A stretch of DNA of 57,411 nt from a virus (IMGVR_UViG_3300027844_000349:1-57411), one strand, 5' to 3'. Shown: positions 1 to 57,411, counted from the stretch's first letter. Program-made: numbers and translations. Notes: generated by a model from the letters alone, not told the origin.

Positions 1-102
1 ATTACGATGTCTTTCTTTCTCTTGCTCAAGATGCTCTATAGTATCTGAAAAGATATTCCTGCTCTTAGTTTCTGTTTCTTCCCCGCCAATAGTAGTGACC
101 AT
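1..102 (-). CDS. hypothetical protein, 5' part only (runs off the window)
   Basis: ATG at 102 after a GAGGAAG RBS; frame MVTTIGGEETETKSRNIFSDT.. is open to position 1. Confidence 0.55.
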   Translation of the reverse strand, partial: MVTTIGGEETETKSRNIFSDTIEHLEQEKERHRN

Positions 103-126
103 TACTCTTCCTCTCTTGTTTTTATT

Positions 127-160
127 ATTGTACTGTCCCTATTGCTAGAGACAGTACAAT
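127..160 (-). terminator. intergenic hairpin with GCAA tetraloop (terminator or processing stem)
   Basis: minus strand ATTGTACTGTCTCTA-GCAA-TAGGGACAGTACAAT, 15-bp stem with one G-U, just after the stop at 173; no clear U-tract. Confidence 0.5.
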
Positions 161-172
161 TCCTAGACTAAC

Positions 173-1027
173 TTAGAATGGGATATCTGTAACAGATAAT
201 GGATGTGCTTCTTTCTTCATCGCTGTGTATGCTTCCAGTGTTAGGTTAGCTGCAATGATACCTTGACCTATATCATACTTTAGATTAGCTGCAAGCTTAC
301 GCTGGGTTAAAGCACCTAGAGAGTTGCACCTATAGCAAGGCATATCTATACCTTCTGCGTTCTTAGTAAATTGATATCCCTCTACTGGGTCAACTATAGC
401 ATACATATATTTCTGAAGCTCAGGATTGTAAGCACATTTCTTATGGATTTCATCCCACCATGCTGCATCACATCCTGTAACTGCCATCGCATTATCTAAG
501 GAAGTACTAGGAGCAACAGTAGGTACGATAGTTGGAACTATTGCTGGAGCTGGAGCTGGTACTAAAATGGGTTTTCCAGTTTCTGGATGCTGTGCTGGAG
601 TTGTAGAAGCTGCTGGAATAGGAGTTGCCGGTGCAACTGCTGCTAGCTCTGCTAATGTTAGGTCAGCATACTCAGGATGTTCTGCTAATAGGTCTTTAAT
701 TATTTTGCTGTTCATGGGATACCACTCCTGTAAAGGTTGTAAATTTAATCCACCGTAAAAAATATTATCGGTGGTCGCTAGACCTCCACCGATAATATTA
801 TTAGAAGAAGAATAAGCTGGAAGAAACCAGTTTTCTAATTCATCTTGAGCCTCTAGTCCTCTTACCTTACTCGCTATTCTTATTCTATTCTGTTTATGGT
901 ATGCTCCACTGCATTTAGTATCACAGAATAGCTTACCTGACCTACTATTCTCATGTCTCCTTTTATTATCTGCTGGAGTCAAGAAGAATTCTTTATAACA
1001 ATAGCCACATTTATTAGCTATCCTCAT
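173..1027 (-). CDS. hypothetical protein: N-terminal CxxC..CxxxC zinc finger, Pro/Ala-rich linker, C-terminal CxxC; probable internal start at 715
   Basis: ORF track; CGYC..FCDTKC; AGGAG RBS before ATG 715 (MNSKII..). Confidence 0.6.
   Translation of the reverse strand: MRIANKCGYCYKEFFLTPADNKRRHENSRSGKLFCDTKCSGAYHKQNRIRIASKVRGLEAQDELENWFLPAYSSSNNIIGGGLATTDNIFYGGLNLQPLQEWYPMNSKIIKDLLAEHPEYADLTLAELAAVAPATPIPAASTTPAQHPETGKPILVPAPAPAIVPTIVPTVAPSTSLDNAMAVTGCDAAWWDEIHKKCAYNPELQKYMYAIVDPVEGYQFTKNAEGIDMPCYRCNSLGALTQRKLAANLKYDIGQGIIAANLTLEAYTAMKKEAHPLSVTDIPF
761..799. repeat. 14-bp perfect inverted repeat
   Basis: AATATTATCGGTGG-tcgctagacct-CCACCGATAATATT. Confidence 0.8.
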
Positions 1028-1044
1028 GTGTTCTGTTCCTCTAA

Positions 1045-1077
1045 TTCCTAAGGATAGATATAATCTATCCTTAGGAA
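1045..1077. repeat. 15-bp perfect inverted repeat, intergenic
   Basis: TTCCTAAGGATAGAT-ata-ATCTATCCTTAGGAA. Confidence 0.8.
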
Positions 1078-1085
1078 CTTAATCT

Positions 1086-1664
1086 TTACATTTTGCTAGG
1101 TAGAATACTCTTGAGTACCTTTGCAATCTCTCCATTACTTAGAGTTGCAGAGTTTAAACTGATACTTATTGTACCTATGTTAGAAGTAACTACCATTGTC
1201 TCCATCTTCCAGTCCTTAATTGCAGAAGACATAGGACTCTTAATAGTATTAGTAGTAACATACTCTTGATGTGATACTGGGGCTTCCATATTCTTAGGCG
1301 GAGTAAAAGCTTCTCGTTTCATAGAAGGTCTAACAGCACTAACAGGTTCAAGTTCCTGAATTGCTTCCCCTACTGCACTTGCGTCACTCATCCAATCTAC
1401 TGTATTTACTACAGTCTCTTCAGGTTTCTTCTGCCAAGAAAAAGTACCAGCTGCTCTCTTTTTCATGTATGCCCTTCTAGCAGTAATTAATGAAGACAGA
1501 TGAACAGTTTTTATTTGGTCAGCTAGGTCAGGATATTTTGCTACTACCATTGTAGTAATATCTTTGTTGAGCATCCGTCCAGTACCTTGCTCTTCTCCAA
1601 TAACTCCTTCTATATACATGTACTGTTCTTTAGATAGCCACTTGTTCTGTAATTTTCTAGCCAT
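1086..1664 (-). CDS. hypothetical protein
   Basis: ORF track 1086..1745; start moved to ATG 1664 (MARKLQ) after GAAGGAAG. Confidence 0.6.
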   Translation of the reverse strand: MARKLQNKWLSKEQYMYIEGVIGEEQGTGRMLNKDITTMVVAKYPDLADQIKTVHLSSLITARRAYMKKRAAGTFSWQKKPEETVVNTVDWMSDASAVGEAIQELEPVSAVRPSMKREAFTPPKNMEAPVSHQEYVTTNTIKSPMSSAIKDWKMETMVVTSNIGTISISLNSATLSNGEIAKVLKSILPSKM

Positions 1665-1746
1665 GTGATTATACTTCCTTCTCTCTAGTATAGTTTCTTT
1701 GTTCGTACCCAGGTCAGAATTCTTTTCATTATTCACCACAACCAAG

Positions 1747-1790
1747 ATATAATAGCGGGGGGTTCACAAGAGAACCCCCTGATATTATAT
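1747..1790. repeat. conserved-loop hairpin family, copy 1
   Basis: ATATAATAgcgGGGGG-TTCACAAGAGAA-CCCCCtgaTATTATAT. Confidence 0.85.
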
Positions 1791-1799
1791 AGGCGTAAG

Positions 1800-2123
1800 T
1801 CAAACCATCGTATCACTAAGAGCTTTATTCTTTCTATCAAAGATATTGTTTCTAATTTGTTTCTCTTCTGTAATATATCCTAGCCCATCACAACGATGGC
1901 AGGAACCGTAAGAACCATCTGCTATAATATACTTACCATTAATACACCTAGGACATTGACTATCATAGTCGAGGGGTTTAATAGTAATTCCTCCTTCAGT
2001 ATCTTTACTCCAATCATACTGTGTAAAGCGAACTCCATATAAAAGACCATCACTTCCGTATACTTCATCAATATCATAGTCTATCATCTGTAAGTTATTA
2101 GTTATCCATGCTGCTAGTTTCAT
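1800..2123 (-). CDS. zinc-ribbon protein (DnaJ-type CxxCxGxG repeats)
   Basis: CPRCING..CHRCDGLG. Confidence 0.65.
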   Translation of the reverse strand: MKLAAWITNNLQMIDYDIDEVYGSDGLLYGVRFTQYDWSKDTEGGITIKPLDYDSQCPRCINGKYIIADGSYGSCHRCDGLGYITEEKQIRNNIFDRKNKALSDTMV

Positions 2124-2377
2124 GTTGTTATCCTTTCTTTCTTAGCTGAGATTATATTGCTCCAAACTTCCCTCAGTATATTCATAGATATATGATGGCA
2201 GTTTATATGAGTATATAATATAGAAAATACTTCCTCCCTCTCAGAGTTATACTTATGTAGTACATAGAAATCTCTGTCAACTATCTCTTCTAAACATAGG
2301 TCACAATGCATTAGTAATCTTTCTCTTTCTATCTTTATTAGTCTTCTGGTTTTTTTGATGGTGAGTATTATGACCAC
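2120..2377 (-). CDS. small hypothetical protein (CxxC..HxxC); real start probably near 2311
   Basis: MHCDLC..THINC. Confidence 0.5.
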   Translation of the reverse strand: MVIILTIKKTRRLIKIERERLLMHCDLCLEEIVDRDFYVLHKYNSEREEVFSILYTHINCHHISMNILREVWSNIISAKKERITT

Positions 2378-2597
2378 CTAATCCTTTATCCCAACAGGAC
2401 ATACATGTACCATTAGCAAGTATCATTTCTTCAGAAGAATGTTTCCTATAGTATTTACTTTTTCTATTATACCATACGTTACATACTCCAAAGCTTTCTT
2501 CTGGTAATTGAATTGGTTCTATATATACACGTTTATCAAGAACCTTAGTGTATTCTCTCGTTTCCTGTACTATACCTATCCCCATAAAATTATTCAC
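2301..2597 (-). CDS. hypothetical Cys-containing protein
   Basis: ORF track; coupled to neighbours; CMSC. Confidence 0.55.
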   Translation of the reverse strand: MNNFMGIGIVQETREYTKVLDKRVYIEPIQLPEESFGVCNVWYNRKSKYYRKHSSEEMILANGTCMSCWDKGLGGHNTHHQKNQKTNKDRKRKITNAL

Positions 2598-2802
2598 TAC
2601 TCTCTCCCCATATGCTAGGTCTAGGAAAGCCTACTAGAACGCCTGCTTCTGTTCTTTGATCATTCTTTGATACTGTTACTTCATACATAATCTTATCATC
2701 TTTAGCTAAGACTAGGACTGGAAATCCTTGGACTATTTTGTAATCAACAATAGTATAGTCTAGGAACTGCCGATAGTAAACCTGTTTCTCTTCTGTAGTC
2801 AT
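2590..2802 (-). CDS. hypothetical protein
   Basis: ORF track; AAGGAGAG RBS. Confidence 0.65.
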   Translation of the reverse strand: MTTEEKQVYYRQFLDYTIVDYKIVQGFPVLVLAKDDKIMYEVTVSKNDQRTEAGVLVGFPRPSIWGESSE

Positions 2803-2840
2803 ACTCTCTCCTTCTCTTTATTACTATTTCTCCCCCCAGA

Positions 2841-2882
2841 AAAATAATATCTTTGGTCACAAAGAACCAAAGATATTATTTT
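2841..2882. repeat. conserved-loop hairpin family, copy 2
   Basis: AAAATAATATCTTTGGT-CACAAAGA-ACCAAAGATATTATTTT (17-bp perfect arms). Confidence 0.9.
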
Positions 2883-3063
2883 AACAATCTACAACATGTT
2901 CACTATTAGATAGGTCAAGGTTTAGTTTTAATTTATATTCTACTGGCATCTTCTTTAAAACTAGTCTACACTGTATACATAGTTGTCTAGTAAAGTATTT
3001 CCTAGCCTTAGGATGTACAGCGAAACTTGTCTTACATATAGCACAGAGTTTTCTATTCCACAT
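2881..3063 (-). CDS. small zinc-ribbon protein
   Basis: CAIC..CIQC. Confidence 0.6.
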   Translation of the reverse strand: MWNRKLCAICKTSFAVHPKARKYFTRQLCIQCRLVLKKMPVEYKLKLNLDLSNSEHVVDC

Positions 3064-3065
3064 AC

Positions 3066-3374
3066 TTATTTATTACCATAGACTGCTCTCGTTACCATCT
3101 GAGCTAAGTCTAATCCTTCATCAGTATAACCCAGTGTAGTTCCTCTCATTGGAATAGCATTCCTAATGAGTGGCCTAGCACCTAGTATAAATGAATCTTC
3201 TTCTACATTATAATGTAGTTCCAAAGCATGACAGAAGTCAGCAAAAGAATTTGTTAATTCATTAGGTAATTTCCTAGGTCTAGAATCATGTATGTCGCTA
3301 GGCTTAGAGGTAGATTCCAAGTCTATATATATGTCTGCTAATGCTTTATAAACGTGAGCAAATTTATGTTCCAT
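3066..3374 (-). CDS. hypothetical protein
   Basis: ORF track; AAGGAG RBS. Confidence 0.6.
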   Translation of the reverse strand: MEHKFAHVYKALADIYIDLESTSKPSDIHDSRPRKLPNELTNSFADFCHALELHYNVEEDSFILGARPLIRNAIPMRGTTLGYTDEGLDLAQMVTRAVYGNK

Positions 3375-3765
3375 TGAACTCCTTATACATATACTTCAGC
3401 TTCAGGTTAGTATAGATAAGATGTGCTTCTTGTTCCGAAGAACCATTACATAATGGACATGGGTATTCTGCCCCTTTCCAATCCTTTCCTACATACTCTT
3501 CATCATGTTCACCATCTAGATGTTCACATACAGGACAGTCTTCACCTTCATCAAACCCATGTCTGCAACAATAATCCTGTCCATACCCATCTCTTTCATC
3601 ATCGTAGTCACCTCTGTATACTCTTTCCTTTATACAGTCGTTACAGTCTCCTTCATTCTCACAGAAGCCATCTTCTATCGTGCAATTGATACCTGTCTTA
3701 TGACAGGACGGACAAGTATGACCGTTCTCATAATCGTGCATTAGTATACATATTGAGGGGGTCAT
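3364..3765 (-). CDS. acidic Cys-rich protein with several CxxC motifs
   Basis: CPSC, CNDC, CPVC, CPLC. Confidence 0.6.
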   Translation of the reverse strand: MTPSICILMHDYENGHTCPSCHKTGINCTIEDGFCENEGDCNDCIKERVYRGDYDDERDGYGQDYCCRHGFDEGEDCPVCEHLDGEHDEEYVGKDWKGAEYPCPLCNGSSEQEAHLIYTNLKLKYMYKEFNGT

Positions 3766-3940
3766 TCTTTGTTGTCATCCTAGAATACAACCTCATTCTC
3801 CTAACTAAGCTTAGTCCCTCATGTTCAGGCTGTCGTTCCACCATTCGTATTAGCATATCTTGTACTGTCCTAGGATTATCTTCTATCCAGTGCAGTATCT
3901 CATCTCTTTTATCTGGTTGCATCTTAATACTCACCTTCAT
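3728..3940 (-). CDS. hypothetical protein
   Basis: ORF track. Confidence 0.5.
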   Translation of the reverse strand: MKVSIKMQPDKRDEILHWIEDNPRTVQDMLIRMVERQPEHEGLSLVRRMRLYSRMTTKNDPLNMYTNARL

Positions 3941-4229
3941 CTTCTAGTACGAATATGCAATTGTCTAGGCATCGACCACAAAATCCTGATGGGCCACCGT
4001 ATTTTACGGTGGACATATCCAACTCGATTGCTGGATATGCACCACAGCACTCTGATACATACATGTCTTCTTCCATTTTATTCTCCAATAATCGTATGAC
4101 TTCTTCTAGCCTAGAATCAGGCATATCATTTTGATGTTCTCCACATCTAGTACATGTGGTTTGATACTTCGGATGTATATACTCCTTTCTACATTCACAG
4201 TCCCAGTAGTCCTCTATAGTTACAAGCAT
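3924..4229 (-). CDS. double zinc-ribbon protein
   Basis: YWDCEC..CTRC and SECC..CGRC; start moved to ATG 4229 because the track start lies inside the hairpin. Confidence 0.6.
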   Translation of the reverse strand: MLVTIEDYWDCECRKEYIHPKYQTTCTRCGEHQNDMPDSRLEEVIRLLENKMEEDMYVSECCGAYPAIELDMSTVKYGGPSGFCGRCLDNCIFVLEDEGEY

Positions 4230-4241
4230 AACCCCACACAA

Positions 4242-4285
4242 AAATATAATATCGTGGTTCACAAAGAAGCCACGATATTATATTT
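4242..4285. repeat. conserved-loop hairpin family, copy 3
   Basis: AAATATAATATCGTGG-TTCACAAAGAAG-CCACGATATTATATTT (16-bp perfect arms). Confidence 0.9.
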
Positions 4286-4356
4286 AGATTCTCAACATTC
4301 CTTTTCAGTAAGTTTTAATTATCCTCTATATCAACACCCCTTGTATGCATCCTCCC

Positions 4357-4578
4357 TTAGTCTAAGTAATCAGTATTAATAGAATCAGATAGCTTTCTAT
4401 CAAGGTCAGTAGTGATACTATTCTTTGTTAGGATTTCTTGTAGTGTAGGATTCCGTTGGTCTATCTGTTCCTGATACTTATTAATTTCTTTATCGTCAGC
4501 AGTTCCAAAAGGATTTAGTAACGGGTCATTGCTTCTTAGGTCTATTGCTTTTTCACTAGGCATTTGATTTCTCCTCAT
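4357..4578 (-). CDS. hypothetical protein
   Basis: ORF track. Confidence 0.5.
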   Translation of the reverse strand: MRRNQMPSEKAIDLRSNDPLLNPFGTADDKEINKYQEQIDQRNPTLQEILTKNSITTDLDRKLSDSINTDYLD

Positions 4579-4783
4579 CTATATTAAAAGATTCATAATA
4601 TTCTCGTTCTTCATCGCAACTTATACACCCATCTATTCCAGTAGAGTGATGTACTCTACAATAGATAACTCGTTCCCCATAAGTATCTTCATATTCTTCT
4701 TTAGTCATACTTAAATAGTCTTCCATAGCTATCGTATCCCCTGCCTTCCATCTTGTTTTTAATGCACCACCAACACCATCCAC
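4556..4783 (-). CDS. small hypothetical protein (CxxH..CxxC)
   Basis: ORF track; start uncertain. Confidence 0.5.
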   Translation of the reverse strand: MDGVGGALKTRWKAGDTIAMEDYLSMTKEEYEDTYGERVIYCRVHHSTGIDGCISCDEEREYYESFNIDEEKSNA

Positions 4784-4845
4784 TATGTATTCTTTGATTA
4801 GGTATTCCTACATTCTTTCTCCCACATATGATACAATCCATTATA

Positions 4846-5058
4846 TTATATTACCTCTACTGAACTAAGATATTGTTCAACAGCTTTAATTAATTTATCT
4901 TTGCGTCTTATCTTAAAGCCATAGCCTTGTAGTATTCTCTTTGGGCTTGGAGGATTCCCTTTACCATTACGGTAATAGCTATAATTAACTTCTTCCTTTA
5001 AGTACTGAAGACACTGTACTAGTGAAGTATAAGTAATTCTAGTAACAACATCATTCAT
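4846..5058 (-). CDS. hypothetical protein
   Basis: ORF track; overlaps upstream stop. Confidence 0.6.
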   Translation of the reverse strand: MNDVVTRITYTSLVQCLQYLKEEVNYSYYRNGKGNPPSPKRILQGYGFKIRRKDKLIKAVEQYLSSVEVI

Positions 5059-5236
5059 TAACTATCTCACCAGTGTTATTATACTGGTCAATCATTGTAC
5101 CCATCTTAATTATCTCATTCATACTAGTATGCTTAACAGATTCATCTGAACCATACAATAAGTTCTGAGTAAATATTCTAGCAGCAGCTTCCCACGTAGG
5201 AACTAGCCTAACGTATTTCTTTTCTTTGTCTGCCAT
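5051..5236 (-). CDS. hypothetical protein
   Basis: ORF track; TAATG coupling. Confidence 0.65.
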   Translation of the reverse strand: MADKEKKYVRLVPTWEAAARIFTQNLLYGSDESVKHTSMNEIIKMGTMIDQYNNTGEIVNE

Positions 5237-5466
5237 TATATAGTTTCCTTTTTAAACATCATCTTCCTTAAGGATTCAATAGCAAGATGTATATGTCCGT
5301 TGTAGATTGACGAAAAGGGAGCTGAATTTTCTAGTTGTTCTTTGATAGTAACTCTTAATTCCCCATTCAACTTTCGCTGTTCCTCTGAAGCAGCTCTTAA
5401 TAATCTATTTTCAATTACTAATCTATGTACCTGTTTGCTAAGTATATCTATATCATCGTTTAGCAT
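5236..5466 (-). CDS. hypothetical coiled-coil protein
   Basis: ORF track; GAGG RBS. Confidence 0.6.
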   Translation of the reverse strand: MLNDDIDILSKQVHRLVIENRLLRAASEEQRKLNGELRVTIKEQLENSAPFSSIYNGHIHLAIESLRKMMFKKETI

Positions 5467-5574
5467 TGTAACCTCTTGCGTATAGCCTCAAGGACAACCT
5501 CTAAGGCTTTCCTATTATTCTTGTATGCTTTTTGATACCACTTCTTATTTCTTTTTTGTTCCCTCCTCTCTCCC

Positions 5575-5910
5575 TTAGTTGCCATCAGTCTCTAGATTCC
5601 ACATCTTATCAAACTTTTCTGTTGTAAGCATTCTATCTCTACTTACTAGTGCTCCTAAAGCAGTAGCAGTTTGAAGAAGTGTCCTAAAATCTCTGAGTTC
5701 ATCGTCTCTAGACGTTGTAGACTTTATACTGTATCCTATATATAATAAATATAAAGCTGCATCTACACCTTCTGAAGATAATGTATTTGTAACATGCTTA
5801 AAGCTGTCTTCATTATTTGGTGTGTTTAGCAACTGAGAAAGTAATGCTTGTCCTGCATTATATCTATCTCGACTCATATCGGGAATCGGGGATTCATTAT
5901 CATCCATCAT
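5575..5910 (-). CDS. hypothetical protein
   Basis: ORF track; AAGGAG RBS. Confidence 0.65.
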   Translation of the reverse strand: MMDDNESPIPDMSRDRYNAGQALLSQLLNTPNNEDSFKHVTNTLSSEGVDAALYLLYIGYSIKSTTSRDDELRDFRTLLQTATALGALVSRDRMLTTEKFDKMWNLETDGN

Positions 5911-5922
5911 AACTAAGCTCCT

Positions 5923-5966
5923 TATAATTAGGGGAAGGTATTAAATACCTCCCCCCTATTATACCA
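5923..5966 (-). promoter_or_regulatory. extended -10 promoter (TGGTATAAT) overlapping an imperfect hairpin
   Basis: minus strand TGG-TATAATAGGGGGGAGGTAT-TTA-ATACCTTCCCCTAATTATA upstream of the RBS of 5910. Confidence 0.5.
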
Positions 5967-5976
5967 TAACTAGAAA

Positions 5977-6246
5977 TTATTTCTTAACGTAGGCGGTAAA
6001 GCCTAGGGTAAGAACCTTTCCACTAGGTAGGGTCATGATAGGGATGTTACCCCCTGTAGTAGCAACAACGTCAGTTTTACCTGATGATTTAGAAGGACGG
6101 GACTCAGCTACTTTGTTCCCATCAGTATCAAACAACCCAGTCCTTACTGAAATAGTCATCTGTCCATCAGGACTCACATCAACTACCACGTTGTCAAACT
6201 TTGCTGACCAGATATCAATTCCCTGACTATTAATAGGTTCCACCAT
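5977..6246 (-). CDS. hypothetical protein (SxSGKT..VATTGGN motif)
   Basis: ORF track; start moved to ATG 6246 after TAAGGAG. Confidence 0.7.
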   Translation of the reverse strand: MVEPINSQGIDIWSAKFDNVVVDVSPDGQMTISVRTGLFDTDGNKVAESRPSKSSGKTDVVATTGGNIPIMTLPSGKVLTLGFTAYVKK

Positions 6247-6293
6247 AATATAAAACTCCTTACTATATAGTATGTATACATTAAACCCAACCA

Positions 6294-6335
6294 TATATTT
6301 AGGGGGGGTTCACAACGAATCCCCCCCTAAATATA
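6294..6335. repeat. conserved-loop hairpin family, copy 4
   Basis: TATATTTAGGGGGGG-TTCACAACGAAT-CCCCCCCTAAATATA. Confidence 0.9.
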
Positions 6336-6372
6336 GAGCACGTAAACCAAGCCATTCTAAATTAGAACTACT

Positions 6373-6675
6373 CTATAGAAACCACAAAGGACTTTGGTTA
6401 CTAACGGTATTACTAAAGTTACTACTCGGTATACTCTTCAATTCACCAGGAAAATAGAAAGAACGTTTAGAAGCATAGGTAACTTCATCATCGCATACTA
6501 TCATCTGTGGGGAGAGAGTATTAAACCATCCAAATTCTATTTCAGTATTACATTCTACACAAGTTTCTAAACGAGAATACTTATGGTACTCTAGTTCAAA
6601 CTGCTTCCATAGACTTCCATTAGAATCTACACCAGAAATACTTTTTCTTCCATGAATATCCTTAAGGTTGTACAT
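6373..6675 (-). CDS. hypothetical protein with CxxC
   Basis: ORF track; GGAGG RBS. Confidence 0.55.
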   Translation of the reverse strand: MYNLKDIHGRKSISGVDSNGSLWKQFELEYHKYSRLETCVECNTEIEFGWFNTLSPQMIVCDDEVTYASKRSFYFPGELKSIPSSNFSNTVSNQSPLWFL

Positions 6676-6931
6676 CCCATTCCTCCGCTATTGGTTGAGT
6701 ACATGATGAGCATCCCTTTGCTGGTCTACTCACCACCATTTTATTTCCAGGCTTCTTATTTCGCTTAGGAATATAGACTGACTGCATAGATGCTACTCTG
6801 TCTGGTGGTAGTACCTCCCCACATTCAGGACAGCACATACATTCTATACAATAGTTTCCTTTGTTATGCCCATTGTTTATATACTCTACAACAAACTTAG
6901 TTTCTGCACATCCTGTACACATCCCTTCCAT
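6662..6931 (-). CDS. double zinc-ribbon protein
   Basis: CTGC, CIEC, CPEC, CSSC. Confidence 0.65.
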   Translation of the reverse strand: MEGMCTGCAETKFVVEYINNGHNKGNYCIECMCCPECGEVLPPDRVASMQSVYIPKRNKKPGNKMVVSRPAKGCSSCTQPIAEEWDVQP

Positions 6932-7152
6932 TAAGGTGTTACCTCCAGCAGTTCTTCTACCTGTTCTACCCAGTCAAACTGTTCATCCTCTAACTCAAAG
7001 TAATCTTCACTGGTTTCTATGACTACATCAGTACCCCTAAATTCCCCAGTCTCCCATTTATTAATTGCTTCTTTCTCTGTCTCAGCATCAACAACATACA
7101 TCCCTTGTTGATAGTAATATTTATTGGTATATATGTTCCACTTCATATGCAC
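6931..7152 (-). CDS. acidic hypothetical protein
   Basis: VDAETEKEAI motif of a kind common in phage early proteins. Confidence 0.6.
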   Translation of the reverse strand: MHMKWNIYTNKYYYQQGMYVVDAETEKEAINKWETGEFRGTDVVIETSEDYFELEDEQFDWVEQVEELLEVTP

Positions 7153-7934
7153 ACTGCTTCCTTATGAGAATTAACATTCGCTTTATTAACATTGACTACA
7201 CTTAAATCAAACCAAGGCATTGATTCAAGAGGTTCATATTTTTTATAACCTGTTTTAATTTTCCATTTTAAATCTTCTTCCTTAGGATAATTCTTAGTCC
7301 ACTTAACTGTGGAAGTAGCCATAAGTTTCTTAGCCTCATTACTAAGAGGATGTATATATCTAAACTGCTTACCCTTTATTCTTTTAATATTTTTATGTGC
7401 CATGAAGTCATCTGTTAACCAGAAGATTTTCTCTTTACCTGAGAAGATAGCATTCTCTTCTAGCAACTTCCTAGTAGACCTAGGATGTATCTTCTCTCCA
7501 TCTGGCCCAATGTATATATCAGTCCAGATGAACCCACCATACCAGAAATTGAATGCTTGATATACATACCCTGCCTTCCCTACAATCCCATCAGCCCAGG
7601 TATATAGAAACTTCTTTTCAGGACAGTTAAGTTTGAACCACTTAAAAACCTTGGATAGCATCTGAGTCTCTGAGTTTCTAGGATAGCTGTCGTCCATACA
7701 CATCTTACCAATTTCATAATAGTCTTTACTCCCCAACGATGGAAATAATTTATGGATAGTATTGTAAGGCTGGGTTCCCCAGCCTAGTGTTAATACTCCA
7801 GCTAATATATCCCCATCATAAATACCAAGGTAATGTTTAGTCAACCTAGGCATTACTTTAGAGTAATGCCTAGCTTGAATGAAGTCTACTGCTGTACGAG
7901 CATCAAGCTCTTGTATATAAAAATCATACTTCAT
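7143..7934 (-). CDS. mom: Mom-like (GNAT-fold) DNA adenine-modification protein
   Basis: HYSK, GVLTLG, YEIGKMC, PRNSETQMLS, LYTWADG..GYVYQAFNFWY match Mom-family motifs. Confidence 0.7.
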   Translation of the reverse strand: MKYDFYIQELDARTAVDFIQARHYSKVMPRLTKHYLGIYDGDILAGVLTLGWGTQPYNTIHKLFPSLGSKDYYEIGKMCMDDSYPRNSETQMLSKVFKWFKLNCPEKKFLYTWADGIVGKAGYVYQAFNFWYGGFIWTDIYIGPDGEKIHPRSTRKLLEENAIFSGKEKIFWLTDDFMAHKNIKRIKGKQFRYIHPLSNEAKKLMATSTVKWTKNYPKEEDLKWKIKTGYKKYEPLESMPWFDLSVVNVNKANVNSHKEAVCI

Positions 7935-8037
7935 TGTTATCTGGATGATTCTTACAATCATTACAGGTATTTTTAATGGTAACTGGAATCCCTGTTGTAT
8001 AGGACAACATCCGACAACGCCAACAAATATATTTCAT
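7924..8037 (-). CDS. 37-aa zinc finger with Com-like spacing (not in ORF track)
   Basis: MKYICWRCRMLSYTTGIPVTIKNTCNDCKNHPDNNEV; ATGA-coupled to the upstream gene and overlaps the mom start. Confidence 0.6.
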   Translation of the reverse strand: MKYICWRCRMLSYTTGIPVTIKNTCNDCKNHPDNNEV

Positions 8038-8291
8038 GGTATCTCCTCTATTCGTAGTTCATCCTTCTTGTCTACATCCCAATAGAATACTGTATCAGGG
8101 TCAGTACATTCTTTCTTATACTGTAGCATATCCTGAAAACCTTCTGGATTATTGTGGTAGTATTCTATCTTTGCCTCAATGTAGTATTCTTGTAGGGATG
8201 TATAATCCATACTAGTTAACTCCCATTCTGCTAAGTCTAGTATTGCTTCTTCTAGTCTTTCCTCATTATAGTCATCATCTATTCTATCCAC
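8034..8291 (-). CDS. acidic helical protein, paralog A
   Basis: similar to 8284..8577 and 9993..10178. Confidence 0.65.
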   Translation of the reverse strand: MDRIDDDYNEERLEEAILDLAEWELTSMDYTSLQEYYIEAKIEYYHNNPEGFQDMLQYKKECTDPDTVFYWDVDKKDELRIEEIP

Positions 8292-8577
8292 AAGGTTTTC
8301 TTACACTCCTATAAGCCATCCAAGCATCGTTAAACTCTACAGCATTACGCTTATCCTCGTAGTGTTTCTGCATATGGTATCTATAGAAATCTTCCAACTC
8401 CATGTCTGCTATCTTATCTAGTTGGTATTCTATCACATCATCAATCATCTTGTATATAGAATCGGCGTAAGGTATATCTCCCTCCCTATCCCACTGTTGG
8501 TTATGTTTCAACCTAACATACTCTAAAGAATTATCCTTACCTTCTTCAGGACTAATGTGTGAATATGCTACTCCCAT
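8284..8577 (-). CDS. acidic helical protein, paralog B
   Basis: ORF track; GAGGGGG RBS. Confidence 0.65.
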   Translation of the reverse strand: MGVAYSHISPEEGKDNSLEYVRLKHNQQWDREGDIPYADSIYKMIDDVIEYQLDKIADMELEDFYRYHMQKHYEDKRNAVEFNDAWMAYRSVRKPCG

Positions 8578-8683
8578 TATAACCCCCTCTATTTAGTAAG
8601 CTACTTACAGCAACCACGATAGCCATACTCCTGTAGCAATTAATCCATTAGTTGTTATCATCCATACCTGTATTATAACTGTC

Positions 8684-8866
8684 TTACTCATTATTTATTG
8701 TCTCCCTATGTAATTTATCTGCACAAGGGGCACAAAGCATTACTACTGTACCCCCAAGATTCTGCCATGAGAAATATGTTTTATGCATATCATCTTTAGC
8801 TGCAACCCCACATGGACATATGTATATACTTTCTTCTTTATACTGTACGTTCTTCTTTCTTGCCAC
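8684..8866 (-). CDS. small zinc-ribbon protein
   Basis: CPCG..CAPC. Confidence 0.55.
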   Translation of the reverse strand: MARKKNVQYKEESIYICPCGVAAKDDMHKTYFSWQNLGGTVVMLCAPCADKLHRETINNE

Positions 8867-9388
8867 TTACGTAGTCTCTCCTAAGTATCCTGCAAACTGC
8901 ATACCTGGCTCATCATAGAACCATGAGATATGTACATCAGGATGTTGTAGCTTGAGGGTTTCATAGATACTTTCTGGTGGCCCCCAAGCAGTATCAAATG
9001 TATAGACTATATAATCTGCTTCGTAATCTTCCAGTCTAACTTCACAAGCATCCCACTTGCAAGTCCAGTTATCACTACACCAATCATACCAATTATTATG
9101 ACCGTACTTTTCTATGAGTTCGTGACTTCTTTGTTTAGTAATAGGTAAGTTACCCAATGCAAACTCTGACTCAGAACGATCTTTCTTATACTTTTCTATA
9201 TCTTCTTCAGCATCTACTATAGTAACAGGAGAACCTATCCCATGCAACTCATCAGGGAATGGGATAATAGCATCAAAGCTAAACAGATTATTAAAATTAC
9301 TACTGTATCCTTTAACTGCCTCTTTAAATGCTTTCACATCTGCTGCATCACCAGATATTGTTACTCGATTGCTACACCAATTAGGCAT
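8867..9388 (-). CDS. DUF1281/YubB ferredoxin-like-fold protein
   Basis: MPNWCSNRVTISG, WYDWCSDNWTCKWD, FDTAWGPP, YDEPGMQFAG. Confidence 0.75.
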   Translation of the reverse strand: MPNWCSNRVTISGDAADVKAFKEAVKGYSSNFNNLFSFDAIIPFPDELHGIGSPVTIVDAEEDIEKYKKDRSESEFALGNLPITKQRSHELIEKYGHNNWYDWCSDNWTCKWDACEVRLEDYEADYIVYTFDTAWGPPESIYETLKLQHPDVHISWFYDEPGMQFAGYLGETT

Positions 9389-9584
9389 CGTCATCTGCTC
9401 CGCTAAAAATTTGGTCTTGACACGACTGACAGTATCCACTAATCATGTATTCTTTTCTACTGACTTCATCAATAAAAATGAACGCTTCATCTCCACACTT
9501 AACACAATGCTGCATCTCAATAGATACTCTCATCGACCTACCGTATAAACTTAAAGCTATCTTCTCTGCAAAATCCTCAACCAT
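9381..9584 (-). CDS. small zinc-ribbon protein
   Basis: CVKC..KEYMISGYCQSCQD. Confidence 0.65.
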   Translation of the reverse strand: MVEDFAEKIALSLYGRSMRVSIEMQHCVKCGDEAFIFIDEVSRKEYMISGYCQSCQDQIFSGADDDA

Positions 9585-9820
9585 TATTCTTTATCCTCTT
9601 CTATACTTCTATAGGTATCCAATGCTTGTTGAGCTGCCTCTAACTGAGTTCTAAGGGAACTGTTAACTGAGTGAAGAATACGTACTGACTCAGCTAAAGA
9701 TAAATAATCCTCAAACAATACTAACGAGACATCCTTCGGTTCCATATCTGGTATCTCATTTATCATTAGTGACATTAAATTTGTTGCTCCTTCTCTTCTA
9801 GTACTTGAAATACTCTCCAC
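9584..9820 (-). CDS. hypothetical protein
   Basis: ORF track; start uncertain. Confidence 0.5.
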   Translation of the reverse strand: MESISSTRREGATNLMSLMINEIPDMEPKDVSLVLFEDYLSLAESVRILHSVNSSLRTQLEAAQQALDTYRSIEEDKE

Positions 9821-9993
9821 ATAGAAGGGAAACTTTCCTGAAGGATTGATAACATATCTGCCATGTCACTATCCTGTCTCTCAGTTATAGAAGTTACTTT
9901 GCCTAATTCTTTATGAGCTATGTATAAAGCTTTAGCAATAATAAACTTCCCCCTCAGTGTATTACTCAATAGTTCTTGTGTGTGTACTGGCAT
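9775..9993 (-). CDS. hypothetical protein
   Basis: ORF track; TAATG coupling. Confidence 0.6.
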   Translation of the reverse strand: MPVHTQELLSNTLRGKFIIAKALYIAHKELGKVTSITERQDSDMADMLSILQESFPSMWRVFQVLEEKEQQI

Positions 9994-10178
9994 TAGTCAT
10001 CACCCTTTATTTCTTTCATTTCAGTGTAGTTATTTTCAAAGTCTTCCAAACCTTCTTCACTAGAATAATATTCTTCTAGTTGTTGTTTAGCATATGTTTC
10101 TAATTCAGGTATATCCATATGCTCAACAATCCATTCTGTTAGTTCTTCTATCTGCTCTTCTTTATTACCAGAGGTCAT
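9993..10178 (-). CDS. acidic helical protein, paralog C
   Basis: AGGAG RBS; similar to 8034..8291. Confidence 0.65.
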   Translation of the reverse strand: MTSGNKEEQIEELTEWIVEHMDIPELETYAKQQLEEYYSSEEGLEDFENNYTEMKEIKGDD

Positions 10179-10332
10179 AACCTTCTCCTAACTTATTTCT
10201 ACAAACCTGACAGAACTTACCGTTCTTCTCTAGCAATTTCTTACCACAACTGTAGCAACCATAAAAGGGAATTGTGTTTCTCCACGGTCTGTAACTATCC
10301 TTATCTTTTTTATGTGTAGCATTCTTAGCCAA
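10165..10332 (-). CDS. 55-aa zinc-ribbon protein (TTG start, not in ORF track)
   Basis: AGGAGAGG RBS; ..GCYSCGKKLLEKNGKFCQVC..; fills the gap between neighbouring genes. Confidence 0.55.
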   Translation of the reverse strand: MAKNATHKKDKDSYRPWRNTIPFYGCYSCGKKLLEKNGKFCQVCRNKLGEGYDLW

Positions 10333-10768
10333 GTCTTGTACCTCTCCTTACTGTACGTCTAGTATAACTACGCTTCTGTTCTCCAATAGGATATGGCCCC
10401 CCAAGAAATGGTAGTAAATTTCTAACGTGGCTTATAAGTATATCATACTTCCCATCTATTTGTGCGAAGGCCCAACCACCACTATCTATAAAGTACATAT
10501 CATATTCAATGAGGACATCTGTATTTAAATGGAAATTCTTATGCTTGGATACTAAGGATAAGATACGTTTCTCAACTCCCTTAGTTCTACTAGACTCACT
10601 GTTATATTTAAGTATAGGAATGTCTCTTGTTCGTACTGTTTCACTTAAGTCAAGTATAGAAACACCGACATTATCATCAGCCCTGATATTACTAAGAGAA
10701 ATCTCTCGTACTGAGATAGCATTGTTTACCTCCTTTGGTTTATTTTTAGAACCTTTTCTTCTGCCCAT
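10325..10768 (-). CDS. hypothetical protein with AT-hook-like basic N-terminus
   Basis: MGRRKGSKNKPK; GGAGG RBS. Confidence 0.6.
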   Translation of the reverse strand: MGRRKGSKNKPKEVNNAISVREISLSNIRADDNVGVSILDLSETVRTRDIPILKYNSESSRTKGVEKRILSLVSKHKNFHLNTDVLIEYDMYFIDSGGWAFAQIDGKYDILISHVRNLLPFLGGPYPIGEQKRSYTRRTVRRGTRLG

Positions 10769-10769
10769 G

Positions 10770-11003
10770 TTATTCTGCCTCCACTATCTGTGCAAAGATA
10801 GTAACATATCCATACTGTTGTTCAAACCAAGCATACATGCTGAACAAGAATGGAAATATTCTTACCCTATTATTTAAAGTATCTGTAAGATAGAGCGTTA
10901 AGTTAGTTCTAGTTAGATGGAACCTACCTCGTTCAGTAGTCTTAGTCTCTCTAGAAAACCAGCTAGGTATATCATCAATTGGTATGAAGATTATCATCTC
11001 CAA
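10770..11003 (-). CDS. hypothetical protein
   Basis: ORF track. Confidence 0.5.
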   Translation of the reverse strand: MEMIIFIPIDDIPSWFSRETKTTERGRFHLTRTNLTLYLTDTLNNRVRIFPFLFSMYAWFEQQYGYVTIFAQIVEAE

Positions 11004-11254
11004 TCTTGATTCTCTATCCTATTAATATATCTATTTAACCATAGACCTAACCCAATCCTAAACCTAGCTTCCTCCTTAAGAGTTGGGAACTCATTCTTAT
11101 TAGTGAAAGCTAGGGCTAGGTTAAAGCCATTAATAAAATCTATTGGGTCATCAAGCATGATATCACGGGAGAAGATACGAGGGTCTAGAAACTCCTCCAA
11201 TGCTTCTGGACTAACAAAGTTTTTAAAGTAATCCAAATCATAATTATCCATCAT
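10994..11254 (-). CDS. hypothetical protein
   Basis: ORF track; AAGGAG RBS. Confidence 0.6.
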   Translation of the reverse strand: MMDNYDLDYFKNFVSPEALEEFLDPRIFSRDIMLDDPIDFINGFNLALAFTNKNEFPTLKEEARFRIGLGLWLNRYINRIENQDWR

Positions 11255-11273
11255 ATACTTCTCCTTAATATCT

Positions 11274-12317
11274 TTAGTTACATAGAGACAAGGCAGTTTT
11301 AAATGCCCTACTCTTAGCTTCAGCTCTCATGCCAAAGATAGAAGTAGCAGAATTAGCACGGCCTTTACGGAAATCCTCTGTCTCTACTACAGCTTGCCAT
11401 GCTCCCCAAGGAGTATTAGCTAGCTTGCTATTCTTATCATTAAAGAATTGATACCTATCCCATGCTCCAGTACGAATAGCATCTAAACGATTAAGCCGCC
11501 TTTCATACTCATCTTGATGATGGGTCTTGTCATTTAGAATAGACAACCAAACTTCTTTACTCACATCATCAGGAGTAATGTCCTGAGATAGAGTAAGTCT
11601 ACGAGGTTTAGATGCTTCAGGATATGCAGAATTAATAATAGTCATGGCTTCTGTATTATCAATCCTATACTCTGCTAGTCTATTCATGACAGGGATAACC
11701 TTTTCTTTAGCCTGGAGCATGTTATTAAATAGGTAGACATACCACTCAGCATCTTGCTGAATGTTACGGTTATGCTTTAGGTTTACAGATACCTTAGCAG
11801 AAGCTAATCCAGTAGTCAAGGTGTTCTGACACACTACCCGTACTGGAGTGAAGGCAATAGATAAAGCACCCATGCCATCACGATGGTCTGTAACTAGGTA
11901 ATACATATGATGGTCTTCACCAGCGATGGCTCCCTCACCTGCATCTAGTGTCATGAATATCTTTTCACCATGACCTAGGGCACCCATAGTTTCTACGGGA
12001 TATGTCTCAGAGATAGGGTCTAGCATCTTAGCTAAGTCCCAAGCCTGGATAGGAGTCCATTCTTTACCTACCATTGATAGAACCCTATCTTGAGGGTCAT
12101 CATCAGTAGGTTCACGAACTACACCATAATGTCCAGACTCCATGAACTGCCCATTCTCAAGCTGAATAAAAGCAGGGAGTTTCCTAACAGGGAAACCAAT
12201 CTTAGATATCTTCATCGCTTCAGTAGCTGTCATATCAGCATCCATAACTGTACCGACTCGATGCCATGCTGGAGTCCGACGACCAAAGAACCTGTCACCA
12301 AATATGTTAGCTGCCAT
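11274..12317 (-). CDS. DUF932 family phage/plasmid-like protein (TIGR03299-like)
   Basis: PAWHRVG, ETMGALGHGEKIF, HRDG..TPVRVVCQNTL, TPWGAWQAVVE. Confidence 0.8.
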   Translation of the reverse strand: MAANIFGDRFFGRRTPAWHRVGTVMDADMTATEAMKISKIGFPVRKLPAFIQLENGQFMESGHYGVVREPTDDDPQDRVLSMVGKEWTPIQAWDLAKMLDPISETYPVETMGALGHGEKIFMTLDAGEGAIAGEDHHMYYLVTDHRDGMGALSIAFTPVRVVCQNTLTTGLASAKVSVNLKHNRNIQQDAEWYVYLFNNMLQAKEKVIPVMNRLAEYRIDNTEAMTIINSAYPEASKPRRLTLSQDITPDDVSKEVWLSILNDKTHHQDEYERRLNRLDAIRTGAWDRYQFFNDKNSKLANTPWGAWQAVVETEDFRKGRANSATSIFGMRAEAKSRAFKTALSLCN

Positions 12318-12333
12318 AATTTATTCTGTCTCC

Positions 12334-12564
12334 TTATCTTCGTGTGTTAGCATTTTCTTGAGCAAGGATTCTTCTGCGTTCTTCAGAAGACATGCGGGAA
12401 GGCTTTACTTTACTAGGGTCTAACTGTTTAATAGAATTAAACTCTAGGTTGTGGTCAGAAGGTCTTTGCATTAGACCTCCCTTACTGGGTATCTGAACAC
12501 AACCTGATTCATTAGCTCTATTCATCGTGGGCTTACCACTAAGTATATACTTTTTACGGCTCAT
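12334..12564 (-). CDS. hypothetical basic protein
   Basis: ORF track. Confidence 0.55.
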   Translation of the reverse strand: MSRKKYILSGKPTMNRANESGCVQIPSKGGLMQRPSDHNLEFNSIKQLDPSKVKPSRMSSEERRRILAQENANTRR

Positions 12565-13190
12565 TAAGTTCGTACTCCTACTTGTCTACTTATACCCTTG
12601 TCCATTCTCCACTGCAACCATGTCTGCGCTTGAAGTACATTGGGATGGACACCCCTCAACTTAGCTGCTTTGACATAGGCTCCTGATATTCTCTTATAAA
12701 TGACAGGAGATTGCAATTGATTCAACTCTCGTTCTGCAAGTGACCGACCCATATACACTGCGGAAGCATGTCGGTCTACTACAGGATGGTTATCCCCAGT
12801 AGGGTCAACTATGGCTTTATAGAAAGGAACAACCTTACGTCCTTTCAATACTTCTAATGGATGTTCTCCATCTAGGATACGGAGAGCTTTCATATTGTTA
12901 ATAGTAGTCTGTCCTGTAGCATGACCTGTACCTATTAACATGTGTGCCATATGAATGTTGTCTCCCCACTCAGTTTGTGGAGATAGAGCTGCTAGTATAC
13001 CAGCCCCTACTTGTACTCGTCCAGCATCACCTTTATATCCAGCCAACTTACCTAAGCTAATAGCAACCTCATGTGCTTCAGGATACCACCGTTCTCCAAT
13101 TACTTCACACTCATCACTGAGTTCTAGATTAAGAATATTTCGGAAGCTGCCCTTGACATCATTAGTTCGCTCTTTCTTATAGTTACGCAC
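12564..13190 (-). CDS. DUF7178-like protein (HhH DNA-glycosylase-like motifs)
   Basis: WYPEAH, AALSPQTEW..N, GRKVVPFY, VVDRHA, LQAQTW; start moved to GTG after AAGGAG. Confidence 0.6.
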   Translation of the reverse strand: MRNYKKERTNDVKGSFRNILNLELSDECEVIGERWYPEAHEVAISLGKLAGYKGDAGRVQVGAGILAALSPQTEWGDNIHMAHMLIGTGHATGQTTINNMKALRILDGEHPLEVLKGRKVVPFYKAIVDPTGDNHPVVDRHASAVYMGRSLAERELNQLQSPVIYKRISGAYVKAAKLRGVHPNVLQAQTWLQWRMDKGISRQVGVRT

Positions 13191-13244
13191 TGTTCTTTTC
13201 TCCTTCAAGAAAAATATAATATATACCCCATACACACCAAGTAA

Positions 13245-13284
13245 AAATAGTGGGGGGGTTCACAAAGTAACCCCCCCACTATTT
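13245..13284. repeat. conserved-loop hairpin family, copy 5
   Basis: AAATAGTGGGGGGGTT-CACAAAGT-AACCCCCCCACTATTT. Confidence 0.9.
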
Positions 13285-13309
13285 AGGTAAAGCCAAGTCA
13301 AGCCCGTAG

Positions 13310-13525
13310 TTATACTAAACGTATATCAACATTAGCTATACAAGTAGTATTGTAACCATCCCCTAAAAATATTGTCCCGTATGATTCTCTATACTCCACA
13401 CGACAACGTAAGCAGAAGCACGTCTTGTTCTCTGTAATCCACTTCAATTGAGCTATAGCACTTTGAGCACTGACAGCATCAACTGTTGCTACGGCATCAT
13501 TATATTTAATGTCACTGTATATCAT
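13310..13525 (-). CDS. small Cys-containing hypothetical protein
   Basis: CFCLRC; GGAGG RBS. Confidence 0.55.
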   Translation of the reverse strand: MIYSDIKYNDAVATVDAVSAQSAIAQLKWITENKTCFCLRCRVEYRESYGTIFLGDGYNTTCIANVDIRLV

Positions 13526-13526
13526 C

Positions 13527-13727
13527 TTAGTCTACCTCCTCATATGTATCAATAGTTTCTTGGTGTTCTTTGTAGCTATCCTCACAACCCACACAGACTA
13601 GTTCTTTATTATAATCTACAGTCATAGTAGTAAAATAAGAATAGTCTTCATCTATATAAGCACACAGATAGCATTGATATGTTGAGTATACTTCTTTAGA
13701 ACTCACTTTCATAATCTCCAACGGCAC
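13527..13727 (-). CDS. small zinc-ribbon protein
   Basis: CYLC..CVGC. Confidence 0.6.
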   Translation of the reverse strand: MPLEIMKVSSKEVYSTYQCYLCAYIDEDYSYFTTMTVDYNKELVCVGCEDSYKEHQETIDTYEEVD

Positions 13728-13929
13728 TCTCCAACTCTACGATAACTTCATCCAGTTCCTCAAGTTGACTGTAAAGCTCATCGGCCTTACCCAGGTTCTC
13801 CTCTAGAACAGTATCTAACTCTTCTAGACGCTGAGTCTTTTCTGCAATACTATCCTTAGTAGACTGTGCATCTCCCCTTGCTATTTCTATTGCACCCATC
13901 AACTCTTGGATTACGGAAGCTGTAGTCAT
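13696..13929 (-). CDS. acidic coiled-coil protein
   Basis: heptad pattern; AGGAG RBS. Confidence 0.7.
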   Translation of the reverse strand: MTTASVIQELMGAIEIARGDAQSTKDSIAEKTQRLEELDTVLEENLGKADELYSQLEELDEVIVELESAVGDYESEF

Positions 13930-13964
13930 TATTGTTTTCTCCTGTATTATTTATTTATTCTAAT

Positions 13965-13973
13965 ATTGTACCA
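13965..13973 (-). promoter_or_regulatory. extended -10 promoter TGGTACAAT
   Basis: between hairpin copy 6 and the RBS of 13929. Confidence 0.5.
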
Positions 13974-13987
13974 CAAACCCACCAACC

Positions 13988-14029
13988 ATATATTTAGGGG
14001 GGTTCACAAAGTAACCCCCCTAAATATAT
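13988..14029. repeat. conserved-loop hairpin family, copy 6
   Basis: ATATATTTAGGGGGGTT-CACAAAGT-AACCCCCCTAAATATAT (17-bp perfect arms). Confidence 0.9.
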
Positions 14030-14061
14030 ATACCAGCCAAGCCAACCAACATACTTAATTA

Positions 14062-14407
14062 CTATTCAAATTCATATCTATAATCAGTCCCTTGTTCTAC
14101 TCTTACTATATATGCTTTCAGCATTTTAAAGATTCCTAAAGAGATACCCAGTGAATTAGAGATTTGAGACTGGCATTCCACACAAGATACTCTAGCATCT
14201 TCACACTCACTATGTATATCAAAACTATTTATTGTACATAGCCCCCTTAAAAATTCCCTATCAGGATGCAGTAGTAAACGGAAACATACAATCTGAATGG
14301 GCTACCCAACCATGAGCACTTTCTATAATACCTAGTATAGGTATGAGAGTATCAGGGAATAGCTCTTGTGTAGCTGTGAGTCTATTACATACTAGACAAG
14401 TATTCAT
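14062..14407 (-). pseudogene. Cys-rich ORF split by a +1 frameshift (or 48-aa ORF followed by a start-less frame)
   Basis: GGAGG-led ATG 14407 reads 48 aa to TGA; the overlapping +1 frame stays open to TAG 14062. Confidence 0.35.
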
Positions 14408-14477
14408 ACGATTGTCACCTCCCGTTTATGCGAATGTTTATCCGCTGCTTTGTACAACAAGTATAGCATAAGCATCC

Positions 14478-14960
14478 TTAAAATTCATCTTCCCCACGGA
14501 GTATTGATGTAGGAATAGTAGTATCTTTAAAGGAAGGAGTAAAGGAATCTAGGACATCCTCTAGCTGTCTTCCCATAAAATACTCAGCTCCATATAGAGC
14601 AAGAAAGATTTTCTTCTTAAGATTAAATCCAACAGGCTCACCACCTACTTGAACATAGCTTTGAGCTACTTCCCGTAAGCAATATAGGTCACCATCATTG
14701 ACTTCAATACGGGCTTCTTTTCCAGCATTCTCTATATCTAATGTATAGAGCACAGCATTAGCAATCTTTTCAATTAGGTCTACAGGAGCAGGTACACATA
14801 GACTAGGAGCCATTGGCCTCATAGTAGCAAAAGGTATTGCACCTTCAGGAGATTCTAACATCATAGTCAAACTGTCGTCTAGATACAGTGCTTCATTACG
14901 GGTTAGGTATACTGGCTTAGTTGGGGTGTCAAATGTTTCATCGTCTGGTTGTTGTGTCAT
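14478..14960 (-). CDS. hypothetical protein
   Basis: ORF track; start moved to ATG 14960 after AGGAGG. Confidence 0.7.
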   Translation of the reverse strand: MTQQPDDETFDTPTKPVYLTRNEALYLDDSLTMMLESPEGAIPFATMRPMAPSLCVPAPVDLIEKIANAVLYTLDIENAGKEARIEVNDGDLYCLREVAQSYVQVGGEPVGFNLKKKIFLALYGAEYFMGRQLEDVLDSFTPSFKDTTIPTSILRGEDEF

Positions 14961-15084
14961 ATTGTATTTTCCTCCTAGTATTGCAACGGGTACATTCAAT
15001 GCCTACCTCTCCTCTAAGGATATACAGGACAGAGAACTTATGCTCCCTGCATAGCAAACAAAAAACTCGTTTTAGTATCTTCAT
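14938..15084 (-). CDS. 48-aa zinc-ribbon protein (not in ORF track)
   Basis: MKILKRVFCLLC..IECTRC.. Confidence 0.45.
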   Translation of the reverse strand: MKILKRVFCLLCREHKFSVLYILRGEVGIECTRCNTRRKIQYDTTTRR

Positions 15085-15086
15085 CT

Positions 15087-15266
15087 CTAAGCGTTTAACA
15101 TATCCATTAATTCATCTCCAAATTCAGATAGACTTTTACGGAATTGAGCATCCTTCTTCTTTTGAGAAGAGTCTTTACCCTGCCCTCGTTCTTTATAAGA
15201 AGCATCAATCTTTCGTGCAGTAGACTTCTTAACTCTTTTTCTATCTCTATGAATCCATTTACTCAT
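15087..15266 (-). CDS. 59-aa basic protein (not in ORF track)
   Basis: MSKWIHRDRKRVKK..; TAATG coupling. Confidence 0.5.
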   Translation of the reverse strand: MSKWIHRDRKRVKKSTARKIDASYKERGQGKDSSQKKKDAQFRKSLSEFGDELMDMLNA

Positions 15267-15544
15267 TATGTTTCTAACTCAGCATTAATATTATTACGAT
15301 ACCAATCAACTAAGCAGTAGCTACATATTGGCCCACTATTATAATCAGGATTGCCATCAACAGCAATCACTAGCGGACTAGATGATTGAAACTTATGTCC
15401 TCTATGGCACCAGTAATGTTCTGCTGTAGTATCCTTACCATCATCTTGAACATGATGGTAAGGAGCCTGAAGAGGTTGCTCAGAATTTTCTAGGCAACAG
15501 GGATGAGAATGATTTGTGTTAGTCATTAGTGCTCTCCGTAACAC
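15266..15544 (-). CDS. zinc-ribbon protein
   Basis: CHRGH..CSYC. Confidence 0.55.
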   Translation of the reverse strand: MLRRALMTNTNHSHPCCLENSEQPLQAPYHHVQDDGKDTTAEHYWCHRGHKFQSSSPLVIAVDGNPDYNSGPICSYCLVDWYRNNINAELET

Positions 15545-16358
15545 CCTGTGAATCTAGAAGGATACTACGCAATGCATCTTTACGCCGTCCCTCTCTACGT
15601 GCTAGAGCTGAATAGAAATCATCATTCTTATCATACAAGAACTGTAGTTCTTGATGGTCAAAGAATTCATACAGCCTGTCTGGGTGAGTACTGAAACCCA
15701 TCCATGTTTGAACATCAAGTCCAAAGCCTAGCTGTGTAACTGTAACTCTACTAGTGAGTCCTAGCAAGTTGAACTCTTCACCACTACCTTGGAACAAACC
15801 ACCACCTGAGTTACCAAAGATACTAGAGGCATTCTGCATCAAGTATGCTTTCTGGTCAATGACTTCTCTAAGGTAAGTAATAGTACCAGGGTTAGGGAAG
15901 GGGTCATGCAATAGAGAGCAACCACTTACCCACACAGGGTCAAACAATTGCAAGCAATCAATCTGGTCTTTAGGAATAACAGATGCTACGTGGGGCAATT
16001 GCCTAGTATTACTATTAAGTTTAATTGCTGCTAAGTCATGATGCTTATCATATGCTATAATTTGACCAGTAGTGGAGTTAGCAGAAACAACCTTACTACC
16101 ATCATAATCAAACACTTCAATGGTTACTTCATCAAGTACATCTCGTTTAACTTCTCGCTTGAGAATAGCATCCCACTCATCTCTAATTTTAATGGCACCA
16201 TCAATAACGTGTTGACATGTCAATAGGATATTAATGAACTTAGTATCATCTTTAGGGTCAGGCTCACTGTAGATTATTACACCACTACCGCCAGCTTGAC
16301 CTGCCCGTACCCTAACTACGGGATATAGTATTTTCTCATGTAACCTTGCTGAATCCAT
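15519..16358 (-). CDS. trypsin-like serine protease
   Basis: GSGVII, LLTCQHV (His), HDLA (Asp), GNSGGGLF (Ser). Confidence 0.85.
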   Translation of the reverse strand: MDSARLHEKILYPVVRVRAGQAGGSGVIIYSEPDPKDDTKFINILLTCQHVIDGAIKIRDEWDAILKREVKRDVLDEVTIEVFDYDGSKVVSANSTTGQIIAYDKHHDLAAIKLNSNTRQLPHVASVIPKDQIDCLQLFDPVWVSGCSLLHDPFPNPGTITYLREVIDQKAYLMQNASSIFGNSGGGLFQGSGEEFNLLGLTSRVTVTQLGFGLDVQTWMGFSTHPDRLYEFFDHQELQFLYDKNDDFYSALARREGRRKDALRSILLDSQGVTESTND

Positions 16359-16411
16359 ATCTACTCCTTACCTCATAACGAATATCGTAAAGCTTTAAGC
16401 TTTACCTAGAC

Positions 16412-16429
16412 TACTATATATTATACCAT
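16412..16429 (-). promoter_or_regulatory. promoter TGGTATAATATATAGTA
   Basis: extended -10; near-identical motif at 55411 and 57295. Confidence 0.55.
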
Positions 16430-16531
16430 GCTTAGAGCAAAATCCTTATTTACGCCCCAAAGCACAACCCTAGAAATCCTATGAATAACAATATCCTGAA
16501 AAACTTAGAACTCTCTTCTACTACCATTCTC

Positions 16532-16972
16532 TCACCTCATTCTATTTAATATTGACTTTGACTTTGTGTGTATCTTAAGCCTAGCCTCCTCTATTGCAGG
16601 AGTAGGCCACCAGTACTTATCTGTACGCCACTTTCTTGGGGAGACACCCTTTAGAGATGCTATGAATCCTGCACCATGAGCAGTACCTTGAAGGTTACAA
16701 TGAACCTTTACTGCATGAGCTAACTCATGTCTAAGCACAGCTTCTGTAGCCTCATCATCCACTAATACCCAAGAAGATATTTCTACTAACCTCTTACCGA
16801 ATGTCTGTCCTGCTACTAGTGGGCCACACGATGGGACTACATAAATAACTGGCACATCTAATCCTTTAGAAGAATTGCCATCTATGAAATCTTTCAGACT
16901 ATCTCTTGTCATGAGCTTCTGCATATATGACTTAAGGGTTGCCTCTTTCATACGTTGAACGTACTTATACAT
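16532..16972 (-). CDS. SprT-like zinc metalloprotease
   Basis: VLRHELAH..AHGAGF. Confidence 0.75.
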   Translation of the reverse strand: MYKYVQRMKEATLKSYMQKLMTRDSLKDFIDGNSSKGLDVPVIYVVPSCGPLVAGQTFGKRLVEISSWVLVDDEATEAVLRHELAHAVKVHCNLQGTAHGAGFIASLKGVSPRKWRTDKYWWPTPAIEEARLKIHTKSKSILNRMR

Positions 16973-17005
16973 TTTGACCCCCCAACCTTTTTAACTTCGT
17001 AAATT

Positions 17006-17014
17006 ATTATAGCA
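17006..17014 (-). promoter_or_regulatory. extended -10 promoter TGCTATAAT
   Basis: upstream of the SprT-like gene. Confidence 0.5.
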
Positions 17015-17029
17015 CAAAACGTTCAAATA

Positions 17030-17065
17030 AAACAACAAACGCTCTGATAGATGTCAATCAGAGCG
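17030..17065 (-). terminator. intrinsic terminator
   Basis: minus strand CGCTCTGAT-TGACATCT-ATCAGAGCG then TTTGTTGTTT. Confidence 0.6.
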
Positions 17066-17092
17066 CAGTTGTAGATAGAGGATCACCCCCTC

Positions 17093-17242
17093 TTACTTAG
17101 AGTCGATGTCAAGCAATTTCATACCTAATGCTATTATACCTCCTGCTGCCATAGATGCAGTTTCAATTGATTCTATGCGTAAACCCCATATGCCCATCAC
17201 CCCTAAGGTTATGATTGCAACAAACATCTGTGGTCTAAACAT
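17093..17242 (-). CDS. 49-aa two-helix membrane protein (holin-like; not in ORF track)
   Basis: MFRPQMFVAIITLGVMGIWGLRIESIETASMAAGGIIALGMKLLDIDSK. Confidence 0.6.
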   Translation of the reverse strand: MFRPQMFVAIITLGVMGIWGLRIESIETASMAAGGIIALGMKLLDIDSK

Positions 17243-17364
17243 TACTTACGTCCACCTATTACCTTGCCCTGCTTTAAGCAGGGAGTACACATTGTACCAG
17301 TCTTAGTAGTTTTAGCATGTAGCTTTCTATTACAGCCTGGGCATCTCACCCAACTCTTCCTCAC
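17242..17364 (-). CDS. 40-aa zinc-ribbon protein (not in ORF track)
   Basis: MRKSWVRCPGC..MCTPCLKQ..; coupled at both ends (TAGTG, TAATG). Confidence 0.55.
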   Translation of the reverse strand: MRKSWVRCPGCNRKLHAKTTKTGTMCTPCLKQGKVIGGRK

Positions 17365-17531
17365 TAGATATCCCCACCATCATTAAAATACTTTTCCCAC
17401 TCCGCTTTAGATGTGGGCAAAGCTTTATTATGCATAGCCCATCCAGTCTTTGCCATTGAATTCTTAAAACCACAACAAGCTGAACTCACACATGCTCCAA
17501 TACAAACCGCCGCTGATACAAGAACCCTCAT
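17364..17531 (-). CDS. 55-aa protein with hydrophobic N-terminus (not in ORF track)
   Basis: AGGAGG RBS; MRVLVSAAVCIGACVSSACCGFK.. Confidence 0.5.
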   Translation of the reverse strand: MRVLVSAAVCIGACVSSACCGFKNSMAKTGWAMHNKALPTSKAEWEKYFNDGGDI

Positions 17532-17562
17532 AATATTATAATCCTCCTAAAATTAATTCACA

Positions 17563-17820
17563 CTATGGTGTGACTGATAGAAACTCCATGTCTCTATAAA
17601 GACAATCACATTCTTCACATCTACATGAACATGGTGTTTCACATTCACATAAGCCCTTTAAGGAATGAGCATTGTCTTTACAGAAACACTCTGATGGATG
17701 GCACTTATCACAATCACATACCATACAATCACATTCACGCTTGACCCCAACCTGTGACTGGTCACAGCTACATTCTTCACAAGAACAATCAGGGTCTTTA
17801 GGCCATAATTTTAATTGCAT
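17563..17820 (-). CDS. metallothionein-like Cys-rich protein
   Basis: 18 Cys in 85 aa, in CxC and CxCxxCxC clusters; own TATAAT and AAGGAGG. Confidence 0.65.
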   Translation of the reverse strand: MQLKLWPKDPDCSCEECSCDQSQVGVKRECDCMVCDCDKCHPSECFCKDNAHSLKGLCECETPCSCRCEECDCLYRDMEFLSVTP

Positions 17821-17849
17821 AACTCTCACCTCCTTACTCTATTATACCC

Positions 17850-17882
17850 AAAAGAAAGGGGTAGCCGAAAAAGCTACCCCTT
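17850..17882 (-). terminator. intrinsic terminator after the protease gene
   Basis: minus strand AAGGGGTAGC-TTTTTCG-GCTACCCCTT then TCTTTT. Confidence 0.75.
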
Positions 17883-17910
17883 AAGTATAACACATTCGGC
17901 CCTAAAAAAT

Positions 17911-19581
17911 TTATGTTTGGTTCTGCATCTCCATCCAGTTGAAGAACTGTTTAACAATAGCCTCTTCTACATGGTGTTCACCTAGATGTTGACCTGCCTC
18001 ATTAACCGTCCACGGGGGCTTAAGGTGGATTGGTATACCGAAGTCATCGGTTTCAGTTTCAATGACGGGTACATACCTAGCGGCTTCGGGGGGCACCTCA
18101 GATGGAAAGCCCTGCTCTCTCAAGAGACTATGGTGTTCAGCCTCCCTCCCCCCCTCATTGTTCAGAGTGGAGATGGAGTGGTCAGGGGAGAAGGGGTCTT
18201 CTTCTTTAATGATTCCAATTCCAAAAGCTTTATAAAGAGCCGCAGTTCCCTTCTGTTTTTTGGGGCGGGTGTGGTCATTGCCTTTATTAAGTGTCATATG
18301 TCGTTCTATTTCCTCTTTATATCTTTCAGGATTTCTACGCCACCCAGGAAATTTTTCATCCATTTCGTTTGGCCCGTTCATAGTAGTATCGCCTAAGTCA
18401 ACTGTGTATGATAGTTTCTCTAGCCAGTTACTGAAAGACTTGGCAAAGTCTACATCACCATCATCATTGAGTACCATAATCTCTCTGACATTATTCTCAT
18501 TCTCTAATACAGGTGAATCATCTATAGGAGCGAATACAGAACACCAGTCACTTGGCATAATCATTCCGTTCACTACATCACAGTCACTCATTCCAGGGTT
18601 AAAATATTTACAAGTACCACACATGATACCAGCATTCTTCTCTGGTTCAGAGGCATCCCTGTATTGCACTTGTTCCTTGCCTAGCTTACCAGTTTGTGAG
18701 CCTGTCTGAAAGTCTAGTGGGTGACCACCGTCTTCTTTAACAAGAACAGTAATATGTGAACCACAGGTTCCATCACATTCCTCTTTCTGTATTAGACAAC
18801 TACCATCAATGCAAGTCTTACGGTTAGGCTGTATAAACATTCCCTTGAGTAAGTCAAAGTTTGCTCCCTGGTTTACACCCTTCTCACAAACAGTTACTTC
18901 AGCTAATTCTAAATCATCAACCTGCATATAGGGTTGTAATCCTTTCTGCATAGTCTGTGTTTTTAGTGCACTTCCTGCAATAGAATAGCTCCTAAGTTTT
19001 CCCTCATTAATTTGGTCTATTACTTTCTTAGCTATACGAGTATCATCCCGTACCTCAGTAATAAAGAATAGTCCTTGTTCTCCCACACCTGACTTAAATA
19101 TCTGACCACCCTTAGATATGTACGCAGGCAAAGCCCAGCCTACCTGAACATCTGAATGAAGTACCATTGCATTCCTAGTACGGAAGTTAGCCATATACTT
19201 ATCAAATGCCTTAGTCAAAGCATTGGTAGTAATTAGGTGGCCCTCCCTGTCAATCACTTCAACAGAAGCTGGCCCTCCTACTACTACAGGCTCGTTCTCT
19301 AGACGAGCAGCTGCTTGACTGAAGTCTTCAACATCAGGAAAAGCTCTAGACAAAGTAAGTATCTCAGCACCGGATGCTATACCTGCTTTAAAGAGCCTTA
19401 CATACTCATCCAAGGCACCAGAAATATCTTGAACAGTGGTTGGGCCTACCTGCTTGTCGAGCAAACACAACTCACCCTCAGATTCGAAAAGAGATTCTAG
19501 CCCTGGCTTCCAAGATTCAGGAGTAGGAATTTTACCGAAAGAGTAGTCTATAAAATTAGTTAGCCCTGATGAATTCCCCAT
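17911..19581 (-). CDS. HK97-type prohead protease with C-terminal extension containing a HiPIP-like motif
   Basis: VGGPASVEVIDREGHLI, VLHS, LRSYSIAG, LAEVTVCEKGVNQGANF; QY..CGTC..F..C..V.G.I.P..WC. Confidence 0.75.
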   Translation of the reverse strand: MGNSSGLTNFIDYSFGKIPTPESWKPGLESLFESEGELCLLDKQVGPTTVQDISGALDEYVRLFKAGIASGAEILTLSRAFPDVEDFSQAAARLENEPVVVGGPASVEVIDREGHLITTNALTKAFDKYMANFRTRNAMVLHSDVQVGWALPAYISKGGQIFKSGVGEQGLFFITEVRDDTRIAKKVIDQINEGKLRSYSIAGSALKTQTMQKGLQPYMQVDDLELAEVTVCEKGVNQGANFDLLKGMFIQPNRKTCIDGSCLIQKEECDGTCGSHITVLVKEDGGHPLDFQTGSQTGKLGKEQVQYRDASEPEKNAGIMCGTCKYFNPGMSDCDVVNGMIMPSDWCSVFAPIDDSPVLENENNVREIMVLNDDGDVDFAKSFSNWLEKLSYTVDLGDTTMNGPNEMDEKFPGWRRNPERYKEEIERHMTLNKGNDHTRPKKQKGTAALYKAFGIGIIKEEDPFSPDHSISTLNNEGGREAEHHSLLREQGFPSEVPPEAARYVPVIETETDDFGIPIHLKPPWTVNEAGQHLGEHHVEEAIVKQFFNWMEMQNQT

Positions 19582-20471
19582 ACTACTCCATGTACTGCGG
19601 GAGTTCCTGATGCCGCTACCGCAGAAATTTTTGTTCTAAAGTCCACAGGCCATGTTGTTTCAAATACTTCACCAGGCCCAATCTTAAATCCCGCAGTAGC
19701 TGAAGCCGTCTGGTCAAGGGCTACATACACATCAATAGAGGCGTGAGTATTCTTTAATCTAAGACCCCGTATAACTGACATTCCCGCTCGACGTTTAGAT
19801 TCTGATGCATGAGCAGTTCCTATCCATTCGTAATTTACTCCTTGTGCTCCATCAACATAGTCAGTAATACTACTATCCTTACGTAGTTCTACATGGATTT
19901 TATCAACATAGAAGTTTATGTTATGTTGAGCAACTGTGACAACAGCAACTCTATAGGTAGCTGGTGGTCTAGTTATGGGATACTGAAGGGATAGCCTTAC
20001 GAAACCTGTAGTCAAACTATGGGGTGCCGAAGCAAGTAATTCCACTCCCGCACTATCCTGAATAGAAAGTTTAACAGTTCCTGAAGCCGATGCCCCCCTA
20101 ACTTCAACACTAGCGGTTAGGACTGAGCCTTCAGGGTGACCAACTAAAGTAGTAGTGGTATAATAAAACCCTTCATCTTTCGCAGCATTCGTAGGGTTAA
20201 CTAACAATGAATAAGTTCCAGTAGCTGCTTGTGCATTACTCTGAGAGATGGCTGACCCTGTAGCAGTAAACTCAGTCAAAGCATTAAGTTCAATTGATGG
20301 ATTCCTTACCATATTAACAGAGGGCATTCCTCTATCGACAGTGAATACATCTGATGCCGTTGTTGATAGGGTTGCCGTAATAGGTGCATACTTTGTGAAA
20401 GCATGAACACTTGTTCTAGTACTTGGGTCAACTTCCCAAGAAGCCCATTCATCCGCTCTATCATTTGCCAT
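19560..20471 (-). CDS. virion-associated beta-sandwich protein (carbohydrate-binding-module-like)
   Basis: NMVRNPSIE..ATGTYSLLV..FYVDKIHVE..DYVDG pattern; head module context. Confidence 0.5.
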   Translation of the reverse strand: MANDRADEWASWEVDPSTRTSVHAFTKYAPITATLSTTASDVFTVDRGMPSVNMVRNPSIELNALTEFTATGSAISQSNAQAATGTYSLLVNPTNAAKDEGFYYTTTTLVGHPEGSVLTASVEVRGASASGTVKLSIQDSAGVELLASAPHSLTTGFVRLSLQYPITRPPATYRVAVVTVAQHNINFYVDKIHVELRKDSSITDYVDGAQGVNYEWIGTAHASESKRRAGMSVIRGLRLKNTHASIDVYVALDQTASATAGFKIGPGEVFETTWPVDFRTKISAVAASGTPAVHGVVWGIHQG

Positions 20472-20473
20472 AT

Positions 20474-20746
20474 TTATTTATCTCCTGAAAGAAACCATTT
20501 GAATAGTACTGTTAGCCCTCCCATGACAGCGATGGTATGGACAAATAATAATCCTACCCCAAGGTAAGCTGATTTCATTCCTGTTAATCTACTTTTCCAC
20601 TCATATATCTCATCTATGTTAGTGTCTAGCCTTTCAAGTTTAGCACACATCTGTTCGTTTAACTTTGTCTGGCTTTCAATGTAGCTATCAAGTCTTTCCA
20701 TATATATTGCTAACTTAATATCTAAATCTGTCTGGTTGATAGCCAT
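20474..20746 (-). CDS. coiled-coil protein with C-terminal transmembrane helix (XhlA/holin-like)
   Basis: heptads, then AYLGVGLLFVHTIAVMGGLTVLFKWF. Confidence 0.55.
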   Translation of the reverse strand: MAINQTDLDIKLAIYMERLDSYIESQTKLNEQMCAKLERLDTNIDEIYEWKSRLTGMKSAYLGVGLLFVHTIAVMGGLTVLFKWFLSGDK

Positions 20747-20772
20747 GCTATATTAAACCCCCACATGAATAT

Positions 20773-20812
20773 GAAAGAGAGGGTGAGGGAATATTACAGC
20801 CCTCACCCCCTC
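20773..20812 (-). terminator. terminator after the major capsid gene
   Basis: minus strand GAGGGGGTGAGGG-loop-CCCTCACCCTCTC then TTTC. Confidence 0.65.
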
Positions 20813-20819
20813 AGATTAC

Positions 20820-22184
20820 TTAAGCAGTAAGGTCAGCTATCTTAGCCTGAACCCACATGTTTTTGCACCGTAACTCACCCATCGTGTACAACAGACCACG
20901 AACAACTAGTTGGTTCGCAGCGAAGTAATCACGGTTCTCAATATATTGAGTAGGTTGAGCAATAGCCATTTCAAGATAATCGGTATCCAACACGTAAATG
21001 TTAGAACCCAAAACGGCATCGGTAGTCGATACAGACTTCGGCACATCCGCATCAGGTAGGATTGGGATACCCATATAGGTAGCCAGAACCAATCCAGTAC
21101 GAGTACCAGGGAATGTACGCTCAGAGCCTACACCAACCTGATATTCTTCCTGACCCATATACCGTTGAGCGGAGTTTAGCAACCGCTCTAGCTTGAAGTA
21201 CTGATCGTGTCCCATGAGGATGAGCTTTGGCTCACCACCATTTTCCCGAACTTTCTGAATAGCTGTATCAATCAGAGTAAGGGAGAGTTCACGACCTGTG
21301 CCGCCGTTATAAGAAACGTAAGCACCGGCATTCCAATCGCCAGCTACACGACCACCAAAGGTAAGGTCATAAGCTCTAACGCCACCATTGGCAGCGAAGT
21401 TAGCGTGGTCAGCAGACAAGTTACCAAAAGACGCTCCGTCTTCAGCAACAATGTCATCAATGCTAGTAAAACCAGCACGAGCGTGAATTGCAATGCCATC
21501 CCCATCAACAGGAGTAGCATTGAAGGCAACACTGACAGTAACCGTTCCACCTGAAACAGCGGAGACTACACGAGTGTTCGTGTCCCAGTCATCAGCACTG
21601 GCATCATAGTGAACAACTGTATCCCCAATCTTAAAGTGCTTTCCTATAGCAGTAGGTACTACAAATGTAACAGTACTACCACCAGAAAGCAAATAAGCAG
21701 ATCCAGCCAGGATCTCCTCATTGATTTCTTTCACATGGTCGAGTTGAGCATGTTCATTCTCCATTGCGAGAACATCTCCGATACCACCTTCCATCTGCGC
21801 CGTGAAGACGGACTTCACGGAAGCACCGAAGGTCGTAGAGATTATACGAGGCAAGCTCGATATAGTCTCAATGTTGGAGACATCCACTGTTGGCAGACCA
21901 CCCGATTCTGAAACAGGACGGGAGCGGTTTGCACCACGGTCTGAACGAACACGCCAACCAGCTGTGTTGCCCCAGACTACTCTGGGAATTGCATTAAAGA
22001 ACCGTGTCTGGTTGTTCAATGCCTGCCATACTTTACGTCCATACGTAGTATTAAAGATACCAGTATCTGTGTCTACAGTGAAGCCGCCAATGTCGCCTTT
22101 CGACAAATAGTCAGACCCAAAGACTGATTGATACATACCACGTTGCGACTGAGCTAGATATTCTGCAAGTGATGGATTAGCCAT
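20820..22184 (-). CDS. major capsid protein (HK97 fold) with beta insertion
   Basis: size, biased codon usage, position after scaffold; LIDTAIQKVRENGGEPKLILM, TYMGIPILPD, IYVLDTDYL. Confidence 0.85.
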   Translation of the reverse strand: MANPSLAEYLAQSQRGMYQSVFGSDYLSKGDIGGFTVDTDTGIFNTTYGRKVWQALNNQTRFFNAIPRVVWGNTAGWRVRSDRGANRSRPVSESGGLPTVDVSNIETISSLPRIISTTFGASVKSVFTAQMEGGIGDVLAMENEHAQLDHVKEINEEILAGSAYLLSGGSTVTFVVPTAIGKHFKIGDTVVHYDASADDWDTNTRVVSAVSGGTVTVSVAFNATPVDGDGIAIHARAGFTSIDDIVAEDGASFGNLSADHANFAANGGVRAYDLTFGGRVAGDWNAGAYVSYNGGTGRELSLTLIDTAIQKVRENGGEPKLILMGHDQYFKLERLLNSAQRYMGQEEYQVGVGSERTFPGTRTGLVLATYMGIPILPDADVPKSVSTTDAVLGSNIYVLDTDYLEMAIAQPTQYIENRDYFAANQLVVRGLLYTMGELRCKNMWVQAKIADLTA

Positions 22185-22204
22185 AATTAATTATCTCCTT
22201 ATTT

Positions 22205-22972
22205 TTAGCTTAGAAGCTCACGGGGAATTCCGTCTGTCTGACCAGCCTGAACACGGGTTTGAAGTTCCCGCAATTCTTTATAAGACAGGTTAACCAATTG
22301 GTCAACTGTGTCTCCTTCAGTCTGCTGTTTAACAATCGGAGTCGTTCCGTCAGTTCCCAAGTCATACGAAATTTGTCGAGGGGCTGTCAAGCCAGTCTCT
22401 TCACGGAAACCCATCTTCCGCAAACGTTCTTCAGATTCAGTTTGAACCTGCTTTGAGATGTTGCCCTCAACGTTTGACAACTGCAATTGGAGGTCATTCA
22501 ATTGCTTAGTAAGGTCTTCTACAGACTTAGTTTCATATCTAGGCCCAGCTTCTTCATCATCTTCTGTATCTGCTTCTTCATCCACAGGATGCTTTTCGTC
22601 ATCGCCACCAGCTTCTTTCTGCATAGCTTGAATAGTAGCTTGTACATCTGCAATGCCACGAGTGGCATCTACCTGGGTAGCAGAATCATCTGCATCATTA
22701 CCAGTAGCTACTGATTTACCAGAACGTACTTTCAAACCGTCTACATCCAAACCATTATCAGACTTAATCATGTCAAAAACTTCGGTGGCAATTGACTTAA
22801 CCAGTTCTGACTTTGCAACGTCTTCGTCCTTTCTCTTCTCTTCCTCATCGTCATCTTCGTCTGCTTTCGCCAAACGCTCATCCATTTTACGGAGAACATC
22901 CGCCACCGCAGAGAGGGCCAAATTACTACCCTCCATTTGTTTCTCGATCCGTCCCAAAATCTCATCAGCCAT
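22205..22972 (-). CDS. capsid scaffolding protein
   Basis: acidic coiled coil directly upstream of the capsid gene; start at ATG 22972 after AAGGAGG. Confidence 0.7.
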   Translation of the reverse strand: MADEILGRIEKQMEGSNLALSAVADVLRKMDERLAKADEDDDEEEKRKDEDVAKSELVKSIATEVFDMIKSDNGLDVDGLKVRSGKSVATGNDADDSATQVDATRGIADVQATIQAMQKEAGGDDEKHPVDEEADTEDDEEAGPRYETKSVEDLTKQLNDLQLQLSNVEGNISKQVQTESEERLRKMGFREETGLTAPRQISYDLGTDGTTPIVKQQTEGDTVDQLVNLSYKELRELQTRVQAGQTDGIPRELLS

Positions 22973-23102
22973 AATATAGATTCCTCCTTTATAATACACG
23001 CTAATATTAATAAAGGTTGGTCTAAGCCACCGCCGACCTTCATTATATAAATCCCTAAGTTATTATACTACAAATACAGAAAAAACCTACTAAAACTCTG
23101 TT

Positions 23103-23315
23103 TTAATCAGAAACTTCTAAAGGGTTTCCAGCATTAAGTTTTAGTATGTCATTACGAAAATCATACAAAGGTACTTGTACAAGCTTCTTAAACTTCTCAC
23201 ATTGAGTACCTTCAGGCATGGAAGCTTCTATTAAGTCCAAAACTTTCCCTACCATCCGTGAATGCCTAGCTAAGATAAATTCTTGGTCTTCTGTTATGTT
23301 CAACTTTTCAGTCAT
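23103..23315 (-). CDS. hypothetical protein
   Basis: AAGGAGG RBS. Confidence 0.7.
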   Translation of the reverse strand: MTEKLNITEDQEFILARHSRMVGKVLDLIEASMPEGTQCEKFKKLVQVPLYDFRNDILKLNAGNPLEVSD

Positions 23316-23332
23316 GTTAACCTCCTTCTGTT

Positions 23333-23818
23333 CTAGCCTAAACTAGTAATTACTATTGTTTTTGGCAGTGCCCCTGACAGGGCACCACCTGAACTTAAGA
23401 CTTCTACCATAGATTGCTGCATACTCTGTTTAATAAACCCATGACCCATTCTACCGTGCTGGGATACTACACGCCACGGGCCTTTTTCATCTCCTTCCAA
23501 TGCAGGAATCTTTCTTGGTCGTTGGTAATTTGAATAGGTACGGGTTACCCACCTCAATGTACCATGATATCTTTGTCTATGTGAACGTGTCCACTTTTCT
23601 GACGGAACATCAGGCGTACCATACTCAACCTCTAGTGCATAAGAGGGGCCAGTCAAGCTATATGTATCTGGCCCCGTCCTATAAACTTTCAAGGAACTCT
23701 TAAGATTACCTGAAACAGTAGGCGTATTCAGCTGCAAACCCTGTTCAAAAGCAGCTACCAACGCCTCAAGAGCTGGTATAGCTACCTGCGTTCTTAGTTC
23801 CCTAGATAAAGACCCCAT
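23333..23818 (-). CDS. HK97 gp10-like tail-completion/neck protein
   Basis: TPTVSGNLKSS, YALEVEYGT, GHGFIKQS. Confidence 0.65.
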   Translation of the reverse strand: MGSLSRELRTQVAIPALEALVAAFEQGLQLNTPTVSGNLKSSLKVYRTGPDTYSLTGPSYALEVEYGTPDVPSEKWTRSHRQRYHGTLRWVTRTYSNYQRPRKIPALEGDEKGPWRVVSQHGRMGHGFIKQSMQQSMVEVLSSGGALSGALPKTIVITSLG

Positions 23819-23821
23819 ATT

Positions 23822-25126
23822 TTATACCACCTCTTTCCGATCTACCCACACAGAGGGCAGAGAATCTGTAAATTTACTAGAAGACCCATCATAACGATTT
23901 AAATATATTACTTCTTTACCTATATACCCATACTTAGGGTGCCAATACGTAACCAATTGTTTAGGTTTACTAATAACCGCCAACTGATTTAAAGCGTATT
24001 CATCACCACCCTTCATACATCCACATAGATGTGCTTCTCCTGTACCTATATCAAACTCATCTACTCTATGATAATGACCCATAAAAGCTGAATCAAAATA
24101 AGTACTACCATTAAAGCTCTCTTCATCTATTTGATTACTAGATACTTCTTCCTCTAACCCCATTCTATATTGTAGAACAGTCCTCATATTTGTAAGACTT
24201 CTTAGTACATCTCCAGTACCAGCCTTACCCTTCAAAGAATCTCCATGCATTATTAATATATTTCTATTACATACAGGGAACACATGGAAAAAGGTTTTCG
24301 GAATTTCAAACTCAATATTTTTTTGTTGGCTACAGAAAGCTGCTACCCACTGATACAGCATATAATCCCAGTTAACATACTTATCTTTAGCAGGAGGCTT
24401 GTTAGTCATACGTCCATGATTACCTACAACACACGGTACTCGTACTTTCTCAAAGTGTGGAGCCATGAACATCAAAGCTTGAGCAATCAGATTAGCCCCC
24501 CTCACCATTTGACCCATCGTGGTATCTTGGTTTGTTTCTCGTAATTCCTGATGGATATCTCCGCTAACCATATCCCCCAAAAGAGGAATGACTAGCTCAG
24601 GAACCTCTGCAAATGTCCTTCTATACTCTACTAAGTCTAGTATCTGAGATGCCCATCCATATAGTCTAGAATTAAAGATGTCAATCGTATAAGCATTCAA
24701 ACTACCCATCTGATTGTAATCTACATTGTCACCTATATGTGTATCGGATAACGGAGCTACTACACTCTGAGGTTCTCGACCTCTCCTACCCTGTATTACT
24801 GGAGATTTAACTAATGATTGTTCTTTAAAGGGTTTCGTCACAGTCTTAATAATATCAATGATAGACTGATGTGTACTGATTTCATCAGATGCCTGCCCAT
24901 AAAGTTTCTTGTAGTGTTCAGCTTCATGCTTATAAGTATCTACTTGCTTCTCTAATTTACTATCTCCTCCCTCTTCGTAATCCCCCTCCTTGTCGTACCA
25001 ACGTTGAATAGTACTGCGATGTACGCCTATGCCCGTTTCCTCCTCCATCCATTCGGCTATCGCCGTCCATGTTTCCCCGCTCTGCCTCTTTTTTACTATC
25101 TCTGATTTTGCCTGTTCTGGAATCAT
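23822..25126 (-). CDS. calcineurin-like metallophosphoesterase with N-terminal HTH
   Basis: SDTHIG, LGDMV, GNHG, HGD, GHYH; WTAIAEW..HRSTIQRW. Confidence 0.8.
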   Translation of the reverse strand: MIPEQAKSEIVKKRQSGETWTAIAEWMEEETGIGVHRSTIQRWYDKEGDYEEGGDSKLEKQVDTYKHEAEHYKKLYGQASDEISTHQSIIDIIKTVTKPFKEQSLVKSPVIQGRRGREPQSVVAPLSDTHIGDNVDYNQMGSLNAYTIDIFNSRLYGWASQILDLVEYRRTFAEVPELVIPLLGDMVSGDIHQELRETNQDTTMGQMVRGANLIAQALMFMAPHFEKVRVPCVVGNHGRMTNKPPAKDKYVNWDYMLYQWVAAFCSQQKNIEFEIPKTFFHVFPVCNRNILIMHGDSLKGKAGTGDVLRSLTNMRTVLQYRMGLEEEVSSNQIDEESFNGSTYFDSAFMGHYHRVDEFDIGTGEAHLCGCMKGGDEYALNQLAVISKPKQLVTYWHPKYGYIGKEVIYLNRYDGSSSKFTDSLPSVWVDRKEVV

Positions 25127-25232
25127 ATTCTCTCCTTACTGTGAGTACTATAACTTTACCGCACATGCGGCAACTCAAATCTTTATCTTCATTCAGATAC
25201 ATGAGTCCTTTACATTTAGGACACATCATCAA
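24960..25232 (-). CDS. zinc-ribbon protein
   Basis: CPKCKG..CRMCG; C-terminus overlaps the next gene. Confidence 0.5.
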   Translation of the reverse strand: MMMCPKCKGLMYLNEDKDLSCRMCGKVIVLTVRREYDSRTGKIRDSKKEAERGNMDGDSRMDGGGNGHRRTSQYYSTLVRQGGGLRRGRR

Positions 25233-26085
25233 TCTCTGTCTTTACAATAAACTTATTCTCATAGGTTGTAACACACTTCTGAAAAAATCCATCTATAAAT
25301 TGCGTACCACTGTCTTCCTTTTCTACTACCCACCAATTCCGGTCTTCCTCCTCATCATCCTCATTATTAGTATTTACGCCTCTAGGAATTCTATCCTTAT
25401 CATCGGTTCTCCGTAGGGAATCATTCTGTCCAGCTTGTCCATAACCATCTGATTTACTAACATCTTTATCATAGCCACGGATTTTCTCTTCCACATCAGC
25501 TTGATGTGCCAAGGTATAATCTGACCACTTCTCTTTCTCCTTAGAATTTTTAGACCTTTCTACATACTGAGGTGGTGGGTCTGGATCTACTCTTACGCCA
25601 TAGCCTTTATAGAACTGTCCCTCTGGTAAATTGTTATGGGCCACTGAATGCTCAGTCTCATCCTCCTTCTTTTTCCAATCTATTCGTTTTGGGTTGTTCA
25701 AAGGTTCAGAAGTATCGGTTAGAGCATGGTTATTATTATGAGTCTTCTCTATAAACTCATTCAGTTTATTAAGTTCTTTAGAAAATATTTTCGGAGTACC
25801 ACCATTTAAAAAGTTATCAACTTTTTTTGGCCCTTCTGAATGTTTTCTTTTTTTGTTGCTGCCATACGTAGGTGTATAGACATCCGTTGATGTGAAGACT
25901 GTAGCTTCCCCCCCTTCTCCTCCACCATCTTCTTTCTTAAAGGAAGTATCAACAGATTCTATATTACGCAGACGAGCATTACGAGCAATCTCTCCAGCTG
26001 ACTGAGGTTTTTCTCCCTCATCTATAGCACCTGTATCCATTTTAGATTCGTATATTAACTTACGCTTTCTTTTAGACTTCGACAT
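25216..26085 (-). CDS. charged low-complexity protein, possible internal head protein
   Basis: coupled to the portal gene; repeated hydrophobic-x-K motifs. Confidence 0.55.
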   Translation of the reverse strand: MSKSKRKRKLIYESKMDTGAIDEGEKPQSAGEIARNARLRNIESVDTSFKKEDGGGEGGEATVFTSTDVYTPTYGSNKKRKHSEGPKKVDNFLNGGTPKIFSKELNKLNEFIEKTHNNNHALTDTSEPLNNPKRIDWKKKEDETEHSVAHNNLPEGQFYKGYGVRVDPDPPPQYVERSKNSKEKEKWSDYTLAHQADVEEKIRGYDKDVSKSDGYGQAGQNDSLRRTDDKDRIPRGVNTNNEDDEEEDRNWWVVEKEDSGTQFIDGFFQKCVTTYENKFIVKTEIDDVS

Positions 26086-28106
26086 TATAGCTCCTCCTCA
26101 TCCTCTCTAAGAACATCTGGATTCTGTCTATGGTTTCCAGTAGGGTTATATCTAGAGAAGTCTTTATGGCCTGGGTTATGTGGTGAATTTATATGTACAC
26201 CAGGGTCAAGTCTAGCTTTCTCTATGTGTACTACACCTGAACCGTTTAGGTTGGCTACATAATCGACTGAATCTTGTGCAAACCACATCTGTGTCCCATC
26301 AGGAGATACTTGTTTAATGAAGGGCATAGTAAATCCTTTTTGGATTAGGCTCTCTACCCATGTCTGAGAGTCGTTCATCAATGACAGCTCATTTTTAGCA
26401 GCTCTAGCATCAGCATAGTCATCTATATCTCTTTCTTCGTGAGGCAGTTTATCCTGCCAGTCAGGAGTTCTCCCCCCAGTACGACCTTTAAATTTACGTT
26501 TGTGCTTAGGGATAGTTTTTAGGAGCATTGCTTGAATAGCTTCCATACCTTCTTCTCCTTCTTCTCCCTCAGGAAGTTCTTCTTCACCCCCCTCTTCTTC
26601 CCCTTCTTCATCTCCCCCCATGAAATTACCTGGGGCTTGCTCTTGTTGTTCTGTCTGTTCCAACTGTTGTTGCTGTTGCTCTAACTGTAGAGCTTGCTGT
26701 TCTCCCTGCATTCGTGCAGACGGAACCATCTCACCAGAAACTATAAATTCTGCTTCCTCTAGAGAAACATCTTGGTCTTTTAGAACCACCTCAAAACCCA
26801 TGTTAGCATATTGATTTGCAACTGCAATCTTTTGCTGTGCAAATTGAATACGAGTAGCTTCAGCTCGTTCTTCAGGCTGTGGTAATTCTAATGTCCAATC
26901 AGTTATACCAAAAGCTTCTAAGAGCTGTGGGAAAACCTTCTCATGGAAGAGCCTCTGGTCACCTTCAACCACACGGCTCATTACAACTAACTGTTGTGTT
27001 TGAGTAGACAATCCGCCAAAAGCCTCAGGTGCACCTTGCCAAGCAGGAGTCACACCCCACATAGCAGCTACACGTTCTCGTATCTCTGCTCTCACAGGAA
27101 GATAATCCATCTCCTGTAGTGTGTGGAACAGCCGTACCATATCAACCCTACCTCTATTATTCTTAGCTGATACTGCTATCATTGGAACAAAGTTAGGGTC
27201 AATACGAGTTTGAGCAGCAATGTTAGCACGTTCTCTACGTAGACTCTCAGGGTCATCCGTAAAGACCATCATCATAGACCCAGGCATCTTACGCTCAAAG
27301 AAATATCTATACAAGTTCTTATCCATTCCAATCAAGGTTAACACCTTTTCAAAGATGGTAAGAAGAGGACTCCAGCCATATGTTTCAGAAGGAAAGAACT
27401 TAGAAACGTGAATGACTTCATTCTCAAATAAATAGATGTGCTGACTGCGATGATAATACTTATACATTACAGGCCATCGGTCACGGTCACAGCTTGACTC
27501 TTTACAGATGCCTGGAGTATCCGCTACAGTATCTCTATGGAGAGGACACACGAAATGAGAATTCTTAGGTAACCCCGCCATGTCTAGGTCATATTCAACT
27601 AAGGCAGGATTGAGTCTACGAATCTCCTTTACTTTAGACCTCACTGTTTTTCCATCATCATAGAATTCTTTAATTAAATAGAGGAAGCCATCGTCCACGA
27701 TATTAACATCGAAATGGAACTGTCGTAATACTTCTTCTAACGATTGGTCAAAGACGTTACAACTTGCCAGAAGCTTTTCCATTCTTTCTCGCTGTTCTGG
27801 GTCAGGGTTTTCTACTAAAGGTTTCCAATTGATTCCTCTTCGGAATACTTCACCAGTGATATGACTTACGGGTGAACGTACCTCCTCAACAGACATAGAT
27901 ATGGTTTGAATATCCATAACCAGCTGTTGACGATAGGCCATTTGATGGCGTACCCATGTATTAACTACGTGGTCTAAGCCGAATGAGGGGGAGGAGGCTG
28001 TCTCCCCCGCTGCTTTCATAAGCTCTAGTGTATTAATCTGAGAATTAAGCTCAGACATTTGTTGAGCCATCGCAGGAACTTCGGGTAAATATTCAGATAA
28101 TCTCAT
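26085..28106 (-). CDS. portal protein with acidic/Gln-rich C-terminal extension
   Basis: YGWSPL, NLYRYFFERKMPG, EMDYLPVRAEIRERVAAMWGVTP. Confidence 0.85.
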   Translation of the reverse strand: MRLSEYLPEVPAMAQQMSELNSQINTLELMKAAGETASSPSFGLDHVVNTWVRHQMAYRQQLVMDIQTISMSVEEVRSPVSHITGEVFRRGINWKPLVENPDPEQRERMEKLLASCNVFDQSLEEVLRQFHFDVNIVDDGFLYLIKEFYDDGKTVRSKVKEIRRLNPALVEYDLDMAGLPKNSHFVCPLHRDTVADTPGICKESSCDRDRWPVMYKYYHRSQHIYLFENEVIHVSKFFPSETYGWSPLLTIFEKVLTLIGMDKNLYRYFFERKMPGSMMMVFTDDPESLRRERANIAAQTRIDPNFVPMIAVSAKNNRGRVDMVRLFHTLQEMDYLPVRAEIRERVAAMWGVTPAWQGAPEAFGGLSTQTQQLVVMSRVVEGDQRLFHEKVFPQLLEAFGITDWTLELPQPEERAEATRIQFAQQKIAVANQYANMGFEVVLKDQDVSLEEAEFIVSGEMVPSARMQGEQQALQLEQQQQQLEQTEQQEQAPGNFMGGDEEGEEEGGEEELPEGEEGEEGMEAIQAMLLKTIPKHKRKFKGRTGGRTPDWQDKLPHEERDIDDYADARAAKNELSLMNDSQTWVESLIQKGFTMPFIKQVSPDGTQMWFAQDSVDYVANLNGSGVVHIEKARLDPGVHINSPHNPGHKDFSRYNPTGNHRQNPDVLREDEEEL

Positions 28107-28110
28107 GTTT

Positions 28111-28543
28111 TTAATCCTTGCTTAAAGTTTGTATATCTGACATAGAAGTAAGTTTAAGTAGTGTATTCATTGCCATTTCTTTAAGTACAAAACCCTCAGT
28201 ACGGTCAGGCCGTTGTTTGAGTATAGACATTTCCTCATCATATTCTACTAATTTTTCCCGTAAATCCAAAATTTCTGACTCTTTCTCTAGCAATTCTTTA
28301 TCCATATCTGTCTGTTCAGTGAACGCTGCATTAGCTAACACACCTAAACGAGCAGCTTCCTTTACTAGTCCCAAGAAAGCACCCTCAGTTATTAAGGTTA
28401 CTGCATCACTGTCATCTGGTATTTCCCCATCAGGGTCTAAAGCCCTTAGGTCGTCATGCCATGTGTCTAGAACTCTCCACGTTCCCGCCGCATCTTTAGT
28501 TGCTACGTATTGATTATTCCTGTCTCTTAATGTATTTCCTATC
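28111..28543 (-). CDS. hypothetical protein
   Basis: start moved to ATG 28543 after GAGGAG. Confidence 0.65.
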
Positions 28544-28555
28544 ATATTCTCTCCT

Positions 28556-28672
28556 CTAATGTAGAGGGCATATCCCTCTAAATATACTATTTTCTGTTGG
28601 GGCATCTAACATAATCATGGTTTCTGCTGCTATAATAGCTATTATAACACAAACCCCCAAAATTATTATCAT
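28556..28672 (-). CDS. small membrane peptide
   Basis: MIIILGVCVIIAIIAAETMIML.. Confidence 0.4.
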   Translation of the reverse strand: MIIILGVCVIIAIIAAETMIMLDAPTENSIFRGICPLH

Positions 28673-28676
28673 TCCT

Positions 28677-30524
28677 TTAGCTGATTTCACAAGCACTCCA
28701 TCCACAATTCTTACAGGAACTGCACCCAGCTTCCTGAACAATCAAGGGAGTATCGCAGTCACAGGTTTCTATACCTTGTTCTGCAATGCCTGTAGTTAAA
28801 ACCTCCTTAACTCTGCTACCTGAACGATATACGGTTATTCCTTTACATCCCGTTTCCCAGGCTTGTAAGTATGCTGACTGTACGTCTTCTCTAGTTGCTT
28901 CGTTAGAGAAGTTAATGGTTTTTGATATCCCTGCATCTACTGAATCTTGGAATGCTGCCTGCATGGTTACATGTTCTGATGGAGATATGTCTGGTGCCGT
29001 GACATAAACATCTTTTGCCCACTGAGGAACATCTTCACGTTCTTTAATAGAACGACCTTTAGCTAGATGCTCCATCAAATCGTCCGAATAGAAACCGTGT
29101 TCCTGTGCTGTATCCTGAAAAAATTTGTTTACATAGTACAAACTCTTACCTTCCAAGATGTTTGACTTTCTCCATGCTAACGCAAAAGTTGGTTCAATTC
29201 CGCTTGAAGTATCAGCAATCATAGAGATAGTTCCTGTGGGAGCTACACTTAACCTACAGGCATTCCGATAGGGTTGATGTTGACCGTAGTCACTTTCTTT
29301 CCACGATGGGAAGGTTCCTCTAATCTCTCCCAATTCTAATGATGCCTGGTCAGCAATGTCTCTAATAAATGACATCAAGACTCTACCGATGGTCATAGCT
29401 ACTTCACTATTATAAGGAATCTTCATAGCAATTAGCAAATCAGAAAAGCCCATTACACCTAAGCCAATCTTTCTAGTTGCCTTGGTCATAACATCTATAT
29501 CAGATGTAGCATATTGATTTGCATCAATGACATTATCTAGAAAACGTACAGATAGCTTGGTTATATCGGCTAACTTCTGCCAATCAATCCGTGTTTCCCA
29601 ATCACCAGGCATATCATCATTCTCTAACCCTTCATGAAAGAACTTAATCAAATTGATAGACCCTAGATTACAGCTTTCATTACTGAGGAGGGGTTGTTCT
29701 CCGCAAGGATTGGTTGCTATCATATCTCCATGTGCATCCTTAACATGGTTATCCTGATTAATACGATCAATAAATACTACACCAGGCTCACCATTCTTCC
29801 ATGCCCCATCAATAATTAAACTGAAGACATCAAAGGCATTAACCCAAGATGTTATTTTATTAGTCGTAGGGTGAATTAGTGGGTACTCAGCACGATTCAA
29901 TACAGCTTTCATAAAATTAGTATCTACCCCAACACTAATATTAAAATTATGTATATCCCCTTCAATGGTTTTACACTTAATAAACTCAATTATATCAGGA
30001 TGGTAGATGGACATAACCGCCATGTTTGCCCCATCCCGTTTCCCACCCTGTGTAATCATACTCGATACACGGGAAAGTGTCTTCAATATTTCTATCGGGC
30101 CACAGGCTTTTCCTTGAGTAGTATTTATGGGGTCACCCTTAGGACGGATTTTAGACAGGGCAAAACCTGTACCTCCCCCAAACTTCTGTACCATAGCTGC
30201 ATCAGTAGCAGTCTTCATAATATCTTGCATACTATCTTCTAGAGGAAGGACAAAACATCCTGATAATGTTCCTGCTGGAGTACCAGCATTCATCAACGTA
30301 GGTGAATTGGGTAAGAAATATAATTCGGACAGCATACCATAAAACTCATTCTGTATAAGTTCTATCTCCACAGGCAAAGTCATATACTTCTGCTCAACAG
30401 AAGAAATAGCTTTAGCTACCCGTGTAAACATACCCTCCGCATTTTCTCTAGGTTTCCCTTCGTTATCCTTTAAATAATAACGGGCCTCTAAAATTATTTC
30501 CGCTTGTTCAGTCATCGTCACCAT
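28677..30524 (-). CDS. nrdJ: class II (adenosylcobalamin-dependent) ribonucleotide reductase
   Basis: PNSPTLMNAG, SGCFV, GGGTG, TNPCGEQPL..CNLGS, APTGTIS, KGITVYR, C-terminal CxxC; no nrdB partner in the window. Confidence 0.9.
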   Translation of the reverse strand: MVTMTEQAEIILEARYYLKDNEGKPRENAEGMFTRVAKAISSVEQKYMTLPVEIELIQNEFYGMLSELYFLPNSPTLMNAGTPAGTLSGCFVLPLEDSMQDIMKTATDAAMVQKFGGGTGFALSKIRPKGDPINTTQGKACGPIEILKTLSRVSSMITQGGKRDGANMAVMSIYHPDIIEFIKCKTIEGDIHNFNISVGVDTNFMKAVLNRAEYPLIHPTTNKITSWVNAFDVFSLIIDGAWKNGEPGVVFIDRINQDNHVKDAHGDMIATNPCGEQPLLSNESCNLGSINLIKFFHEGLENDDMPGDWETRIDWQKLADITKLSVRFLDNVIDANQYATSDIDVMTKATRKIGLGVMGFSDLLIAMKIPYNSEVAMTIGRVLMSFIRDIADQASLELGEIRGTFPSWKESDYGQHQPYRNACRLSVAPTGTISMIADTSSGIEPTFALAWRKSNILEGKSLYYVNKFFQDTAQEHGFYSDDLMEHLAKGRSIKEREDVPQWAKDVYVTAPDISPSEHVTMQAAFQDSVDAGISKTINFSNEATREDVQSAYLQAWETGCKGITVYRSGSRVKEVLTTGIAEQGIETCDCDTPLIVQEAGCSSCKNCGWSACEIS

Positions 30525-30536
30525 AAATCCATCCTC

Positions 30537-32177
30537 CTATCCTCTATGTCCACAATATATACATAATTTATTTTCTGGAACCCAGAATGTCGAATTGCAC
30601 ATCGCATCTTGGCAGTCAGGGTTAGGGGCTTCTAAAGCCTCACTCGGAACTGCTGGTTGGAAGTTTAAGTCAGGCATTCCTCGTCCAGGCATCTTGTCTG
30701 GATCCTCTTCTTGTCCTTGTTCTATGGTGGTAAACCAATCCTGTACGTTCCCCAACATTTGAATCTTATAGATAGTAGTTTCATATGCAGCCGATAGAGC
30801 CATCGCAATAGAGAAGAAAGCATCTCCATGTCCTAGTGGAGTTTCAGGGGCTTTCAATTCATTGTTTACCGATAGTATCTGCTGCTTCTGCCGTTCATCT
30901 TTAATAAGATGTAGATTTCCTGAGTGTAGATATGTTTCAAATATCTGTGCCATAGTATTTTTACTTCTGGTTGAGAAGATCATAGGCTTCCAAATATTAT
31001 CTAACCCACGTTCTTCAAGCTCACCTCTTGTATTGTCTACGTATCCTTTATTTAAATCGAAATTCTCAGATACTTTATTTAAGTAATCAATTTGGTCAGA
31101 ATAGTTCCACCCATCTAAAAAGGAAGAATGGACTTGTTCTATTGTATCACCTCTGCGTCTAAAAATAACTAGATGAGATGGATGACGTTTCTTACCTACA
31201 TCAAATCCTGCAAAGAACTGGTCATCTTCCTCACAGGGAAACGGGATAGTAGCATCACAATTAATTAATGTACTAGATTCACACTTCTCAAGGTCTTCTG
31301 CTTCAAAATAAGATTCTGTCGAGAAGTGAGGAATCAACATAAACTCTGAAGCAAAGGACTTAGGACGAGCTTTCTGCTGTTCTAATAGCCATTCTTCATT
31401 ATAGAGTTCAGGCATCAATACTCTACGTCCAGGGACAGGATCTAAAGCTGGGAGTACCCTAGATTTAAAACGGCTGTCCTCCTGAAGTTTACTAAGGATA
31501 TCTCCAGGCATCATTGGTGTACCCAACACAATGACTGGTACTCCCTTCAAAGGAATAAACAGTGATTCCGTCATAAAGTGGTCTTCTACTTTAGTTATCT
31601 GTCCCATGTTCAAAGGGTTCTCAGGGTCACGCAGAATATCATCCGCAATCAAGGCACCATTAACATGCATACCCCTCTTAAATGAAAAAAGACCGCCGTG
31701 CATTATATCGGCAGGCTTATCATTAATTGAATATCTAAAGGAGTAATCTGCTTTAGGGGATTTATTATTCATCCATGACATAAGAATAGGATTTCTCTTT
31801 ACAGTTTTATTAATTTCTGCTATATGATACTGAGCCATACCATCACTATAAGATAGATATAATACCGAACAGTCTCGTGGGGCAGTCAACAATCTCCAAA
31901 CACTAAAGGCATGGCCTAGAACTGTACTCTTAAAATGGAAACGTGGGAGTACAGCCACGTAATTTAATCCCGTTTCTAAGCACTCTTCTATATCATCTGC
32001 CACTAGTTGTACATGCCAAGCTTTAAAGTACTCAGGGTTATCGTAACTTTGACTCCATATATTTATTAGGAATTCTTTAAATGTGCCAACCTTATATTTT
32101 TTATCAGACAACAGCCCGTCCGCTAGGCGCGATAAGGCACTATCGTAAGAAACGTCATTACTATCTTTACTAGGCAT
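30537..32177 (-). CDS. terL: terminase large subunit
   Basis: LPRFHFKST (Walker A), LIADD (Walker B), LGTP, AGFDVG, HGDAFFS. Confidence 0.85.
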   Translation of the reverse strand: MPSKDSNDVSYDSALSRLADGLLSDKKYKVGTFKEFLINIWSQSYDNPEYFKAWHVQLVADDIEECLETGLNYVAVLPRFHFKSTVLGHAFSVWRLLTAPRDCSVLYLSYSDGMAQYHIAEINKTVKRNPILMSWMNNKSPKADYSFRYSINDKPADIMHGGLFSFKRGMHVNGALIADDILRDPENPLNMGQITKVEDHFMTESLFIPLKGVPVIVLGTPMMPGDILSKLQEDSRFKSRVLPALDPVPGRRVLMPELYNEEWLLEQQKARPKSFASEFMLIPHFSTESYFEAEDLEKCESSTLINCDATIPFPCEEDDQFFAGFDVGKKRHPSHLVIFRRRGDTIEQVHSSFLDGWNYSDQIDYLNKVSENFDLNKGYVDNTRGELEERGLDNIWKPMIFSTRSKNTMAQIFETYLHSGNLHLIKDERQKQQILSVNNELKAPETPLGHGDAFFSIAMALSAAYETTIYKIQMLGNVQDWFTTIEQGQEEDPDKMPGRGMPDLNFQPAVPSEALEAPNPDCQDAMCNSTFWVPENKLCIYCGHRG

Positions 32178-32178
32178 G

Positions 32179-32670
32179 TTACTCCTGAGCCACCAATGAT
32201 TTTAATTTAGTAGCTATACGTTGGATAACTACTTGGTCAGATACTTCTTCAACTAATATATTTAGTACGGACTGAACAAACTGTAGGTTTATCATTCCTT
32301 CCATAACTTTACGCTCACCTTGAATACTCAGGTCTAAAACTTTAGCTGCATCAAAAGCCCTATCAAATTGAAGTACTCCCAATGCCGCCCCTGCTTTATG
32401 CCTCATACCCTCATATTCAGTAAGATGCTCTGTTTGAACTCTAGCAAATCTCTGGCCCTCAGATTCTTTTATCCTCTCCATAGCCTCAGTTCTAGCTAAG
32501 TTCTTTTGTTCATTCCAATTATACTGCTTTGCCCATACATATAATGTAGGAACTTTCACATCAGAAGAAAATTCCACATTAATCTGGTCAACAATTTTTG
32601 GGCCTGATATGCCCTCTACCCACAGCTCCATAGCCCTGAGTTTAATTTCTTGGTCATATACTTTTGGCAT
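32179..32670 (-). CDS. putative terminase small subunit
   Basis: N-terminal HTH (TLYVWAKQYNW) plus helices; immediately upstream of terL. Confidence 0.65.
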   Translation of the reverse strand: MPKVYDQEIKLRAMELWVEGISGPKIVDQINVEFSSDVKVPTLYVWAKQYNWNEQKNLARTEAMERIKESEGQRFARVQTEHLTEYEGMRHKAGAALGVLQFDRAFDAAKVLDLSIQGERKVMEGMINLQFVQSVLNILVEEVSDQVVIQRIATKLKSLVAQE

Positions 32671-33113
32671 TATATATATGACTCAAAGCCTTGGTCAATC
32701 TTTGAATTCTGAGATTCAAGGCTACCTCCAAAGGGAGTACCATCTGATTGAAGCAGCTTAGAAAAATCTACATGACCAGTCTTGCCATTCTTAGCACTAG
32801 TAAAGCAAGTAGGGAACACCCGCTTCTGACTACCAATCTTATAGGTATTGCTCATAATTGCTATCTCTGTCCTTGAACACACATTAGTAAAGCTGGGGTC
32901 ACCCAGAGGTACGTAATTTTTATTGGCTAGGATAGAACCCTTTGTTTTACTTAAACCTTTAATATGGACATTCCAAAAACATTCTTCATAATCACAATAT
33001 ACTATCTTAGCATATTGCTCTCTAAATTCATCTTCAGTTAGTTCCTCAGGAAGTACATCTTCACTAGGTCGCTGGGGTTGTTCCTTACTATTAAAGTAAA
33101 ATGTTAAACTCAT
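32670..33113 (-). CDS. hypothetical Cys-containing protein
   Basis: VYCDYEECFWN..C..C. Confidence 0.6.
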   Translation of the reverse strand: MSLTFYFNSKEQPQRPSEDVLPEELTEDEFREQYAKIVYCDYEECFWNVHIKGLSKTKGSILANKNYVPLGDPSFTNVCSRTEIAIMSNTYKIGSQKRVFPTCFTSAKNGKTGHVDFSKLLQSDGTPFGGSLESQNSKIDQGFESYI

Positions 33114-33573
33114 CTTTATCCTCCATCTTTCTATATAGAGCTACACATGCTGCATCACAATAATCTTGCTCTTTGCTATTAATGTTTGCCCATTTTTCTA
33201 TTGCAAATTGTTTAATGAAAGCCTTATCAGCTTTACCTGCTTGTAGTACCCAACGTTTCCATACTTTATTATCGACAGGCATACAAGAATATCCATTACG
33301 ATAACAAATATACTTTGCCCCTGCTACTACCGCAGCAAGAGCAACCGTTGTTTTAGGGTTCTGGATATAGATAGCCGCTTCTACAGCAACTAGCAAATCA
33401 CCTATATCTATTTTACTCAATTTCTCCTCAAATCCTTCTAATATTTCATAGAACCTATCTTCATAATTTGAGGCTAGACTAAACCATTTAAATTGCTCAA
33501 TGATATTTTCCTCCTCATCAAGGAGAACACCATGAATAGCTTTAGTTGAACAGTCTAATCCTAGATAGTACAT
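33091..33573 (-). CDS. ruvC: RuvC-like Holliday junction resolvase
   Basis: LGLDCST, VAVEAA, WKR..GKADK, DYCDA. Confidence 0.8.
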   Translation of the reverse strand: MYYLGLDCSTKAIHGVLLDEEENIIEQFKWFSLASNYEDRFYEILEGFEEKLSKIDIGDLLVAVEAAIYIQNPKTTVALAAVVAGAKYICYRNGYSCMPVDNKVWKRWVLQAGKADKAFIKQFAIEKWANINSKEQDYCDAACVALYRKMEDKDEFNILL

Positions 33574-33577
33574 TATA

Positions 33578-34420
33578 TCACACTTTCCTACTAGAAGTTG
33601 TATACTCTAGATTTTCATCTAAACCTGTAAGTGCAGATTCATAGTCATCAAATAGAGCAGGGTATTTAGTTTTTAAGATGCCTGCGATTTTATTAAATAC
33701 TAAGCGTATTTCCTCTTCAGCATGTTCATCAGTTCTCATTTCAATTATATGTCGTGCAGCTCTGATATTACATGACCACCCAATGTTAGTTGCTAGACCA
33801 ATGGGGGCTACTCGTCTAGCAGCAGATGTATAATATTTCTTTTTGCTGAACGGGAGGTCATCAAAAGGTATGCCCTCAATGACCTCAGCACGTTCTATAA
33901 GCCGTGCGTATTGGAGTTCTAGGTATTCCCACGTTTCTTCAAATATATCCGTAGAATTCTCATCTCCTGCATATGCTTGTGGTATCCAGAGGCCCATATC
34001 TTCCAGCCTTAGAAACCGCAAACTCTCCTGTGATATAGCAGTGCCAGCCCTGTGCCGTACTAGTTCATGGGTAACTACCCGACTAGTATCACAGATCATA
34101 AAAGACACCCACCCATGTTCCAATACTGAACCATGACCTATGTTAATTATATTCTTAAGGTATGAGGAGTTATCTCCACGTACTTTAGTAAGATTAGGAT
34201 TTAACTCTGTCCCGAAAGACTTATAACATCCTCTGCCCATGACTTCAATCACTTCCCTCAAGTCACCTGGGCCTTGCCCATTACGTCCCTCATTACCATC
34301 CCGATTACCCTTCTTAGAAGTCCATCCTTGTGCACCAATATGGTCTAGATAGCTGTGAAGGGCAGCATCATTCACAGTATTCTCAGCTATCATAAATACT
34401 TGCGGTTCTACTCTATGCAT
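33578..34420 (-). CDS. thyX: FAD-dependent thymidylate synthase
   Basis: GHGSVLEH, SRVVTHELVRHR..SQESLR, HAEEEIR. Confidence 0.92.
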   Translation of the reverse strand: MHRVEPQVFMIAENTVNDAALHSYLDHIGAQGWTSKKGNRDGNEGRNGQGPGDLREVIEVMGRGCYKSFGTELNPNLTKVRGDNSSYLKNIINIGHGSVLEHGWVSFMICDTSRVVTHELVRHRAGTAISQESLRFLRLEDMGLWIPQAYAGDENSTDIFEETWEYLELQYARLIERAEVIEGIPFDDLPFSKKKYYTSAARRVAPIGLATNIGWSCNIRAARHIIEMRTDEHAEEEIRLVFNKIAGILKTKYPALFDDYESALTGLDENLEYTTSSRKV

Positions 34421-34913
34421 AGTCTCTCTCCTTATAAGTACGTAAGGCTACAATTCTGGATACCGTTTGAAAGCCTGACGAATAAGCTTTAAGAAGACCC
34501 TCAATTCTAGTATGAATAGTTTCATACTCAATCACAGTCTTTCTCATCTCTCTCAGTTCATCATACGCTCCAAAAGCAGCACCCCTAACTTCTTCTCTCG
34601 TAAGTTTTTTCTTACCAATTATCTCCCGTTCCTCAGCCAGCTTAAAAATTGCTGAGGAATATGCCTCATCAAAAGCCGCTTCATATGCATTCTTCTTAGA
34701 AGAAACATCAGACAGTTCACGCTCTAGGTGGGCTTTATACCCACCATACACTGTAAGGAAAAGCTCAAGTTTCTTAGTATCTGCATTCATTAGAGTAGAG
34801 AAATCAAGTTCTTCCCTCTCCCCCAAGTCAATCCGCATTGCCGGTACATTTACTTCTTCTACATATTGATTAGCTTTTCTAACCGCTGATTGTGGAGTCC
34901 ATCTTTTTTCCAT
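34413..34913 (-). CDS. helical protein, UvsY-like recombination mediator (tentative)
   Basis: all-helical pattern in the RecA/nuclease cluster; start at ATG 34913. Confidence 0.45.
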   Translation of the reverse strand: MEKRWTPQSAVRKANQYVEEVNVPAMRIDLGEREELDFSTLMNADTKKLELFLTVYGGYKAHLERELSDVSSKKNAYEAAFDEAYSSAIFKLAEEREIIGKKKLTREEVRGAAFGAYDELREMRKTVIEYETIHTRIEGLLKAYSSGFQTVSRIVALRTYKERDYA

Positions 34914-35619
34914 TCGGCACCTCTTTACATCTACAATATTTCTCGCCAGTACACACAATAGGAATGGAAGTCATCTTCATAATATTAAGACACTTGTCCA
35001 CTAATTGTTTCCAGACCTCCTCACTTTTTACTACACTAAAACACTTTACTTGCTGGTCATTTTTATTTTCGTATAGAACTATCCCATGTTCTATATTCAT
35101 AATATTTAAATAGATTTGTAGCTGCAAGTAGTGGTCACTCTTGGGGTCAGTAATCAACGCCTTAAATCCTTTATCATTGATAGATTTTAATTCAACAATA
35201 GTTTTACCATAAACTTCATGTTGTATCATATAATCATATCTACCTGAAATAGGGGGGCTATCAAATTTAGTTGGTTTCTCTTCATCTATATAAATTCCCA
35301 ACTCTTGAAAGTATTTAGTGAATCTTAATCCTAAGTAGTCACCACAATCAAATATCCTTCTAACATTTGCAGCTATAGGACTAGAGGGCATAAGCCCATT
35401 AAAAGCTAAATACACATATCGTTCACAAGGACTACTAACAATGGAAGGATAGAATGTACCGCCTCTACTAGGATAGGGTTGTTTTATTAAGCCATCGTTT
35501 ATAAATTTAATTAGCCAAGCATCTTGATTAATTGCTACGGGGTTTGCGGGTTTAGTAGTTCGTCGCTTTCTAGACTTTGGAGTAGGTACTCCTCTTCCAA
35601 TTTGTTTAATGCCTGCCAT
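34879..35619 (-). CDS. Cas4-like PD-(D/E)xK exonuclease
   Basis: PCERY, GRYD, VELKS, QLQIY, C-terminal C..CRC (Fe-S ligands). Confidence 0.8.
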   Translation of the reverse strand: MAGIKQIGRGVPTPKSRKRRTTKPANPVAINQDAWLIKFINDGLIKQPYPSRGGTFYPSIVSSPCERYVYLAFNGLMPSSPIAANVRRIFDCGDYLGLRFTKYFQELGIYIDEEKPTKFDSPPISGRYDYMIQHEVYGKTIVELKSINDKGFKALITDPKSDHYLQLQIYLNIMNIEHGIVLYENKNDQQVKCFSVVKSEEVWKQLVDKCLNIMKMTSIPIVCTGEKYCRCKEVPNGKKMDSTISG

Positions 35620-35888
35620 AATGTATCAGTCACCCCTGTCTTAGAATTTTCTTTGATATGCAGAATATTTTTAACTCCATATATACGCATTAAATCTGCA
35701 TCTCTTTTTATATCTCGTTTCTTGAGATGTCCATATACACCATCTGCTTCAATTATCATTCCTAGCTCAGGAACAAAGAAATCCGCAATATAGTTACTTA
35801 TAGGGACTTGGGTATCATAGCGGAGTCCTAAGTCAGATAGGACTTCCGCTATCGTGTTCTCTTGTTTAGTATAATCCCTAGGTAACAT
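35535..35888 (-). CDS. DUF559/Vsr-like endonuclease
   Basis: YIADFF..IIEADGVYGH..DIKRD. Confidence 0.8.
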   Translation of the reverse strand: MLPRDYTKQENTIAEVLSDLGLRYDTQVPISNYIADFFVPELGMIIEADGVYGHLKKRDIKRDADLMRIYGVKNILHIKENSKTGVTDTLWQALNKLEEEYLLQSLESDELLNPQTP

Positions 35889-36819
35889 TAGCCTTCAACT
35901 CATCAAAACGAGATGGATTTTCTAAGAAAAAGTGTTTCAGGCCATTCATACCTTGCATCTTTTCCTCACCGTACATATACCAAGCTCCCCTTTGTTGTAT
36001 AAGATCTTGGGTAAGAGCTTCACGAATAAAGCTTTCTACTACATCAATCCCACCTTCAATCCTAAAGGGAATCTTAACACTGTTCCAGTGCTCTCCACCA
36101 ATCTTCGTCTTTCTCATTCTAATATCCATATCAAACCCTACCTTAATGCCCTTAGGTTCTTCAATCCATCCATCACGTTTAACCTGTAACAACGAATGAG
36201 CAAAGAATGTTTGGGCTAACCCACCTGGCATTGCATCAATAGATACAGGGCCAAGACTAGACCTAATCTGATTAATTAAGACCAAGGCTGAACCCTTCTT
36301 TAGGTGGGGAAGAATCTTAGGGAACGAGGAATTAACAAATCTGGCTTGCCACGCCATTGGATTATATCCAAAAGTCTCCTCATAGACTGCTGACGGAACT
36401 AGTCCTGCCATACTATCCAGCACAACTAAATCTACACCGTTGTCCATCATTTCCCTAACTGTTTCAAATGCCTCTTCTCCAGTAGTTGGTTGGCTAACCA
36501 GTACATTCTCAGTTTCCAAGCCACACTTTGCCATCCACTTGGAATCCCAAGACTGCTCTGTATCAACCCACCCTACAATGCCCCCGCCACTTTGAGCATT
36601 GACAGCTATTTGAGAAGCTAGAAAGCTTTTACCCACATTAGGAGGGCCATACAGGAGGGTAATACGTTTCTTAGCGATACCTCCGCCTGTAAGCTTATCT
36701 AGTGCAGGTATACCGAAAGGTATCTTATCGTATCCAAGCTCCTCACTATTACCCCGTTTCACATTAAGCTTCTTATTTCCTAGAAGTTCATCAATAACGT
36801 CTTTAGCAGTATCTTTCAT
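35878..36819 (-). CDS. recA: RecA recombinase
   Basis: GPPNVGKS, WVDTE, VVLDSMAGL, LINQIR, MPGG. Confidence 0.9.
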   Translation of the reverse strand: MKDTAKDVIDELLGNKKLNVKRGNSEELGYDKIPFGIPALDKLTGGGIAKKRITLLYGPPNVGKSFLASQIAVNAQSGGGIVGWVDTEQSWDSKWMAKCGLETENVLVSQPTTGEEAFETVREMMDNGVDLVVLDSMAGLVPSAVYEETFGYNPMAWQARFVNSSFPKILPHLKKGSALVLINQIRSSLGPVSIDAMPGGLAQTFFAHSLLQVKRDGWIEEPKGIKVGFDMDIRMRKTKIGGEHWNSVKIPFRIEGGIDVVESFIREALTQDLIQQRGAWYMYGEEKMQGMNGLKHFFLENPSRFDELKANVT

Positions 36820-37031
36820 TATTTATCTAACACCCCTTCAATTTGTTTATCAACTCTACCTTTAACAACATCCCATATCTGATCAGCCACCATACCAGCT
36901 TCATCAATCTGCTGGCTTATAGGTAGGGTTGTATCTATCTGGTCTATATTGAGGTCTACACGACCATACTGATTCGTTGACAGGTCACCTACTCTAAAGG
37001 TAAACCCTAGATGTACACTTACTTTAGCCAT
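36819..37031 (-). CDS. hypothetical protein
   Basis: GGAGG RBS. Confidence 0.7.
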   Translation of the reverse strand: MAKVSVHLGFTFRVGDLSTNQYGRVDLNIDQIDTTLPISQQIDEAGMVADQIWDVVKGRVDKQIEGVLDK

Positions 37032-37043
37032 TCTGTACCTCCT

Positions 37044-39047
37044 CTAATTCCAATCTATGTATTCTTCTATTATATCACATTTCTTATTTGGTAAATCCCA
37101 CTTAGACCAATCAATTTTAGTAGCCCAGGAACCTTGGCATACTTCCATATCAACTTTAAGTGGTATATCTAAACTGTTTGCTTCTAGTATGAGTTGTATT
37201 TGCGGTGGTAATTCTCGTATTTCCTCATCATGAATTTCACAAATGATTTCGTCATGCACTTGCAACAAGATGTTGCTCTTTTTATCTTTAAGATACTCGT
37301 GTACATATATCATCCTCTCATTTAAAATATCAGCACTAGTACCCTGTACTAGATAGTTAACACCTTTATACCCAAGTGTATTAGCAATTTTATATATGCG
37401 ACCATACCGATTCTTTATCCATCCCCGTTGTTCAACAGTAGCAATAACTCTATTAATAAAAGAGCGGGAACCGTGGATATTCTTAAAATATTGTTGCTTA
37501 TAAACTTTAGCCTGCTCCGTTGTGGTACTAAGTTGTTGAGCTAGCCTTTTATTCCCCAATCCATATAGAATACCAAACGTAATATTCTTTGCCATTTGCC
37601 TATAAAATTTAAACTCGTCATGGTCTTCTGTAATACCAAAGGCTATCTTAGCTGATTCACTATGGAAATCTACATCATCTCTAGTTAACAATTCATCCAT
37701 CTCAGTGTTATGAAGATAGCTCAGAAAGACACGTACTTCCATTTGAGAGTAATCAAAGCTGACTAGGGTATACCCAGGTCTAGGTATAAATAACCTTCGT
37801 ACTGCTACTTGGTCTACATTAGATTCGTCAAAAGATTCATCCCCGACAAAGCCCCATGTATCTAAAACACGATTACTAAGTGTAATATCAGATAGTTCCC
37901 CCTTAGACTTGGACGCTACAATAGCAGTTATCCTACCCCTAACAATTTCCCTCTCTTCATCCGTTAAAGACCTATCACTAAGTTTAAAGTGGGTACGAGG
38001 AATGTTCTGAAGATTGGGTTCTCTAGACGAGAGCCTTCCTGTCAATGTTCCCCAATTGCAGAATGAGGTGTGGAGACTATCAGTCTCTATATATGGATTA
38101 ATATATGTAGACTGGAGTTTCTCAAGAGAACGATGTTGACGGACTAATCCTGCCAACTCATTATCTATTTGAACTAGTGCAACTTCACTCCACGATTCCT
38201 TATCCTTAGGAGTTTTAACGGGTGATGAAATACCCATCTCCGTAAATATTTCTCCCAACTGTTGAGTGCTACTAATATTAAATTCATGCCCAACCAGGCT
38301 ATAGATATTCTGAACCACTTCAGCTTTACGTTTAGCCAGTTTCTGTGAAACATCTTGTGCATAGTCACTATCAACAATTACTCCCCTTCGTTCCATTTCA
38401 AAGAGAACCTTAGTCAACTCACATTGAGTATTAAAAACACCCTCTTGGTCAGTCTGCTTAATCTGTTCTAGCCTGTCTAAGTATAGCTTTTGGGTATACC
38501 ATACATCTTTCTTACAGTATTCACCTAGGATATCAGGATGGGCCATAGAAAAATCTTTATTCCATTTGTGTTCACGTAAATACTTTTTAGTATCTATGTC
38601 ATAACTAGCCGCTTCTTCCCCATAGGTACGCTTAATAGTATCAGTTAGTCCTAAATCTCTAACTTCGGTATGTTCTGTTAAACGCACCATAACTAAGACA
38701 TCAACCAATCGTTGACGGTCTATAATTAACCCCTCATTAGCTAAGAAGTGGAGGTCAAACTTAATATTATATCCAATCAAAGTCGAAGGAATGGAATTAA
38801 GCCATCCTATTACTTCTTGACGAGCCTCTTCTGTTAGATTTTCTCCTTGTTGATGCCGAAAGGGGAAGTAATAATTAAACGATGATTCCCCATCATAGGA
38901 ACATATCCCTAATCCACACACTTGATTAAAGCCATAGGGATTTAACCCGTTTGTTTCAACATCAATGACCCACGTATTAGACGATTCCAACCCTATTTGA
39001 GCTGTCTTATAATTAGCATTAGTAAATATCATGCAGCCGCATTCCAT
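37044..39047 (-). CDS. polA: family A DNA polymerase with 3'-5' exonuclease (start may be 39032)
   Basis: IDVETNG, YNIKFD, TGRLSSREPNLQNIP, FDYSQME, RQMAKNITFGILYG, VQGTSAD, QVHDE. Confidence 0.93.
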   Translation of the reverse strand: MECGCMIFTNANYKTAQIGLESSNTWVIDVETNGLNPYGFNQVCGLGICSYDGESSFNYYFPFRHQQGENLTEEARQEVIGWLNSIPSTLIGYNIKFDLHFLANEGLIIDRQRLVDVLVMVRLTEHTEVRDLGLTDTIKRTYGEEAASYDIDTKKYLREHKWNKDFSMAHPDILGEYCKKDVWYTQKLYLDRLEQIKQTDQEGVFNTQCELTKVLFEMERRGVIVDSDYAQDVSQKLAKRKAEVVQNIYSLVGHEFNISSTQQLGEIFTEMGISSPVKTPKDKESWSEVALVQIDNELAGLVRQHRSLEKLQSTYINPYIETDSLHTSFCNWGTLTGRLSSREPNLQNIPRTHFKLSDRSLTDEEREIVRGRITAIVASKSKGELSDITLSNRVLDTWGFVGDESFDESNVDQVAVRRLFIPRPGYTLVSFDYSQMEVRVFLSYLHNTEMDELLTRDDVDFHSESAKIAFGITEDHDEFKFYRQMAKNITFGILYGLGNKRLAQQLSTTTEQAKVYKQQYFKNIHGSRSFINRVIATVEQRGWIKNRYGRIYKIANTLGYKGVNYLVQGTSADILNERMIYVHEYLKDKKSNILLQVHDEIICEIHDEEIRELPPQIQLILEANSLDIPLKVDMEVCQGSWATKIDWSKWDLPNKKCDIIEEYIDWN

Positions 39048-39277
39048 TCCGGTGGGTCAAATTGTCCTGTTTCTGACATACGTTTCATTAAACTATTATA
39101 CGCCTCCGTTACAGATGTACCGATACCCGCCAGCCAAAGCTTATTTTTATTCGGTGCATTGATTTGCCACTGCTCTCCTGCTAAATCTCTTGTATCCCTA
39201 CCCAATTTAATGTCGAAATTTGAAAAGTTATAGTACAACGAATGTAAACAATCTAAATCATCTTTACTAAATATCAT
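39029..39277 (-). CDS. hypothetical protein
   Basis: GGGGAG RBS. Confidence 0.55.
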   Translation of the reverse strand: MIFSKDDLDCLHSLYYNFSNFDIKLGRDTRDLAGEQWQINAPNKNKLWLAGIGTSVTEAYNSLMKRMSETGQFDPPEWNAAA

Positions 39278-39450
39278 TCTCTCCCCCTACTTATCTACCA
39301 CAAAATGTCCCATCGGATGGGGCGGCTTTTCTTTCTCTCCTATCTTCCCCCACAATTTAAGGATACGTTCAGTAGCCCTTATTGTCTGTATATGGGATGG
39401 CCCTGTTTTTATAATATACCAATTTAATAACAAATCTATAACTTCTTCTA

Positions 39451-39479
39451 AAGTGGTGGGGGATTCGCCCCCACCACTT
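39451..39479 (-). terminator. GC-rich hairpin after ssb
   Basis: AAGTGGTGGGGG-attcg-CCCCCACCACTT. Confidence 0.55.
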
Positions 39480-39485
39480 GGTTTA

Positions 39486-40187
39486 TTAGAAGAGGTCATC
39501 GAGTTTAACCGCTTCAGAAGAGGCGGTGTGACCGTTTGATGTAGCTGCTGCTACGGTCACAGAACCATACCTATCTTTGAAGTATTCTTTAACTGCTGGT
39601 AGGTCTGCTTGCTCTTCAAACTTATCCTCAGGAATTTCCATATCTCTAGCAGTAGCAGAGATGCTATAAGAAGTATCTAGCATACCAGAACCAGTACGTT
39701 TAACACGTATTACACCCTTATCAAGTTGACCCCAGTCATTATAGACATCGACCAACTGGTTCCAAATATAATCACTACGTCCAAAAGTTAGTGCTATCAA
39801 ACGATAGTCATTAATTACTTCTTTAAAGAGCTTCTTTCCACCTGGGCCAGAAACTTCTTCCCACGAATCTACTCGTTTCTCAGGATGAATAACTTCATGT
39901 ACAAATGCCCAGAAACCAAACTTGTGGCTAGGCCGTGTATCTGAAGGAACATCTGAAGTATCTGTCTCTGGGTCAGATAGAAGGTTTACCCAACGATTGC
40001 CAGACCTGTACGTATAGATATAAAATTCATCTAGCTTAATGTCATCTTCATGACCTGTAGCCAATGAGGTTATAAACGCTTGGTCACCATCTTTAAACCA
40101 AATCTCTTTACCTAGTGCTTGATTACCATTACTGAGGCCAGTTTTCTGTTCTTCCCGTTGTTCTTGAATCCTATTAATTCCACCCAT
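39486..40187 (-). CDS. single-stranded DNA-binding protein (gp32-like)
   Basis: VKRTGSGMLDTSY motif, acidic C-terminus DDLF; replication context. Confidence 0.7.
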   Translation of the reverse strand: MGGINRIQEQREEQKTGLSNGNQALGKEIWFKDGDQAFITSLATGHEDDIKLDEFYIYTYRSGNRWVNLLSDPETDTSDVPSDTRPSHKFGFWAFVHEVIHPEKRVDSWEEVSGPGGKKLFKEVINDYRLIALTFGRSDYIWNQLVDVYNDWGQLDKGVIRVKRTGSGMLDTSYSISATARDMEIPEDKFEEQADLPAVKEYFKDRYGSVTVAAATSNGHTASSEAVKLDDLF

Positions 40188-40201
40188 AATTTATTCTCTC
40201 C

Positions 40202-41065
40202 TTACCAATAATTTCTTTTATCTATTATATCACAAAGTTGGTTTTCATTTCTTACATCTTGAACATCTTTAAATCCTTTAGGTAATGTTATATACGATAC
40301 TATAAAGCTATTAGATAGCTCTTTAAATATTTTATTTAAAGCTCTTTGTCCTGTAGAATCATTATCTAAACAAACAACAAATTCTTTAGTAGATATATTA
40401 TACAACATTTCCCGTTGTTTTTTTGACATGCTTGAACCCAATAAAGCAATCGAACCAAAACCGTGCTGGTCTAACCACATAGTATCTAAGCTCCCTTCGG
40501 TAATACATACAAAAGGTTTCTTGACTAAGTGACAGTCTCCGAATAAGATCTTGGACTTCTTAAGCCCTTTAGAGTACATATACTTAGGGACAGCATTTAA
40601 CCGTCTACTGACCCAGCCTATCATACGTTTGTTAGTATCATCTACTGGGATTATTAAGTCATTATAAGTATTAATTGCACATCCCCATTTAACCAATGTG
40701 TCTTTATTAAAGCCACGTTCTAATATCCATTTAGGAACGGAGGACTTATCGAAAGGAAAATCTACAGTGGGTAGCTCACCATCCTCATCAATCCTATATT
40801 CATCAAACAAGTCTATATTAAACGTGGCTTCTTGTTCCCGCAGTAAATTGTCAATCTGTATTTTAGAGTAGCTTAGATACTTCTGTAAGAACGTCTTTAA
40901 GCTACCTGAGCCACATCCTGCAAAACAGATCCAAACTCCCTTCTCAACATTAATTGAGCAGGAGTCTACTTTATCTATATGAAAGGGACACTTTATGGAG
41001 AACTCGTCCTTGTAAGTATCTGGCGTTATACCCACATCTAACAATACAGTTGTCCAATCGGTCAT
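40202..41065 (-). CDS. dnaG: DNA primase (CHC2 zinc finger plus TOPRIM)
   Basis: CPFH..CFAGC, PKY, ITEGSLD, LDNDSTG, KDVQD. Confidence 0.88.
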   Translation of the reverse strand: MTDWTTVLLDVGITPDTYKDEFSIKCPFHIDKVDSCSINVEKGVWICFAGCGSGSLKTFLQKYLSYSKIQIDNLLREQEATFNIDLFDEYRIDEDGELPTVDFPFDKSSVPKWILERGFNKDTLVKWGCAINTYNDLIIPVDDTNKRMIGWVSRRLNAVPKYMYSKGLKKSKILFGDCHLVKKPFVCITEGSLDTMWLDQHGFGSIALLGSSMSKKQREMLYNISTKEFVVCLDNDSTGQRALNKIFKELSNSFIVSYITLPKGFKDVQDVRNENQLCDIIDKRNYW

Positions 41066-42303
41066 TAAAACTCCCCTGAATTATGAGAATCCTCTTTAAT
41101 ATACCCACTGTCTACATTCCACTCTAGCATGGAGCTATCAATAGACAGTTCACCATCTCTATATTTCTGATATTGGATAATACGTTTGAAGTCATTATCT
41201 TCTACCATACACATAGACAGAGCCACATCAGAAGCCCTAAGAAGAGCGTCACCAAAGGCTACATGCTCTGCTCTAGGGGGAGCATATAAATCTGCTGCGT
41301 CCCTATTAGCCTGAGTAGAAACAAATGTAGTAATGTTGTGGCTCATACATAGATTCTTAAGACCATAGAACAGAGAGTGCGACTGTTCCCACATAGCCTT
41401 TTTACCATCACCACTGGATACTAAGTATACCCCATCTAGAACTACAAAATCTGGTTGATGCTTTCTAACTAAGCCTGAGATAGAATCTAAGCTCATACCT
41501 TGTTGTCCTTCTATGTGGTCACATATCAGCATCTTACGACCATTAAGTTTAATCAAGAATTCTTTGTATGCTTCTTCATCAATAGGGTCACCGTTGCGTA
41601 GAGCCTTATGAGAAAAATTATACCCCATCATATTAGCTAACACAATATCTGTCCTAAGGCTAATTGCGTTAGTAGGCATCTCTGTGGAGATGAGTAGAGT
41701 TTTATACCCTGCCATCATCGCTACAGCGGCTGCATGGACACACATCCAAGTCTTTCCCATTGCTGGCCTAGCAAAGAGAGATATCAATTCTCCTGGCATC
41801 CAGCCTACACCCATCTTATTTATAGACTCAAAAGAAGTTGTGATTCCCATCATCCCTTCTTTACGTAGTTCATTCTTATTCTTCCAATCATTATACCTTT
41901 CTAGGTGACCACTATCATAGTTAGTAACATCTTCATCATAGACTAAACCAATGTCCTGTAAAGCTGTAACAATCTGTGCATATGCATCCTTAGGCTTTTC
42001 AAGAAGCATGGCCTTATTCTTTTGAAAAGACCCTACTACCTGTCTAAAGAGTACTTGGTCTTTAAAGGTATCTAGGGCATAGTCAAAAGTAAGGTTCTTA
42101 GCAGTATCATCTAGTGTAGGATAATTTTCACAGATTGTGCTAGTACTTGGCAGTTCCCCGTAGCTATCCAAGTATTTATTTACAAACTTATAAGCATCCC
42201 CATGCTGTGCAAAATCTTGTGAAGTATACTTAAACCGATTAAAATTCTTCTTCTCTGTTAAACCTAATATCAGTCCTGACTCAATGTAATCATAATTTTC
42301 CAT
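41065..42303 (-). CDS. dnaB: replicative helicase
   Basis: ARPAMGKT, ISTEM, VVLDG, STQANR, KYRDG. Confidence 0.9.
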   Translation of the reverse strand: MENYDYIESGLILGLTEKKNFNRFKYTSQDFAQHGDAYKFVNKYLDSYGELPSTSTICENYPTLDDTAKNLTFDYALDTFKDQVLFRQVVGSFQKNKAMLLEKPKDAYAQIVTALQDIGLVYDEDVTNYDSGHLERYNDWKNKNELRKEGMMGITTSFESINKMGVGWMPGELISLFARPAMGKTWMCVHAAAVAMMAGYKTLLISTEMPTNAISLRTDIVLANMMGYNFSHKALRNGDPIDEEAYKEFLIKLNGRKMLICDHIEGQQGMSLDSISGLVRKHQPDFVVLDGVYLVSSGDGKKAMWEQSHSLFYGLKNLCMSHNITTFVSTQANRDAADLYAPPRAEHVAFGDALLRASDVALSMCMVEDNDFKRIIQYQKYRDGELSIDSSMLEWNVDSGYIKEDSHNSGEF

Positions 42304-42306
42304 TCT

Positions 42307-42573
42307 CTACTCCTTCTTAGAATCATAAATAATTCTATTAGAATCGTTGTGTACATAGTATACCACATCTATTTCTTCATAAAAATTATCTACAATCTTC
42401 TTCGCTTTAGCAAACGTATTTACTGTGTCTTCAACCCATACCATATTATTTAGTTGGCTAACCCCAATAATTCTAAACTCCCCATCAGGGGCAGTACGAT
42501 CCTGAAGATGTTCTTTATCTAACTTCCGTTTAGTTTTTACTAGTCCTCTTTGCTGGTGCTTTACTCTTTTCAT
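42307..42573 (-). CDS. hypothetical protein
   Basis: ORF track. Confidence 0.6.
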   Translation of the reverse strand: MKRVKHQQRGLVKTKRKLDKEHLQDRTAPDGEFRIIGVSQLNNMVWVEDTVNTFAKAKKIVDNFYEEIDVVYYVHNDSNRIIYDSKKE

Positions 42574-43030
42574 CCTTGAATCTCTCCATTAAATCTTTTT
42601 CTAATTGTATCATCTTAGTATGGTCTGTTGATTTAGGTAGCCATTTAGCTCTCAGCAACCTCAGCTCTTGCCATTTATCTATATACTCCTGTTGATTACT
42701 AGACTGAATCTTCCATCGTAATTCAGGGTTATCATCATCAGGTAAATAAAATTTAATCCCTGCAACAAAATAAGGGATAGAAACTGTATTTGAATTTCGT
42801 TTAATACAAGCCACTACCCCACATAAAAGAGCATAAACATTATGGACTTCAAGTAGTCCTTTTAGAAGCTTCATTTCATACCCTATGAAACGGCTAGGAA
42901 CATATTCCTTGTCATGCTTCTTATAATATTCCTCTGAAAAAATTCTATGTAAATCGTTACAATTATAATCCTCTATACTTTTCTCCCTCTTTTCCATGTT
43001 CATAACTATCCTCTCCTTCAAATAAGGCAT
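42530..43030 (-). CDS. hypothetical protein
   Basis: ORF track; probable start 43003. Confidence 0.6.
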   Translation of the reverse strand: MPYLKERIVMNMEKREKSIEDYNCNDLHRIFSEEYYKKHDKEYVPSRFIGYEMKLLKGLLEVHNVYALLCGVVACIKRNSNTVSIPYFVAGIKFYLPDDDNPELRWKIQSSNQQEYIDKWQELRLLRAKWLPKSTDHTKMIQLEKDLMERFKDEKSKAPAKRTSKN

Positions 43031-43547
43031 TAACTTTTACTCTAAGTCCTGCTCTAATAGTATACGCTGATTCATGTAAATCTTCAGTGATTTCTTCCAT
43101 CGTTAATCCTTCTAATCTTAACACAACGAACTGTTCTTCTTTCATTGTTAGATTACTATCTTGAATTAGTTCCATCATTTCTACATGCTCAAACGAATCA
43201 TCAATAGTACCTAATGCCTGCTGTATTTTATTAGATGGTATATCATCTATTCCTACCTCTAGTAAGTCTTCAATGCTTTGAGTATCTAAGTGTTTTCTCT
43301 GTGCTCTAACTATAAGAGTTCGTAATGTATTCAACATAGTTGTATGTAAATACGTATGAAACGTTGTACCGACATCAGGATTAAATCCTTTAGCAGCTTT
43401 TAGAATAGCAATTCTTAATTCTTGAGCAATATCATCTCTATCCATATCTACTACAAATGCGGAAGAAGCTATCTTTTGCACTTTAGGTTCCCACTTCACA
43501 ATTAGATCGTCATTGATTTCTATTGCCGTTTCCATAGCTTTCTCCAT
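42963..43547 (-). CDS. RNA polymerase sigma-70/ECF-like factor
   Basis: DRDDIAQE..AAKGFNP..FHTY (region 2); LTMKE..EGLTMEEI (region 4). Confidence 0.8.
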   Translation of the reverse strand: MEKAMETAIEINDDLIVKWEPKVQKIASSAFVVDMDRDDIAQELRIAILKAAKGFNPDVGTTFHTYLHTTMLNTLRTLIVRAQRKHLDTQSIEDLLEVGIDDIPSNKIQQALGTIDDSFEHVEMMELIQDSNLTMKEEQFVVLRLEGLTMEEITEDLHESAYTIRAGLRVKVNALFEGEDSYEHGKEGEKYRGL

Positions 43548-43753
43548 AAAGATTTGGGAGTATATCCCTTAGCGATAAGATAGGCGTAGTTAGCCATAAC
43601 CCCAGAAAAGAACAGTACAATTATATAAAGTACCCATAAAGGTAACGGTGCAAACTTAAAGAACGTTACCATTATTGTGTCCTCTAACATATGCATAGCT
43701 GTGATGCCGATTAATAGTTTCCAATAGAGTTTATCTATTTTATCAAGATGCAT
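43520..43753 (-). CDS. small two-helix membrane protein
   Basis: two hydrophobic segments, basic C-terminus. Confidence 0.55.
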   Translation of the reverse strand: MHLDKIDKLYWKLLIGITAMHMLEDTIMVTFFKFAPLPLWVLYIIVLFFSGVMANYAYLIAKGYTPKSLWRKLWKRQ

Positions 43754-44148
43754 TAAATACTCCTCTTCCCTGTTATCCCGTCGCGTTGACCTCTATTATA
43801 ACACGAAGTACTACAAAAAATATGTAGGTATCCTCGCTTATAGCCACCTTTTATTATACGCTTTTTACGTTTAAATTTTAAATGGCAGAACTCGCACTCA
43901 ACGTCTATAAATTTTATATCGTCTTTACATTTACCTGGGCAAACTTGTTGTTTATTGGGGGTAGGACTATGACATACAGGACAATACACAAGTCGTTTCC
44001 GTTGGTATAATCCTTTAGTAGGTACTCCCGCAGTCTTCAAAATGTAAAAAATTCTCTGCTTAGTTACACCAAGCTCTTTAGCTATAGCTGGTAAAGTTAA
44101 GTAGGGTCGTTTTTCTTTTAGGTCTATTGCTTTGCTTCGTGTAGACAT
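43753..44148 (-). CDS. HTH plus zinc-finger DNA-binding protein
   Basis: TLPAIAKELGVTKQRIFYIL; CPVC..C..C; CEFC..FCSTSC. Confidence 0.7.
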   Translation of the reverse strand: MSTRSKAIDLKEKRPYLTLPAIAKELGVTKQRIFYILKTAGVPTKGLYQRKRLVYCPVCHSPTPNKQQVCPGKCKDDIKFIDVECEFCHLKFKRKKRIIKGGYKRGYLHIFCSTSCYNRGQRDGITGKRSI

Positions 44149-44162
44149 TATAACACATTAGC

Positions 44163-44615
44163 CTAAATAATTATTTCTACTACGCCTGGTGTAAATGCAT
44201 ACATTCCCGCTCCCTTCTTAGGCCAACTATCAGACTGGGGTTCAAAGATTTTTGATGTACCATCGGAGAACACAACAATATTATAGGCATGTCCTCCCGC
44301 ATAATCAATTACTAATCCTACTGTATTCACATGAAACTTTCTATCTACTCTGGCTTTAAACGAGAAAGCAAAGTTATCGCAATCATATTTCTCGGCTACA
44401 TACTTTTTATTGTCTGTCCAATCCCAGTCAATTATCTTCTGAAACTCTTTTTGGGATACAGCAATGTATTTACGATCTAGCCAAGTAATCTTAGCTGCAC
44501 CTATAGCCTTACTGACATGTCCTGAGGACATTTCTTTATGACCAGTAAGTTCTGGGGGAGTTAATATTGACAGGTCATCTTTTAATTTAATAAGGGTTGT
44601 TACTAATTCTCCCAT
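44163..44615 (-). CDS. papain/transglutaminase-like cysteine protease domain
   Basis: YDCDNFA (Cys), GHAYN (His), FEPQ (Glu). Confidence 0.65.
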   Translation of the reverse strand: MGELVTTLIKLKDDLSILTPPELTGHKEMSSGHVSKAIGAAKITWLDRKYIAVSQKEFQKIIDWDWTDNKKYVAEKYDCDNFAFSFKARVDRKFHVNTVGLVIDYAGGHAYNIVVFSDGTSKIFEPQSDSWPKKGAGMYAFTPGVVEIII

Positions 44616-44794
44616 TTATCTACAACCTCCCTCAACTCTTTAGCAAGAACAATGGCTTCATTTCTCTCATCTTCTAATACTTTAATGCGCCTATTAAGAG
44701 CTTCAACCTTCATTTCAAGTTCTTCATTGCCCGAATTTCCTGACTTTGCTTTAATTAATGTTAACAACTGTTCTAATATTTTATTCAACGTCAT
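44603..44794 (-). CDS. coiled-coil protein
   Basis: GGAGG RBS; heptads. Confidence 0.6.
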   Translation of the reverse strand: MTLNKILEQLLTLIKAKSGNSGNEELEMKVEALNRRIKVLEDERNEAIVLAKELREVVDKWEN

Positions 44795-44915
44795 GGTTTC
44801 TTTCCTCCAATAAATCTAAGACCGCCTCACACTGTCTCTCCAACCATAAATCAAACTTACATATCCTACTAGTGAATACTAGTAGTTGTATTACAATTTT
44901 CATATTTCCTCCTTT

Positions 44916-45155
44916 CTAGAAAACGTTTTCTGTTGCTTTAACTGCATTCTCAATGGCGGTTGACCGAATACAACCAGTAACAACATCCGCTAGCCGTCGT
45001 TTTAAATCAGTAGCTAAAATTTCAGGGGTAGGTGTTTCTTGATCTGTGCCTATCCATTCTCCTTCTTCATCATATTTAGGAACAGGGCAATGGTGGTGTT
45101 CCTGAATTAAATCCCATTGCTCATCTGTAAAGTCTATTGTAACTGTTACTGTCAT
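44916..45155 (-). CDS. hypothetical protein, tandem paralog 2
   Basis: VTIDFTDEQWDLIQEH. Confidence 0.7.
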   Translation of the reverse strand: MTVTVTIDFTDEQWDLIQEHHHCPVPKYDEEGEWIGTDQETPTPEILATDLKRRLADVVTGCIRSTAIENAVKATENVF

Positions 45156-45163
45156 ATTTCCTC

Positions 45164-45394
45164 CTATACCTCAAACGCAGCTTGTTGTGCTTTTGTAGCT
45201 TTATCTTGGATACGCCTAGTAATTCTATTGGTCAAAAAAGTCTTTAACTCTCCTGAAACAATAGCTGCCGTCATTGTAACTGGGGTATACACGTCATCTT
45301 CTAAGGTATCTGGAATCTGGAAAGCCTCCCCACCGTGTTCTACTACCAAAGCCCATTGAGCATCTGTTAGTTCGATTGTGATATTTTGAGCCAT
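45164..45394 (-). CDS. hypothetical protein, tandem paralog 1
   Basis: ITIELTDAQWALVVEH. Confidence 0.7.
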   Translation of the reverse strand: MAQNITIELTDAQWALVVEHGGEAFQIPDTLEDDVYTPVTMTAAIVSGELKTFLTNRITRRIQDKATKAQQAAFEV

Positions 45395-48300
45395 TTAATT
45401 CCCCTCCAAAACTTCTATTCTTTCTTTTAATTCTTTAATTGCTGCTACTAATGGGGCAACTAATGATTCATATGCAATGCCCCAATCAACAACCCCTGTG
45501 TCTGCATCAGTAACTTCTGAATACACAGCCATATCTTCGGTATACCCAGAATCCAAAACAGCTTGTTTCATTTCTTGAGCCGTAAACCCAAACTCAATTT
45601 CAGTTCTATCGACTCGATTAAATGTTATGGGGTTTAATCTAGTGATAAAATCTAAGCCCTTCGTAATAGCTACTTTATTTTCTTTTAAGCCTGCGTCCGA
45701 CGAAACGTCAGTAGCTAACGATGAGTACAGTCGTGCCCATCTTTTGGAACCTTTTCCTAAGTAGTAAGTACCACTAGCAGAAGGGTATATATCATTCATG
45801 ACAGTTACGTCAGTAGTTGTAAATCTCATTTGGATACTGCCACCGGCACTAATAGCTACTCCAGAATCATAATACATACCGGAAGTTAAGTGGTCATCAA
45901 ATGTATGTGAAGGGTCACCAGCAGAACCATCACCAGCTCTTACTTCATAACAGTCCGTGATAGTGTAATTATTCATATCTATATGAGAATCTATAGTCAT
46001 CCAATCGTTAGTACCATCACTAGTTGCCCACCACAAGTCTCTACCATTACCTCTACAGACCAGACCCTTATATAAACCAGAGGTATAGAAGTACAATCCA
46101 GTAGTAGTATCAGCCCTTCTACGAATACTTAGTGCACTTGACGTACCATCATCCACACTCATTGTACTTGTCCATGTATGTGCGCCTGTCCAAGTAGGAT
46201 TATCTCCTAATCCTACGCCACTACTGCTACCCGTAGTACTAAACTCTGTACCAGACAATGAAAGCCCAGAACCCGCTGTATAAGTAGTATCACTGTGTGT
46301 TCCATGCACAGAAGGAGCTTGCCAAGTAGCCGCTCCAGTAGTAGACCAGACCAGCAGCTGCCCCGATGAACCCCAAGGAGGAATATGTTCATACTGATTA
46401 CCAGTAGTGTGGCTAATAGTACCAGTAGCTGTAATGGGGCCACCAGTAATGGCTCCTGATGTAGCTACTGATGTTACTGTTCCACTGCCGCCGCTGCCGC
46501 TATTAGTTACCCATTCTAAATCCCAAATATAAGGACTAGTGGTAGTTCCCGACCCAGTAAAAGTTCCGCTTTTTAAAGCCAAGACTTTCCCTGCGCCGCC
46601 ACCGCTATAAGGAATCTGATAAATCATGCTATATGTTGGGTTGGCCTCCTTGACCCTATCCAATCCTACATAATTACCATCACTGGAGTCGTGTAATTTA
46701 GATGAAGATGATCCAGTAGCTTGAGCATAATCACCACTTTCCATAAAGACTAGAGGTCTATTACCAATAGCTACTTTACCCTTTAGGGGGTCAGGATAGA
46801 ATGCAATATCTTGGCTAAAAGATGTAAGAATTAGGTCATTAGGAGAAGTGGTTATGTAAAACTCATCACCTGAACCATACGTTAAGCTACCTGTCCCAGT
46901 AGTATAAATCTGGGCAGACGAAACATTAGACTCACCAGCCTCGTTCCACCAAACCCCAGAATTTACACTGTTTTCTAATTGTAGGCCAGATGTTATAGCT
47001 AACTTTGACCTTTTTACACTTTGGGTGGCATTATTATAGATAGACAAACCATCAACATCAATTACAGCAGCCCCACCTATGAAGTAGGCTTTACCGTCAG
47101 TTGCTTTAAGTTCAAACTGTGTCGTGTCTGTTGTACTAGCTCTGCTAACACCTTTGATAGAAGTATGACTCATATCAATATAGCTTTGACCACTAGCAGG
47201 AGAGAAGGCTGTGGCACCGGTCATAAAGAGGCCATCAATAGCAGCACCGTTCTGCTTTAATATAATTCTGGCGGTATTTACTAACCCGCCATCAATGGTA
47301 GTACTCCCGTTATTAATGGCATCCATATAGTCATGCTTATACCAGCCATTTCCAGAAGTAACTATACCACTAACACCAGCCGCACTAGCTATATATTGTA
47401 CCTGTGTACTAGTTTTTATCCATATATCACCCGCAGCAAAAGATACAGGGGTGGTTGCTGTTCCTTCTATTTGGAAAAGGGTGGCACCCTTTTCCCCTTC
47501 TGGGGCATTAGCATTTCTTATTTCCCATGTAGAGGTTGTCGAATCATAAACTTTAATTACTACAGGTGACGTGTTCAGGTCAAACCAAACATCATTATGA
47601 CGAGGATTGCTTGGAGTACTAGTTGAGGCTGTAGTTATTGTCTTTTCGGAAATCTCGGCACGGGCAGCTACAGTTAATTTACCAGTATCTAGTGTACCTG
47701 CTTGAACATGGGTAGCAATAATTGCATCTGCTGCTATAACTGTGGCATTAATCGTGGGTGCTTTAGAATTAAAGGGAAGAATTGTAGGAGATTTTTGAGT
47801 TGCATCAGCCCCAACTACGACTAGCCCTAATAATACTTTAGAATCTCCTGTAGCAGTCGCATGAGTAGTAGTGAAGGAAACTGGGAGGGTTCCCGTAAGA
47901 CCCGCACTTGTGCCATCTAGGTACATATAGTTAGTACTATTATTTGCTAAGTTGCCCGTATTACCTGCGGAAATTGTAACTACATCATCATTACCAAAGG
48001 TTAACGTAGATGCTCCACCAGAAGAACCATTATCCCACATAACCTGATTATAAAGATTATTCCTTGGCTTAACAGCTAGATTAGAAGTCCACGGTCTTGT
48101 TCCTTTTGCAAGTAAAGCCGTAGTCATAGAGTTAGGTTGTATAATTCTAGAGGCTTCAATAACTTGACTATCCACTCCTAGTACATTTGAAAAAGTGTTC
48201 ATAAAGTGGATATTTACCATACCCATACCATTACCTGAAGACCCATCAAAAGGTATGTTTACAGTGTATAAAGACCCATCCACATTAAAGTTTCCTTTAA

Positions 48301-51139
48301 TCTCTTTAGAGCCAGCATCTTCATTTGTACCAATTGTTAAATAGGCTAGGTTAATAAAACTAGGAGCCTTGGAATACCCATCATCATCATGAGTAAGTTC
48401 AGCCGCTTGAACATCATATGTACCATCAGCTTTTTCTGCATTCCGATCAAAGTATAACACATATTGCTTATTAGCTTGCATAGGGGAAGGATATGCCGCA
48501 GCAGTTAAGGCAGCATCCGTACTCCCAGGATTTAATTGAAACCTACGGCCTGGGTGACTAGATACAGAATGAACTTTAATCAACCCACCTGACCAAGAAA
48601 AGGAGTTATAATCACGGAGAGTCGCAGCAGCTAGGTTAGGGGCAGCACCATAGGCATGGTCATGCCACCATACCATACCTCTAGCTTCATAAGCACCGGA
48701 AGCTAACGCCATTGCATCTTGGGTTGTGGATTCAGCTAGTTCAACTATGGACGGAACTTGCTGAGAAATTAACTTCTTAGCTGTTTTGTACATGACTTTA
48801 TCATTAATACCAACAGTACCAATTTCAGAACTAACGTGACCATTATCCCATTCATAGATAATACTTGTTATTAAATGGTCACCTACAGTTACAGCCGTAG
48901 CATTATCAACTCGTATAGCCATGCCTGACCTTAAAGGAACATATATATTATATATATCATCTACTGCCCAGCCACCTACACCTGTAGATGATTCACTAGT
49001 AGTACCTAATAGAGATGTCTTAAAAAGATTGACTGTAAGTGCATCATTACTAGTATCAATTGCACTTATATACCCTGCAAATACCCCAGAGCTACTCTCT
49101 TTAATCACCGAACAGCCTCGTCGCATTCCATAGTCAAGGGGAGTTTTAGTCGCTGCTATAACAGGTTTTAACGAGGAAGTGCTGGTGCCACTTTGAGCTT
49201 CACCTGTCCATCTCATATGAGGCCAATCTTTAATTCTAAACATGCCACTTCTCATCCGTGCAATTTTATCGTTATTACCACCTGCTAACCTAGTACTAGC
49301 ATTCATTCTTATATAAGCATAGTATTCATCTGGCCCACCACCGAATTCCGCTATATCACTATAAGCAAACTTTTTTATTTGTTGGTCAGTTACTGGCGAA
49401 GACTTAAATTTACAAGCAATATATGTAGGAGTATATGTACCACCAGCATCTTCCTGCCCAGTTGTCCACCCTCTTTCATATAAGATATCGTTTTCAGATA
49501 AAGTTGCTATTATATCGTCTTGAGGTTCTGTTATGATAATATAGGGGTTCCCATTAGCATCTATATCTGAATACTGAATATTTCCTATCCATGTTTTAGT
49601 TGACCCCTCAAAAAACTGTTTAGCGTTAGTATTAGCAGTTGTTTGAGCACCCTCAGATTCACCAGTCTGCGTAAACACACCAGAATCTACCCCATTACTT
49701 TTATGTAAAGATGTTACCTGCTGAATAGAACGAACATCGAAATCGCCCTCTACTAGACTAGAAGAGGCACCATCCGCTCTTATAGGTTGGGCATACCTAA
49801 AAGTACCTATAGTCCCGTTTTCAATTAGGGGCTTTATATATAGTAGGGTAAAGACATCAATTCGTGCGGAGGCTGGTTTATCCCCTTTAACGCCTGGGTA
49901 CTTATCAGAAGTTCCCCCAAGATTTTTACTCCCTTCAGGTGTACCCTGTCTTCTATCATAGTTTCCTGATACATCTATTCTATATTCTGTACGACCTTTA
50001 TGGGTTATAGCTACATGTGTTACAATATCTTCTGAGAATCCTGCAAAATTAAAGTCATTAAACATATTACGAATTATATCATTACTCGTAGTTTGATTAT
50101 CATCAACACTTTCTGTTAGAGCATACTTAGCTGTTAAACCATACGTTTCGGGACTTGAGGTCGAATAGTGACCCTTCCTAAAATAAGTAAAATCTTGTTG
50201 AGGAACAGTACTTAACGCATGGATAGGGGTAGTCCTTGTTGCATCTAAGAAAAATTCAAAACCAATTCCTGCTGTACTAGCGTCTATATACCAACGTTCC
50301 GACTGTGCTAGGATTTGTATACGCCTTAAAATATCTGTATCATTGGCTGCAATAATGACTTTACCATACGAGTCATCAGCATCTTCCTTAGAATTATCTC
50401 TAAGTTCATCTCTCTGAAAAGCTTTAATATAACTAGAACCATTATCAATCTTATGATCTACATATCCTATGGCTTGGGTAGTAGCTGTACCATAAGTAGC
50501 TTTAAGAATGAAATCTTTAATCTGATCTAATCTACGAGAAATATTATAGGGGTAATTACCTGGGCCGTTTGTTATAGTTGTACCTTGCCCATTAGAATCT
50601 CCAACCCCCCTCAACTTTGTTTTTCTTTCCTCAGTACTAAAATTCTTGGTGTTAGCTCCTACTAAATCTTGTAGAACATCAAAACAAGTAAGCTTTAAAG
50701 TTGTACCTAGATTTGCAAGGAAAGGCTCCTCAGATTTATGTATTCTTCCAACAAACAAGGTCATAAAATTTGATGCATCATGTACAATAATACGAGTAAG
50801 TTCAGGAAGTAGGGCATTAAATTGATTTACCTGTCCATTTGCCAGGGGGTTTGAAGCAAAGGCTAGTGGATGTAATGAATCAATTTCATAAGCTTTACGA
50901 ACTGTTTGCCTGTTATTAATAATAAGATTACATTCTAGTGGAAGCCCAATATCATCCGTAATTCTGCACGAAATAACGGGGCTTCCCCCACTATATTGAT
51001 AGGGAAGATTAGCGTTTGTAATTGCTGCTGCATCATTATAAGCAGGATTAGTAACGCGATTCTTTAATTGTACCCATTTATGATTAGACGCAGTTGCGTC
51101 CGTATCATCGAAGTATAAAACCGTTAAATTTCCAGCCAT
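45395..51139 (-). CDS. large tail tip/fibre protein with C-terminal S74 intramolecular chaperone
   Basis: 1914 aa, G/S/T-rich; SSDAGLKENK..LNPITF..GFTAQE..LVAAIKELKERIE. Confidence 0.85.
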   Translation of the reverse strand: MAGNLTVLYFDDTDATASNHKWVQLKNRVTNPAYNDAAAITNANLPYQYSGGSPVISCRITDDIGLPLECNLIINNRQTVRKAYEIDSLHPLAFASNPLANGQVNQFNALLPELTRIIVHDASNFMTLFVGRIHKSEEPFLANLGTTLKLTCFDVLQDLVGANTKNFSTEERKTKLRGVGDSNGQGTTITNGPGNYPYNISRRLDQIKDFILKATYGTATTQAIGYVDHKIDNGSSYIKAFQRDELRDNSKEDADDSYGKVIIAANDTDILRRIQILAQSERWYIDASTAGIGFEFFLDATRTTPIHALSTVPQQDFTYFRKGHYSTSSPETYGLTAKYALTESVDDNQTTSNDIIRNMFNDFNFAGFSEDIVTHVAITHKGRTEYRIDVSGNYDRRQGTPEGSKNLGGTSDKYPGVKGDKPASARIDVFTLLYIKPLIENGTIGTFRYAQPIRADGASSSLVEGDFDVRSIQQVTSLHKSNGVDSGVFTQTGESEGAQTTANTNAKQFFEGSTKTWIGNIQYSDIDANGNPYIIITEPQDDIIATLSENDILYERGWTTGQEDAGGTYTPTYIACKFKSSPVTDQQIKKFAYSDIAEFGGGPDEYYAYIRMNASTRLAGGNNDKIARMRSGMFRIKDWPHMRWTGEAQSGTSTSSLKPVIAATKTPLDYGMRRGCSVIKESSSGVFAGYISAIDTSNDALTVNLFKTSLLGTTSESSTGVGGWAVDDIYNIYVPLRSGMAIRVDNATAVTVGDHLITSIIYEWDNGHVSSEIGTVGINDKVMYKTAKKLISQQVPSIVELAESTTQDAMALASGAYEARGMVWWHDHAYGAAPNLAAATLRDYNSFSWSGGLIKVHSVSSHPGRRFQLNPGSTDAALTAAAYPSPMQANKQYVLYFDRNAEKADGTYDVQAAELTHDDDGYSKAPSFINLAYLTIGTNEDAGSKEIKGNFNVDGSLYTVNIPFDGSSGNGMGMVNIHFMNTFSNVLGVDSQVIEASRIIQPNSMTTALLAKGTRPWTSNLAVKPRNNLYNQVMWDNGSSGGASTLTFGNDDVVTISAGNTGNLANNSTNYMYLDGTSAGLTGTLPVSFTTTHATATGDSKVLLGLVVVGADATQKSPTILPFNSKAPTINATVIAADAIIATHVQAGTLDTGKLTVAARAEISEKTITTASTSTPSNPRHNDVWFDLNTSPVVIKVYDSTTSTWEIRNANAPEGEKGATLFQIEGTATTPVSFAAGDIWIKTSTQVQYIASAAGVSGIVTSGNGWYKHDYMDAINNGSTTIDGGLVNTARIILKQNGAAIDGLFMTGATAFSPASGQSYIDMSHTSIKGVSRASTTDTTQFELKATDGKAYFIGGAAVIDVDGLSIYNNATQSVKRSKLAITSGLQLENSVNSGVWWNEAGESNVSSAQIYTTGTGSLTYGSGDEFYITTSPNDLILTSFSQDIAFYPDPLKGKVAIGNRPLVFMESGDYAQATGSSSSKLHDSSDGNYVGLDRVKEANPTYSMIYQIPYSGGGAGKVLALKSGTFTGSGTTTSPYIWDLEWVTNSGSGGSGTVTSVATSGAITGGPITATGTISHTTGNQYEHIPPWGSSGQLLVWSTTGAATWQAPSVHGTHSDTTYTAGSGLSLSGTEFSTTGSSSGVGLGDNPTWTGAHTWTSTMSVDDGTSSALSIRRRADTTTGLYFYTSGLYKGLVCRGNGRDLWWATSDGTNDWMTIDSHIDMNNYTITDCYEVRAGDGSAGDPSHTFDDHLTSGMYYDSGVAISAGGSIQMRFTTTDVTVMNDIYPSASGTYYLGKGSKRWARLYSSLATDVSSDAGLKENKVAITKGLDFITRLNPITFNRVDRTEIEFGFTAQEMKQAVLDSGYTEDMAVYSEVTDADTGVVDWGIAYESLVAPLVAAIKELKERIEVLEGN

Positions 51140-51149
51140 CTATTCTCTC

Positions 51150-51719
51150 CTAACTAAAAATTCTAGTCTTGGTATCAAATCTAGCTTCACATACAAACTG
51201 CATTTGGACAATCCACCTATCCTCTCTACCCGCATCTAATTGAAATCTAGCTTGCTGAAGAGCTACGACATAACTAGCACCCCCTGTAGCCTGTGGGTTA
51301 TTGCCTGCACCCGTTACTGGCGCACCAGTAGAATCTCTATCAAATATGGGATAAGTATCATCTCCTATAATCATAGTCAGTACATTGTTATCATCAGCAA
51401 CCCAAGTATATATTGCATCTTCTAATTTATTCTTATAAGGAATATAGTATTGTAGGCTTTGATGAGTTATAGCTTCCATACCCTCATATCCTAGGACTGT
51501 AGTTGTATTTACTGGAGCATTTTCTACTACAGCAGATAAAGTAATAGACGGACGAAATATACCAAAGTCTACTAATGCTGGACTATTCTGAGGAATGGGG
51601 ATTTGGATAGGTGTCTTAGCAATAGATATTGTAAGGCTGTCTACTTTAAGAGCATACGTAGTTGTAACAGCACTACCCGTTTCAGAGTTTACATGTTTTA
51701 AAAGAACAGCTAAATCCAT
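51150..51719 (-). CDS. putative distal tail/baseplate protein
   Basis: between tape measure and tail tip; PIQIPIP..SITLSAVV. Confidence 0.55.
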   Translation of the reverse strand: MDLAVLLKHVNSETGSAVTTTYALKVDSLTISIAKTPIQIPIPQNSPALVDFGIFRPSITLSAVVENAPVNTTTVLGYEGMEAITHQSLQYYIPYKNKLEDAIYTWVADDNNVLTMIIGDDTYPIFDRDSTGAPVTGAGNNPQATGGASYVVALQQARFQLDAGREDRWIVQMQFVCEARFDTKTRIFS

Positions 51720-51723
51720 CTGC

Positions 51724-52746
51724 TTACGACCTCCATGACATGGGCATTCGCTGATTAGCAGTGTTCACGTTATATAAATCTGGGTTGCGATTCACAGCCG
51801 TTTGTTCATCATTTGATTTATTAGCCATCAAAACCAAGGCTCCACCAATAGCTGCACCAGCAACAGCTCCTATTGCAGTACCTATCCCAGGAATCGCAGA
51901 GCCTATCATAGCACCCGTCAAGGCACCTCCTCCTATTCCCATCGCCAGTCCTGTTCCACCTCCTGTCATCGCACCACCTGCTACCAGACCAGCACCCATT
52001 AGACCAGCACCTCCACGCATACCTACTCCTCTTGCCATTCTCCCCATTCTACTTCCACCACCTCCTGTGACAGGTGGCCCGTATGGGCCGCCCCCGCCGC
52101 CACCTCGTGTTACAAGTGCACTATATATTTTCATTAGCCAAGTAACCGTGACTGTTTCGCCTTTCTTCCGAAGCAGCCCCAGTATCTTAAAACCCCCTAG
52201 TAATTTAGCTAAAAAGACTCCAATTATAAAGTACTGAAATATATCCTTTAGTACAGTGCCAACCTTACCAGGGAGAAAACTCGTAATAAACCTGACACCT
52301 TTAGCAATTGCTTGAATTACTTTAACAATCACCCCAACTATTTGTTCAGCCTTCGCTTGAATCCCAGGAATATTAGCAGCCATACTCTTTAGAGCTGCAA
52401 CTATTAGAGGCATAAATGGTGCTAAGATAACATCAACGAGAGCACCCAAGATTTGGAAAATGGTTCCTAGTGTACCAGTAAAAATTTGGGACTGCTTTAA
52501 GATAGAAGCAATACCTATATTAATACCTAAAGTATTACGTACATAGCCAGAAGTTTTTTTGTTTATACTATCTAAAGACTTGGTATCCTTACTTCGTGCT
52601 TTTTCTACCTCTCTATTATCAGTACGTGTGTCATTAGACTGTTTTACATCCGAAGGGTCAACAGCACCGCCAGGGGCATCAGCACCTCCAGCCATCTCTA
52701 AAATTATTTTACCAATTGTTGTATCGCCACCTTGTTGGGTTGTCAT
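51724..52746 (-). CDS. short tape-measure-like protein with glycine zipper
   Basis: follows the chaperones; amphipathic helices and GAMIGSAIPGIGTAIGAVAGAAIGG. Confidence 0.7.
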   Translation of the reverse strand: MTTQQGGDTTIGKIILEMAGGADAPGGAVDPSDVKQSNDTRTDNREVEKARSKDTKSLDSINKKTSGYVRNTLGINIGIASILKQSQIFTGTLGTIFQILGALVDVILAPFMPLIVAALKSMAANIPGIQAKAEQIVGVIVKVIQAIAKGVRFITSFLPGKVGTVLKDIFQYFIIGVFLAKLLGGFKILGLLRKKGETVTVTWLMKIYSALVTRGGGGGGPYGPPVTGGGGSRMGRMARGVGMRGGAGLMGAGLVAGGAMTGGGTGLAMGIGGGALTGAMIGSAIPGIGTAIGAVAGAAIGGALVLMANKSNDEQTAVNRNPDLYNVNTANQRMPMSWRS

Positions 52747-52762
52747 ATATACAGTCCTATAA

Positions 52763-52972
52763 TTATGTCATTCTGTTTTGTTGCTGGCTATTTGCCCTGT
52801 CTTGAAGTTCTTGTTCATAATCCGTTAGAGCCTGAATAGTGGCTAATATATGCTGCATATCATCATCACTAGCACTTACAATTAATTCCCACGGAATCTT
52901 CATCTTTAACAATGAGATGATAGTAATCCAATATACGTCTGTAAAATTATGTGCTAAGTTCTTTTCTGGCAC
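52763..52972 (-). CDS. tail assembly chaperone, -1 frame part (gpT-like)
   Basis: open in the -1 frame from the slippery site at 52996-53002. Confidence 0.65.
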   Translation of the reverse strand: MPEKNLAHNFTDVYWITIISLLKMKIPWELIVSASDDDMQHILATIQALTDYEQELQDRANSQQQNRMT

Positions 52973-52989
52973 CCCCCTTATATTTCTAG

Positions 52990-53388
52990 CTATCCTTTTT
53001 TTAGGGCATCCACACTTTGGGCTTGGTCTTCTCCAAAAGCCTTGGGTACAAGACTTTCCAGAGCTGCCCCTAACCGTGAATCAATGGATGATAGAAAACG
53101 CTCATCCGTAACGCCCCACGGAGCTTTTACAATCATCTGAGCTAAACAGGCTTTAACATATCCATCACCATCAAAGTCTACTTGACCACCGTCCTGCCAT
53201 TTTAAACATTCAGATATGATTTTATTCCGCTTACTCCAGGGTATGGGTTTCACCTGAAGCTCAATTTCATCACCCGTTTCAGGAATGGAAAGGATTTTAA
53301 TTTCAACATCAGAAGAAATTAGATACTTAGAAACATCAAATTCTACCCCTTCACTCGCTGCTGTACTCTTTTTTTGTTTAGTGGACAT
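52990..53388 (-). CDS. tail assembly chaperone (gpG-like)
   Basis: between tail tube and tape measure; ends CTA AAA AAA GGA TAG. Confidence 0.75.
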   Translation of the reverse strand: MSTKQKKSTAASEGVEFDVSKYLISSDVEIKILSIPETGDEIELQVKPIPWSKRNKIISECLKWQDGGQVDFDGDGYVKACLAQMIVKAPWGVTDERFLSSIDSRLGAALESLVPKAFGEDQAQSVDALKKG

Positions 53389-53397
53389 ACTTACCTC

Positions 53398-55386
53398 CTA
53401 TGGATAATACGCTTCTTGATCTCTTACAACTATTGTCATATTTCTAAATATCATGTCTACGGCTACTTGTAGGGGAGCATCTGTTGTAATCGTGTGTGGA
53501 GCAGACCTAATGAATGCACCACCACTGTTAACAGTTCCTGAAAGAGCTTTGCCTAAACTGCCAGGATCATGATCTCCTGAAGCAAGAGTCCCATGATGAC
53601 CAGAAAATTCGGTGGTAAGGTCGCTTCTATCTAGCCCAGGAATGTCTATCCAAATGGCATCTTCCCAGGTATGTGCACCGTTATCCTGAAATGTGCCCCG
53701 TACAAATTTAAGACTTATAGCAAAACCTGCATGACCCCCGTTAGCAGTATATCTACCTTCTAACAATAACTCTTTAAATAAAGAAGTAGCTTTATCAAGA
53801 TTTGTAGCTGTTCCTACAACAGTATTTGACCCTGTATCTGGAAGAGCTAGAGTACAAGTCATAGAATATTCACGGCGTTGTTCTCTAATTTCTGATGGCC
53901 CTTTATGATCACCATGCCTCTGTCCTATATAATAGCGGGGGTCTTCATTATTATTGATAGCAATATTAAATCCTCTCACCCTCGCAAATTCAGTACCATC
54001 TATTAATTTAACAGACCCACCAGAGAAATAGTAGGGTTCTGTAGTTGGGAGTTTTATATCAGCTACATCATACTTATTCATGATGGCATATCCAGGCATT
54101 CCTTGGGCTGCGAGTATGGTTCCATCTTCTACTGCCATTTCTCCTGCATTTGGATACCTCGATACCCCAGCCGTATGTGAAGCCTGATTATGAATCATGT
54201 CTTTAAATACAAGACTATCCCAGTTGACTGTTAGAAGCCCCCCTTCTTCAGCCAATATGGACATGGCTCCTACTTTTCCGCCAAGCCAGCGTCTATCAAA
54301 ACGTTGTAGGTTATTTTCCACGCTGTCTTTCATGCCCAAATGTAGGCATAAGGAATCTAAATCATTCTGTTCTAAAATATAATGAGTAACTCCAGATTCA
54401 GGAGTTACCAGATGTATATCGGCAAGGTTAGGATGACTATACTTAAAGGGATGCTCATATTCTACCCAAGCATTACTTGGGACAATTCTTTTAACCACAT
54501 TTATTTCAGGTGGATTAGTAGCCGTAGCTAAAGAAGGGTCTATTTCCGTTAGATTATACCCATCAGCTTGATACCCAACGAAATGGGGTGCACCTATTGC
54601 CCAATTAGCACCAGTATGAGCAGTATTGCTAGTTTTAACCCAAACATCCCCAGGTGAAATACCTCCAGTAACATTTAGATTAGTGTCTGTTAGTTGTCTA
54701 GGAATTGGAACTTCTGTACCAATTCCCCATCTAAGAGGCCACCCATTTAGAAGAATGATTCCATTCAAAGCACCTTGATAAGTATGCTGACCTGAATACA
54801 CACTAGTAAAGTTACGCATAGAAGATTGACCTAAGAAATATCTAGGTTCAATAGCCATAACTGGATCAGGAGTATCAATAGTATCATATACCCCAGGAAC
54901 AAACTTAATATGTTTAGACGTTGCTAAAAGCACATCTGCATCAGGAGATAATATACTGAGAACGGGTTGAACTCTTGTAGCTGAACCCCCACTGTAATTG
55001 ACTTGGTTATGATTAAATGCCAATGGTCTGTCTAGAAAAAACCATCCTTTATTACCAGTTCCACTATCTTGTTCTACATGCTCTATACGTCTGATTTCAG
55101 TATGCCCTGAATGAGCAGTTGCATTCGTATTAGGAACTGACCCATTAGCATCTGTAGGTGTGGGGGGGCCAATTGTAATAAAATCTCCTGGCTCTTTTAA
55201 TCGTGTATCACTAACATAAATTTTAGTTGTGCCAGGCGGGTAATTTGCAGGGCCATCGGCATCAAGAACTGTATCAGCTCCTGACCCTGTTCTTACATTT
55301 GTAATGGCTAATCTATCTGGATCTGCACCCGAAGATGTTTCCCTCATTATTGTTAGTTGTGCCTGGTCTGGTCGTAAGACAGCCAT
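53398..55386 (-). CDS. major tail tube protein with inserted domains
   Basis: VRGFNIAINNN..YYIG..EQRREYSMTCTL; position upstream of the chaperones. Confidence 0.7.
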   Translation of the reverse strand: MAVLRPDQAQLTIMRETSSGADPDRLAITNVRTGSGADTVLDADGPANYPPGTTKIYVSDTRLKEPGDFITIGPPTPTDANGSVPNTNATAHSGHTEIRRIEHVEQDSGTGNKGWFFLDRPLAFNHNQVNYSGGSATRVQPVLSILSPDADVLLATSKHIKFVPGVYDTIDTPDPVMAIEPRYFLGQSSMRNFTSVYSGQHTYQGALNGIILLNGWPLRWGIGTEVPIPRQLTDTNLNVTGGISPGDVWVKTSNTAHTGANWAIGAPHFVGYQADGYNLTEIDPSLATATNPPEINVVKRIVPSNAWVEYEHPFKYSHPNLADIHLVTPESGVTHYILEQNDLDSLCLHLGMKDSVENNLQRFDRRWLGGKVGAMSILAEEGGLLTVNWDSLVFKDMIHNQASHTAGVSRYPNAGEMAVEDGTILAAQGMPGYAIMNKYDVADIKLPTTEPYYFSGGSVKLIDGTEFARVRGFNIAINNNEDPRYYIGQRHGDHKGPSEIREQRREYSMTCTLALPDTGSNTVVGTATNLDKATSLFKELLLEGRYTANGGHAGFAISLKFVRGTFQDNGAHTWEDAIWIDIPGLDRSDLTTEFSGHHGTLASGDHDPGSLGKALSGTVNSGGAFIRSAPHTITTDAPLQVAVDMIFRNMTIVVRDQEAYYP

Positions 55387-55410
55387 AGTTTCCCCTCCGT
55401 AGTCAATACC

Positions 55411-55426
55411 TACTTATATATTATAC
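55411..55426 (-). promoter_or_regulatory. promoter motif GTATAATATATAAGTA
   Basis: identical 16-mer at 57294-57309. Confidence 0.55.
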
Positions 55427-55432
55427 TCTAAA

Positions 55433-55888
55433 TTAAGTGGTTTCCAAAAGGACTGCTTTGTTTTCTAGTTGGATAGTAATCACGCCTGTCCACAAGTTTA
55501 CTTGTTCTTGTGTAAGCTCTGAAAAGCTAAGGAATCTTACTCTTTGGAAGTTAGCTAGGCCATGTACCTTTACGTGGAGTATCCGTCTAACCTCTCTCAT
55601 AACATCATATAATCTCTGCCTATCTGCTAAAGTATATACTTGTAACTCAACCATATAATTTCTATTACCGTATTTATAGTTTCCTATGGGCTGTTCATCT
55701 ACCGCAGGATTACCTGCCTTACCTACTATCTGGTCATTCACGTTTAAATCAATACGTAGTGGGTCACCAGCCCCTGTAACTTCTACAAATCCAGGCTTTT
55801 TAGTACTACCTGAAACATTAGCATAAGTCCAAGTAGCATCTAAGATATCTAGTACATCACTAGCTGGTAATGGTTCAGTATTAGGCAT
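55433..55888 (-). CDS. putative tail terminator protein
   Basis: size and position; VELQVYT..EVRRIL. Confidence 0.6.
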   Translation of the reverse strand: MPNTEPLPASDVLDILDATWTYANVSGSTKKPGFVEVTGAGDPLRIDLNVNDQIVGKAGNPAVDEQPIGNYKYGNRNYMVELQVYTLADRQRLYDVMREVRRILHVKVHGLANFQRVRFLSFSELTQEQVNLWTGVITIQLENKAVLLETT

Positions 55889-57015
55889 TAGAAAGTCTCA
55901 AAGGCTCTCATAGAATCTAGCAGAAGCTCAACTTCCATTGACCACGAATCAATTTTCTGAGCTATTTGCATCCTATCAGTTCCACTCACTACTAAATTCC
56001 CGAAGTCTGCACTTCTTAAGACTTCAATAGCTACTAGTTTTCTAGTAGAATCAAATACAATTCCTGCTTCTCTAGCATCAGCATGTATATCTCGTCCAGA
56101 TAAGTAATCAACTTTAACAGGCATCATAAATTCTCCACCACCAAATCTCCATACTGGTGCATTGTATGACATAAATCGTGCAGGCAGTAAGAAATACCTA
56201 GAGAACTGTACCATGCCAAGTTCTGGAAGTAGGAAATATTCATTTTTACGTCCAGCAGTTTTAGTCTCCCAATCAGAACCATCCCAAATAGATAGGCGTA
56301 GAATCCTAGTGGGGTCAGGTCTATCTAATTTAAACCCATTGAGATTAAAATCATGGTACTCTTCAGCAACATAGTTTGGCCTCCACGATTTACGGGTAAG
56401 GTAGTCCACTCTAGATTCAGCTGATTGAATATATTGTTCTACTGTATCTTTAGTAGGTGTTGTAGTTGTTGTAAAATCAGCAGTCCCAGTTATATTTCCT
56501 AGCTGTAAGAAGTTGAAAACATCCTGTGTACTACAATATGTAGCATACGGACGCTTCTGCATACGATATACTTGAGGCACAGTGTCTACTGTAGCTGGGG
56601 TAACCCTAATCCAATACTTAGTTTGGCTATTTACAGCTTGTGTACCCCAACTACTAAGCTGATTAGATGGGAACATTTCTACCCCATCCCGACTAAAGGC
56701 ATATCCTACTCCTGCAAGAGGGTCATTCACATCCCGTGAAAGCCTACCTGACGAAGGTGTAAAAGCAGTCCAACCATTACTCCCATCAGAAAATTCCCAG
56801 GTTAAAGCACCTAGACTACCTGAAGTAGCTAAATCAAATACAGCCAAGTCAAATCTATTGGCATCCCCCAAATAGAGATAATGACTAGCTGTATCAAATA
56901 TAGTAGTAGCAGTTCCCAAAGGGGATTGCATCTCTTGAGTTATATTTGTAAAGCCACTATTAGCTGACGTAGCTTTAAATATTGTATCAAATTCCAATCC
57001 TGCTGATGAGGGCAT
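55888..57015 (-). CDS. putative head-tail adaptor with extra N-terminal beta domain
   Basis: TYCSTQDV..VEQYIQSAESRVDYLT..VKVDYLSG. Confidence 0.6.
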   Translation of the reverse strand: MPSSAGLEFDTIFKATSANSGFTNITQEMQSPLGTATTIFDTASHYLYLGDANRFDLAVFDLATSGSLGALTWEFSDGSNGWTAFTPSSGRLSRDVNDPLAGVGYAFSRDGVEMFPSNQLSSWGTQAVNSQTKYWIRVTPATVDTVPQVYRMQKRPYATYCSTQDVFNFLQLGNITGTADFTTTTTPTKDTVEQYIQSAESRVDYLTRKSWRPNYVAEEYHDFNLNGFKLDRPDPTRILRLSIWDGSDWETKTAGRKNEYFLLPELGMVQFSRYFLLPARFMSYNAPVWRFGGGEFMMPVKVDYLSGRDIHADAREAGIVFDSTRKLVAIEVLRSADFGNLVVSGTDRMQIAQKIDSWSMEVELLLDSMRAFETF

Positions 57016-57024
57016 TGTTTCTCC

Positions 57025-57270
57025 TTATGAAGCTATTACTTCAGATGGGTATTGTTCGCTTCGCTCAAAACTATCTTCATCTACAACCCCGTTAATACTT
57101 TCTGGTGCTGCTTCTTGCTTGCCCCTCAAGTACATGGCTATGCCATTAAGGTTATGAATCTGTTGTGTAAGTTGTTCTCGTTGGGTATTCAGGGCATTTA
57201 ATTGACCCACCAATTCTTCTAGTTGCTTATTTACTTGTTCCAAATCTTGTTCCACATCTATATTTGACAT
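57025..57270 (-). CDS. coiled-coil protein
   Basis: AGGAGG RBS; heptads. Confidence 0.7.
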   Translation of the reverse strand: MSNIDVEQDLEQVNKQLEELVGQLNALNTQREQLTQQIHNLNGIAMYLRGKQEAAPESINGVVDEDSFERSEQYPSEVIAS

Positions 57271-57293
57271 ATCTTTCCTCCTACCCTTTTGTT

Positions 57294-57312
57294 TACTTAT
57301 ATATTATACCAC
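57294..57312 (-). promoter_or_regulatory. extended -10 promoter TGGTATAATATATAAGTA
   Basis: matches the 55411 and 16412 motifs. Confidence 0.55.
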
Positions 57313-57331
57313 ATTTATCCTTTTAATTCAG

Positions 57332-57411
57332 CTATTCTTTAGGTAAACCTTCAGGCCATTTGGCTTTTAATTCATCCGCTGTATCGGTAGTCAAATCAAA
57401 GGTCTGAGGTA
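57332..57411 (-). CDS. 3' end of a gene (tail-fibre-assembly-like C-terminus)
   Basis: ..PQTFDLTTDTADELKAKWPEGLPKE*. Confidence 0.45.
   Translation of the reverse strand, partial: PQTFDLTTDTADELKAKWPEGLPKE

What the first reader, a model, noticed from the sequence alone, without database searches (positions are those of the whole stretch)
1747..14029. Six oriented intergenic hairpins with variable stems and a conserved bulged top punctuate the early region
Seen: copies at 1747, 2841, 4242, 6294, 13245 and 13988, all 40-44 nt, all intergenic, all in one orientation, and none found beyond 14.1 kb. The arms differ (GGGGGG/CCCCCC, TCTTTGG/CCAAAGA, TCGTGG/CCACGA) yet stay complementary, perfectly so in five of six. 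The centre is conserved: GG-TTCACAA-(A/C)G(A/T)A-N-CC, with copies 1 and 2 as variants. In the mRNA sense five copies fold as a C-G-closed NUUGU pentaloop with one unpaired base on the 5' side just below it; copy 1 puts the extra base in the loop. Each has an AT-rich stem base, follows a stop codon and precedes the next gene start. Inference: structure plus loop is under selection, so this is a single-stranded signal read by a protein, not a dsDNA operator. Candidates are an RNA processing/stabilising or antitermination site, an extruded hairpin promoter (compare N4), or an attC-like recombination site with an extrahelical base that would make the early region a cassette array. I recognise no described element with this consensus.
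Basis: partly seen in the sequence, partly recalled or inferred. Interest (0 to 1): 0.85.

Follow-up and report, generated by a model that had tools for sequence, protein, structure and literature searches.

The report
Conserved-loop hairpin cassettes between phage genes
Six long hairpins with the same loop but different stems sit between blocks of small accessory genes in an uncultured marine phage; they are most likely transcript-punctuating regulatory cassettes of a design already known from T4-type phages, with an unusually conserved loop whose reader is unknown.

Summary
A covariance model finds no other copy in the window.

With five further distinct copies from related marine contigs, 15 of 19 stem pairs show changes on both sides. 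The loop and 3' shoulder motif TTGTGA is unchanged in 11 of 11 distinct copies.

Each hairpin is the core of a cassette of about 80-135 nt: stop codon, G/T-rich box, hairpin, second G/T-rich box, a -10-like element in some copies, then the ribosome site.

At one gene junction, relatives have no cassette (4 contigs), a different hairpin cassette (3 contigs), or c6 plus a gene block.

My best reading is a set of RNA-level attenuator or 3'-end-stabiliser hairpins, some joined to a host-type promoter. They work like the PeSL cassettes of T4-type phages, but I do not file them as members. This scan has noted PeSL-like arrays in other phages, though none with this sequence.

The N4-type hairpin promoter and attC-like readings are not supported. 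What reads the conserved loop is open. I rate it a new variant of a known kind, of moderate interest.

The parts
13988..14029 (-). hairpin c6: 17-bp perfect stem, G6/C6 core on an AT-rich base, loop region TTACTTTGTGAA
   Evidence: 60.5 bits. An identical hairpin is in L212.
13930..14063 (-). c6 cassette: stop codon, G/T-rich box, hairpin, G/T-rich box, extended -10-like TGGTACAAT (13965-13973), ribosome site
   Evidence: Synteny with L044, L127, L051, L214 ends at 14063, with L216 at 14059, L220 at 14062 and L126 at 14090. The junction is empty or holds another hairpin in relatives.
13245..13284 (-). hairpin c5: 16-bp perfect stem, G7/C7 core
   Evidence: 58.1 bits. Orthologues in L209 and L213/L044 are identical. 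L210 and L211/L212 have changed lower stems with the same loop region.
13200..13345 (-). c5 cassette, upstream of the DUF7178 gene; promoter-like TTTACT-16-TATATT at 13245-13218
   Evidence: Homology with L044 resumes at 13345.
6294..6335 (-). hairpin c4: 15-bp perfect stem plus a 3-bp top, with a bulged A
   Evidence: 63 bits. The orthologue L214:10203-10249 has a different lower stem and the loop TTTCTGTGA.
6247..6372 (-). c4 cassette (126-nt gap)
4242..4285 (-). hairpin c3: 16-bp perfect stem (core TCGTGG/CCACGA) plus a 3-bp top, with a bulged C
   Evidence: 64.2 bits. I read L214:12108-12153 as the orthologue, from its position and similar lower stem. It has compensated stem changes and the loop TTTTGTGA.
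2841..2882 (-). hairpin c2: 17-bp perfect stem (core TCTTTGG/CCAAAGA), loop variant TTGTGAC
   Evidence: 55.5 bits
2803..2880 (-). c2 cassette (78-nt gap)
1747..1790 (-). hairpin c1: 19-nt arms, 89% complementary, 6-nt loop
   Evidence: 56.8 bits
1665..1799 (-). c1 cassette (135-nt gap)

Best explanation
The six hairpins are related copies of one intergenic regulatory cassette of about 80-135 nt. I think they act on the transcript. The window is an uncultured marine tailed phage with every gene on the minus strand.

The hairpins split its accessory small-gene region into six or seven blocks. That region includes Mom, DUF932, DUF7178 and many small ORFs of unknown function.

Each hairpin has a G/C core on an A/U-rich base, the shape of a bacterial intrinsic terminator with paired A and U tracts. 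I infer that it partly stops host RNA polymerase and/or caps the 3' end of the upstream message against exonucleases.

In c5, c6 and their orthologues a host-type -10 (TGTGgTAcAAT-like) follows 15-25 nt later and restarts transcription. In other copies the ribosome site follows with no convincing promoter. Those hairpins therefore cannot be full terminators.

The cassettes are gained, lost and exchanged as units between stop codon and ribosome site in related phages. They behave as mobile regulatory modules, like the PeSLs of T4-type phages.

**Shown:** existence, orientation, covariation, loop conservation, and cassette-level gain and loss.

**Inferred:** termination or attenuation, RNA stabilisation, and promoter activity.
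For: **Phage context**
- All large ORFs are on the minus strand, and the gene content is that of a tailed phage.

**Hairpin structure and family**
- The hairpins are stable and intergenic.
- The family is strand-specific: 55-64 bits on the minus strand against 22-34 on the plus strand.
- Covariation: 15 of 19 pairs change on both sides, the covariation score is 0.578 against 0.149 in shuffles (0 of 500 reach it), and slid controls give 0.099-0.169.

**Terminators and promoters elsewhere in the phage**
- Ordinary hairpin-plus-T-run terminators, each followed by TATAAT, lie at 17821-17910 and 16973-17092.
- TGGTATAAT with up to 1 mismatch has 49 hits against 28.4 expected, and 39 of the 49 are on the minus strand.
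- c6 has TGGTACAAT. The c5 orthologue in L213/L044 has TATAAT. c5 itself scores 9 of 12 in the sigma-70 scan.

**Cassette gain and loss**
- At the junction before the DUF932 gene there is no cassette in L127, L051, L214 and L216.
- One different hairpin cassette sits there in L126, and another in L220 and L217.
- The window and L212 have c6 plus a gene block there.
- Synteny with relatives ends at the upstream edge of the c6 cassette.

**Published parallel**
- PeSLs combine a promoter with a stem-loop that often holds polyG then polyC. They sit before ORFans in plastic regions and mediate shuffling (PMC2839356, sections 13 and 16 read).

**Weak hint from RNA libraries**
- Of the 30 listed piece ends within 1-14100, 6 lie within 40 nt of a family hairpin, although those zones make up about 5% of the sequence (my count).
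Against: **Against simple termination**
- No hairpin passes the simple terminator rule on the minus strand. Region-wide the scan found 8 sites against 7.6 expected.
- The 3' tails have only 4-6 U in the first 9 nt after the G/C core (my reading).

**Against a promoter in every cassette**
- Sigma-70-like sites are not enriched (49 against 59.9 expected).
- c1-c4, L214-c3 and L214-c4 have weak -10 candidates or none.

**Left unexplained by plain termination**
- It does not explain why TTGTGA is unchanged in 11 of 11 copies while the stems turn over.
- It does not explain why the main stem has no G.U pair but 3 A.C/C.A mismatches. On the other strand those would be G.T.

**Against a general role in this phage group**
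- The complete 85-kb relative G001 has no such hairpins, so the element is not needed by the group.

**Against hairpin-driven shuffling**
- Most rearrangement breakpoints (window 12335, 11274, 10768) lie at plain gene boundaries.

**Limits of the RNA data**
- The data are assembled contigs from RNA libraries, no DNA run was laid beside them, and strain variation in the stems could also break contigs.
Confidence: 0.55

Rival explanations
1. The hairpin is a binding site for a specific factor. A phage or host protein would recognise the invariant loop and 3' shoulder, UUGUGA(A)C, on the folded RNA. It would switch the hairpin between stop and read-through, or control processing or translation of the next gene. 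This is the logic of lambda N with boxB, or Mu Com with its hairpin, but with many copies. It can coexist with the best explanation.
For: - TTGTGA is in 11 of 11 distinct copies, while 15 of 19 stem pairs change on both sides.
- c5 orthologues whose flanking genes are 90-100% identical have lower stems and flanks only 68-78% identical, with the same loop region.
- The c3 and c4 orthologues in L214 keep TGTGA although the flanking genes are about 68-73% identical.
- All copies share one orientation.
- A Com-like zinc-finger ORF shows that the phage encodes at least one candidate hairpin-binding protein. Com binds a loop motif closed by a C-G pair (PMC6483171, passages).
Against: - No candidate binder is tied to the hairpins.
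- Mu Com's motif CC(N)2-3GAG does not match, and no family hairpin lies at com/mom.
- Hairpins at the corresponding position in other relatives have other loops: L127/L214/L221, L126/L215 and L218/L220. The motif is therefore dispensable or lineage-specific.
- Five ordinary terminators in unrelated bacteria carry the same loop. They were picked by the pattern itself.
Confidence: 0.25
2. The hairpins are RNase III-type processing signals. Host RNase III would cut the stems of about 17-19 bp and divide a long transcript into block-sized messages with protective 3' hairpins, as in the T7 early region.
For: - Stem lengths of 15-19 bp plus a 2-3 bp top are near the constrained lengths (about 20 bp or less) of cellular RNase III substrates. 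Bulges or loops at the target give single-strand cuts (PMC3867540, passages).
- Several copies sit directly before a ribosome site with no promoter.
- An adapter-tagged fragment end lies at 1747, the base of c1. RNA-library contigs start or stop next to c3, c4, c5 and c6.
- The T7 parallel is recalled, not read.
Against: - The host is unknown.
- The stems are shorter than the idealised 22 bp.
- No internal loop is conserved, and the conserved part is the terminal loop, which RNase III is not known to read.
- Contig ends cannot show RNA ends, and reverse-transcriptase stops at a stable hairpin would look the same.
Confidence: 0.1
3. The signal acts on DNA. The hairpin would extrude on the template (+) strand as single-stranded DNA or a cruciform. 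It would then serve as a hairpin promoter of the N4 type, a priming signal, or a recombination site of the attC type.
For: - The stems are perfect Watson-Crick palindromes. There is no G.U among 183 paired cells. The three internal A.C/C.A mismatches would be G.T on the + strand.
- Both arms carry matching insertions and deletions in the c5 orthologues.
- Cassettes come and go at a fixed junction.
Against: - No tyrosine recombinase is in the window or in complete G001, with the control ringing in 14 of 14 genomes.
- No T7-like RNA polymerase was found (control silent).
- Stems are about three times longer than N4 promoter hairpins, and attC sites are conserved at the ends rather than the centre (both recalled).
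- Watson-Crick-only change can also come from template switching at replication without any DNA-level function (PMC8794818, listing and start of abstract).
- The mismatch asymmetry rests on only 2-3 independent events.
Confidence: 0.07

Closest known systems
PeSL (promoter-early stem-loop) cassettes of T4-type phages RB49/phi1, PST and nt-1 (PMC2839356, sections 13 and 16 read; PMC4122927, abstract read)
   Same: - A repeated unit of roughly 100 nt between genes in the plastic, ORFan-rich region.
- A stem-loop that often has polyG then polyC.
- The stop codon of the gene before and the ribosome site of the gene after lie inside the unit.
- Close relatives differ by gain, loss and replacement at the units.
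   Different: - The phage group is unrelated to T4.
- There is no consensus -35/-10 pair. At most there is an extended -10, and only in some copies.
- The hairpin is far longer (40-44 nt).
- The loop is conserved and the stems vary, which is not described for PeSLs.
- There are six copies per 14 kb rather than about 50 per genome.
- Most shuffling breakpoints here are not at the hairpins.
Bacterial intrinsic (Rho-independent) terminators with paired A and U tracts
   Same: - A G/C-rich core on an A/U-rich base, placed after stop codons.
- The same G-run, UUC, U-rich loop, GAA, C-run top occurs in ordinary terminators of five unrelated bacteria found by the pattern scan.
   Different: - The U tract is interrupted: 4-6 U in the first 9 nt.
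- The loop is conserved among copies.
- Some copies have no promoter after them, so full termination would silence the next genes.
RNase III processing signals of the phage T7 early region (recalled; substrate rules from PMC3867540, passages)
   Same: Oriented hairpins of nearly two helical turns that punctuate a one-directional block of small genes.
   Different: - No conserved internal loop.
- The stems are shorter than the 22-bp ideal.
- The conserved part is the terminal loop.
- Cleavage is untested and the host is unknown.
Lambda-type nut/boxB hairpins and the Mu Com target hairpin (boxB recalled; Com from PMC6483171, passages)
   Same: An RNA hairpin whose loop sequence, not its stem sequence, is the conserved recognition feature.
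   Different: - boxB and the Com target are short stems, present once or twice per genome.
- The loop motifs differ (Com: CC(N)2-3GAG).
- No partner protein is identified here.

Membership tests
PeSL cassette (T4-type phages) | Repeated intergenic unit of roughly 100 nt, concentrated in the plastic ORFan region, just upstream of small genes | tested here: met
   Six copies lie in 78-232-nt gaps within 1.7-14.1 kb, and none elsewhere in the window. The flanks align.
PeSL cassette (T4-type phages) | Strong sigma-70-like promoter (-35 and -10 near consensus) inside the unit | tested here: not met
   Only c5 is listed by the sigma-70 scan (9 of 12), and the region is not enriched (49 against 59.9 expected). 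c6 and the c5 orthologues have an extended -10 only. c1-c4 candidates are weak. The upstream TTGACT-like box has no -10 at usable spacing (my reading).
PeSL cassette (T4-type phages) | Stable stem-loop, often polyG then polyC, acting as terminator or attenuator | tested here: inconclusive
   The stem-loop, with G6-7/C6-7 in 4 of 6 copies, is shown. Terminator activity is not testable here.
PeSL cassette (T4-type phages) | Gain, loss and replacement of genes between close relatives at the units | tested here: inconclusive
   Cassette-level gain and loss occurs at one junction, and synteny breaks at the c6 edge. Other breakpoints (12335, 11274, 10768) have no hairpin.
Intrinsic terminator | G/C-rich hairpin followed at once by a U tract | tested here: inconclusive
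   The G/C core is present. The 3' side has 4-6 U in 9 nt and pairs with an A-rich 5' side. None is listed on the minus strand by the simple scan.
RNase III processing signal | Double-helical stem of about 20-22 bp with proximal and distal box features; cleavage by RNase III | not testable with these tools
   Stem lengths of 15-19 bp plus the top are compatible with PMC3867540. No cleavage data exist and the host is unknown.
N4-type single-stranded hairpin promoter | Short hairpin (5-7 bp stem, 3-nt loop; recalled) read by a virion RNA polymerase | tested here: not met
   Stems are 15-19 bp and loops 5-8 nt. No PF00940 match in the window or in G001 (the control rang nowhere, so this is weak). 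The largest protein (1914 aa) ends in a tail-fibre chaperone domain.
Integron attC site | Imperfect palindrome conserved at its ends, with extrahelical bases (recalled), plus a tyrosine recombinase | tested here: not met
   Conservation is at the centre and the stems are perfect. There is no PF00589 match in the window or in complete G001, with the control ringing in 14 of 14 genomes.
Any Rfam family | Covariance-model match | tested here: not met
   No match at gathering score over the window. The E-value search of 1-14300 gave only hits far below gathering score (E 0.35-3.7).

The most novel reading that the evidence does not exclude
The invariant loop and 3' shoulder, UUGUGA(A)C, is the address of a dedicated factor that reads many copies along one transcript, or reads the template-strand hairpins. 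That factor would decide, block by block, whether the accessory genes of this marine phage lineage are expressed. This would be a multi-copy system working like boxB, with stems free to drift or pushed to diversify. The conserved G/T-rich direct-repeat flanks would be part of the same signal.
Probability: 0.2. Interest if true: 0.7.

Novelty: new variant of a known kind. Interest (0 to 1): 0.4.

Why it matters
Promoter and hairpin cassettes that carry small accessory genes around are known from T4-type phages, and this scan has noted them in several other phage groups.

This case extends the design to an abundant, uncultured marine phage lineage. Its capsid-protein scan matched 462 stretches in IMG/VR, and its DNA is held by runs from many marine studies.

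It also adds an unusual feature: the loop is fixed while the stems turn over by changes on both arms, even between strains whose neighbouring genes are nearly identical.

If a factor reads that loop, it would be a new handle on how such phages schedule their anti-defence and accessory genes. If not, it is a clean natural example of hairpin upkeep by template switching.

Tried and rejected
**Searches for relatives**
- Megablast of 1-14500 against phage records gave no match.
- The large terminase, DNA polymerase and capsid protein have only remote matches among named phages.
- The pattern scan of IMG/VR returned 38 loci. By the model, only L038 (the same contig as L044) scores like a family member at 58.1 bits. 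The rest score 28.1 bits or less.
- Protein scans with the ORFs at 1086-1664 and 173-1027 found no relative. I therefore could not examine orthologues of c1 and c2.
- Relatives found through Mom (80 loci, 1.08 Mb) gave one weak hit.
- Relatives found through the capsid protein (81 loci, 0.67 Mb) gave hits in two loci.
- Among five longer records, one had a weak match at E 0.127 and the other four, including complete G001, had none.

**Pattern scan of GTDB genomes**
- It gave 42 single hits across unrelated taxa, which I judge about chance level.
- Five are ordinary terminators.
- A hit in a Thalassarchaeaceae MAG had no model support.

**Promoter ideas**
- I tested the upstream TTGACT-like box as a -35. 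The distance to any -10 is 2-11 nt, or about 65-70 nt across the hairpin, and it varies between copies (my reading). Rejected.
- The sigma-70 and terminator scans are not enriched.

**Other links tested**
- A trans partner for the loop: the complement of TTGTGAAC does not occur in mRNA sense anywhere in the window. All 6 matches are on the minus strand, five in hairpins and one at 35421.
- A link to the Com-like ORF: the motifs do not match and there is no family hairpin at com/mom.
- PF00940 search: nothing was found, but the control rang nowhere, so it does not show absence.

**RNA-library contigs**
- Ends near the hairpins are only a hint.
- Contigs cannot show RNA ends or strand, and no DNA run was laid for comparison.
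- A contig of X8 bridges c3.
- Parts without cover mean nothing.

**Not seen**
- Supplementary files of the PeSL papers were not opened. Their supplementary figures hold the promoter and terminator assays.

Full report
**What the window is**

The window is a whole IMG/VR virus record of 57,411 bases. It is linear and CheckV estimates it at 74% complete. All 26 ORFs of 200 aa or more are on the minus strand.

Along the direction of transcription, from high to low coordinates, the genes run as follows:
- tail and fibre genes
- DnaB-like helicase
- family A DNA polymerase
- large terminase
- ribonucleotide reductase
- portal
- exonuclease
- major capsid protein
- prohead protease
- about 16 kb of small ORFs, among them Mom (7143-7961), DUF932 (11274-12317) and DUF7178 (12564-13235)

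Named phages are only remote relatives. The lineage is common in marine data. The capsid-protein scan matched 462 stretches in IMG/VR, and 20 listed runs from 19 studies hold part of 4101-14100.

Strong AAGGAG-type ribosome sites, hairpin-plus-T-run terminators and TATAAT boxes point to a bacterial host, which remains unknown. A complete 85-kb relative, G001, has direct terminal repeats and a capsid protein 73% identical. It shows that the small-gene region can run on for about 35 kb. The array in the window may therefore be cut off at position 1.

**Checking the observation**

- Arms are 15-19 nt, perfectly complementary in five copies and 89% in copy 1.
- Folding energies are -19.3 to -28.5 kcal/mol, and none of 200 shuffles per copy does as well.
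- The central motif occurs 5 times within 2 mismatches, all on one strand, against 0.84 expected.
- Model R1, built from the six copies in mRNA sense and run without filters, finds only these six at 55.5-64.2 bits. The same places score 22.4-33.9 bits on the other strand.
- The next hit is a hairpin inside an ORF with a different loop, at 26.5 bits.
- All six lie in gaps between minus-strand ORFs, after a stop codon and before a ribosome site.

Two details of the description are softer.
- The 'bulge plus pentaloop' top is the predicted fold only for copies 3 and 4.
- The stems vary less than implied. Four of six have a G6-7/C6-7 core, c4 and c6 share their lower stem, and c2 and c3 largely share theirs.

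**The element is longer than the hairpin**

I anchored 16 copies from the window and relatives on the loop. The shared architecture, in order, is:
1. a cluster of stop codons
2. a G/T-rich box with a TTGAC-like core 8-12 nt before the stem
3. the hairpin
4. a second G/T-rich box (GGGTTTG-like)
5. an A/T-rich stretch that holds a -10-like element in some copies
6. the ribosome site

The two boxes are imperfect direct repeats of each other. An earlier first-reader note on this window had flagged these flanks.

**Relatives**

Only close relatives carry the family.
- Capsid relatives (81 loci, 0.67 Mb): only L044 and L050/L127 have a hit.
- Mom relatives (80 loci, 1.08 Mb): one weak hit.
- Five longer records: one weak match at E 0.127, and none in the other four, including G001. 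G001 has almost no long hairpins at all.

A metagenome scan with a DUF7178 alignment gave 16 loci, and these are informative.
- The c5 orthologues in L209 and L213/L044 are identical to c5.
- L210 and L211/L212 have flanking genes 90-100% identical to the window, but lower stems and immediate flanks only 68-78% identical. Both arms changed together, including matching insertions and deletions, while the G-run and the loop region stayed the same.
- In L214 the flanking genes are about 68-73% identical. The c4 orthologue, and what I read as the c3 orthologue from its position and similar lower stem, keep TGTGA in the loop with different, compensated stems.
- L224 carries another stem with the same loop.
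- Hairpins in front of a small 'MEYTE' gene upstream of DUF7178 in L127/L214/L221, L126/L215 and L218/L220 have other loops.

So the loop motif is conserved within a sub-lineage, not everywhere.

**Covariation**

On the 11 distinct sequences aligned to the model, one search gives:
- 90.3% of cells paired, against 65.9% in shuffles
- 15 of 19 pairs with a change on both sides
- covariation score 0.578 against 0.149, with 0 of 500 shuffles reaching any of the five measures
- slid controls at 0.099-0.169

The alignment was fitted to the model, which favours the structure. The stems are also plain to the eye.

TTGTGA is present in all 11. Every change in the main stem goes from one Watson-Crick pair to another. 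There is no G.U pair there, and the internal mismatches include three of A.C/C.A type, which would be G.T on the + strand.

That is too few events to call a strand. It does fit change at the DNA level by template switching between the arms, a published route to making and maintaining hairpins (PMC8794818; I saw the listing and the start of the abstract only).

**Does gene shuffling break at the hairpins?**

Partly.
- Synteny ends at window 14063, the upstream edge of the c6 cassette, in L044, L127, L051 and L214. It ends at 14059 in L216, 14062 in L220 and 14090 in L126.
- Homology with L044 resumes at 13345, about 60 nt before c5.
- The clearest result is the junction between the last conserved gene and the DUF932 gene.
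  - Four contigs (L127, L051, L214, L216) have only about 20 nt from stop codon to ribosome site.
  - L126 has one different G/C hairpin cassette there.
  - L220 and L217 have another.
  - The window and L212 have c6 followed by a block of genes.
- Cassettes of about 100 nt are thus gained or lost precisely between stop codon and ribosome site.
- Many other rearrangement joints (window 12335, 11274, 10768) are plain gene boundaries with no hairpin. This is not an integron-like array.
- No tyrosine recombinase is found in the window or in G001, while the control rang in 14 of 14 genomes.

**Promoters and terminators**

The phage has an over-represented motif biased to the minus strand. TGGTATAAT with up to 1 mismatch gives 49 hits against 28.4 expected, 39 of them on the minus strand. 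It often appears as TGTGgTATAAT, directly after ordinary hairpin-plus-T-run terminators in the late region.
- c6 is followed by TGGTACAAT.
- The c5 orthologue in L213/L044 is followed by TATAAT.
- c5 is listed by the sigma-70 scan at 9 of 12.
- The candidates after c1-c4 are degenerate. In L214 the ribosome site follows the c3-type hairpin within a few bases.

The hairpin, not the promoter, is therefore the constant part. At least some copies cannot be complete terminators, or the genes after them would be silent.

The 3' sides are only moderately U-rich, and the simple scan lists none of the six on the minus strand.

**RNA data**

Four marine metatranscriptome runs hold the region, but only as assembled contigs.
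- Among the 15 listed pieces inside 1-14100, 6 of 30 ends lie within 40 nt of a family hairpin: 13292 and 13294, 13952 and 13967, 6288, and 4233. Those zones make up about 5% of the sequence.
- Two runs from different studies each give a contig that spans just the c6-to-c5 unit.
- One contig has sequencing adapter directly after 1747, the base of c1.
- Another contig bridges c3.
- Contigs cannot show RNA ends or strand, DNA may be present in such libraries, no DNA run was laid, and the stems differ between strains, which also breaks assemblies.

I count this as a weak hint only.

**Other readings tested**

- Rfam has no match.
- A T7-like RNA polymerase was not found, but that control was silent.
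- The hairpins are far longer than N4 promoter hairpins (recalled).
- The loop has no complementary partner in mRNA sense elsewhere in the window.
Mu Com recognises CC(N)2-3GAG in a hexaloop (PMC6483171, passages), which is not this motif. No family hairpin lies near com/mom.
- A pattern scan of 185,579 species genomes gave 42 scattered single hits. Five are ordinary terminators in unrelated bacteria with the same G-run, UUC, U-rich loop, GAA, C-run top. These were selected by the pattern. They show only that this top is an ordinary terminator design.

**Conclusion**

The best-supported reading (about 0.55) is a lineage-specific family of mobile intergenic regulatory cassettes whose constant core is an RNA hairpin. 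The hairpin would attenuate transcription and/or protect upstream messages, with a host-type promoter attached in some copies.

They work like PeSLs (PMC2839356, sections 13 and 16 read; PMC4122927, abstract read). They fail the PeSL promoter criterion and belong to an unrelated phage, so I do not file them as members.

The conserved loop with fast-changing stems is the part that plain termination does not explain. A dedicated reader of the loop (about 0.2-0.25, and compatible with the above), RNase III processing (about 0.1) and a DNA-level role (about 0.07) remain open.

The scan has described PeSL-like arrays in several other phages, but none shares sequence with this one.

Noticed in passing
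window 7924-8037 (minus) and 7143-7934: A 37-aa ORF with two CxxC pairs overlaps the first 11 nt of the Mom-family gene, like com-mom of phage Mu. Mu Com's RNA motif CC(N)2-3GAG was not looked for systematically here.
   Followed up: partly
window, whole; e.g. 57303-57311, 16420-16428, 5958-5966, 17841-17849, 17006-17014: TGGTATAAT with up to 1 mismatch has 49 hits against 28.4 expected, 39 on the gene strand. It is often TGTGnTATAAT and often lies directly after a hairpin plus T-run. It is probably the host-type promoter of this phage, of the extended -10 kind.
   Followed up: partly
window 758-802: A hairpin of the same build (AT-rich base, G/C core, 16 pairs) but with another loop lies inside the 284-aa ORF 173-1027. 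It scores 26.5 bits with the family model.
   Followed up: no
window 5911-5976, 1028-1085, 127-160: Three further intergenic hairpins are not of the family. The one at 5911-5976 follows a perfect TGGTATAAT and would sit at the 5' end of the message.
   Followed up: no
L126:5060-5120; L220:2540-2600; L217:690-750: At the junction where the window has c6, relatives carry two other G/C-rich hairpin cassettes, each followed by a similar G/T-rich box. Four other contigs have an empty junction.
   Followed up: partly
window 13971-13987 and 14033-14047 (minus strand): The two boxes flanking c6 each hold four GG tracts, so a two-layer G-quadruplex is possible on the mRNA-sense strand. The other copies have fewer tracts.
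   Followed up: no
window 20820-22184: The nearest named relatives of the capsid protein are tailed viruses of Haloarcula and one assigned to Methanofastidiosa (27-31% identity over 35-39% of the protein). The expression signals of the window nevertheless look bacterial.
   Followed up: no
window 7839-7880; L044:12144-12180; L122:14327-14364: A 17-pair hairpin inside the 5' part of the Mom coding sequence is kept in relatives. It may simply reflect a conserved peptide.
   Followed up: no
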